DNA from: Mizuhopecten yessoensis
Taxonomy: Eukaryota
Direction of reading: 5' to 3'
Assembly (NCBI RefSeq): GCF_002113885.1
Contig: NW_018408394.1
Coordinates: forward strand, 321,851-380,068
Length of the DNA: 58,218 nt
Of the stretch, positions 1 to 58,218 are shown piece after piece. The notes beneath the pieces were generated by a model that worked only from the letters and a program-made list of their open reading frames with translations, did not search any database and had not been told where the DNA came from. Every line of letters starts with the position of its first letter. Position 1 is the stretch's first letter. A program made the translations under genes and the position numbers.

Positions 1-3000
1 CCTTGGTGGTGCCCTGGCGGAAAAGAAGACGGGACCCTACTCTCATGTACTCGAGCTGTTTCAACAACCTAAACTTAACACGGGCCTTCTCATTGGTTTT
101 GATGGATTCCTGGAAACAAAACATGTCATGGTTACCATTAAAAGCCAACAATAGATGTTATCTTTACAACTGAAAAACTTCAATCACATGTTAAAGTTAT
201 CCAAAAATGAACATTTCCTGTTTCATTACTGAACGTGGGGAACAAGACACTAACATTTTATAAAGTAAGACAAGTACAAGGCTTCAAAGGATATGATATT
301 GATAACCATAATTTCCCCCAAAACAACACAAGGCCCCGAGTTGTAATACATTTATTATTAATGTTGCAGTGATGTGACAAAAACAGATAGTACATATAAT
401 CCAAATATGGGTTTTGATGGTGGTTTCCTTGACAAAATGATGTTGGTAATAAAGTCAAGTTTACCCCCTCCCCAAGGAGAAATGGGCGACCAAGGGATAG
501 TGAAATTGACCTCCTTCCTAGGGAGAAATAGGTGACCCAGTAGAAGTGAAATTTACCCCCTCCCCAGGGAAAAATGAGTGACCCAGAGGTAGTAAAATTT
601 GACCCCTCTTCAGGGAGAAATGGGTGACCCAGAGGTAGTGACATTCACACTTTAGATAGCACCTTGGCACTTCCGATCCATTTTGAACCCATTCCTTAGA
701 CCCATGGAGCTTAAGCTTTATAATGACCTTAAGGTGATCAGAATTTCCTCATGATCTATCAGGCGTGCTATAGAAACAGAGGTACCTACCTTTCCTTCAA
801 TCTCTATGATCTTACAGGTCTGGCATACACTTCCGACGTGTATGGTGGCCTCAAACCCGGTCGTGATTTGTTTGGAGTGGTACAGGAGGTATATGTCTGC
901 GTCAAATTCCTCACATGCACTGATGATCATCTCTGGACTCACCAGCACCATACCCTACAAACAATGGTCAATCATTAACAAAGGTTATAATTTTGGGACC
1001 CTTTAACCTATTCTGCTTCACACCTAGCAGGTACCATTATTTCAAAATCAATTACCAGGTAATTCTTTCATAATCATAAATGTCACATATTTAAGGTGAA
1101 ACAGCTACTTTGGAAATGTTTGCTTTGCATATATATTTAAATCAATGACAAATTACAGGAAGTCATATGAAAATTGAACTTAGTCATCACCATTTATTTT
1201 AACCATTTCTACTACATGTACAAGAAATGCCGGTGTTCCCTGGCTGGGTGGATGTGTACCTTGCGTAATTGCTCCCTCTCCACATTAGCTAGGGCTACTG
1301 TGGCTGTCTGCCCAGCTTGAATGAAGCGACATGGCATGCGGTTTCTGTGTACTGTTTTGACGACAGCCTTGCGGAACTCTCCCCCCTCTACAGGCCCCAG
1401 CTGTAGACAGTCTCCCTCTTTGATAGACCCCCTACAAAAACAGGTATTTGATCACAGTTAAGCAGATACCATACTATTTATATTATCCTAAATTCTATGA
1501 AAGCATCCTAAAGCTTGAATTTAAAGTTTGACTTATAATCTATAATATGATACTTTGACTTCTATTCATGGACAGAAGAAAGCTGACAAACTTTAAATAC
1601 AACAGACACCTAGCTTAACTTGCTAAAACATTAGAGCTGATCTGTCTTGGTGACAGATTGTCTTACTAGTAAATGTTTTTGATTCTCTTACCTGTGAATG
1701 GTGCCTCCCACAACACTCCCCACTCCTGGCACCGAAAACAGAGTGTCAATCTGAAAAATACCGATTTACATCCTTCAATCATAAAGGTGGTAAAAACATA
1801 ATTCCACGCTACAACCAAGTGGCTTCCTTTTTCAATTCACTCTTTCCTGCTGCATTACAAACCATTTTTTTTAAAAGGCATTTAACATTTTTTAACAGAA
1901 TTTCTTTGAAAGATTATTTCATATTTTGAGAACACTTCCTATGACAAACAATTTTAATTAGACCTGATGCTGGATTCCTTTCCGGACGCTATAAATACAT
2001 GAACCATAATGTAAAGAACATTACCTGGAATTCTGTAAGGTCTTGAGTTAGTTTTTCTCGTTCCTTGACATTTTTCACAGAGGGAAGAACATTCAAGAAT
2101 GTTGTTAGCAGATCTAAGCTCTTCCCCGTTACACTTGATATGGTGAAAATTGGAGTTATTCTGAAAAACAGTAAAATGCAAAAAACACTTTATTATGCAC
2201 TCCTTTAGAATGTATATAATGTATATTTGATTTTAACAAACCTACTGTTATTCATGTTATGGCAGAAGTGCCAGGTTTATATAGACAAACATTAAACACA
2301 CCCACTCCCATAGTACAACAATGATTGGGGCATTACTTAGTATCATTATATAGACAAACCTTAAACACATTACATCCACTCCTATAGTACAACAATGATT
2401 GGGGCATTACTTAGTATCAAATCTGTTAGGTAATGTAGCAGTTGTGATATTCATCATGTACACATAAAGTAAGTGCGTCGCGTTACCTGTCTGTGTCAAA
2501 GTTGGTGGCTGCAGTGATGGAGTCGTCCTCAGTCTTGATCCGCATTGGAACTCTCTTACATCCTGGGGACTTTAAGATCTTCTCGAGCTGAGATACGGTC
2601 CTCTCCATCAGATACTTACGACACATGTCTATCTTACTGACCACGACAAAGATAGGCACGTTTAGAGCCAGGGCTAACCCCAGGTGTTCCTTAGTGGTCC
2701 CCGCTATAGCCAAAACACACATTGTAGAATAATAACGCATAGAATAATGGAGGAAAGTCATATTTATACAACACATTTATAACAAAATCAACCAGTCTAA
2801 CGAATTGGCTTAATTTTAATGTAGAAAACAAGACTTTAGTCTACTAATTCAATTAAGTTTGAAGAAACCAGTGTTGCTTCAACTTCCAAATAAATAGTAC
2901 ATAGTAATTAAAGTTAGGTAAAGTACAAATAAGACATAATGGTTGTACAGACTGCTACAATAATCCAACAGCATTCCCTCTTTTTTTGATGACAACAAGC

Positions 3001-6000
3001 ACACCCCAAACAATATATGGACACATACATCAATTTTCAATGTCAGCAAAGACATTTCACAATTCCGTTTGACCTGCCTGGATATTGAGTGATTGGTCAA
3101 TGGTCACAGACACAATGACACTTACCCATTCCTGTGTTAGCACTGACCACCAGCATGGCAAAGTCTGGGGCATGACCAGTCAGTCCAAATATAGTTGTCT
3201 TCAGATACTTGTGATGTCCAGCAAGGTCAATAAGAGTGATCAGCTTGGAAGAATTCTCACAAATTTCCTCTACAGTTCGAGATCCACTGTAGTTTACAAT
3301 CTGTAAGATGAAACAGCTACAATGAACTGGTGTAATACCTCTATTACATACATATAAATACAGGTATACAGTTAAAATCTAAATGTTTACAACCAGGTAA
3401 AACTGCTGAAAAATCACTGGTTACCCTATACACAACACTTAATAGGCCAGAACGTTAAGCATAAATTTTGCTCTTAGAGTAGACTTACCTCCCCTTTGCT
3501 ATTAAACCCGAGGATTTCATGGCTGATACTGGAGGTTCGCCCTGACTGAATTTCGTGTAGGTGCTGGAAAAGATTTAGTCTGGCACGACCCCTTCCATTG
3601 TCTAGCTCGCCCTGAGTAAGCACACCCAGCAGTGTACTCTTCCCAGCGTCTACATTCCCCAGTACTGCCAGTCGCAGATCAATGAACTGCAAGGCAAAGT
3701 AATTTAGTAATATAAAAATAAAAAACAAGCAAACTGTTAGAATAAACACAATTCACAGGTAAAACTCATCTTAAACCTCATATTGGTTTTAGCTTTTCAG
3801 AAAATCAACAACGTACTGTAAAATATTGTAATATACAAGGATTCAGAAAGTCAATAATAGTGGATAACACTCTGCAACTATACCAATCACAATGATACAA
3901 CACTTCCGATTTCTGAACTTTTCACATTGTAGGAATACATATAATATAGCTGCAGCTTCTAAATTATTATACAGGTTGAGAAATATATGATTTGTGCTAC
4001 CTGTTGGTCGTCTGGAACTTTTCTAACAAGGATTTCTAATGCCCGTTTGCGACATCCTGCACCTTCATCACTGTCTACCTGTCTCTCCCTCAGCACCGAG
4101 GTGGTGGCTCCTAACCTGTACATAGAGAGCAGGTAAATATCACAACACTGGTATGTTACATTACCAAGGTGATGGTCCTGAAAATGTACACAGAACAGGT
4201 AAATATTACAACACTGGTATGTTACATTACCAAGGTGATGGTCCTGAAAATGTACACGGAACAGGTAAATATCAAAATAGTGTTCGATTACACAACATCT
4301 AATTATATAAACTGTGGCCCTTAAAACTCAAGCATGTATAAAATGTTACATATACATTAAATGGTTATAACAAAAGGAAATGTTTGGACATATGTTAAGT
4401 CCAATCCACTTTCACAACAATGACAACTACTTTTCACTCAAATAGCATTTCTCCATGACTAGTTTTATTTGTGGGATTGTATTCTATAAGTTTCACAACT
4501 TCAAGTTATTTTTATATCATGTATATGAAAAGTATCAAATGAGGTCATTTAGAATCCTATATCTGCCACATGATGGCACTTTTGGCAGCGTTATTTTACC
4601 TTTCTGCCATTTTGTTGAGTGTCCTTACTGAAGCCTCAAGCTCCACATCTGTAAGTCCAACCAACATCCCATTGTCCTCCACACCTATTTCGTAGATAGC
4701 TTCCCCGTGTCCCTCCTCTAGTCTCCATTTCATCTGGGTTACCAGGTGTTCTAACCGAAAGTCTGATGGGTTGACTAGTTTTAGCTGTGAAATTATGACC
4801 CAATAAAATCTAGCTTACATCAATCACAAACTAGGAAATGAAAGTTACTGCAATTGGATTACCATTTTTCATCATTAAACTGACTTTTGTTTTTCAACCA
4901 TTACCCATTCAACTTTGCAATGCTCATATTATGTTAATTAAGAACTCGAAACAATGAGCCATTCAGATATTGGAATAGCTTTAAAAGCCTTTTAAGCAAA
5001 ATCCATGTTGGGAAAAAATTAAAACTGTATTTATAAAGGTTCCTATTAGCTTCCTGATGTTCAGCAGTACCAGAAGGGTTGATGGATGTGGGGTGTGTCA
5101 GTGGTTTTATTCTCATAAGTTTATCAACTTCCCACATGCTCATCATAAATGAAAATTTATATAACTATAACCAGTTTAATGTATCATGTTTAAATCAGTA
5201 AGTTTAACTACATCCGATGAACTGATATACCAGTAAGTTAATCTGTTATGTTCATATATAACATACTATTACTACATACACACTATGAGATAGGTAGGTC
5301 TGAGCATGTAAACACATACATATATATTAAATATACCACTCAAGTGAAATAATTCCAATGATACCTAAGCATTTCAGTTTAGGTCAGTTTTTACATTGGT
5401 GAATTGTGTGCATTTCAGTTACCCTAAATAAAATGCTTTACCATTATATATGTATATACCTTAGGTCCTATCTATTGTTTAGATACTACAATGTATATAC
5501 AATAGGTGACCGTATTTAGCATAAAAGATATACTGGTACATGTATACAGGTGTATACCATTTCATTACCAGGGTATACACATTGCAATAAGGTCAACTAA
5601 ATCAAGCATGAATTATTTATATGTAAAACTACACTTTGTTTAAAATGGATTTATTTTGAATGTTAGGTCAATCATAATACAAGAGGCCCAAGAGGGCCTG
5701 TATCGCTCACCTGAATATTTAAGCAGTCATAGCAAAATATTCTCATTAAATATTATATTGCACTAAAAATATTTCCCTCACAAACTTTGTTGGCTCCATC
5801 TGTTGAAACTACCAGCAAAATATTATTATAAGATTCTATGCTTTTTGATTCTTCTTCAGAAGTTGCTTGACATACTTTTCCCTGTGATCTTGTAAGTAGG
5901 TCAATGTCATTTTCCTTCTCAAATTGGTTAGCTCTATTCCAAAAAGCTACCAGCCAAATCTTATGAATCCATTCCTTTTAGTTCTCAAGAACAAATCCAT

Positions 6001-9000
6001 TAAAATGTTGTTGACCTCTGTGACCTCTAAAGTAGGTTGAGGTCATTTTCATTTGCAAACTTTGGTGAGCTCTATCCCGGGAAGTCACCAGCCAAATATT
6101 ATAATTTTATGCCTTTTAATTCTTCAGAAGAAGCTGTTTGAACTGTTTGACATATTTGAACGCTGTGACCTTGAAAGTAGGTCAAGGTCATTTTCATTCG
6201 CAAACTTTGTTTGGCTCTTTCCCAGGAAGCCACCTGCCAAATATTAAGATTTTATAACTACCAGTTCTTCAGAAGAAGTCGTTTAAAGTGTTTGACATAT
6301 CTGCCTCATGTGACCTTAAAAGAAGGTCAAGGTCATTTTCATTCTCAAACTTTGTTCGGCTCTTTCCTAGGAAGCTACAAGCCAAATATAGAGATTATAT
6401 ACCTTTCAGTTCTTCAGAAGAAGTCGTTTGAAGTGTCTGACACATTTGACTCCTGTGACCTTGAAAGAAGGTCAAGGTCATTTTCATTCTCAAACTTTGT
6501 CGGGCTCTATCCAAGGAAGCCATCAATCAAAAATAAAGATTCTATACCTTTCAGTTCTTCAGAAGAAGTCATTTGAAGCTTTTGACATATATGACCCCTG
6601 TGACCTTGAAAGTAGGTCAAACTAGTTTTCATTCTCAAACTTTGTTGGGCTCTATCCCAGGAAGCCACCAGCCAAATATAAAGATTATATACCTTTCAGT
6701 TCTTCAGAAGAAGTCGTTTGAAGTGTTTGACACATTTGACCCCTGTGACCTTGAAAGAAGGTCAAGGTAATTTTCATTCTCAAACTTTGTTGGGCTCCAT
6801 CCAAGGAAGCCATCAGCCAAATATGAAGATTCTATACCTTTTAATTCTTCAGAAGAAGTCGTTTGAAGTTTTTGACATATTTGACCCCTGTGACCTTGAA
6901 AGTAGGTCAAACTAATTTTCATTCTCAAACTTTGTTGGTCTCTATCCCAGGAAGCCACCAGCCAAATATAAAGATTCTATACCTTTCAGTTCTTCAGAAG
7001 AAGTCGTTTGAAGTGTTTGACACATTTGACCCCTGTGACCTTGAAAGTAGGTCAAGGTCATTTTCATTCTCAAACTTTGTTGGGCTCTATCCCAGGAAGC
7101 CATCAGCCAAATATGAAGATTCTATACCTTTTAGTTCTTTAGAAGAAGTCGTTTGAAGTTTTTGACATATTTGACCCCTGTGACCTTGAAAACAGGTCAA
7201 GGTCATTTTCGTTCTCAAACTTTGTAGGGCTCCTACCAACGAAGCTTTCAGCCAAATATCATGACTCTAGGCCTGTCCGTTCTTCAGAAGAAGTTGTTTA
7301 AAGGAAAAGTTGACGGACGAGGAAGGACGGACGGACGACGGACGCCGCGCCACGGCATAAGCTCACTTGGCACTTCGTGCCAGGTGAGCTAATAATGATA
7401 TATATATATGGGGCAAAGAAGTAATTCCAACAGTGTATATATATACATATAAGCTCATGAAAATATAATGTGTTGAAAATAGAATTATGCCTGCTGTGTT
7501 TACCTTAATGTCCTAAGCTGGTATCATATGTAATAGATGTACCATAATTGTTTTTATTATATGCCATACTGAGTGATATATTGTCTCCAATATATTATAT
7601 ATTTTCCAGCATTTTTATTTTCTAATACTTTTCAAGCGCTGATCTATATTCCATCACCTTTCACGTTCTTTATGAACCATGGTTATTTTTGTAGGATATC
7701 CACCAAGTACCATTTTACAGCCATAACACACATACACAGTGTATTAATTGGACAGAAAGAGCAGTAATACCTTATTACTAACAGTGACCTTGATCTTATT
7801 TTTTTCTACATGTAGGAACATGCAAAAGATGTGCATTGATTAGGTTGCCTTACAAGCTGTAGGGAATTTCCCTTTATCTCAGCAGTAGAGCATCGGGCTA
7901 GAGAGCCAAGGGTCGCGGGTTCGAGCCCCAGCGACGGCACTATCTTTATCACTATTCCTCGTCCTATTACAAGCATATTCATCTGCCTAATGGTGTACAT
8001 TTATCGCCATGTGGAATTTCAGTAATTTTTAAAAGACTTCTGGATTTTTATATTTTCTTCAAAATGTTAAGTCTGGGCAGACAGTGTGATGACTACCCTG
8101 TTTACCCTTACTCTAACCTCATCTTCTCTTTATCCAGCCTACAGTGTCTCCATTGAAAACTTTTAATTTCAAAGCCTTGTTTTAATTTTATTCATTTTAA
8201 TTCAATTTATTGATATATGGTATATGGACTTTGAGTGTTGTGAAACACTATACCTATTATCAAAGTAATATATGAACAATATGTGTGTGATATTAGTAAT
8301 TGATGTCTTAATTATGTATTGCATTTTATGTACCATGTATCTGTATGTGTATATGCGGTCATTATATGTTATTTTGTTATATACCCACCGACTCTAAATA
8401 AAATTTATCTTATCTTATCTTAATGTAATATATAGGTGTACAACATAAATAAAAGGTAACACAAAGTTGTTATTTTTTCTTTCTGTTGAGTACTATATAC
8501 TGTAAATCATATACTCACTTTATATTCTATGTTTCCTTCCTCGACCTATTGAAAAGTAAATCAAAATAAAATCATTACAATAGATATTCAAATCACATAC
8601 TGACATACTCCCTTTTATAATCATACAATTAAAAAAAATCAATCATATAGCTCTGTTTGATCAGTTTTTTATAAAATTATATGATCAGATAAGGCTGACT
8701 GATTCCCAATTGTGGCCAACGCATAAGCTTATATTACAAAGACTGCCATGAAAAAATAGGTGACCAAGTCCATCAAATAATCACACTTTATGATTTATTA
8801 GTATAAGAGGGTGCGATATCTAGTGGGTGCGATAATGTATCACATATATTCCAGAACCCGAGCACCTGTGCTTTGAACAAGATGATAATTAAAATCGAAA
8901 CGGCCCAAATCGAAAGAACACGTATACACAATACACATGAAAGAATAAATAAGACTAATTATTAAAAAACAATTCAGTCAGCAAAAAAAAAGGCACCACA

Positions 9001-9368
9001 CTCGTCGTGAACTCAAATAATTGTATTGTTTGGCTTAAATCAGATCTACGTTACGTATAGGCCTACCAGTAAATATTCTGGTTAGGTTTGTTTACAAACA
9101 ATGATGACGCGATATTTTTGGAACAAGTTCAAATTTTGATCAAGAGAAAACAATTAATGTACATGAGTAAGTAGAAATGTAATACTGTGGGACCTTACAT
9201 GTGAAAACGAAAAGAAAAGACTGAAATCGGAGGAAATAAAATGGAACATTGACATTGGAATGACACCGGCTGTCACAAATGTCAAAACAAAACAATTCTT
9301 ACCTCAGGCGGTAGCGAGGCAGGTAGCTCTGTTGAGCTGGTGCCAAACAGGTCGACGAGATCGTCCAT
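1..9368 (-). CDS. GTPBP2: GTP-binding protein 2 (translational GTPase, GTPBP1/2 family); 12 coding exons, C-terminus beyond left window edge
   Basis: Exons (minus): 9303-9368, 8519-8545, 4600-4784, 4001-4115, 3489-3686, 3126-3300, 2487-2703, 2025-2160, 1692-1750, 1260-1431, 790-954, 1-109. All introns are GT-AG with consistent phases. Translation: [13 protein letters not shown]|VEEGNIEYK|[39 protein letters not shown].., P-loop [47 protein letters not shown], ..[10 protein letters not shown]. This matches the recalled GTPBP2 sequence. Confidence 0.96.
470..645. repeat. Degenerate ~45-bp tandem repeat (about 4 copies) in a GTPBP2 intron
   Basis: Recurring TTTACCCCCTCCCCAAGG(A)GAAATGGGTGACCCAG..GTGAAA units. 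Confidence 0.7.
4095..4272. repeat. ~66-bp tandem duplication spanning the GTPBP2 exon-4 acceptor junction
   Basis: ACCGAGGTGGTGGCTCCTAACCTGTACA..CAGGTAAATATCACAACACTGGTATGTTACATT is followed by two diverged copies ACCAAGGTGATGGTCCTGAAAATGTACAC..CAGGTAAATAT. Confidence 0.75.
5679..7392 (-). mobile_element. Non-autonomous Helentron/HINE-type element containing a 145-bp satellite array (GTPBP2 intron 2)
   Basis: Read on minus: TTAGCTCACCTG..GTGAGC subterminal inverted repeat and hairpin, (GTCC)n microsatellite at ~7312-7340, about 9-10 units of 145 bp, second subTIR CAGGTGAGCG and terminal palindrome AGGCCCTCTTGGGCCTCTTGT. Confidence 0.85.
7870..7940 (+). mobile_element. tRNA-derived SINE head (degenerate)
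   Basis: A-box-like TATCTCAGCAGTAGAGC and B-box GGTTCGAGCC at tRNA spacing; no clean acceptor stem. Confidence 0.6.
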
Positions 9369-9479
9369 TTTTACCTATGTATTTCTATCATATATGAATC
9401 GTTGTGTCCAGTTGCATATCAACTTTTTCGTTTGCGTCTCTAGTTGTGCAATAAGAGTCGCGGAAACTTGGCATAAGCC

Positions 9480-9545
9480 TTCTGCAGTCAGCTGTTACCA
9501 CTTTCCGGCGCCATATTGCATCACTTTATGGAAGGGAAGTAACTC
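9480..9545 (-). promoter_or_regulatory. Probable GTPBP2 core promoter region
   Basis: About 110-180 bp upstream of the ATG. ETS-like TTCCGG overlaps YY1-like GCCATATT (~9503-9518). The motif AAGGGAAGTAACTC also occurs at ~27895. Confidence 0.35.
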
Positions 9546-10048
9546 TAATGTTTGTTACATACATCCCTATAAGGAGATGGACCGCGGGAATATGAACTTT
9601 TTCATTTTCCAGTTAAAGATTTAAAAACAGAACAAGTAAATAAAACCGCGACAAATTTATCTTATGGTTTAATTACAGGTACGGAATTAATCTATATTTT
9701 GTATCGAAGTTTGTGGTAGAATATATATAAGCAAGGAAGATAACCAATCTAGCTTGTTTTATACGAAGATAAGATTCACCTTTTTCTCCCTCTCAAGCGA
9801 ACTTTTGGCTATTTTAATATCGCGTTAAATTGACACATCACGTCAGCGATATATATGTGACTATGATGAAAGTGCTGATTAAGATAAAAATAGTGTAATC
9901 AGATGCCAGTGATATCAACATTATCCGAGTCGTTTACTATAAATGCATATAATTATAATCCATAAACTTTATAGACCTACTATACGTGCGTATATATATA
10001 GATGATATAGTGCAGATATACTATTAATATCTATAACGGAACTGAGTT

Positions 10049-10218
10049 CAGTGGCGGATTCAGAGACCTATATGGGGGTTTCCAAATTTCCAGAGGGTGT
10101 CCATGTGGGGAAAAATTGTGGAAAATGGTGAAAATACATGATTTTTAAAGAAAAAAAAATCAGATGTGGGGGGGGGGGGAGGTCCTGAAGCAAAAAAAAC
10201 CCTCTGGATCCGTCACTG
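10049..10218. mobile_element. Short MITE (CAGTGGCGGAT...ATCCGTCACTG termini)
   Basis: Terminal inverted repeats with internal G-run and A-run; same family style as 13524 and 16950. Confidence 0.7.
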
Positions 10219-10336
10219 CAATGCGTATGTAAGAATAGAGTTAATAGTTATTGCAAATTGATTTAAAATTACAATAACATCTCACTTACATCACGGACTT
10301 AGATCTAGGTACACAGATAGAACTGAGTACTAGTAC

Positions 10337-12432
10337 TTACACCCAACGTCCACAGTACACAGGTAGACTTTGTATATATACCCTACGTCCATAGTACACA
10401 GGTAGACTTTGTATATATACCCTACGTACACAGTACACAGTTAGACTATGTATATACACCATACGTACACAGTACACAGGAAGACTTTGTATATACACCC
10501 TACGTCCACAGTGCACAGTTAGACTATGTATATACTCCCTACGTACACAGTACACAGCTAGACTATGTATATACACCCTACGTCCACACTACACAGGTAG
10601 ACTATGTATATACACCCTACGTCCAGTACACAGTAAGAATATGTATATACACCCTACGTCCACAGTACACAGATAGACTATGTATATACACCATACGTCC
10701 ACAGTACACAGGTAGACTATGTATATCCACCATACGTCCACAGTACACAGTTAGACTATGTATATACACCCTACGTCCACAGTACACAGTAAGAATATGT
10801 ATATACACCCTACGTCCACAGTACACAGGTAGACTATGTATATACACCCTACGTCCACAGTACACAGGTAGACTATGTATATACACCCTACGTCCACAGT
10901 ACACAGGTAGACTATGTATATACACCCTACGTCCACAGTACACAGGTAGACTATGTATATACACCCTACGTCCACAGTACACAGGTAGACTATGTATATA
11001 CACCCTACGTCCACAGTACACAGGTAGACTATGTATATACACCCTACGTCCACAGTACACAGGTAGACTATGTATATACACCCTACGTCCACAGTACACA
11101 GGTAGACTATGTATATACACCCTACGTCCACAGTACACAGGTAGACTATGTATATACACCCTACGTCCACAGTACACAGGTAGACTATGTATATACACCC
11201 TACGTCCACAGTACACAGGTAGACTATGTATATACACCCTACGTCCACAGTACACAGGTAGACTATGTATATACACCCTACGTCCACAGTACACAGGTAG
11301 ACTATGTATATACACCCTACGTCCACAGTACACAGGTAGACTATGTATATACACCCTACGTCCACAGTACACAGGTAGACTATGTATATACACCCTACGT
11401 CCACAGTACACAGGTAGACTATGTATATACACCCTACGTCCACAGTACACAGGTAGACTATGTATATACACCCTACGTCCACAGTACACAGGTAGACTAT
11501 GTATATACACCCTACGTCCACAGTACACAGGTAGACTATGTATATACACCCTACGTCCACAGTACACAGGTAGACTATGTATATACACCCTACGTCCACA
11601 GTACACAGGTAGACTATGTATATACACCCTACGTCCACAGTACACAGGTAGACTATGTATATACACCCTACGTCCACAGTACACAGGTAGACTATGTATA
11701 TACACCCTACGTCCACAGTACACAGGTAGACTATGTATATACACCCTACGTCCACAGTACACAGGTAGACTATGTATATACACCCTACGTCCACAGTACA
11801 CAGGTAGACTATGTATATACACCCTACGTCCACAGTACACAGGTAGACTATGTATATATACCCTACGTCCACAGTACACAGTTAGACTATGTATATACAC
11901 CCTACGTACACAGTACACAGGAAGACTTTGTATATACACCCTACGTCCACAGTACACAGCTAGACTATGTATATACACCCTACGTCCACAGTACACAGCT
12001 AGACTATGTATATACACCCTACGTCCACAGTACACAGCTAGACTATGTATATACACCCTACGTCCACAGTACACAGCTAGACTATGTATATACACCCTAC
12101 GTCCACAGTACACAGCTAGACTATGTATATACACCCTACGTCCACAGTACACAGCTAGACTATGTATATACACCCTACGTCCACAGTACACAGCTAGACT
12201 ATGTATATACACCATACGTCAACAGTACACAGCTAGACTATGTATATACACCCTACGTCCACAATACACAGGTAGACTATGTATATACACCCTACGTCCA
12301 CAGTACACAGGTAGACTATGTATACACACCCTACGTCCACAGTACACAGTTAGACTATGTATATACACCCTACGTCCACAGTACACAGTTAGACTATGTA
12401 TATACACCCTACGTCCACAGTACACAGGTAGA
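10337..12432. repeat. 39-bp minisatellite, about 53 copies
   Basis: Unit GTAGACTATGTATATACACCCTACGTCCACAGTACACAG; homogeneous core, variant edges. Confidence 0.97.
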
Positions 12433-12689
12433 TTATATAATTTGTTGATAGCCTTCCCATAGACTATACACAGCCTACATCAACAGTAAACAGGAAAGCT
12501 ATATATGTACATAATGCCATGTATATATACAGCCTACCTCCACTTTACACAGGTATATTATGTATTATATATATACAGGCTATGTCCATGGTACACAGGA
12601 AGACTATGTTCTATGTATATACACCCTATGTCCATACTACACAGGTAGATTATGTATCATGTGTATACTGCCTGTGTCCAATGTACACA

Positions 12690-12835
12690 TGTATATCCTA
12701 TACTACAAATGTATATCATATACTACAAATGTACATCCTATACTACAAGTGTACATCCTATACTACAAATGTATATCCTATACTACAAATGTATATCATG
12801 TACTACAAATGTATATCCTATACTAAAAATGTATA
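12690..12835. repeat. 20-bp tandem repeat, about 7 copies
   Basis: Unit GTATATCCTATACTACAAAT. Confidence 0.85.
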
Positions 12836-13199
12836 TATATATACAGCCTGTGTCCACTGTAATGATGTTTTTTGATAGGTTAACCTTCCCAAACCCCAAC
12901 CCCTACCCCCTACCCCACCCCATCCTCGTTGTATCCTCATTATATGTATAGTAACTAGGGGTATTCACGACATATAAGCTAATGTACAGTGTGAAATATG
13001 TCTCAGCCTAGGACATTAGGACAATAGTGTCCATTTGTATTCGGTATATGAGTTATCCTCCGTATTACCTCCGACTTTTAAGATTTATACTGTCAGAAAA
13101 ATACAAAGATTATTGAAGATAGATTGCATCAGGGTCACAAGCGATGTTGTAACACAAGCGGCGCTGTCAGGATTGACGTCGCAATAGTGTCACACATCC

Positions 13200-15376
13200 C
13201 CTACCACACTGTCTATTAAATACCACGCGCACGTACCCGCTTCACCACAGAACCAATCAGCCTGTTAATTCTTTGAACTGGGTATCAGGTGGGCGACTTC
13301 GTTTGGGTTGTTGGCGTGTTTTCTGAGCTGCCTGTCCAGTTCATCCCACGATTCAAGTAGCATACTTGGATATTTTTTTGAGCTAGAAAATCACGATACA
13401 CTCATGCAACGTGTTGCCCGACATTAATCCAAGCGATACACATTTGGAGCGTGTGCACGACACCATTGCAGACGGCGTTGACATTGCCCATGATTATGTT
13501 GTGGCCCACCGTAAGGACATCATCAGGCGCGGATTTAGGGGGGGGGGGGCACACCCGGCCCCGNGCCCCGGCCCCGGCCCCGGCCCCCCCTTTTGGCGCC
13601 TGACTGACCTTTTCCGGGCCGTCCCGAAATGGTCTGATCGGCCGGGAATGGGAACATATTAACATTTTAAAATGCATCAAATAATGCACGGAGCTTTTAT
13701 AAAAAAAATCTGGTGCTACGCCCCACACATTCCATACGGCATCCTAGCAAATATTGTGGGTTTCCGTTATCCGATATTTTTTACTATATTTTCTGTATTA
13801 AAACAATATTTGTTGGCATCGCTACGCTCGTCTACTTTGTATCTTGACCCTAAAGTGTTTTATTTTTATTTTACCACCAAGTTGCAACTTGCAACGCTCG
13901 GCGGAAATATATACTAGCATAAGTTGCATAATTATATTATTGACCGCTCGTTATAGATGATCTGAAAATTAATACTTTTTATTGTAACCTTCCTAACCGC
14001 TCGGGCGATATTAATCATTTCATTATACAAGAACTATGAAGTTTTTTTCGGCTGACAATATTATGTATAATCGACTAAACATATCTATTCAATAATTTTT
14101 GGTATTATATATACTGTTGGAACTGTTTAACTATCTTGTATGTACAACATAATATCTCATTGTGGTACTTATAGCTTACCATCGTGTACGTACAAGAAAG
14201 TATCTTCATACAGCATACTATTGTGTACGTAGTAATAAGCTGTACGTACCAGAATGAGATGGTATGCTGTACTTACAAGTATGATAATTTAAATTAAATT
14301 TAAAGGTGACGCGTATGTGCCTCCTAAGTTGTACCATTTTGACCAGATAGCTTAGCAAATGTACCACTGTTGGTAATATGCACGCCCTTACATGAGTTAA
14401 TCAGCGTGGACATTTCAGATATATCATTGTCTACACTAGTGAATTAGTCAACAATTATAAAACGCGAGACTATATAGCTAGTGGTCTTGGGTGTCGCACT
14501 TATTTGAACTTATCCGTTTGTTTAGCAACTTAGTGATGCCATGAGTAACTCATTAATTAAACAGCAACGATGTTATGGTGTTATTTGTTCTTTTGTACGA
14601 CAAACTATTACATGAAGTACTGTACTGTAGGTACAATGTCTGAAGACTAGATATTGTGCGTCCCTGTTTTTTGACGGTGGACCTCTCGTATCCCCTTTGC
14701 GGGCGGGACGCCAAATTAGGTAATAATGAACAAGTCCCCTGTGGATTCATACATTTGTCATCACCAGGTTGCCCCTATAATAATACCATCTGACTTCTAA
14801 AACACGCTGTTGATAGAGAATTTAAACCGAAACTTTAATTTTCTTTCCAGTACACAAAAAAATGTCTTTGGGCCATACTTAATTTTTTTTTTCTTCTTCT
14901 TGTTAATTAAACATAAAAACAATCCTCAGTCAGAACACGGGAAATCGCTTCTGAGACGTTGTAGAAAACACAAAAAAAAATCCCCTCCTGTACCATCCCC
15001 CTCCTCGCGCTACTCGCTCGGGGTGCTGCGATCGGCAGCACACCATTTACTATTGATTGAGAAAAAATTCTCGGCCCCCCTTTTAGGAAATCCTGGATCC
15101 GCCCCTGATCATAGCTTTACGATGAACTCACACAACCGATTTCTGACCGTTCTCATGCGCAGTCGGCACCCATGATTACCGATGACGTTGTTCGCCATTT
15201 GAAAATAGTCCCGGGGACTCTATCTTGACGTCCACTTCTGGAACGGTAAGACCACTAACTTAACTGACAATAGTTGATACATGAACACGAAACTGCTTGG
15301 CGACGCGACGTTGGGATTCACCTTGCAAAATTAGAGCAATAGCTCGTCCTCTTTCACCTGTAAACATTCACGGCAT
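13200..15376 (-). pseudogene. Decayed Tc1/mariner-family transposase interrupted by a MITE
   Basis: Minus-strand translation fragments: MP*MFTGERGRAIALILQGESQRRVAKQFRVHVSTI (HTH), RSRSGRQ, RTVRNRLCEF..[MITE]..PYGGP..QRRLQWCRAH, ..WDELDRQLR. These are Tc1 transposase motifs with stops, frameshifts and deletions. Confidence 0.8.
13524..15107. mobile_element. Non-autonomous TIR element/MITE with 5-bp TSD ATCAT
   Basis: Termini CAGGCGCGGAT... / ...ATCCGCCCCTG; ATCAT at 13519-13523 and 15108-15112. Confidence 0.85.
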
Positions 15377-15769
15377 TCTGGTTTTTACCATCAGCGATAC
15401 CCAGGGGTTACGCTCACTAAGTTGAACATTTACTGTCATGTTGCATGTACATACTGTGAAATCAATAAAAGTACTAGGAATGCAAATAAACAACACATGC
15501 TTTAGTTATGACGCCATTTTATTATCAATATCACGCTTGGCAGTTTACTTCAAATGACAGAGTGAACAGCTTTGCATCAAGTAGCTCAGACATTTGAAAG
15601 TGATGTTCCGTCAATATCGTCGCTGGACCCGAGTTAAAAGAACGTTCCTTACTTTAAAAATAAAAATAAGTTTAGAAAAATGAATTCATAACCTTAACTC
15701 GAATTATATTTTGCTACAAAATAGTAAATGAACGTGATGAAACTGGGGCCAGTGTCAAAGAGACGTCTC

Positions 15770-18700
15770 TTATTGTGGTACTGACTCCTTCTGTCGAGAC
15801 TCGATGTAGCGCTTGGTTTTCGACACACAGAAAGCTACGTTTTTACTGCCCCTACTGAAGTCAAGTCGGAGCCTGCCGAAGTCAAGAAGGACGATTCCAC
15901 CGATGACAATAATGAGAATGACGAGGCCGGCGGCCCCAATGCCACGGGCACTGAGTCTGTAGTCGGTGGCGCTGCTCTTCCGTCGCTTGTGTTGGGACGT
16001 GGTACGCTTGTCCACCCGGGTCTCCGCTTTGAGCCACTCGAGACGTTCCTCCAGTGTAGTGTTCTGTTCTTTGTAACACACACAGTGTTCCGGTGATGGA
16101 GTAGCGGTAGAGGTCAACACGTGCGTGGTCTTCACAGTAACACTCAAACCCGGTGCGGTTGAAGTATCGTAGCCGTATAGACAGGGGGCAGACGTGACGT
16201 CAAAGCTCGCGTCTCGTGAACATTTGTTCTTGGGCAAAGAGGAGGCGTCAGGAACAGATACTGGATTCACAAATTCGGCACCAGGGAACGTTACTGAAAA
16301 ATAAACTTACAACTGATATATTTATTTTTCGTAAACCTTAATTATGCATCTCCATTTTGACAATCTACAAAGATAAATTTGCAAATATTAGGGTCGAATA
16401 ACATGCGTACATGTATAACACCAATTAATTATGTGTTTTGTCGTTTGCAAAGAGTCTTGCTAGAACATAAATATGAGTTAAAACAATGAGCAATTAAAGA
16501 CTGCGATGTTTTATTTTTTTTCTTCAATAAATCCAAATTACATGTATATATAAATGATTATAGTCTGAAGAATCTCCTTGATGAGATGAAAGCGCTAAAG
16601 ACGTGTTGCTAAAAATGTATCTTTTTATTATTGAGTCTTACACGTAAAGCAGTTCTTTGTGTAGAATAACAGTTCCGGCATACATGTACTCGCGTACGAC
16701 ATGCGCTCGTGGAGGTAGCACGAGCCATTTTGTTGGTAAAATGTGACGGCCCAGCATTCTTCGTCCCCGGTCACGTGATACATACACTTGGTCTGACACT
16801 TGCCAAGACTCGTGGTAGTCACCAAGGTGCTCTGGGTCTTACTAAAGTCAACACATCGGCTCGGCTCCTCACCCATCTCACATCCACCTGTACATGGAGT
16901 AGAACATCGTGAATAAACGAATCAAGAAATACATTTGAATTGAAATATTCAGGGGCGTTTCTAGGAAGTTTGAAAGAGGGGGCGTAGAATAAAATCTGTC
17001 GCCGAGCGGAACGCGGCGAAAAAAAATTGGGACTTTTTTTTGCTAAAAAACATAAAATAATTGTGAAATGCACTAATGTAACGGTTCCTGACTTGGAGCA
17101 TGTCTATTTTATAGTTAAAGTGTCATGGTTTGACATTTGTTTATCAGAGTATGTGTTTAATTAATGAATATGATAAATTGCCATATTCAATACAATATTA
17201 GCAGATTACGATATTTATTTATTTATTTATTTTTTTGAAAAGGGGGGTTACGCCCATTACGCCCTCACCTGGACCCGCCCCTGATATTAACAGCAAAGTT
17301 AAACTCGATACAAGTCGAATTTGGGAACTCATGGATACCTCCTTATGATTTTATATAAAACAACACCGGATCGACAGAATGAGTCTTCATTCTAAAACCG
17401 CTTAAACAACTCACTGAGCCACAATGCGCCAAGTCAGCCAACTCAGCTCTCAGAATAATATAGAGAAATATTGCCCAAATACCACTCTTATACTACAGGC
17501 AGTCAAACGAACTTCGCATAGGTTATTCATACAAAACTGATGAATCTCATTCCAAATATGGACATTCCTCAGTCCAAACGAATCAATAATAAGACATTTG
17601 CTCGTTATGAGAATCATCAAATTGTAAGAAATACAAAATGAAAATGTGTTCTTACTGCAACTGCACTGCCCTATCAACGCACTTAGGGCTCGTACCACCA
17701 TATACAGAGCAGGAAAACAGTTAACAGGAGAAGGGTAAGAACTGATAGCAACACCATTGATTGTTTGACTAGATGTAACAGTATTATAAACAAACTACTC
17801 ATCCTTTCTGACAAAGACACCGCTTATCATGCCAGGTCTAATTCACATCTGAATACACGAAATATAAAGAATAACAACCGCAACAATTGATAACACGTTG
17901 AAGAAAAGAAGGAAAGATTAAAAAGATAACTATGATCTGTCTGGCACTCAGATCAGGAAATGGGTGATTCATATCAGCAAGGACAGATGACCAGACCAAC
18001 GTACTTGGCAAGGGTCTCAATAATACCATCAAACCTAAATACTGGCCAGTGGAAGAGTTTGTAGCGGCCACAGACATCACAGTTTCAAAACTCCAGCAGA
18101 CAGAGGCAGAACAAACTTAGTTCATAAGAAAGACAAATTTCCAAATGACATGGGTGGTTTACCAAATACCATGTAACAGCTTCAACCTTACATTCATCAG
18201 TGACACTAGCCGGAGATTCGGCACAAGCCTTATATAAATATATAAAGAACAAAAACGATCAAAAAGTAAAGTCGAATGTAAACATTGAAAACAGTATTTG
18301 GGTTTAAGTTTCTCCACCCCCCCCCCTCCCCCTCCCCATCCCAAATCATTGACAACATACGATTATTATTATTTTTTAATTCATAACCAGAACAAAAAAA
18401 TAAGTGTAAGCACAAAATCCATGCTCGAACCTAATAGTAGTTTCGTGAATACCCTCAGAAAGACGTTGAAGCAATGAAACAGCTGAAGTCTACGCTAGAT
18501 TTACAAGAAAAACATTGGAGAAACGGTATAACAAATTAACCATTAACAAATTAACCATTACAGACATTGCTAACATCTCAACCATCATAGACTGGAACAA
18601 AAGGAGGACAACTGGAAACATCAAAGAAGCCATCTGTATAATGAGGGAATGGGAATCCATGGACAAAGGTGCGAGGGCCACCGGCTGATTCATCTTTATC

Positions 18701-21700
18701 ACCCGATTTTAACATCCACCAAGAGGCGGAATGTGTAAATGAGTGCTATTTGGACGAATTGTCTCGATATAATTCTGACAGCTGACTTCCTGACTCAGTA
18801 CAATGTGGCTTAGTGAGTTCTTTTCAGCGGCCTAGAGTCAGTGTGTACTCTTTGCTTGACAAAGGAAATAGACATTTTTGAAAGTCTCAATATTAGTTTT
18901 CAATTCAGTTTGTGGTCAAAACAAGTTCGGATATAACGCTGAATGGATGTTGAGGGAATGCTATTTTAGTTCACCGCTTGATCATGATGTACATTTATAC
19001 AAAGTATAATTTCTTAACATGATGGACATTTGGGTGAGAGTCGGCCCCGAAAACTTTATTTCGGTACCTGTGGTTAAAGGCTTTAAATAGAGGTCACGAT
19101 GTTCCAATTTGCCACGCACCACATTATAGCACCCACATACCAAGTGTGAGGTTAAGCAGCGACATATTTTGCATCGGAGACTGAAGGTCAGAAGAGTCTG
19201 CAATGACCCAAGTCACAGTATCTGTTAATTTAAGTCCATCATGAAACGTGACGTAGGTCTGTTAGGGGAACTTGTATTTCTGCATCTTAATGGAAGGTCA
19301 AAGGAGGTAGTGATAGCCTCATTCAGGTACGCGACACAGCGCCTTCTTTTGGCTCTATGTACAAATATACTCAATATGCTGGGACCCTTCGAGGTGAACA
19401 ACATGACATATTGACTTACATGGTCGATACGATTCACATAAAGCTGGCAGCCGTTTAGAACAGTTGGATGGATGCCAGCGTACATCAGCATCCAGAGAAA
19501 CACAGGAGTGGTCAGTCGTGTCTTTGTCCAAGGTCTCGTTCCATGATTGCCATCCCGTGATATTGGAACAGTCGCTCCACACGTAATCACTGGTGTTACC
19601 ATCCTGGTGGAGTCCTATCCACAAATGGCTGGAACCGCTGTAAGGACACCATTAAAAGGACAGAAAATGATACTCTTTGCGTTGCCGCTTTGATCTGTGA
19701 CATTGATTACAGTTTCAGTTGATTCAAAAGTACTGAGCACCAACTCGACGAAGTAATGCACTGTATGTGTAGACAGCTTCTCACCACACTGTATGTGTAG
19801 ACAGCTACTCACTACACTGTATGTGTAGACAGCTTCTCACTACACTGTATGTGAAGACAGCTTCTCACTACACTGTATGTGTAGACAGCTACTCACTACA
19901 CTGTATGTGTAGACAGCTTCTCACTACACTGTATGGGTAGACAGCTTTTCACCACACTGTATGTGTAGACAGCTTATCACTACACTGTATGTGTAGACAG
20001 CTTCTCACTACACTGTATGTGTAGACAGCTTCTCACTACACTGTATGTGTAGACAGCTTCTCACTACACTGTATGTGTAGGCAGCCTATCACTGCACTGT
20101 ATGTGTAGACAGCTTCTCACTACACTGTATGTGTAGACAGCTTATCACTACACTGTACGTGTAGACAGCTTATCACTACACTGTATGTGTAGACAGCTTA
20201 TCAATACACTGTATGTGTAGACGGCTTCTCACTACACTGTATGTGTAGACAGCTTCTCAATACATTGTATGTGTAGACAGCTTATCACTACACTGTACGT
20301 GTAGACAGCTTATCACCACACTGTATGTGTAGACAGCTTATCACCACACTGTATGTGTAGACAGCTTATCACTACACTGTATGTGTAGACAGCTTATCAC
20401 TACACTGTATGTGTAGACGGCTTCTCACTACACTGTATGTGTAGACTGCTTCTCACTACACTGTATGTGTAGACAGCTTATCAATACACTGTACGTGTAG
20501 ACAGCTTATCACCACACTGTATGTGTAGACAGCTTATCACCACACTGTATGTGTAGACAGCTTATCACTACACTGTATGTGTAGACAGCTTCTCACTTCA
20601 GTGGATAATTTGCTGTTTTTCGAGGTGTTCGATTACGAGACAATTACATCCCTAACATTTTACTTAACACATTTAAACTGAAGACCTACCATCATTTCTT
20701 AATCCTGTGTTTAGACAAAACTACCTGATACATCGATTATTTCAATAGTTTTACCCCAAAATTGTTAAAGCTAACGTATTGACAGTGATGATAGGGATAC
20801 CTCACTTGACGTCTAATATCATCATAACACGGTACGTTAGTAATCCCTATCGATTAGTGTATAGCATTCCGAGACTTCGATTTCTGGACTTAATTTGTCA
20901 TTTTTTTTAACTTAAAGTGGCATATCAGCGACTTAGGGAGATATTTGTCGGATGTTGCTGTCACAGAACATGACACTGATCCTGTTCTAATGGCGGATAA
21001 AGGCAGTCAACCATTCCACATTAGTATCAATTCCCGCGTACTCTGGTATGCAGGTAGTCATTGAAAGTCTTGTGCAAAGCAAAGAATTGATTTCAAAACA
21101 TATATCGCCAGAGCCGAAACCGGGCACTTCCTTAAATGACCATAGTTGTTAATAGGACGTAAACCACAAACAACCCCGTTGTGTTGGGATCGCCCCAATT
21201 TACTGTTTCCTGGTGTCACATGCCAAATGAACAAATCCAAAACTTCTGACTGTCCACATTTTATAATTAAATGTAATCGCTATTCAGACCTCCGGTCTAA
21301 ATACATAAAGAAATATTATTTCAAAAGGCATAGTATGTATAAATTTGTTCAATTACTCAAAATCGAAAACACAAAGGAACTAATAATTTAGGAAAGTATT
21401 TATCACTAACGTTTAAACGTAGAGCAGATTTATTAAGAGGTCATCAATAGAACAGGTCATGTTAAGATACATGTTGTACATCAGTTTATTGTATACAAAT
21501 TATGTAATATACCATTATATTGATAAGTCTTGTATGGGTGAATGAGGGTGAAAAATGGTACTGGCGTGTGTATGAATGTACCCTGTACCCCGTACCCTGT
21601 ACCCTGTACCATGCACCCCGTACCATGTACCCTGTACCCCGTACCCTGTACCCTGTACCCCGTACCCTGTACCCTGTACCCCGTACCCTGTACCCCGTAC

Positions 21701-24700
21701 CCCGTACCCTGTACCCCGTACCCTGTACCCTGTACCCCGTCCCATGTACCATGTACCATGTACCCCGTACCCCGTACCCCGTACCCCGTACCCAGTACCC
21801 CGTACCATGTACCCTGTACCCCGTTCCCTGTACTTTCACAGCACAATACATTCAATACGATGTGTATCTCGATACACATGTCTGTTTTAAAGTAAGTTTC
21901 ACAATACATGTGTTCAGATATTTTACAGAGATGTAATGAAAACTTTACGATGTCAATAGTAATTACAGTTTAAATATATCTGTGTTCGAGCTGTTGTACG
22001 TATTTTGTATCACTGCACAACGGATAACATTATTACTGGCGTATAAAAAAAAGAATAAGTGAACTCGCAAATCGAATTTATTAAGAATTGATTGATAATA
22101 CCCGAATTGTGAAGGTATTTCCCTATGCAGACAAACAAAAAGATTTGCTACAATACACAACAAAGTCTTGAACGATTCAATGAATTGTTTCAGTCTACGC
22201 TTTACCCTGTACCCCGTACCCTGTACCCTGTACCCCGTACCCTGTACCCCGTTTTGTTTTATTTGAACTGTATTTACATGTACTATTTACATCGTAAAGC
22301 TACATGTATTGTGAAACTAACTTTAAAGTCAGATATGTGTATCAAGATACATGTCGTATCGAATGTATTGTGCTGTGAAAATACAGTTTACGGGGTACAG
22401 GGTACGGGGTACAGGGTCCTAGAATCAGGGTTGCTAGGTTGGTTTTAACTCATCGGTGAAATAGTTTTGACAGCACACTTCATTCTTGGTCTGGTATCTT
22501 TTAGTTTTTGTTTAAAGATTAATGTTATAACTAAACAGTAGCGTGCCATAAATTTTGTTACGCCAAACGTTTATTTGCTAGCCCGCCGAATACAAGATGA
22601 CCATCATGTGTTCACTATGGTCGCACAATTACTAACTTTATAATAAAACACAGAGAGTAAATCGACCGTCATACACATCTTATAATTAACCTATTGTCCA
22701 AACTATTATCATAGTGTGTAATTAAATAAAATTTTGTTTAAATACTAATCTTACTAAATTACACGGTTTATCTTTTTCGATCTGTCCGTTTGTTGGAAAA
22801 GGACGTTTTTTCGTCCTTAACTATAGAAAATGATTTATATTTTAAGAAAGAAAATGGAGTCTATAAGATTACACAGATATTCTTCATGTTTAGATAGCAC
22901 AGAAAATGTCCGTTTGTATGAAAATTGTTGAACAATTAGTTTTTGACAGAGAGGATGCTCAACAGAATAATTTCTAATTATTTTCTTCATGTGGGTATGG
23001 ATTGTGAAAAGATTCATGTAGCACAACCAAAAAGTGTTCATAGGTGACGTTTTTCATCGAAACGTCACATATAAACACTTTTTTTTGTGCTGCATGCATC
23101 TTCTCACAGTACAATAAAATAGTACCAACAAAATAGGTTACTTACAGAAGATTTCGACTGACCAAATGTTTAACTGCGCTGACCATAGACGCTTCTTTTA
23201 CCTCGCTTTCCACATTTGCGAGTTTCCCGCCATTAGCTTCACAGACGGTCGCGGCGTCATTCCAAGAAACAGGTGTACTGATGAAGGTGAACACCGTGGA
23301 GGTCGTTTGCGGAATGTCACCAATAGCTGTAACGAGATTACCTTCTAATCACAAACAATCACTTTTAGGAGGTATTTCTTCTTAAGAAATATGCTTAGAT
23401 CAAGCAGGTATCAGGCGTGGCTTCGACACACGACATCGTAGCCCCTCGGAAAGCCCAAGTTTAAAATATCGCCCACCCGCTCTGCGATATACACAGAAAA
23501 TATAATTGTACATTGAAACCAGCCTTAACACTCAACTGTCCACTTGTTTATATATAATATCTGTCAATTAAAACTGTAATGCAATCACCTGCATACTCTT
23601 TTATATTATTATATTTCCCAATACCCTATCTAACTAACTCCATATAAACCATATAGACCTTAGCAGGTTTACCTGTGTACAAAGATTTATTGTCTATGAA
23701 CTACTGTCAACATATTACATAGGGATAAACTGCCTATAGTTACCACCTGTGAATAGTTCCCATATACCCTGTCTATTAAAACCAACTATTATGGCCGCAT
23801 TTTTCAGTCGCCTTAGAGAATTTTTGTGCTGTTTATCATTTTTGATAAATTAAAATGTTTAAATTTATTGAACAAGGAAAATCTGAATTCTAAAATATAC
23901 CAATGGGGTTGAATGAAGCAGTTAAATCGGTAATAATTTTGCAGAATTAAGCTGTTTTTACCGTTATCAATTGAGTAGAATTTAGAAATGATATTTTCCC
24001 GTTAATTAAACGATTTTGTTATTCATCAATCCTGGCATGACTAAGAGTTTATGACCATCCCGACACGTACTGTACTCACCAAACGTGATGTATACCCAGG
24101 CCACAATGCCCCCCCGACACGTACTGTACTCACCAAACGCGATGTATACCCAGGACACAATGACCAACCCGACACGTACTGTACTCACCAAACGGGATGT
24201 ATACCCAGGCCACAATGACCACCCAACACGTACTGTACTCACCAAACGTGATGTATCCCCAGGCCACAATGACCACCCCGACACGAACTATACTCACCAA
24301 ACGTGATGTATACCCAGGACACAATGACCACCCCAACACGTACTGTACTCACCAAACGTGATGTATGCCCAGGCCACAATCACCACCCCGGCACGTACTG
24401 TACTCACCAAACGAGATGTATACCCAGGCCACCATGACCACCCCGACACGAACTATACTCACCAAACGTGATGTATACCCAGGACACAATGACCACCCCG
24501 ACACGTACTGTACTCACCAAACGTGATGTATACCCAGGCCACAATGACCACCCCGACACGTACTGTACTCACCAAACGTGATGTATACCCAGGCCACAAT
24601 GACCACCCCGACACGTACTGTACTCACCAAACGTGATGTATACCCAGGCCACAATGACCACCCCGACACGTACTGTACTCACCAAACGTGATGTATACCC

Positions 24701-26063
24701 AGGCCACAATGACCACCCCGACACGTACTGTACTCACCAAACGTGATGTATACCCAGGCCACAATGACCACCCCGACACGTACTGTACTCACCAAACGTG
24801 ATGTATACCCAGGCCACAATGACCACCCCGACACGTACTGTACTCACCAAACGTGATGTATACCCAGGCCACAATGACCACCCCGACACGTACTGTACTC
24901 ACCAAACGTGATGTATACCCAGGCCACAATGACCACCCCGACACGTACTGTACTCACCAAACGTGATGTATACCCAGGCCACAATGACCACCCCGACACG
25001 TACTGTACTCACCAAACGTGATGTATACCCAGGCCACAATGACCACCCCGACACGTACTGTACTCACCAAACGTGATGTATACCCAGGCCACAATGACCA
25101 CCCCGACACGTACTGTACTCACCAAACGTGATGTATACCCAGGCCACAATGACCACCCCGACACGTACTGTACTCACCAAACGTGATGTATACCCAGGCC
25201 ACAATGACCACCCCGACACGTACTGTACTCACCAAACGTGATGTATACCCAGGCCACAATGACCACCCCGACACGTACTGTACTCACCAAACGTGATGTA
25301 TACCCAGGCCACAATGACCACCCCGACACGTACTGTACTCACCAAACGTGATGTATACCCAGGCCACAATGACCACCCCGACACGTACTGTACTCACCAA
25401 ACGTGATGTATACCCAGGCCACAATGACCACCCCGACACGTACTGTACTCACCAAACGTGATGTATACCCAGGCCACAATGACCACCCCGACACGTACTG
25501 TACTCACCAAACGTGATGTATACCCAGGCCACAATGACCACCCCGACACGTACTGTACTCACCAAACGTGATGTATACCCAGGCCACAATGACCACCCCG
25601 ACACGTACTGTACTCACCAAACGTGATGTATACCCAGGCCACAATGACCACCCCGACACGTACTGTACTCACCAAACGTGATGTATACCCAGGCCACAAT
25701 GACCACCCCGACACGTACTGTACTCACCAAACGTGATGTATACCCAGGCCACAATGACCACCCCGACACGTACTGTACTCACCAAACGTGATGTATACCC
25801 AGGCCACAATGACCACCCCGACACGTACTGTACTCACCAAACGTGATGTATACCCAGGCCACAATGACCACCCCGACACGTACTGTACTCACCAAACGTG
25901 ATGTATACCCAGGCCACCATGACCACCCCGACACGTACTGTACTCACCAAACGTGATGTATACCCAGGCCACAATGACCATCCCGACACGTACTGTACTC
26001 ACCAAACGTGATGTATACCCAGGCCACAATGACCAACACAACACGCACTAATTTGCCGAACAT
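15770..26063 (-). CDS. Uncharacterised type I membrane protein: signal peptide + C-type lectin-like domain + PAN/apple-like Cys domain + Ser/Thr stalk + TM (409 aa, 5 exons)
   Basis: Exons (minus): 26003-26063 (MFGKLVRVVLVIVAWVYITF), 23146-23326 (SWNDAATVCEANGGKLANVES), 19420-19637 (LWIGLHQ..YVWSD..W..C..W..C..LCE), 16642-16887 (CQTKC..CWAVTF..CYL), 15770-16293 (TM GIGAAGLVILIIVIGGIVLLDF, stop TAA). All GT-AG with matching phases (1,2,1,1); total 1230 nt open. Confidence 0.88.
16950..17283. mobile_element. MITE with 5-bp TSD ATATT (lectin gene intron 3)
   Basis: Termini CAGGGGCG... / ...CGCCCCTG; ATATT at 16945-16949 and 17284-17288. Confidence 0.85.
17850..18870 (+). mobile_element. Penelope-like retroelement remnant
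   Basis: Degenerate fragments VLGKGLN..PVEEFVAA (~18000-18070) and H.IDW..IKEAICI..MDKG (~18580-18700) resemble Penelope N-terminal and GIY-YIG C-terminal motifs. Confidence 0.5.
19759..20596. repeat. 28-bp minisatellite, about 30 copies (lectin gene intron 2)
   Basis: Unit CTGTATGTGTAGACAGCTT(C/A)TCACTACA. Confidence 0.96.
21130..21430 (+). mobile_element. LINE ORF2 C-terminal remnant
   Basis: HFIIKCNRYSDLRSKYIKKYY..SMYKFVQLL resembles the C-terminal region downstream of the zinc knuckle in non-LTR retrotransposons. Confidence 0.45.
21578..22417. mobile_element. Foldback/MITE with long inverted arms and 7-bp (GTACCCY)n terminal arrays
   Basis: ~21830-21910 is the reverse complement of ~22300-22385; (GTACCC[C/T])n on the left, (GGGTAC[A/G])n on the right. 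Confidence 0.8.
24052..26035 (-). repeat. 55-bp minisatellite (about 36 copies) made of the 3' end of lectin-gene exon 1 plus its splice donor
   Basis: Minus-strand unit TGGTCATTGTGGCCTGGGTATACATCACGTTTG|GTGAGTACAGTACGTGTCGGGG; the first copy is contiguous with ATG TTC GGC AAA at 26063. Confidence 0.95.
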
Positions 26064-26107
26064 TCCGACACCAAATAACGAGCTTCACTAATTTGATTTC
26101 CAAATGC

Positions 26108-26200
26108 AGTCTATGGACATGCTCTCTGCTAGTCTATGGACATGCTCTCTGCTAGTCTATGGACATGCTCTCTGCTAGTCTATGGACATGCTCTCTGCTA
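26108..26200. repeat. 23-bp tandem repeat x4 upstream of the lectin gene ATG
   Basis: Unit AGTCTATGGACATGCTCTCTGCT. Confidence 0.9.
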
Positions 26201-26928
26201 TTGCTCCACGCCAGCTATTGAACCACCAAGTTGTAAAGAACATCCTATTCTCAATTCTGCATAACGATTTTCTCCCTCAATTCGCCGACTCGTTTGTTGT
26301 TTCCCAGATCAAACACCGTTATGAAAATAATATTAGGTATTTTAAGTAGACAGTTGGGTTTGGTCGAGATATTAAAAAACGGCAAACTGTTGGTTCTCTT
26401 GGGAATTAGCAGATAAAAAGAAAATCATGGATTAATCCGTTGTTAAAGGAGATGCCGTGAAAATTGGCAGGAAAGGTGTGAACACCTCCGGAAAATCAAT
26501 ATCATTAGATGACTTCAAACAAGGTACGTCTGATGCTGCATGCATATACGCTTGTATCCTTATCTAGTGAGTTCCGTTTCTTAAAAAAACCTTCCGGTTG
26601 TTCTTATTCAATTTTCCGATGTATTATAATTAAGTTTAACATTGATTTCAGTTGGTTTTTATAGTGAAAAATAAAACGAAGCGCTAATTTGAAAATTAAG
26701 ATTTGACATTACCGTCGATTCTATGACAAAATTTAAAAAAAAATCGAATTATAACCCTCTCTCTTTCTCTCGGTACATATTCCTCCATACACCATAACAC
26801 TTCAATTCTGAAGTATACGGATTTGTAGCTCATTGCTCCCAACCGGATTTTTCTTCTTCCTTCTTTTGGCCTTAAAGCCTGAAAACTCAAAAGATTTTGT
26901 AGATAATTATTGGCTGATCTCACACTAA

Positions 26929-27980
26929 TTAGGGCTTTTCACAAACTGGTGAAAAGACCTATTGTTTTTGCTATGTTTCTTATTCAGAATTATATGTAGA
27001 TAATTTGCAGGGCTAACATTTTTGTCAGTGCTTTATCTCAAAAAAGGTCAAATAAAAAACCTGGCTGTTCGGTCAAAAGTCACAATTTTTTTTCATTTTT
27101 TTTTTGGAAAAAATCTTTTACAAATCAATGCAGAATTCCATTCCGATGAATTTAATGTCTTTAGTTTTTCTGTAACATTTACCATTAACGTCCTATGGCG
27201 TGTTCATTATTATCTTTGGTCTTTTATGAAAATCCGAAACTATTTTTACAAACGATCTTCTTCTCCAATTCTGCCATTGCAATATTAACCACAATTGGTA
27301 CATGTTTTCCTCTAGGTGCCCTTACGAACTTATGTTACTTTTTGGAGCAATTAATATTCCAAGATGGCCGCCACGAACTCTGATTGGTTAACAGCCGATA
27401 CCAATATATTTCGTTAAAGATATCAAACACGAGGTTGATCTTTGGATATCATATAGATATAGCCAAGGGCAAACTTTTTTGTTCATACTGTTTTAACAAA
27501 AAATTTCAACTTCCGATTTTCGGTAGGGGTCAAAGTTTAAAAGTGTAATTTTGTGAAAAAAAATCAAAAAACTTTTTCTCAATAACCAAGTGACCCAAGT
27601 TCATAATATTTATTGAATATTCATGCTCAAGCAATGGACTATCAAGTTTGATCATATGAATTACCGTGACCCAAGTTCAAGATCACTGGTGTCAATTATG
27701 TTAAAATCTTCAAAAGAATCCGTCTCAAAAACGAAAATGCCCAGGGTATTGATATTTGGTCTGTAGCATGCTAGAATGATGGGCTACAAGGTTTATTGAC
27801 ACAAATGACCATTAAAGATCAACTTCCGGTATTTGATAGAGGTCAAATTCGAACATGTAATTTTAACAGATACCAGGACTTTTACTACTGGTGTAAGGGA
27901 AGTAACTCGTATTAGCTACAAAGCCAAATCAGTCCTTACAGTGAAAAGCCCGTCAAATTGTTAGCCAACAATTTCTAGTT
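26929..27980 (+). mobile_element. Non-autonomous Helentron/HINE-like element
   Basis: 5' TTAGGGCTTTTCAC..GTGAAAAGACCT hairpin; 3' subTIR GTGAAAAGCCC, hairpin AAATTGTTAGCCAACAATTT, terminal CTAG followed by TT. Confidence 0.7.
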
Positions 27981-28149
27981 TGTTACTAGTTTTATTCAGA
28001 CATCAAGGAGAACAATATTATTAGCGTCGACCTCTTTCTTTATCTAAATTAAGCCACATATGCGGAAATAAAATGGCGAACATTCAATAAATAGGTATTT
28101 ACCTTAAGTTTGGATATTTTCTCCATCAGATTAGGAAAGTGAGGGTCAG

Positions 28150-28925
28150 TGGTATCCAACGTTACAAATGTGACGTCATAATGACTAATATAATCTGCCC
28201 CTTCTTTGAGGGGTGATGTTTTTGGGTTGTCTAACCATCGGCAGAGCCTCGGGTTAAACAACCAAAAAACATCACCCTCGGGTTGGAGATTTCTCTGTCA
28301 CACCATCATGTTAAGGGCTGATAAGTTTTCTCCCATCCTATTATTTCACTCACAACTCCACCGACAGTAGTCTGTCGTGTTTGTAAACAAAGACACATGT
28401 GAGGTATGAATATCGTCATTCATTTTTGATGACGTCACAATTACCGGTGACACATTTAATTGACGTCACAATTAAACACGTGCTAATCGGCATGAGAGTA
28501 TCTCCCCCTCTTTCGATTCCCGGCTAAAACGGAAGACTAATAGAATCTTCAGGGACCTTGAGGGTGTGACCGAGAAATCTCCAACCCAAGGGGTGATGTT
28601 TTTTGGTTGTTTAACCCGAGGCTCTGCCGAGGGTAAGACAACCAAAAAAGTCACCCCGAGGGTTGGAGATTTCTTTGTAACACACCCTCACGGTAGGGGA
28701 TGATGAATTTTTCTCCCACCTTATTATTTTAGTCACAGCTCCACCGACAGTAGTCTGACATGTTTGTAAACAAAACCACATGTGGTGTATGCATATCGTC
28801 ATTCACTTTTAATGACGTCACAATGTACCGATGACGCATTTTAACAATGTCACAATTGAACACGTGCTAATCGGCACGAGGCTATCTCCCCATAGGGGGT
28901 GACAAGCTGATCTTTCCCGGCTAAA
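28150..28925. mobile_element. Palindromic MITE-like element, partly duplicated
   Basis: Hairpin centres GGGTGATG..GGTTG..CGGCAGAGCCTCG..CAACC..CATCACCC at ~28210-28280, and inverted at ~28590-28660; direct repeat ~28270-28510 vs ~28650-28890. Confidence 0.65.
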
Positions 28926-29993
28926 ACGGGAAACACACCTGTGAAGGGTGGGAGAAACACCTGTGAAGGATGGTAGAAAATGGTGTCAACATTCGGGGCA
29001 TGGCATTCATAGCTTATACATTTACTATCGTACGGCAGTTCCAACATATAACCCTACTTTTCGGAAGGTTATCACCCTTCCTGGACAAATTGCTGTTCTG
29101 ATAATTAAAGCAGCATATGTACGATAAATCCATTGTTTGAACTAAATGATAAATAATGGTGCATGTGCGTATAGCCTATTGCCCCGCAGTTTCGAGAAAA
29201 TAATAATAAACCTCCTGTATCCCACCACATCTCGTATAAGAGCTGACTATAATGTCGGGCCCTGTCAGTAGAATCGGGGGCTTTCATCTGTGTCTGTTGC
29301 TACTTAGGGGATATTCAAGAAACAACCTTAATCTACTACCCTAATGCAACATTTGGGATCTTTACATTTTCTTTCTGCTTCTCAACGACCATCTCGTTTC
29401 CTTACTTGGTAATACTTCACTAAACGTTCGCCCAATGTGTTATGTCCCCAAGTACTATAATTTAACCGAATGGAGTACTGTCTGTGGTGCCTTCGGCATG
29501 GTATTTCAGTGAGGAAGCACTATATATATAAGAGTCGGCATTAAATTGAGTGAACTTAGCTATAAATAGGTCAGTTCAAACATATATTAAACCAAATTAA
29601 GTATTGCCTATGTATGCCGATTGAAAACAATTAAGTATATGAATTTTAGTGGCAATATCATATGAAAGTTATTAAAGAAGAACATATGCATAATATACCT
29701 TTCTTGCAGTCACTTTTGATTTATTTATCTATTAAAAAATTGACATAGGATAACGTATCCCTGTTATCTTGATTAGAATTTAGATTTTGTCGAGTTTTAG
29801 CTTAGATAGAATCTAGCTGCACTAACCACGGTATCTAATTCCGTGCACTAACTAAATGGACACAACACTTTACCTTCTAATCTGTTTATTTTTTTCAACA
29901 TTAATGATTAATTTCAAATATTATTAAATGATTTTAAAATATTAAAAGGCTTTAGCTGGCCGCAAGTAGATATCAATATTGAATAACCTTACT

Positions 29994-30350
29994 TTCGTTT
30001 AAACGGTTGAACAGGTCGGACCACAGCTGTTCGTCTTTTAAATAAGGTCGGACCTACTTATTTGATGCTGCTTTCAGGCCAGCCTCGACAAACCCTTGCA
30101 AGGCCTGTAGGCCTGCATGCACATTTACAGGTTTACCAGGGCCGTTTTCGTTTAAACGGTCAAACCGATCTGACCACTGTTGTTCGTTTATTTAATAAGG
30201 TCGGACCTAGTAATCTGATGCTGCTTTCAGGCGAGCCTTGAGAAAGCCTTGCAAGGCCTGCATACACATTTGCAGGTCCGCCAGGATTTATACCCGAAAT
30301 TGTAACATTTATAAACGGTCAAACCGGTTGTCCCGCATAAACGAACAGGC
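29994..30350. repeat. Dispersed ~150-bp repeat, tandem pair upstream of DPY30; inverted copy at ~47255-47332
   Basis: TTCGTTTAAACGGT..CGGACCAC..GTTCGT..AATAAGGTCGGACCTA at 29994 and ~30146; reverse complement at ~47255-47332. Confidence 0.65.
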
Positions 30351-30581
30351 CCCAGGGGACCCGGACATTCCCTCGATATTTTTGACATCACGTTAGATAG
30401 GAGAACATTGTTATTTTAACAAAACGTTGCAAAATTGATATTCTGTGTATTAGGTTTATATCAAAACTTTACATTAAAACATAGATGAATTTCACCACCC
30501 TTGTTGTAGGTTTGGTCCGTTTATTATCGTCAGTCATTGTAATCTCACGAGAAAATACGTGAATTGCTATTGGTGACCAAA

Positions 30582-33500
30582 ATGGCGGATGGTAAGCATT
30601 TTGAGGTTTTGCTTCGGTCGAAAGTTCATAATATATACTAATCATCGTAACTTGTATCGATATTTGGAAAGCAGAGTTGTCGACAAAGATATTCTGGTTA
30701 ACAGGGAATATTTAAGTGTTTTACAGACGACTAAATAGCGGAATAGAGATCACATAATTTTAAAAATAGAAGACTGTCGTCTGACGGTGTTTGGCGCGCC
30801 GGTGATCTGCTGATATTGTTACAGTCCAAGTCACATTTGTCGTTGGCATCCCATGATTCTTTACCTCGGACTAGATGACAAGCATGTACACATTTTCCTT
30901 TTGTAGTTTATTCACAAAACTACTTCTGATTGTGAACGTTAAACGTGCAAAGAAAAAATTCACAAGTCAACAATAACATGCTAATTATAAACCGATGACG
31001 AGACGACATATCATGACATCATTTCCTATGTTCACGTAAACACTAAATATATAAGGTTTAATAATTAAATTAAAAATATGTCACCGTCTCATTGGCCGTG
31101 TATTATTTCCGCTTCTGTTACATAGTTTCTTAGTGAAAAATGTAAACTGTGAACCTTTTTAAAATTATCATCAATACTTGGGAGGAAATGTACAGTCTGG
31201 AACACATTGGAATAAAGCTGCACTGTCTAGGATCCTCGTAGATAACATTATCACAACACTGGCAAATTATTCAGACTTGTAGGGGATATTTTAGATTAGT
31301 TCTTTTGTACAAAAATATTCATCAAATATTTGCTGTCACATTATGCATACAATATCCTGGTTCACTCCTCCGTTCTCCTACACAGACGATAGTGAAAATA
31401 CACACCGTTACCGAATGGAATAATCTTTGGTTTCTGCCAATACTGTGGACGGAAGCCAGCACAGTAAACACTTTCTATTTGATTTTCATTGTATTTCCCT
31501 GTGACTTTGGCCTTTTCTGTTTATATCCAAAATTGTTTTTTTTTTTTTTTTTTTTTTTGNGGTGACTGTGTGTGTGTGTGGTAATAAAACTAAAAATAGT
31601 ATATTTATGATTGCTTCTGTTAAATGGGATCCTGGCCAGATGATGTTATCATATACTTGCTTTTGTTTTGTGTCTTAACTTCTAAGCATGTATACATATG
31701 GCCTTTTGTCAAATCAGGTTCAATCAGACGGTTGCTTCATCAGTATGTGTGTGTCTGTGTTGTGGTTTTCAGAGCATATCTCAGTGACTGTTTCACGAAT
31801 GGGCATCAAACTGAAATCATGGAAAGGCGATGCGTCACATTAAAAAAACTAGCCCAATTTGTCCTCTGACTGTTGATCTTGACCTGTAGTAATGAAACAC
31901 AGTGTTGAAGGGGTTTCCAAAGCATATATTGACTACTATTTTAAGCATGTACTTCAGCTTTTGTGTGAATGTACTCAATAATCAATGAATATGTCTGGTT
32001 GTAAAATTTGATTCAACCTCATACAGTCTTCAGTTTAAAACAGTTTTTTTTTCTTTATTTCAGATCAAGCAAATATAGGTGGTTCAGTGGCTGGAGAGGC
32101 AATTATGGAACAAACAACTACACCAACACCATCAGAGGTTCCAGAAAATGTTCAAGTAAGTGTCATCAAACATGACAGGACTGTATGCCAAATTTTCAAT
32201 TTCAATCAGAACTAAAATGAAAAACATTTTGTAGTTCTGATGACAATATAGGGCTGTTACAAATGCCCAGGTATAGGGCAATGTTAACATGGATCTATTA
32301 CCAGGTAAGAATGTGTTTACGCAAATACCTGTCACAGTAAGCAAGGCAACCACTTGCAGTAACATATATTGTTTCATATAAAAGTGCAAATCAAAAGTCA
32401 TGTATATTGACATCCTGCCTAATCCAACCAATTTGTTGCATCAGATTAGAAAAGTACAGTGTTAGACTATCCGATAGACATTCCCAAATCATTATGGTAT
32501 TTTTCTTCAACTTACAAAATGGACTTTAAATTCCAATCAAAATGAACATATTGATAATCAATTTAAAAAAAGTTTCCTTCTCCTCCAAAGTGGGTTTATA
32601 GAAATATGTTATCCTTATTTTCTTATAAAAAATTGAAAGGGGAACAAACTGTTGGTGCCTGGATCATTGAACTTTTCCAAAAAGCACAAAGTTCATGTTT
32701 AATGTTTAAACATTTATGAAGGCAGTGTTTTTTTTGTTATGTTGTTACCTAATTCCGGGATATTTCACACTCCGGCACCGGAGTCTTTCCCGTAAACGGA
32801 AGAAGAAGAAGAATTAGAGAAATTGAAAATCTGTTTTATTTAGCATTTCAAAAATATGGGTTTTGGGGTATATATTTATGCAAGGGCAAGATTTTGAATT
32901 CTCAATACTCAGTTGCAAAATATAGACTTTTGTTAGCCCTTTATTTGAACATTCAGCTGAATATGATGTTCACAACATAGTTTCACTAGTATCAGATGAA
33001 TTTTTGCCATTGATTACAGTAGTCTTGGTCACTTGAAAACTGTCACATATACGTATACATATAAATAATGTTATATTATATGTATTGTTTCTTCCAGAAA
33101 ATCATCACCAGTGAAAAAGATATTGACATGTCAGCAAAGCGTCCCCGTGTAGATCTACAATCACTCCCAACAAGAGCATACCTCGACCAAACAGTTGTTC
33201 CCATATTACTAAGTGGAATGTCTGTTTTAGCAAAAGAACGGTAAATAACAACCACTTTGTTGTGTGACTGTTCACTTTTCTAAAGAAATTTGAAAAAAAC
33301 ATACTAAACTACTGTCGCCTCCTACAGTGTCCCCCTAGACTGTTTTAACAACAAGTTGCTACAATTCTTGTATAATTTACACTATGCTGTTCTATGAATG
33401 TTATATTCCAAACATACATAGGAAATAAAATTGAATATAATAAGTAAGCTATTCATAAATCATAAATGCTCAGATAAAAAAAAAAAATCTGGCAAGAAAA

Positions 33501-34011
33501 CTGACAATTGAACATGTTAGGTGATATATCTGTTATAGTAGAGGGAAATGATTGGGGTTCCGACTTCGAACCAGGGACCCTCCAAACTCTAGATGGATGC
33601 TCTACTATTTGAGCTACCTGGTCGCTGGTGTTCAACCCAACCAAGTCAAATTCTGTTACTCTCCTCCCTCCTTTCTTAGTCTTCTCCCCCAAGACATCAC
33701 TATTTACAACCCAGGTTTAGGTATCCTCTTGCCAAGCATTCATCCAGTACTTGAAACCGGCACAAAATGTTTAAATAGCGGGAAATGCACAGCCAGACTG
33801 GGGTTCGAACCAGGGACCTTGTAAGCTACCTGGTCGCCGACAATCGACACAGTCCAGTTCCATTACATGTTGTTGTTCCTAATTAATATAAACTGTCAGA
33901 AAAGATATTGTATTTTACTGTAATTGTTATATTTTTCTTTCCAGGCCGCCTAATCCAATCGAATACCTTGCTGCCTACCTTTTAAAAAATAAGAACCAGT
34001 TTGATCAGTGA
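30582..34011 (+). CDS. DPY30: Protein dpy-30 homolog (COMPASS/SET1-MLL subunit), 103 aa, 4 exons
   Basis: Exons 30582-30591, 32064-32155, 33098-33240, 33945-34011; GT-AG, phases consistent. Translation ..[47 protein letters not shown].. is the Dpy-30 motif. AATAAA at 34459-34464. Confidence 0.95.
33555..33840 (-). mobile_element. tRNA-derived SINE fragments (two heads) in DPY30 intron 3
   Basis: TTCGAACCAGGGACC (B-box-like on minus) twice and GAGCTACCTGGTC (A-box-like on minus). Confidence 0.5.
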
Positions 34012-34934
34012 AAGAAAAACAGTGTTACTGGTTCTGTGGGAGTGAAAATGAAATGCCAACTTTCATTTACATTTATTGATATTTATGGAGTATTTAATGT
34101 AAAGTTTTCAGATTACGGTCACTTCATTGAAATGTATTTATGGTTTCGCTTTCTAATTAGAAATCAAAGTAGAGGACGTATGGCTGAACATCCCATTTTC
34201 GTTTCACATCATTTATTTCAAATTTCCTTTAAATACACTTCTGTCCCCTATTAAAAGTAGTGCTGATCATGAGAAGAAAACGTTGTGCAAGACAAAACTG
34301 TGATGTATTGAGAGGGACTTCCTGAGGATAATTTCTGTGGAAACAGCTGGAATTTGTTGACAAGTTCAGAAATTTCAAGTGCAACATTATGTGATAAATG
34401 ATTCTATATTGTATTGTCAATTGTTAACAGTTTATATAATGTTGTATATTGACTAGTAAATAAATCACATTTTATCATGTCTATCAATGGTGTCGTCCTT
34501 TCTTTTAACCTGTAATAGCAACATCCAGACAGGGCAGTTACTGTAGGTAACCAAACTCATTACAACGATGACAAAATCTTTCTTATTTGTAGACCACAGA
34601 ATGTTCTTTCAGAAAGTAAATGGTAGATGTTTAGTTACAAGTAAAAAATATCCCACACAATTATTGCTGTGGATGTCCACTCAAGCAGATCTAGAAGACA
34701 CCTGGTTCTGATGGGTCGAATTGTTCGCCTAATAAACCCATGTAATGTAATACTTTTCTACCTAACATATAGAGGATACAATGTAATCTTCATACCGAGC
34801 GATTAGATCAATTACCTTTTAAAGCATTTCAGATAACTTTAAAAAGTAAGGATAGTTCTTCATACTTCCAGTTTTGATTGTAAACACTGGTATGCATTGA
34901 GCAGAAGTAAATAAAGCTAACATCTATTTATAAC

Positions 34935-36070
34935 TTGTTCACAAGAGGTCAACACGGCTTCAGACCAGGACATTCATGCACAACCCAACTTCTGAAGGTT
35001 CTGGAAGACTGGGAAACAGCCATGGATGAGGGGGCCAATACTGATGTCATCTACCTAGACTTCTGTAAGGCCTTTGTTAAGGTCTCGCACAGACTGCTTC
35101 TACACAAACTACAAGCATACAGCATTACAGGTAAAGTCAACAAGTGGATACAGAAATACCTGTCAAATCTGAAACAAAGAGTTGTTATCAGTGGAGCCTT
35201 ATTGAGAGTAGACCAGCGAGGTCCCCATGGAAGTGTTAATTAATGAAGCTATTTGCAGATGATGCAAAAATATACTCGATGTATATCGACACTTCGGGAT
35301 AGGTTCCAGCTACAAATTAACATCAACAAAGTGAGTGAAAGGACTGAGAGGTGGCTTATGGAAATTTAATTTAGAGAAATGCAATCACTTTAAATTGGTA
35401 ACACATCCAGCAATAGCCAGTACAACTTCACAACCATGATCGTAAAAACAGACAAGGAGAGCGACCTCGGAGTGACATTCGACAAACAGCTCAAATTTAG
35501 TGAACATGTGTCCACAGCCGTTTTCAAAAGAAACAGAATGTTTGGAATTATTTTTAGAACATTTACATTTCTAAATCAATTAACATTCCTATTATGATAC
35601 AAATCACTTGTCGACCTCATATTGAGTACTGCTCCACAATATGGTCACCCCTCCTATAGAGAGACGAGCTCACAACCACTGGAAAACATTCAACGACTGG
35701 CAGCTAAAAGGTTAACCACATAGCAAGACTTACCTTACCCAGACTAAAACCACTAGGACTGCCCACACCTGAATATAGAAGACTAGGGGCGGATACGATT
35801 CATGTGTACAAAATTATGAATGGTGTGGAAGATGCAGATAAGTCCAAAATATTTACCGAGTCGACCTATACGACAACTAGAGGTCACCAGCGAGAGCTCT
35901 TTAAGAAACAATGCTGCTTAAACGGCACCAAAAACATTTTCCGCAATGTGTAGTTGCTAACTGGAACAATCTATCAGCTAAAGTGGTTAACACCGAAAGT
36001 TTAAATAGTTTTAAAGATGGGTTAAACATGCACTGGGAAGATCACGCACACAAGTTTTATCTGTCCTTTT
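34935..36070 (+). mobile_element. 5'-truncated, degenerate LINE (CR1/L2-like) reverse transcriptase remnant
   Basis: QHGFRPGHSCTTQLL..DVIYLDFCKAF..KQRVV, then LFADDAKIY (~35250), ESDLGVTFD, and EYCSTIWSP, with frameshifts and stops. Confidence 0.85.
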
Positions 36071-36212
36071 AATTCACTATGTGTATTTATATACTAATGT
36101 GACTGTAAGACTTCACTAGTCGAGATGTCCTGATATAGTTTAATGTCATATGCCATTCTTTGCGCACTCCACCATCAATCAATTAACGAAATGCAGATAA
36201 AAAAACATCACT

Positions 36213-38170
36213 ACAAGAGGCCCAAGGGCCTTAGCGGTCACCTGAGTTATATCATGGGGACTGGTAGCTTTATTTTATTGTTTAGATGTGATGTGGAAAT
36301 CAGCATGTAAACTAAGTGAAATACAATACTTGTCATGTCATCAAAGGATAAAAATTTGAAAATATTGGTAAATGTTCCCTTTGGGGCCCTGCCCTAGCCC
36401 CTGGGGATGGGGCAGGAATCCCAATTTTACAAAGTAATACTCTCATTCACCAAAGATGATTCTGACTAAGTTTGAGTAATTTTCTGCTGAAAATGGATAA
36501 AATATATACCCAAAAGTGTTATTTCCCTATATAAACTATAGTAAACTTTACCCCCTCCCCAAGGGAGAACGGATAGCTCGGGGGTCCTGAAATTTACAAT
36601 TTAAGTAAAGCCCCTGATGATCTTTCTTTCCACGTAGAGAAAATCACTGTAGTACCTCTGAGTCTGGAGAAGAAGATTTTTGAAATATTGATTAATTTTC
36701 CCTTTGGGGCCCCGCCCTGGCCCCAGGGGTCGGGGTAGGAATCTCAATTTTACAATTTGAAACCATCTACCTCCAAGGATAATTCTCACCAAGTAAAAAT
36801 AATTTCCTACAGAAAGTTGTCAAAATATACCCAAAAGTGTTATTTCCCTATATAAACTATAGTAAACTTTACCCCCTCCCCAAGGGAGAACGGATAGCTC
36901 GGGGGTCCTGAAATTTACAATTTAAGTAAAGCCCCTGATGATCTTTCTTTCCACGTAGAGAAAATCACTGTAGTACCTCTGAGTCTGGAGAAGAAGATTT
37001 TTGAAATATTGATTAATTTTCCCTTTGGGGCCCCGCCCTGGCCCCAGGGGTCGGGGTAGGAATCTCAATTTTACAATTTGAAACCATCTACCTCCAAGGA
37101 TAATTCTCACCAAGTAAAAATAATTTCCTACAGAAAGTTGTCAAAATATACCCAAAAGTGTTATTTCCCTATATAAACTATAGTAAACTTTACCCCCTCC
37201 CCAAGGGAGAACGGATAGCTCGGGGGTCCTGAAATTTACAATTTAAGTAAAGCCCCTGATGATCTTTCTTTCCACGTAGAGAAAATCACTGTAGTACCTC
37301 TGAGTCTGGAGAAGAAGATTTTTGAAATATTGATTAATTTTCCCTTTGGGGCCCCGCCCTGGCCCCAGGGGTCGGGGTAGGAATCTCAATTTTACAATTT
37401 GAAACCATCTACCTCCAAGGATAATTCTCACCAAGTAAAAATAATTTCCTACAGAAAGTTGTCAAAATATACCCAAAAGTGTTATTTCCCTATATAAACT
37501 ATAGTAAACTTTACCCCCTCCCCAAGGGAGAACAAATAGCTTGGGGGTCCTGAAATTTATAATTTAAGTAAAGCCCCTGATGATCTTTCTTTCCATATAA
37601 AGAAAATGACAGTAGTACCTCTCAGCCTGGGGAAGAAGATTTTTGAAATATTGGTTAATTTTCCCTTTGGGGCCCCACCCTGGCCCCAGGGGTTGGGGTA
37701 GGAATCTCAATTTTACAATTTGAAACCATCTTCCTCCAAGAATAATTCTCACCATGTAAAAATAATTTCCTACATAAAGTTGTCAAAATATACACAAAAG
37801 TGTTATTTCCCTATATAAACTATAGTAAAATTTACCCCCTCCCCAAGGGAGAACAGATAGCTCGGGGGTCCTAAAATTTACAATTTGAGTAAAGCCCCTG
37901 ATGATATTTCTTTCCATGTAGAGAAAATGAATACAGTACCTCTAAATCTGGAGAAGAAGATTTTTGAAATATTGGTTAATTTTCCCTTTGGGGCCTGGCC
38001 CTGGCCCTGGCCCCAGGGGTTGGGGTAGGAATCCCAATTTTACAATTTTGTAGCCTCATCTACCAAGGATGATTCTGACCAAGTTTGAAAAAAATCCATC
38101 CACTGGTTCTTGAGAGAGGGTTGAAAATGTATAAAGTTTACGCACGACGAACCACGATGGACGGACCTCT
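36213..38170 (-). mobile_element. Helentron/HINE-type element carrying a 321-bp satellite (about 5 copies)
   Basis: Starts ACAAGAGGCCCAAGGGCCTTAGCGGTCACCTG, the same end type as the 5679 element. Period 321 bp (ORF copies at 36601, 36922, 37243, 37564). GACG/GGAC remnant at ~38145-38167; the other terminus is not recognisable. Confidence 0.8.
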
Positions 38171-38544
38171 GATAGACAACACCCACAATCTATAGGACTG
38201 TTTGCATCCTCTGAGGCAACTCACACATCAAGTTTGAACATTTCTATGATCAATCATTCTCAAGTTTCAAGATTTTAATTTAAACGACTTCTTAATAACC
38301 AAACGTCCTAGGGTGAAAATATTTTACCAGTAGCATACCGGGATGAAAGGCTACCAAGTCTGTTCAAATGAATGACGTTTGCCCATATTCAAGGTCACAG
38401 ATTCAAAGATGTATAAAAATTTGAAACAATTTCTTCTGAATAGCCTAAATGCCTAGGGTGAAAATATTTGGCCAGAAGCATGCTGGGATGAAGTGCTACC
38501 AAATTTATTTATGTGAATTATCTTCCCTCATATTCAAGCCTTGA

Positions 38545-40975
38545 TAAGTAGACAGGTAGCACAGATAGAGAAGTAAATAGATAGGTAGCACAGATAGTGA
38601 AGTAAATAGACAGGAAGCAAAGATAGTGAAGTAAATAGACAGGTAGGACAGACAGTGAAGTACATAGCCAGATAGCACAGATATTGAAGTAAATAGACAG
38701 GTAGCACAGACAGAGAAGTAAATAGACAGGTAGCACAGATAGTGAAGTAAATAGACAAGTAGCACAGATAGTGAAGTAAATAGACAGGTAGGACAGACAG
38801 TGAAGTAAATGGACAGGTAGCACAGACATTGAAGTAAATAGACAGGTAGCACAGATATTGAGGTATAGACAGGTAGGGCAGACAGTGAAGTAAATAGACA
38901 AGTAGCACAGCTAGTGAAGTAAATAGACAGTGAAGTAAATAGACAAGTAGCACAGATAGTGAAGTTAATAGACAGGAAGCAAAGACAGTGAAGTAAAAAG
39001 ACAGGTAACACAGACAGTGAAGTAAATGGACAGGAAGCACAGACATTGAAGTAAATAGACAGGTAGGACAGACAGGGAAGAACATAGACAGATAGCACAG
39101 ATATTGAAGTAAATAGACATGTGGCACAGATATAGAAGTAAATAGACAGGTGGCGCAGATATTGAGGTATAGACAGGTAGGGCAGACAGTGAAGTAAATA
39201 GACAAGGAGCACAGATAGTGAAGTAAATAGAAAGGTAGCACAGATATTGAAGTAAATAGACAGGAGGCACAGATATTGAGGTATAGACAGGTAGGGCAGA
39301 CAGTGAAGTAAATAGCCAGGTAGCACAGATAGTGAAGTAAATGGACATGTAGCACAGATAGTGAAGTTAATAGACAGGAAGCAAAGACAGTGAAGTAAAA
39401 AGACAGGAAGCAAAGATAGTGAAGTAAATAGATAGGTAGCCCAGATAGTGAAGTAAATAGAAAAGTAGCACAGATAGTGAAGTTAATAGACAGGTAGCAC
39501 AGATATTGAGGTATAGACAGGTAGGACAGACCGTGAAGTAAATAGAAAGGTAGCACAGATATTGAAATAAATAGGTGAAGTAACTAGACAGGTAGCACAG
39601 ATAGTGAAGTAAATAGACAGGTAGCACAGTCAGAGAAGAAAATAGACAGGTAGCACAGACAGCGAAGTAAATGGACATGTAGCACAGATAGTGAAGTAAA
39701 TAGACAGGTAGCACAGATAGTGAAGTAAATAGACAGGTAACACAGACAGTGAAGTAAATAGACAGGTAGCACAGATAGTGAAGTACATAGACAGATAGCA
39801 CAGATATTGAAGTAAATAGACAGGTAGCACAGATATTGAAGTAAATAGACATGTGGCACAGATATTGAAGTAAATAGACAGGTGGCACAGATCTTGAAGT
39901 ATATAGACAGGAAGGACAGTCAGTGAAGTAAATAGACAGATGGCACAGGCAGAGAAGTAAAAAGACAGGTAGCACAGATAGTGAAGTAAATGGACAGGTG
40001 GCACAGACAGTGAAGTAAAAAGACAGGTAACACAGACTGTGAAGTAAATAGACAGGTAGCACAGATAGTGTAGTAGATGGACAGGTGGCACAGACAGTGA
40101 AGTAAAAAGACAGGTAACACAGACAGTGAAGTAAATAGACAGGTAAAACAGATAGTGAAGTTAATAGACAGGTAGCACAGATAGTGAAGTAAATGGACAA
40201 GTAGCACAGACAGAGAAGTAAATAGACTTGTAGCACAGATATTGAAATAAATAGAAAGGTAGCACAGATATTGAAGTAAATAGACATGTGGCACAGATAT
40301 TGAAGTAAATAGACAGGGAGCACAGATAGTGAAGTTAATAGACAGGTAGCCCAGATAGTGAAGTAAATAGACAGGTAGGACAGACAGTGAAGTAAAAAGA
40401 CAGGTAACACAGACTGTGAAGTAAATAGACAGGTAGCACAGACAGAGAAGTAAATAGACAGGTAGCACAGATATTGAAGCAAATAGACAGGTAGCACAGA
40501 CAGTGAAGTAAATGGACAGGTAGCACAGATATTGAAGTAAAAAGGCAGGTAGCACAGATAGTGAAGTAAATAGACAAGTAGCACAGACAGAGAAGTAAAT
40601 AGACAGGTAGCACAGACAGAGAAGTAAATAGACAGGTAGCACAGATATTGAAATAAATAGAAAGGTAGCACAGATATTGAAGTAAATAGACATGTAGCAC
40701 AGACAGCGAAGTAAATGGACAGGTAGCACAGATAGTGAAGTTAATAGACAGGAAGCAAAGACAGTGAAGTAAAAAGACAGGAAGCGAAGATAGTGAAGTA
40801 AATAGACAGTGAAGTAAATAGACAAGTAGCACAGATAGTGAAGTAAATGGACAGGTAGGACAGATAGTGAAGTAAATAGACAGGAAGCGAAGATAGTGAA
40901 GTAAATAGACAGTGAAGTAAATAGACAGGTAGCACAGACAGAGAAGTAAATAGACAGGAAGCAAAAATAGTGAAC
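38545..40975. repeat. Degenerate ~30-bp purine-rich minisatellite, about 80 copies, downstream of MRPL14
   Basis: Unit approximately AGACAGGTAGCACAGATAGTGAAGTAAAT. Confidence 0.95.
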
Positions 40976-41070
40976 TTACAAAAGGCAGTAAATCAAAGAT
41001 AGTAAAGAATTGAATTCACAACAAAGAGCAATTTTATCAATTATTTTTATTGTAAAACTTTCATTAGGTA

Positions 41071-43140
41071 TCAAACAAATTTTGTGGCTATTGATAAAAT
41101 CTTGGTGAAGTCCCCACTGACACCCCTCAGATGTGAGGGTAAGGGGACACGGATCCTGGTCCCTATTGGTGCACCTGTTTCATCAATTAACACTGCATTG
41201 TTACTGTCAAACCTTGGCTGCATTGCCTTAGGTTTCTGAACACATCCAACGATGTATGCCTTTTTCCTTTCTTTTTGGATTGACAACAACACTTTGTCTC
41301 CAACACGTGCTACCTGATTCCTGGTGTAAACCTGAAGAATTTTCACCTTTTTGCCGCTCTCTGATGCCTTTTTTCCTATCAAGCTGTTATCGACTATTTT
41401 CACAGTGGACAATTTCCGCAGCTCACTCAAGGTTTTTGTGGTACTGCATATAAAGAAAACACTTATTAGTGGTTGAAATAAATCTTGCAATCTTAATTAA
41501 GAAAATTCAACATAAACATTTTCATACTTGGGCAAGTTCACCATTAGCTTTGACACCTAATCTTGCAAATTTTACATAGAGAGTTTGCAAAGCATTTAAT
41601 TCATTAGTAACATAAGTTATATGCAAGTAGCATGGGTTTATATTACCTGTGAGGATTTGTATATTCACTGTACAGATTTGTATATTATCTGTGAGGATTT
41701 GTATATTATCTGTGAGAATTTGTATATTACCTGTACAGATTTGTATATAACATGTGAGGATTTGTATATTATCTGAGAAGATATGTATATTACCTGTACA
41801 GATTTGTATATTATCTGTGAGGATTTGTATAGTACCTGTGTAGATTTGTATAGTACCTGTGTAATAGTACCTGTGTAGATTTGTATATATACCTGTGTAG
41901 ATTTCTACGTTACCTGTAAGGATTTGTATATTACCTGTAAGGGTTTTGTATATTACCTGTACAGATTTGTACAGTATATGACATGTGAGGATTTGTATGT
42001 TACCTGTATGTAAGAATTTGTATATTACATCTGAGGATTTGTATATTACCTGTGAGACTTTGTAATTTACTTGCAATTTAATGGGTGAAAGGCAAATCTG
42101 TCTGTTGTTGCCAGTCAACACTTGTGTAGTCAATGGGAATTAAAATCCTTAAAGCAAGTGTGTTACTGTTTATATCTATATACTGGAATTGCAATGTAGA
42201 AAATCATAGCAGTGATTAACCAATGAAATACATTTTCTTTTGCAGTATGATAATATAAACACAAAATTATCATAAAGTCCAATATTTGTGACCTTATAAC
42301 TCGGGCAACTGTGATTATACTATACTTATTGTAACACAGGCAGCTGTGATTACACTAGACTTATTGTAACACAGACAGCTGTCAGATTATATATACTAGA
42401 CCTATTGTAACACAGGCAGCTGTCAGATTATACTAGACTTATTGTAACACAGGCAGCTGTGATTATTCTAGACTTTTTGTAACACAGGCAGCTGTCAGAT
42501 TATACAAGACTTATTGTAACACAGACAGCTGTCAGATTATACTAGACTTATTGTACCACAGGCAGCTGTGATTATACTAGACTTATTGTAACACAGGCAG
42601 CTATGATTATTCTAGACTTTTTGTAACACAGGCAGCTGTCAGATTATACAAGACTTATTGTAACACAGGCAGCTGTCAAGATTATACTAGACTTATTGTA
42701 ACACAGGCAGCTGTCAGATTATACAAGACTTATTGTAACACAGGCAGCTGTCAAGATTATACTAGACTTATTGTAACACAGGCAGCTGTCAGATTATACT
42801 AGACTTATTGTAACACAGGCAGCTGTGATTATACTAGACTTATTGTAACACAGGCAGCTGTCAGATTATACTAGACTTATTGTAGCACAGGCAGCTGTGA
42901 TTATACTAGAATTAATCTACACACAAGGGATCAGAGATCAGAATTTATTTAAAAAATTAAAACTATCAAACTTGACTGATTGACGAGTAGCTTTCTACCT
43001 GTGGAAGGGTACCTTATCCTTAGCTACCCAATTACAATCACAAACACATACCTAAAGTTACGATGAATGGTACACTGGATACACCTGGCTGTGTTTGGGT
43101 GTACAAGCTCTCCAACCAGTCTTGAACTGATGATATGCAT
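41071..43140 (-). CDS. MRPL14: Mitochondrial ribosomal protein L14 (uL14m), 153 aa, 2 coding exons
   Basis: Exon 43052-43140 (MHIISSRLVGELVHPNTARCIQCTIHRNFS, presequence-like) and exon 41071-41443 (KIVDNS..VGDKVLLSI..PRFDSNNAVLIDETGAPIGTRIRVPLP..KILSIATKFV). Phase-2 GT-AG intron. AATAAA (minus) at 41046-41051. Confidence 0.94.
41640..42060. repeat. Degenerate 21-bp tandem repeat in the MRPL14 intron
   Basis: Unit approximately GATTTGTATATTACCTGTGAG. Confidence 0.85.
42300..42910. repeat. ~35-37-bp tandem repeat in the MRPL14 intron
   Basis: Unit approximately TAGACTTATTGTAACACAGGCAGCTGT(CA)GATTATAC. Confidence 0.92.
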
Positions 43141-44586
43141 TCTGTTCAATCCAATGGATATGTTGTTTACTGTCTATCTGACAGATTCACCTTCTGAAAT
43201 GAAGTAACAGTTTAAAATAGACAGCAGGGATAGTATTTATCAGTATTCTTATAAAAGAAATACTTTTTCTAGCAGAAAAAAAATTGTGCCATTTACTAAC
43301 AAGAATGATCATGGTCCGAGCACAGTACCTGTATATTCCTAGTGAACCAGTTGGAATATGTTATAAAACTCTATCTATTTATAACATTCTAGATGTTGAT
43401 GTTCCATCTTATATTATTTTTTTGTATGTATAGATATTTATGTGATAATACATAGGAACCAGAATGACTTTAACCCTGTGTCTACTGTCAAGTGCAAATA
43501 CTGCATGAGGTAAAATTCGGCTTGGTGTTGTCCATTTCTAATGTCTGTTTCTAATTATACTAAGTCATATTTCCTCTAACAGCACCCCATCCTTTTTTTT
43601 CTGTCCTTTACGTATTACTGTGTTTGCAATAAGGACTGTCTATGCTGAATATCATTATCAGGTATTGGACCACTGTGACATGACATGTTCGTATCAAAGT
43701 AGATATGACTTGTTGCTTACATTCACCCTATATTTGATATATTCTCATATTAGAATATATAGCCAAATTGACCCGATTCGTCATAAAATTTTCCTGCGCT
43801 CCAGTACCTGTGTACTGAGGCAAGGACATGTTTCAGTTTGAACTACTCCAACATTGTTAGAGGTTTACCACACTGGTGCTCAGGTTCTAAAATATATGTG
43901 ATATATTCAGGTATTGCAAATCACTTTATGATAATAAATAATTGGGTTCTAGAATGTATCATCTGTGTAAGTATCTCATCCCACTAGATGTTCCAACCCA
44001 CTATACTAACAAATAGATAATGTTATACATATTCTAGAACCTAATTATTTATTATTATCACAGGGATGTCACAGTGTGATACCCGAAAATATCATTCCAG
44101 AACCCGAGCACCTGTGGTTTAACAGTGTAGAAAATGCCACCCCCAAATATAACTGCGACAAATTATCAGGTCCTTGTGATGTAGCTGTAAAGACTTATCT
44201 GAAAGTGAAAAAAATGTTTAATAGTTTTAATATGTTTATCAGCAAACATGTAGGAAAAGACAAAGTTGAAAAATGAACCAAAGTGTCGATTACGTATAAA
44301 ATACAGAAACAACTCATTAAAAGTGGATTCTCTCCTCTTACTGTATTCTCTGTCTTAAACTGTCGTACATGTGTGTCAACTGTTTGTGTCTCATTTTTTG
44401 CCTTAGATGTCTCGATTTGACCTCTTTCGGTACCCCTAACACTTTGCTGTTATGTCTTTACAGCTATAGCTGATCAATCGGCAGTGTACAAGATCTGACA
44501 ATGTTGTACATGTTGTAGAAGGTTAGCTGCGAAAACGTAGCTTTCCGACGACCAGAGAATTTTTTATATATAGCGTCGGGGCAGAG

Positions 44587-44714
44587 CACAGGGGCTAGCA
44601 ACGACTTATATGGGATAAGAATAAAAATAGCGAGAAAGAATACGTTACTTTAGTTATATATTTTTTTTAACTATTTTTATTCTTATCGCATATAAATCGT
44701 TGCTAGCCGCTGTG
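44587..44714. mobile_element. Small hairpin MITE
   Basis: CACAGGGGCTAGCAACGACTTATATGGGATAAGAATAAAAATAG ... CTATTTTTATTCTTATCGCATATAAATCGTTGCTAGCCGCTGTG inverted arms. Confidence 0.75.
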
Positions 44715-45839
44715 GGTACTCCTATAACATAAGAGGCAGCTGGTCGGCCTTTTTTTCTATCGGATATGATTTTGCCAACTGCAACTACCTGTCAAAAGTT
44801 TCTCCTCTGTGGGCAGAATAGGGCGGGTATTAATATATCAGTATCCTCGGGCTACCAGTTTCCGTGCACTTAAGAAGCAACTGCGATTTCGTACTCATAT
44901 CAGCAGAAAACTGTTGAAATTACGGATGATTGTCATAAACATGTATACAATCTACTAATGGAAACAAAAATATAGCAACATAAAACTGTATTTAAAAAAA
45001 ATCAGAACAAACAATTTTAACAAATTTCTCCCGTCTGAAGTAGCCGTCATATGTTTCCGTTTGTCTATTTTGATTTAGTGTTCAAAGAAAGATAACTCGA
45101 ATACACTATAAAGAAATTCTCTACGGTGACCTGCAAGAACAAAAGCTTCGTTTGGAATAACAAAAATATCTTTGATCGTCAAATCAATTATCAAAACAAT
45201 TTATTTTAACTATATAACTCTCACATTTTTAATTGATTTTTCAAGATGTCAAATTGAACAAATTCATGTAATTTTATAAATTTATTTATTATATTTATTA
45301 AGTTATAATGTACAATCTGTTATTATTGTTTTTCTGCAGTCTTATATATCGATTTTTGTTGATGGTAAGTTATTTCTCATTTTTTTCTGTTTAAAATTGG
45401 TGAAAATTGGATGTTCATTACATTACAAGGTTTACGCTTCATTAAAAAACACTGTTTATCGATATAAGAATGTCTGCTTGGCTCTTCGGGAGTGGACAAA
45501 AATTGGCGAGATGTGGCCTCATTTGCATATGACATTTTCGTACGTTTGTCAGACTACTAAAAAGACCGGTTCATGAATGAAATAGTTCACTGTTTCTTCA
45601 GGTATGGGTTCATTTTGAGCAAGATAAAAGGTGCATTATGCAAAACTGCATATTTAACATGTTTTTTAATCAGTGATTAATTCTTATGTTTTCCGGACGA
45701 ACTTCCAGTAATTCTTGTGTCAGTTTACAGACAATGGCCAAACATCTAAAATATCCTGGTGTTGTGTCCAACAGGTCACGTAGTTACGAGATATAGCTTG
45801 ATAAAATGGCTGCGCAGAAATACATAACTTACCACTTTT

Positions 45840-46170
45840 AATGAGTACAGGTCTAGAGATCCAGGCTGTATTACAAACATGATGAAATCATTAGATTGGG
45901 AATCTTTATCACAAAGAAGGGCAAAAGCTAGATTGTCAATGCTATACAAGATCTCTCATATCGTTAAAATTAACCCATCATCAAACTGGACATCAGGTGA
46001 CAGACGAACAAGGGGAGGGGGGGCACATAAAATAAACACAATATCTACCGCAAAAGACGCCTACAAATTCTCTTTTTCACCCCAAGAACTGTTATAACCT
46101 TGAACTCATTACCAACATCATTGGCCCTTAGTGAGGAATTACCTTCTTTCAAATCCTCACTTGAAGGTTA
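45840..46170 (+). mobile_element. LINE ORF2 C-terminal remnant
   Basis: MMKSLDWESLSQRRAKARLSMLYKI..RRTRG..YKFSF; same region type as the 47590 fragment. Confidence 0.7.
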
Positions 46171-46798
46171 CCACCAGTTAATATAATACCTGAAATTACA
46201 AAAAAATAAAATCTTTGAAATGCCACCTCCTAGGGTCAATTGCACTCCAACCTTGGAGTTTAGATCCTTGTAATGGAAGAAGATAACGCGCGGAAACTGG
46301 TGACTAGACGATACTAGGAGAAGGTCTGAAACATGTCCTTGCTTCAATGACAGACAAGTGTCACGGGCCGATATAGACAAACACAAAAAAATATCCCACA
46401 AATGAGCTTAAAATTTGGGGGAAAATTAAACGGGTTATTGATATTATACTAAATACAAACAAACGTGCATGCTTAATTTCACTAAACTAACTATGCCCTA
46501 TGCCATGTTGTACTTGCCTTTCGCAAAGCAACCGGAAACTGGGAACAGCTATCTAATGTCCGTGTCGAAGTGCGGGGATAGAACGTCCGGAATAAGGTGC
46601 CTCGTTTTATGTTATATGGCGCATATATATATCATAAACCGAGTCAAATCTCGTAATCGACTCTGCCGAAAAACAGTTTGAGTAAATCAGGAGTTTATTG
46701 ATATTTTCTCGAGATTTCGTCTCCTAAAGGTCGTAATGGTTCATTTTCCCGGTAGTGCTAGCCTAATGTCGTCTGAAAATCAAAATGTTGATTTCACC

Positions 46799-46829
46799 AG
46801 AGACGTATATAACACGTTTATACGTCTCT
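46799..46829. mobile_element. 31-bp palindromic micro-insertion flanked by a 9-bp direct repeat
   Basis: GATTTCACC-AGAGACGTATATAACACGTTTATACGTCTCT-GATTTCACC. Confidence 0.6.
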
Positions 46830-46984
46830 GATTTCACCAACAGTCAGAATTTCATGTGAAATATGTCGTTTATATCTGAAAATAACACGTCAATTTTCCC
46901 TTAATTTCTAGTTTTATGTGAAAAACCGTGATTTTGACGATTGACTGCGGCCAGGGACAGTATATAAATATGCAATCATTAGCA

Positions 46985-47082
46985 GGTGACAGTGAATATT
47001 GTCAACCCGAGAAAAACATTGTCACCCGAGGCGAAGTCGAGGGTGACAATGGGTTTTTGAGGGTTAACAATATTCACTGTAA
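46985..47082. repeat. Palindromic MITE core
   Basis: GACAGTGAATATTGTCAACCC..ATTGTCACCCGAGGCGAAGTCGAGGGTGACAAT..GGGTTAACAATATTCACTGT inverted repeat. Confidence 0.7.
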
Positions 47083-47589
47083 CAACGACATGTAATTGTC
47101 ACATTTAGAAAGTAATGTTTGAAATTATTCTATATTAAAAAAATATATAAACGATCGCGTTAATGAGATATTAAAATATCTTTATATTCCTGGTACGGGG
47201 TTTCAGTCCGGGAACCGGGAACAAGATTTACCTACCACCGTCAAGGCTCGCCTTCATCAGCTTACTAGGTCCAACCTTATTTAATAAACGAACAACTGTA
47301 GTTCGACCGGTTTTTAACCGTTTAAACGAAAACGACCGAGCGCTCGTTGAAATATTCTTTTTCGACGTTCATATCCTCTCCTGTGATATTAGCGAGTTAT
47401 GGTGACTTAATGGTTTCCGGCACAAAAGAGTTCCATAATTATTCCAAAAGAGAACGCAGGTCGCTGTGAATAATATTTGGTTTTACCGAGTACTAATGAA
47501 GAGGAAAAGTAAGTTGCGCTGTTTAAAGTTTCGTTTTTCAGGACCAGATGCTATTTCTTATTTAATATCTATATTAAATATCTATTGGT

Positions 47590-48212
47590 CTTACAATTGG
47601 CCATTGTAAGACCAAAACTCGAATACTGCTCTTCAGTTTGGGACCCACATTATACAAATAACATAAATCAATTAGAAAAAGTACAACGAAGAGCAGCACG
47701 ATATGTCCTAAACAAATACCATAACACAAGCTCAGTTACAGACATGATACATAACTTACAATGGCCAACACTACACACACGCAGAACAAGAACACGCATT
47801 ATACTTCTCTACAAAATAATAAACCAACAAGTAGCAATACCCACTAACAATCTCATCCCGGCAGACACCAGAACACGTCAAAGACACGACCGTAGTTACA
47901 GACATATCTTCACATCCAAAGACACATACAGACACTCATTCTTTCCATACACCATAATACAATGGAGCCTCCTTCCCACAACAATAATTCAATCAAATAC
48001 TCTAGCAGAATTCAGGACATGCACCACATACAACATAATCGAACATATACAAAAACTACAACATAACTAACACTCACTCACTGCTTTTAACCTGTTTTTA
48101 TTCTATAGCAAATAAAAAAATAATCACTGTACATACTTAACGCACAACAGCACAATGACCCTACTACCGTAATCGTTGGTATCGACGGAGGAAGTCTAAC
48201 AGATGAAGAAGA
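47590..48212 (+). mobile_element. 5'-truncated LINE 3' end (C-terminus of RT ORF, 3' UTR and GAA tail)
   Basis: Open frame VRPKLEYCSSVWDPH..LEKVQRRAARYV..LQWPTL..RR..LYKI..SFFPYTI.QW to a stop at 48070; A/C-rich strand bias; ends GAAGAAGA. Confidence 0.85.
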
Positions 48213-49312
48213 TATACTTTCTAGTATAGCCCATTGACAGGTCTGTAACTAATTTACCACAATGTGTGTATACATATATACCAAACAGTAAAACAACTCT
48301 CTATTCTTTCTTTTTTTGAGACTTGTGATCTCTACAGGCCTGTCAGTCCTTTTTTACAACTGAATACCCTATTTTATATAAATCAAGATGCAACTTTTGT
48401 TACCACCCACTGCACATGTACATAATTTTCACAAATTTTTGAGAAATAAAGTCCTCTTCAAATGCCTCCAAACGCAACCGGAAGTGAAGTGGATAATATA
48501 AAGAAGCGAATAGACGCTAACAACGGTGTCACCTGCAATGAACCAATGAACCAATAAAAATATTTGACGTAGGAATATTGTATGCGATATCGTGATCATG
48601 AAATATTGTATGACTGGTGCTGCTGCAGTTTTACAAGGCTGGTTAATTACATAACTGGACCGCAGAGCAAATCTTTCCACCAATACTCAAAGGATAACGA
48701 TAAATCAAACACAGCACGATACAATGTAGAGATGTTGGTTTAAAAAGGGTCGATCATTATACGCATGAATTGACATTACAAAACACTAAGACCAATGTAT
48801 CAAACAGTTAACTGAAACTTTTTTTACAAGGATAAGAACTGTGATAATTTTACTGTTTTGAAAGTACAGTGCTGGACCAAAATGGAAATTTATTTTTTAA
48901 AGTCTTTCCGGTAATGTACTTTACATATGCCATTGTTAAAAATTCTTAGTTACCTAGTATACTAATAATCCATTTTTTTTATATCTAGGTAGGATGGTCA
49001 TTGTGGCTGTGATACATATTTGGACCACAGAATGGACAGGAAGACGGCATATATAAGATAGATGATATGTTTTCTTTTTCAATGGATCTTGACTGTCTTC
49101 CTTCCCTACCTGTATTTAAACATATAACAGAATCTTATCAAAATCTACCTATTTTTTAGCTAAGCATAACATGTTTCATTTATTTATGAACGTTTGTTTA
49201 TGGTAGTTTTTCCAAATATCATCAAGTTGAGGAAAAACAACATAACAATCAAGACATTTTTTTAGTTTAAAACCATTCATTAAATAAAAAAAGAAAGAAA
49301 TAGAATATCGAA

Positions 49313-52300
49313 ATGAAGAAAAAGAAGACTGTCATTTATGCAATATTTATTGCCATTGGTGTATATTTGTTTGTGCAAATTAGTTACTTTAATGAGGCAT
49401 ATAGCCCTCTCCAAGTTTTGTCTGATGCTCGGAGTGAAGCAAAGCGTCTTCTTCGGTTTATTACCCTACAACATTTCCAATGTAACTCCACCATACAAAT
49501 CTCAAATAATACCTACTGGCCCATCTGCACAGAGAAGGATGGAGGAGTCAACATTGACACCAGGGGCAGGAAACTAGCATATTCTATAGGGCAAGTATAT
49601 TCTATTAATACATGCTTGTTATTGAAATTATACATATTGCTTTTATTGTGAAAAAACAAGAATTCTAGAAATATAGTTTATTGTTTTATATCAGGATCCT
49701 ATGACTAGGATCTAGCACACATATCAAGTATTTTAAAAGAATTTAGCTCACCTGGTACAAAGCAGTACCATGGTGAACTTTTGTGAGCTTCGTCCATCTG
49801 TTGTCTGTCGTCTCATTCATCAATACCTCCTCCAAAACTACGGAGCAGAATTCAACTAAATTGCGGCTGAAGACCCCTTTGCCCATGAAGATTTTTATAC
49901 TTAAATAAAGGGGCTGACTTTTCTGGGATTGAGGAATGGAGTCAAGACAGATCAATTACCTGATCTAGCATTATTTTCAATCAAACTACAAGAAAGTTTT
50001 CAACCAAAACATGACAGTAGCAACTTTAGCCCATGGGATAAAATGTAAAGGGGTCAAATTTGCAGATTTGATTAATATCTCTTTTCATAATAAAGACAAG
50101 GTTTCTATTCAATTGTTGTGTTAATTAGCATTACAAGCCTTTGAGGATAGAAAGTTATACAAATAAAGTGGCCAATATTTCTGGGATCTGTCCTACCAAA
50201 CTACTGGGCACATTTCAGCCTTACTTCCAAAATAGCTAGGTGGGTGCAGTGATGCAAGGAACTGGGGGCCTCTTAATTTGTCATCCTTTACTTTTAAAAG
50301 AAAATATATTAACCAAAAATTTCTTCTGATGATGATTTAAGAGTGAATATTGCTGTTCTATATATACTGAAATTAAGTATGAATACATTTATATGCGGTG
50401 ACGTTTATTAAGATTTAGAACCCATGTCTTTTACTATTAGATTCAACTTTGTTAATATGGAATAAGTGATTTGTTCATATGTTTATCTTTTCTTTTCTTT
50501 TTTTCAGACCTAAAGGGGATTTAGAATTTGAAAGGATTGTTGCAAAAAATTTGTCTTTTAATCTGTACATGTTCGATACAGACCTGACAACAGTAGACTT
50601 TTCTCTGCGCTCTAACAACACACGGTCCATGCACATATCTGTTGTACCGAATGATCCTGCTGACTTTGTACGCAACTCTTATGATACACAGACAATAAAT
50701 AATATAATGTTGAGCCTTGGCCATACCTATATAGACATCCTAAAGATGGACCACTTTGTAGACAGCAGTCAGTCACATGATGTCCTGTACTTCATGATCA
50801 AAGATGACCTTCTGTCGCGAGTCGGACAACTCCACATCGCCCTCCATATTGGTATGTAACAGACCAGCTGCTGCTAGCATATATTATATAGTGCACACAA
50901 CAGCAGACTAGCATGTTACTGGATATAAAGTATAAAATGTAGCAGTCTCATTTGGTTATAATTTACAAACATGATACTGCTGAAGCCTCACATACTCTTT
51001 TTCATACATGGATTTTACTTTTACAACTGCTAGTCTTATGAATGTTTTGGGTATGTTTTGCTACTAGACTCATCCAATATCGTAAACACCTTGCTAAAAT
51101 AATAATCTAACTGGTATGTTATATATATTAGTACCTCAAGACATTGAAATCTAATTGGAATTCAGGCTTTACCTATAAGTTTTGTTTGTTGTTGAATTCT
51201 GTCTTACCTACAAGTTTTGTTTTTTGTTGAGTTCCGTCTTTACCTACAAGTTTTGTTTTTGTTGTATTCTGCCTTTCCTACGAGTTTCGTTTGTTGTTGA
51301 ATTCTGTCTTACCTACAAGTTTTGTTTGTTGTTGAATTCTGTCTTACCTACAAGTTTTGTTTGTTGTTGAATTCTGCCTTACCTACAAGTTTTGTTTGTT
51401 GTTGAATTCTGCCTTACCTACAAGTTTTGTTTNNNNNNNNNNNNNNNNNNNNNNNNNNNNNNNNNNNNNNNNNNNNNNNNNNNNNNNNNNNNNNNNNNNN
51501 NNNNNNNNNNNNNNNNNNNNNNNNNNNNNNNNNNNNNNNNNNNNNNNNNNNNNNNNNNNNNNNNNNNNNNNNNNNNNNNNNNNNNNNNNNNNNNNNNNNN
51601 NNNNNNNNNNNNNNNNNNNNNNNNNNNNNNNNNNNNNNNNNNNNNNNNNNNNNNNNNNNNNNNNNNNNNNNNNNNNNNNNNNNNNNNNNNNNNNNNNNNN
51701 NNNNNNNNNNNNNNNNNNNNNNNNNNNNNNNNNCAGGGATCCTGGACCAAGAGCCTTCATACTCTACCCTCCAGCCCAGGATGGTAAGTGTGTTCACTAA
51801 TCCTGTGTTTATTACATGTCATGGGCCAGGGATCCTTGACCAAGAGCCTTCATACTCTACCCTCCAGCCCAGGATGGTAAGTGTGTTCACTAATCCTGTG
51901 TTTATTACATGTCATGGGTCAGGGATCCTGGACCAAGAGCCTTCATATTCTACCCTCCAGCCCAGGATGGTAAGTGTGTTCACTAATCCTGATGTTTTCA
52001 TTGAAAAATCATACTCTCCTCCCATCCAAGATAATATTGGGTAAGTTCATTCCCTGACCTTTGGAATCTAATGCTATAGGCCTCTACCCAAATTATTAAG
52101 TAAGTTCAGTTGCCCTTCAGCCTTCAAACTCTATCCACTGGTCCAGGACATTAAGTATACTGCTTTGTCCAGATTGTCATATATATGCTCTACTATCCTA
52201 TCTAGGACATTTTGTATGTTGCTTTGCTCAAGGACAAGGCTCTTATCTAGGGAAAGGGTATTCCTAGGAACATCATTTGATGTGACTCATCTTAAAACAC

Positions 52301-53855
52301 TGTAGTTTGATTTGCAATCTTACAGTGGAGCCCCCTCTTTCATTGAAGGTTATCAATCAGTTTCTTTAAAATGTTTCACTTCAATGAAACTGGGAATACA
52401 TGTCATATTTGTGGGCTACTTTCAAAGTTTGGGTTAAGATAAAACCACAGAATAAAAGAGCTGCAGTTATTTTTATTTAGAATTACAAATGTTACAACCA
52501 TACTAACCCTATGTACTGTGTCTACTACTCACATGTTAAATATTTCCTGTAACCAGGATCAGAGGAGTCTGAAGCAGAGCGTCTTGTGGACTACCTGGAC
52601 AATGAAGAGGCATCCTGCTCAGATAATTTGGACATTGGACTGACTAACACTTTGCCACTGGACATCTGTTTAAATGAAGGATACCTGCATAAGCCTTGTA
52701 ACATCATTATTGTACGGTAAGTCCTAACTGGAGTTTGTAGGCATAGTGTAACACTCCTAAAATATAGTTCATGTAACAAGTTAAGACATAACATTGTTGA
52801 GGTGTTATCGGTCATGACAGGTGTATGTAAATAGGAACAAGTGAGATGACACCTGATTGGATTGTGTTGTAGGAACAAAGGTACAAGCTTTACAGTGTCC
52901 AGTCTGTCCAAAGGTCAGTGTCATGCTGTGGTGCTGGAGACTCAACCATCTACTTACAACTTTAACATCCATGAATACTTCGTAAACGTTAAAGGGTAAG
53001 AAATTTGCATTAGTAAGTCAAAAACCTGGATATGTGATCAGTCAGTAGTGCACTGTGTTACAGGTACAGGAATGTTCTGCATTGGAAACCTGATGATTTC
53101 GATAGATATTATATTACAACTGACATGTTTTGTGGTAGGTCCCTGTTGCCCTCGATGACCCACCACACCACACTGATTGAGGCGTTGGACAAGCACCTCC
53201 ACACAGGCAGTTCTAACATCCTGTACCTGGACATGCCTGAGCTATTGTGGGACCTAATCGGACCTCTCCTGGATTCTGGACATGTTCAGGTACCCCATCT
53301 TGTGCTAAGGGTCTCATCATATCAGTGAAATCAAGATGTCATCACGGTTAAGTTGTAAATACAAGTACTTTTAAAGGAGCAGTTAACTTTTTGTATAAAA
53401 AACAAAAACTTCTAATTATCTGTATTTATCATTTGGTATTTTTATTGCCTCAATATCAGATGTAGTTCTAAGGTTGTCTAATTAATTCTAACACTATAAG
53501 AACCAACATTTGATGGAATGGAATGGCTTAGTAAATCTATCTACTGCTTATGTCAATATCAGTGATGTTTAAGTCCAACTTAAATAATATTTTCAATCTT
53601 TTATTTTCATTTCAGAGTGTAAATCAACTGATAGTAGATGTTGATGTTTGGAATGAACACAGTGTAAAGCCCTCACATAATATCCGTCGGAGATTCAGTG
53701 AACTCAAAAGAATTGGAGCCTACGGGTTCCAGATTTACAAGTCCAAAACTCTGCTAGATACTCACACATTACACTTCCAGAGTAACCTTAAGACAAACAA
53801 AAAGTGTTGTCACAGAGTGAACTTTGTACGTACCAAGCATGTCAGTATTACATAA
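49313..53855 (+). CDS. METTL24-like (Methyltransf_22/FkbM-related) protein with N-terminal signal anchor and two tandem domain copies; one exon partly in the assembly gap
   Basis: Exons 49313-49590 (GC donor), 50508-50851, [gap]..51783 (..RDPGPRAFILYPPAQD), 52557-52716, 52873-52995, 53139-53289, 53616-53855; phases consistent. Motifs: WPIC..AYSIG, FE..MFD, LGHTYIDILKMD, RVGQLHIALH, CVYYMSWV. The second copy has ILYLD..W..LLDSG..VNQLIVD..YGF..CCHRVNFV. Confidence 0.8.
49743..50277 (+). mobile_element. Degenerate HINE-type element in the METTL24-like intron
   Basis: TTAGCTCACCTGGTAC..GTACCATGGTGAACT start, degenerate (GTC)n tract, end ..GGGGGCCTCTT. Confidence 0.6.
51168..51432. repeat. 35-bp tandem repeat running into the gap
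   Basis: Unit GTTGAATTCTGTCTTACCTACAAGTTTTGTTTGTT. Confidence 0.9.
51433..51733. other. Assembly gap (301 N) likely hiding part of a METTL24-like exon
   Basis: N run flanked by tandem arrays on both sides. Confidence 0.98.
51734..51990 (+). repeat. 93-bp tandem repeat (at least 3 copies) made of a METTL24-like exon 3' end plus GTAAGT donor
   Basis: CAGGGATCC at 51734, 51827 and 51920; the unit translates CVYYMSWVRDPGPRAFILYPPAQD G|gtaagt. Confidence 0.9.
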
Positions 53856-54589
53856 TACATGGTGACATTTGATCACTGCTAGGATGGTATTTGTGATAGA
53901 TCGATGTGTGTGTGTGAGTATAGACATGTAGTTAAACTATTATTTATGTTGAGTTTAACTATCAACTGAGATTGAGGCTCTTATTATTGCATCAGGTTCA
54001 ACCTTATAAACATGCTCAAATAAGCTTTTTCATGATGTATCAACCATCGTCTGTCCTGTGTTCACCAGTCTAAGCACAGGACCACCCCAAGGTTCAACCT
54101 GCTGCATAGCAATCAATGTTTGAGATATTATTTTCTGAAAACATACGCATGTAGTTAAATCGAATGTTCATGAATCAAAGTTATCTAATTTTGATGAGAA
54201 CATATGCTGCATCATATTTTGAGTATGTATACAAAGTTCAGCCTTAACGACCATAGTTTAAACATGAACAAAAATGAAAATAAAAGAACATGCACAGTGA
54301 ATAAAACAGTCATTAACAGTCAAGTACTGGTAGGATCAAAAAATGTTTTCTATGAACTTGAGCAGAAGTCATACTTGTGATTTTAATATATTTGGGCTGT
54401 ATCCTTGTCCTCTTGATAAAATAGTCTTATTGAGAAGAAAAACTATTTCAAGTATAGTTTCAATTGTTAAAACAAGTTAAATTTTCCCCATCAAAATAGC
54501 CAACTGTTCAGTAAATACTAAAAGTAATAAGGTTTAACAGAAAATGATCTTCATCTCTGTAGAAAGGCCTCTGGTTGTACATTCAAATG

Positions 54590-55088
54590 TATCTCGGTAT
54601 GATATATCCCGTATGATATCCAGTATGATATCTCGGTATGATATATCCAGTATGATATCTCGGTATGATATATCCAGTATGATATATCCAGTATGATATA
54701 TCCTGTATGATATCCAGTATGATATCCAGTATGATATATCCAGTATGATATCCAGTATGATATCCCGTATGATATATCCAGTATGATATCTCGGTATGAT
54801 ATATCCCGTATGATATATCCAGTATGATATCTCAGTATGATATATCCAGTATGATATCTCAGTATGATATATCCCGTATGATATCCAGTATGATATCCAG
54901 TATGATATCCAGTATGATATCCTGTATGATATATCCCGTATGATATCCCGTATGATATATCCAGTATGATATCTCGGTATGATATATCCCGTATGATATA
55001 TCCAGTATGATATCTCGGTATGATATATCCCGTATGATATCCAGTATGATATCCAGTATGATATCCCGTATGATATCCAGTATGATAC
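54590..55088. repeat. Low-complexity 11-13-bp repeat (GTATGATAT[AT]CC[A/C])n
   Basis: Visible periodicity. Confidence 0.92.
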
Positions 55089-55778
55089 TCACCCTTAGGT
55101 AGCGTACACCTATCAGTATTTTGTGTAGTTGTTTATATCTTGTACATAAATCTGTTGTACTCCATGTCAGCTCAGTTTTGTTAGCCTGATAGAGACCGCC
55201 TCATCAGCTTTATTCTAGAACGTTTAATGGTGAGATGTATGAACTGATTAAAGTTTGGTGAAAAGTCACCGATACTTAAAACTAAAACATTTACCAGATG
55301 GACGTAGACAAAGACTTAAGGGGTTTAATGCAACAAAGTAACATTTTTACTTAAAACTGATTTCTGATCTCAGTCTTTTAGTACAAACTCTAAAAAGGTT
55401 GAATTCACAATGTCTAGATAGATGCCATTTCTATGTAAGTACTATTTCTATGTAAGTACTATTTCTATGTAACTTCTATTTCTATTTTCTATGTAACATA
55501 TTATTTCTACATAACATACTTTAGTAATATTTTTACATAACATAATATTTCTTTATATTTCTTTATAACATAATATTTCTTTAAAACATACCATTTCTAT
55601 ATAACATACCTTTTCTATATAATATAACATACCATTTCTATATAACATACCATTTCTATATAATATAACATACTATTTCCACATATGTATAACATTCTGC
55701 ATAATGTATCCCAAGTGTTACATACTAACCAAATGTTCCTGGTCACATATTGTGTAGTTTTGTGGGGCTAGTATTTTG

Positions 55779-56418
55779 CAGTTATTCTGATCGGGGCTAT
55801 CTCACAGGAAGTAAGTTTTGTGTGACGTGTGCTGCATGCCACATTTGTTCTGATCGGAGCTATCTCACAGGAAGTAAGTTTTGTGTGACGTGTGCTGACA
55901 TGCTACAGTTGTTCTGATCGGAGCTATCTCACAGGAAGTAAGTTTTGTGTGACGTGTGCTGACATACTACAGTTATTCTGATCGGGGCTATCTCACAGGA
56001 AGTAAGTTTTGTGTGACATGTGCTGCATGCCACAGTTGTTCTGATCGGAGCTATCTCACAGGAAGTAAGTTTTGTGTGACGTGTGCTGCAGGCCAAAGTT
56101 GTTCTGATCGGAGCTATCTCACAGGAAGTAAGTTTTGTGTGACGTGCGCTGCATGCCACATTTGTCCTGATCGGAGCTATCTCACAGGAAGTAAGTTTTG
56201 TGTGACGTGTGCTGCATGCCACATTTGTTCTGATCGGAGCTATCTCACAGGAAGTAAGATTTGTGTGACGTGTGCTGCATGCCACAGTTGTTCTGATTGG
56301 AGCTATCTCACAGGAAGTAAGTTTTGTAAGACAGGTGCTGACATGCTACAGTTGTTCTGATTGGAGCTATCTCGCAGGAAGTAAGTTTTGTGTGACGTGT
56401 GCTGACATGCTACAGTTG
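55779..56418. repeat. 63/64-bp tandem repeat, about 10 copies
   Basis: Unit TTCTGATCGGAGCTATCTCACAGGAAGTAAGTTTTGTGTGACGTGTGCTGCATGCCACAGTTG. Confidence 0.95.
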
Positions 56419-56699
56419 CTTCACTTCCTACCGATCAATATATTTAAGAAAGCGTCTTCCAAATTAAATTGGTCACACGGCTGCAACAAATTTGCAAATG
56501 ACAATAAAATAATATATTTCTGAATAAGATTAAAATGCAGACTGACAAATTTGCTTAATGGAATTCATTGTACAAAAAATACAAAATTGATTTCTTGTTT
56601 TGTCTCCATTTTTTGGCGGCAAACAAGTAAACACATTCACAGGGATTATGAATCATGCTAATAATGTTTACACATTATTTAATTTTGCGCAACCTATGA

Positions 56700-56860
56700 A
56701 CCTAGGTCCATTGATCTGAGTGATATGTGTGTACCTAGGTCCATTGATCTGAGTGATATGCGTGTACCTAGGTCCATTGATCTGAGAGATATGTGTACCT
56801 AGGTCCATTGATCTGAGAGATATGTGTGTACCTAGGTCCATTGATCTGAGAGATATATGT
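56700..56860. repeat. ~33-bp tandem repeat, about 5 copies
   Basis: Unit ACCTAGGTCCATTGATCTGAG(T/A)GATATGTGTGT. Confidence 0.9.
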
Positions 56861-58218
56861 ATTAAGTGAATTGGGAAACATGTTAGGCTATCTAGATATA
56901 TCTATTATTCCTACTTTGGAAAGTTTTATCTCAGAACAAGAAGTTCATTATAAATGTACGAGGATTTTGAGGGTGAAGACACATACAATGTGTGATCCCT
57001 TGGCCAGTCTATAGGTACATTACTGCCTGCCTTTATGTAATCATTACTCAGTAGTATCACACAGGTATGTTTTTCGTCTACTTCCATCAATAGGGTGATG
57101 TTAGTTTTTTTTTATACCCATATCTAGTCTAAACATTACTGTATCGTTGTGCGGCAGTAGTCATCATGAACATTTTTGCTTATGTTTTTTATATATTTGA
57201 TCATGTTGTTTTATTTTGTAATTTCATGTCCTTCATCAAGGACAATATAGCTGTGTAAATTTTCATGATTATAATCTTTTAAATGGTATAAATATGATTT
57301 TAAATGCTTTGATATTTTAATGTGTATTTATTTTTTGTAAGAAAACAGGTAATAATGGTCATACTTGTATGAAATCTGTAAACCTATAATTTGTCATGCA
57401 TGCATCTAATTTTGATGGGACATCTTACGGTAAAGGGCAACCGTCTGTTGGAATATAACCTGCTCAAATATCCTTCAATTTTCACAAAGCTTTTGTAAGC
57501 TATTCAAAGACCAAGGCAAGGATTCTGTACATTAACTTAATAAGATGGGAAGGTTTTAATGAATATTTACACTGTTAGTGAAATGTGCCAGTAGTTAATA
57601 AGCACTTGGGAATGTCTTTGGTTTTAGTGATTAAAAATAAATCAGTCAAAGGGAAGAAGGGGAAAGATAATACCAATTTCTCTTTTAATGTTGAGAAAGA
57701 CGGGCAAAGGGAAGCAATTGTTATACAAATAAACATTTTTGGATGGGTAGTTGTCATAGCATGATTCATTTATCATACAATTTCCATTATGTATAATATT
57801 GGTAATACATGTAATATAATAACAAAACCGTTTTGTCACATTATTTGGGTTGTATTTCAATGATAATGGGCATAACATTTTCTGTATTGCTGTACTTCAA
57901 TGAGTTGTATAGTGTCTGTAAGTGTTATGATGATCTAGTTCTATGCCACGGCTCATTGCCTTGTTAGATTTATCTTAGGATTTGTAATAGATAAGGCAGT
58001 GTATATTGTATTTATATGCCATATATTGTAAGCTGGGCTTGAATTGTTTTAGTTTTTGTCTTTTATTTATCATCTTTAATAAAATATGACCCGATGCTAT
58101 CTGACTTATGTTTATAGTGAATTAAAGAATCTTTATATATCAATATAAATGTAAAATACATCTATTAGTAAAGAGGAAAATCACCAGCCACCGAATGTGA
58201 TACTGCAGTTATACTGTA

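What the first reader, a model, noticed from the sequence alone, without database searches (positions are those of the whole stretch)
51734..51990. Second independent exon-end plus donor tandem amplification, in the METTL24-like gene
Seen: the 93-bp unit encodes CVYYMSWVRDPGPRAFILYPPAQD then G|GTAAGT, in the phase (1) needed to join the next exon at 52557 (GA TCA GAG..). CVYYMSWV resembles the C-terminal motif of the domain. Read-through past the donor hits TAA (GGT AAG TGT GTT CAC TAA), and copy 2 carries its own TGA, so the extra donors are non-productive. The array runs into the N gap, so the true copy number and the real exon start are hidden. The architecture is the same as the lectin-gene array, in an unrelated gene.
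Basis: partly seen in the sequence, partly recalled or inferred. Interest (0 to 1): 0.7.

Follow-up and report, generated by a model that had tools for sequence, protein, structure and literature searches.

The report
Scallop splice-donor "mirage" repeat, three copies
In a scallop gene for a predicted methyltransferase-fold protein, the last 78 bases of exon 3 and its splice signal are present three times in a row, but assembled transcripts contain the piece only once and match the first copy, so it is likely a harmless example of a repeat type already known from lancelet and human genes.

Summary
The array is real: a 93-bp unit (78 nt exon end + 15 nt intron) at 51734-51997, three identical donors. 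The gap is resolved: the start of exon 3 lies on an orphan 228-bp contig (G000:C18857) that overlaps copy 1, and its length plus three more 35-bp units equals the 301 N exactly, so the first visible donor (51784) is likely the authentic one. DNA contigs of 3 of 3 runs (three studies) show entry, core, junction and exit pieces of a tandem repeat, so it is no gap-edge artefact. Spliced contigs of 4 of 4 runs carry a 204-nt exon 3 with one unit; the deepest matches copy 1, not copies 2 or 3. Minor use of distal donors is not excluded. A 7-bp microhomology at the unit edges points to local duplication. This is a 'mirage' minisatellite (amphioxus; human F7 intron 7). Recurrence (lectin gene, two kinesin exons nearby) is within a rough chance expectation in this array-rich genome. 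The scan found the same kind before, on other DNA of this genome and others. By-product: the public protein model lacks 42 residues. 'METTL24-like' holds only as a fold resemblance.

The parts
51734..51783 (+). Visible 3' end of authentic exon 3 (204 nt in all, phase 1-1; 154 nt lie in the gap)
   Evidence: L002 overlaps 51734-51750 exactly; 126 letters between exon 2 and the unit start in 4 of 4 runs; gap arithmetic
51784..51789 (+). Donor 1 (GTAAGT), likely the authentic one
   Evidence: X12 transcript has C at the copy-diagnostic site and otherwise no difference from copy 3, i.e. copy-1 type; X11 joint placed from 51782
51799..51891 (+). Extra copy 2 (78 nt exon end + 15 nt intron), donor at 51877; V>A and G>stop changes
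51892..51984 (+). Extra copy 3, donor at 51970; L>F change that no other of 32 aligned relatives has
51985..51991 (+). 7-bp microhomology AATCCTG shared by the exon (unit start) and the intron (unit end)
   Evidence: DNA core contigs are 100 = 93 + 7 letters, 51892-51991
51433..51733 (.). Assembly gap, 301 N; likely holds the rest of the 35-bp array, the acceptor and 154 nt of exon 3
51169..51432 (+). 35-bp array x 7.5 at the 3' end of intron 2, continuing through the gap to about 15 nt before the exon 3 acceptor; does not include the acceptor itself
49313..49590 (+). Coding exon 1 (N-terminal hydrophobic helix); intron 1 begins GCAAGT
50508..50851 (+). Exon 2
52557..52716 (+). Exon 4, the acceptor partner of the array's donor
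52873..53855 (+). Exons 5-7 (52873-52995, 53139-53289, 53616-53855 to the stop)
24051..26049 (-). Comparison array: 55-bp unit x 36.4 spanning the first coding exon's donor of a C-type lectin gene

Best explanation
The array is a three-donor tandem repeat of the exon 3 / intron 3 boundary, likely made by local duplication between two 7-bp AATCCTG matches 93 bases apart, and likely harmless because splicing uses the first donor. Shown: the repeat, its edges, its presence in other DNA runs, the whole exon 3, and spliced contigs with a single unit. Inferred: (1) slippage or microhomology-mediated repair made copy 2, and slippage or unequal crossing-over made copy 3; (2) the original exon and its donor stay intact at the 5' end, so the extra copies become plain intron sequence; (3) the most upstream donor wins, as in human F7 intron 7; (4) any transcript using donor 2 or 3 would carry a stop 76 or 169 nt before the junction and would likely be removed by nonsense-mediated decay; (5) the extra copies drift freely. 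Such arrays recur because this genome is full of minisatellites and those that happen to cross a donor are tolerated. The two arrays on either side of exon 3 likely broke the assembly and left the exon on an orphan contig.
For: Array and edges. Locus-specific unit: 4 matches in G000, all at this gene. Gap: L002 joins the 35-bp array to copy 1, 196 + 3 x 35 = 301. DNA: 3 of 3 runs give an entry contig with exon letters as loose end, a 100-letter core, a 53-letter junction contig and an exit contig; 53 is the length expected for all 31-letter words across a junction with 7 shared letters (my arithmetic). RNA: 4 of 4 runs have 126 letters between 50851 and 51892 and join to 52556; X12, X13, X15 hold one unit in one unbroken contig; X12 reads C at 51948 and shows no contig over the intron part 51877-51891 although it keeps an intron contig of depth 2.6 beside 123. 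All three substitutions among copies lie in the extra copies and all change the protein. 31 of 32 aligned relatives have the 42-residue segment and none but the public model P0001 has F at L269. Precedent: PMC3087553, PMC3902484, PMC1557585. Chance.
Against: Only contigs were available, which drop rare forms, so minor distal-donor isoforms are not excluded, least of all ones removed by decay. DNA runs X1 and X2 also read C at 51948 in their core contig, so the letter does not by itself name the donor in animals whose copies are all of that type; the one-unit layout of the transcript is the stronger argument. The RNA animals are not shown to carry the array. X11 broke into pieces here (9 of 20 records fit two places) and has intron cover, so it cannot be read cleanly. 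The junction contig has only 23 letters on each side, below the tool's 31-letter rule for a bridge. Gap lengths are estimates; one extra 93-bp unit would give 289 instead of 301. The chance model rests on my own counts of introns and a weak exon scorer, and two of the four donor arrays seen sit on consecutive exons of one kinesin gene.
Confidence: 0.86

Rival explanations
1. The extra donors are used at a low or regulated rate and send part of the transcripts to nonsense-mediated decay, so copy number would tune expression of the gene.
For: All three donors have the same local sequence; the stop would lie 76 or 169 nt before the junction; junction-to-flank depth differs among DNA runs (19.9/16.2, 8.2/7.7, 22.7/8.6), a weak hint of length variation; a reference title in PMC2630376 links the CBS 31-bp VNTR to lower enzyme activity (title only).
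Against: No junction-bearing contig in X12; unbroken one-unit contigs in X12, X13, X15; in F7 the downstream sites stayed unused even when in frame or strengthened; amphioxus mirages give regular mRNA; the copies are decaying.
Confidence: 0.08
2. Splice boundaries are hotspots for the birth of tandem arrays in this genome (for example through transcription- or splicing-linked DNA lesions), so the recurrence reflects a bias and not chance.
For: Four donor-spanning arrays in about 378 kb of one contig: this one, the lectin one and two on consecutive kinesin exons; two more arrays end 8 and about 15 nt before acceptors.
Against: Expected by random placement: 0.33-0.66 in the window and about 0.6-1.8 (all 118 arrays, 20-60 donors) in the 320 kb beside it against 2 and 2 seen. 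Exon-like flanks before GTRAG: 3 of 31 in arrays against 78 of 607 outside. The donor sits at very different places in the units (78, about 40, 5 and 10 exon bases). This rival concerns frequency and is compatible with the copies being silent.
Confidence: 0.15
3. The copies are an assembly artefact at the gap edge.
For: The array touches a 301-N gap.
Against: The tandem junction and a core deeper than its flanks occur in 3 of 3 DNA runs from three studies; the copies carry distinct substitutions. One run could be the assembly's own source, but not all three studies need be.
Confidence: 0.02

Closest known systems
Amphioxus 'mirage' minisatellites (Adh3, globins BflGb6 and BflGb9, troponin C, PGBD5); PMC3087553 and PMC3902484, passages read
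   Same: Tandem duplication spanning an exon-intron boundary, splice signal kept in the copies, unit within the reported 10-160 bp, regular mRNA; BflGb9 is a duplicate of an exon's 3' boundary, as here.
   Different: A bivalve gene; only three donors; length and somatic instability not shown here.
Human F7 intron 7 37-bp VNTR; PMC1557585, abstract and Discussion read
   Same: First unit spans the exon-intron junction; identical downstream donors; only the most upstream one is used.
   Different: Five to nine sites of 37 bp there, three of 93 bp here; there the silence of the sites was tested by mutation, here it is seen only in assembled contigs; here every distal donor brings a stop, in F7 two do not.
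Human CBS 31-bp VNTR c.1444_1467+7(16_21); PMC2630376, passages read
   Same: By its name the unit covers 24 exon and 7 intron bases, so it also spans a donor.
   Different: 16-21 units, proven polymorphic; a cited title links it to lower activity (primary paper not read); no such effect is shown here.
METTL24 / Methyltransf_22 (PF13383) proteins, for the host gene
   Same: N-terminal hydrophobic helix and predicted SAM-methyltransferase fold; weak PF13383 hits in 5 of 32 relatives.
   Different: Below the Pfam cut-off; about 500 residues with two predicted alpha/beta domains; a conserved mollusc, annelid and nemertean family named 'uncharacterized' by its sources. Orthology to human METTL24 was not tested.

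Membership tests
Mirage minisatellite | Head-to-tail repeat whose unit spans an exon-intron boundary | tested here: met
   78 exon + 15 intron bases per unit, boundary fixed by spliced contigs
Mirage minisatellite | Copies keep the splice signal | tested here: met
   ATG|GTAAGTGTG in 3 of 3 copies
Mirage minisatellite | Local origin from the gene's own sequence, not a dispersed element | tested here: met
   4 matches in G000, all at this gene (DNA search is a lower bound); 7-bp edge homology
Mirage minisatellite | Regular mRNA is made | tested here: met
   204-nt exon 3 joined to exon 4 in 4 of 4 runs
Mirage minisatellite | Length instability between alleles or cells | tested here: inconclusive
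   Contig depths differ among three DNA runs, but the tool states depth is no copy number
F7 intron 7-type donor VNTR | The most upstream donor is the one used | tested here: met
   One unit per transcript, copy-1 letters in X12; copy 1 is contiguous with the exon
F7 intron 7-type donor VNTR | Downstream donors are silent yet functional when the first is removed | not testable with these tools
   Needs raw reads and minigene mutants; only contigs were served
METTL24 / PF13383 | Pfam gathering score 22.4 | tested here: not met
   P0002 12.8 bits, P0001 no hit; 5 of 32 members at E <= 0.1, best 0.0088
METTL24 / PF13383 | Class I SAM-methyltransferase fold | tested here: met
   AlphaFold model pLDDT 80.5; the listed Foldseek hits are methyltransferases, best E 9.6e-6, TM by target 0.23-0.49; a prediction, with modest scores
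METTL24 / PF13383 | Orthology to vertebrate METTL24 and an intact SAM-binding site | not tested
   No vertebrate protein among 38 hits; no tree built; no PDB sequence match at E <= 1

The most novel reading that the evidence does not exclude
Scallop splice boundaries are preferred birthplaces of minisatellites (four donor arrays in 378 kb, two on consecutive exons of one kinesin gene, exon 3 here walled in by arrays on both sides), and the number of spare donors, which varies between animals, tunes gene output by leaking transcripts into nonsense-mediated decay.
Probability: 0.08. Interest if true: 0.55.

Novelty: new member of a known kind. Interest (0 to 1): 0.13.

Why it matters
Little as a single case: it adds a small bivalve example to a described repeat class. 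It gives a natural test of 5' splice-site choice among identical donors in a mollusc, and a clear case of how such repeats break short-read assemblies and corrupt gene models (the public protein lacks 42 conserved residues and takes its exon end from a non-coding copy). It would matter more if an annotated genome-wide count showed arrays forming at splice sites more often than chance, or if copy number changed expression.

Tried and rejected
Older degenerate copy at about 52009-52046 (a fourth GTAAGT at 52041): local alignment score 43, reached by 1038 of 5000 shuffles and 247 of 1154 window tiles; rejected. Extra 93-bp units in the gap: fit 289 against 301, while three 35-bp units fit exactly; not favoured, not excluded. 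The 35-bp array as an acceptor mirage: its unit stops about 15 nt short of the real AG; rejected. Dispersed or transposon-borne unit: no match elsewhere. Kinship of the four donor-array units: 5 of 6 pairs no better than shuffles, one pair (48-bp kinesin unit and this unit) reached by 20 of 500, not significant over six pairs. Enrichment test in 320 kb: no excess, but the scorer is weak (13 of 19 training exons reach 2 when left out; copy 3 of this array scores 0.9), only GTRAG donors and TRF arrays of period >= 20 and >= 80% match were used, and acceptor arrays were not tested. Single-exon Pfam scan gave nothing useful for the host gene; PDB sequence search found nothing. Literature searches for scallop or mollusc cases (listings only) showed no paper describing such arrays in bivalves; the library lacks most subscription journals, and PMC6905558 (abalone) was listed but not read. 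Searches (METTL24; splice-donor VNTRs) were seen as listings only and added nothing; PMC10078293 (passages) gave no direct parallel. No supplementary files were read.

Full report
Observation. Tandem Repeats Finder gives an array at 51734-51997, period 93, 2.8 copies, 97% matches, right after 301 N at 51433-51733. The three donors (51784, 51877, 51970) have the same context. The copies differ at three sites only: copy 2 has V>A and G>stop, copy 3 has L>F.

Host gene. The window is the end of contig C5067 of G000. Exon 2 finds a 457-residue protein labelled Mizuhopecten yessoensis (P0001) and a 499-residue Pecten maximus protein (P0002). P0002 has 42 residues that P0001 lacks, just before the repeated part. 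Of 32 aligned relatives (32 of the 38 hits; six left out, among them shorter and near-redundant ones) only P0001 lacks that segment and only P0001 has F at position 269, so the public model likely skipped the gap and took its exon end from copy 3. The family is conserved in molluscs, annelids and a nemertean and is unnamed. PF13383 is hit below its cut-off (12.8 against 22.4 bits; 5 of 32 members at E <= 0.1). The AlphaFold model (pLDDT 80.5) matches SAM-dependent methyltransferases with modest scores, and CVYYMSWV forms the predicted strand 252-260 that closes the first domain. 'METTL24-like' is therefore a fair resemblance, not a tested membership.

The gap. A search of G000 with the orthologous exon found it on a 228-bp orphan contig, C18857 (L002). 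L002 starts with the tail of the 35-bp array seen left of the gap, then an acceptor, 154 nt of exon, and a 17-letter exact overlap with 51734-51750. Its length plus three further 35-bp units is exactly 301; one extra 93-bp unit would give 289. So copy 1 is likely the true end of a 204-nt exon 3, the donor at 51784 is the authentic one, and there are likely three donors in all. Exon 3 is walled in by arrays on both sides, which likely explains the assembly break.

Is it real? Contigs of three DNA-type runs from three studies (X1, X2, X7) were laid on 51877-52700. Each gives the four pieces of a tandem repeat in a word graph: an entry contig with exon letters as a loose end before 51892, a 100-letter core (93 + 7), a 53-letter contig across the copy-to-copy junction, and an exit contig. 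The junction contig has 23 letters on each side, short of the tool's 31-letter rule, but 53 is the length that a junction with 7 shared letters gives with 31-letter words. Junction-to-exit depth is 1.2, 1.1 and 2.6, a weak hint that unit number varies; depth is not a copy number. One run could be the assembly's source. The unit matches nowhere else in G000 (4 matches, all here).

Which donor is used? Four runs from four studies (X12 on record as RNA; X11, X13, X15 guessed, but spliced) all have 126 letters between exon 2 and the unit start and all join to exon 4. X12, X13 and X15 hold one unit in one unbroken contig. X12 reads C at 51948 and otherwise equals copy 3, which is the copy-1 type; X13 and X15 have one unlisted difference from copy 3; X11's joint was placed at copy 1. 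X12 shows no contig over the intron part 51877-51891 while keeping an intron contig of depth 2.6 beside 123. Limits: contigs drop rare forms; X1 and X2 also read C in their core, so the letter alone is not decisive; the RNA animals are not shown to carry the array; X11 is fragmented and has intron cover.

Mechanism. The unit starts at AATCCTG in the exon and the intron has AATCCTG 93 bases further on. This suggests a microhomology-driven duplication and one further expansion (inferred). The original exon and donor remain first in line, so the rest is intron. Use of donor 2 or 3 would give exons of 297 or 390 nt with a stop 76 or 169 nt before the junction, a likely target of nonsense-mediated decay by the 50-55-nt rule (my knowledge, from mammals). 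All three substitutions fall in the extra copies and all would change the protein, as expected for released sequence, though three is a small number.

Recurrence. The lectin-gene array (24051-26049, minus strand) repeats the end of a signal-peptide-like exon and its donor 36 times, with its own imperfect edge homology and an unrelated unit. In 320 kb beside the window I found two more, on consecutive exons of a kinesin gene. But arrays are very common: 14.7 kb of the 58.2-kb window and 118 arrays, 66 kb, in the 320 kb. Random placement of founder units gives 0.33-0.66 donor-spanning arrays in the window (24-28 introns by my count) and 0.6-1.8 in the 320 kb for 20-60 donors, 0.3-1.0 if only periods up to 120 are counted (I estimate about 35 or more donors from the excess of exon-like flanks over four control motifs). 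Two and two were seen; the window was chosen for the feature. Exon-like flanks were no more common before GTRAG in arrays (3 of 31) than outside (78 of 607). The test is rough and does not exclude a modest excess.

Known kinds. Tandem repeats that span an exon-intron boundary are the 'mirages' of amphioxus, with units of 10-160 bp, regular splicing and unstable length (PMC3087553, passages; PMC3902484, passage). The human F7 intron 7 VNTR has five to nine identical donors of which only the most upstream is used (PMC1557585, abstract and Discussion). The CBS 31-bp VNTR spans a donor by its nomenclature (PMC2630376, passages). Three searches (listings only) showed no paper on such arrays in bivalves. 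Earlier notes of this scan report the same kind in other genes of this genome and in other genomes; they are unchecked notes, one of which led me to the lancelet papers; I found the F7 paper before seeing them.

Verdict. A real, small, likely neutral mirage: new member of a known kind, interest 0.13.

Noticed in passing
G000:C18857:1-228 (L002); window 51433-51733: Orphan contig that fills the gap: tail of the 35-bp array, acceptor and first 154 nt of exon 3.
   Followed up: yes
P0001 against window 50851-51969: The public protein model lacks 42 conserved residues and uses copy 3 (F instead of L); an annotation error caused by the gap.
   Followed up: yes
window 51169-51432 +: 35-bp array made from the last part of intron 2 (a CTTAC branch-point-like word and a T-rich tract, with a weak AAG), ending about 15 nt before the acceptor; the real acceptor is used in 4 of 4 runs.
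   Followed up: partly
L022:8913-9024 + and L023:2183-4405 + (about 20 kb before the window): Two donor-spanning arrays (48 bp x 2.3; 74 bp x about 30) on consecutive exons of a kinesin motor gene (PF00225); units carry only about 5 and 10 exon bases.
   Followed up: partly
window 24051-26049 -: Lectin-gene donor array, 55 bp x 36.4, with imperfect exon/intron edge homology of about 20 bases; not tested with RNA.
   Followed up: partly
window 4126-4274: 66-bp array x 2.3 ending about 8 nt before an acceptor of the minus-strand GTP_EFTU-domain gene (GTPBP2-like by recall).
   Followed up: partly
window 49591: Intron 1 of the host gene begins with GC (GG|GCAAGT), a GC-AG intron by the protein alignment and contig positions.
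   Followed up: partly
window 55779-56418 +: 63-bp array x 10 whose unit holds CAG, 29 bases and GTAAGT, a mini-exon-like layout; no gene assigned.
   Followed up: no
L020:2446-2994 -: 50-bp array x 11 starting at a possible 17-nt micro-exon with GTAAGT; not verified.
   Followed up: no
window 4126, 10338, 38545, 41639: Several unrelated array units contain ACAGGT on one strand; not tested for enrichment.
   Followed up: no
window 36355-38084 and L006:3404-4391; window 5880-7303 and L012:828-1258: Arrays of period 321 and 145 recur elsewhere on the contig, so they are likely dispersed, element-borne repeats.
   Followed up: no
window 30584-34010 + and 41146-41445 -: Dpy-30 gene and a ribosomal protein L14 exon (Pfam).
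   Followed up: partly
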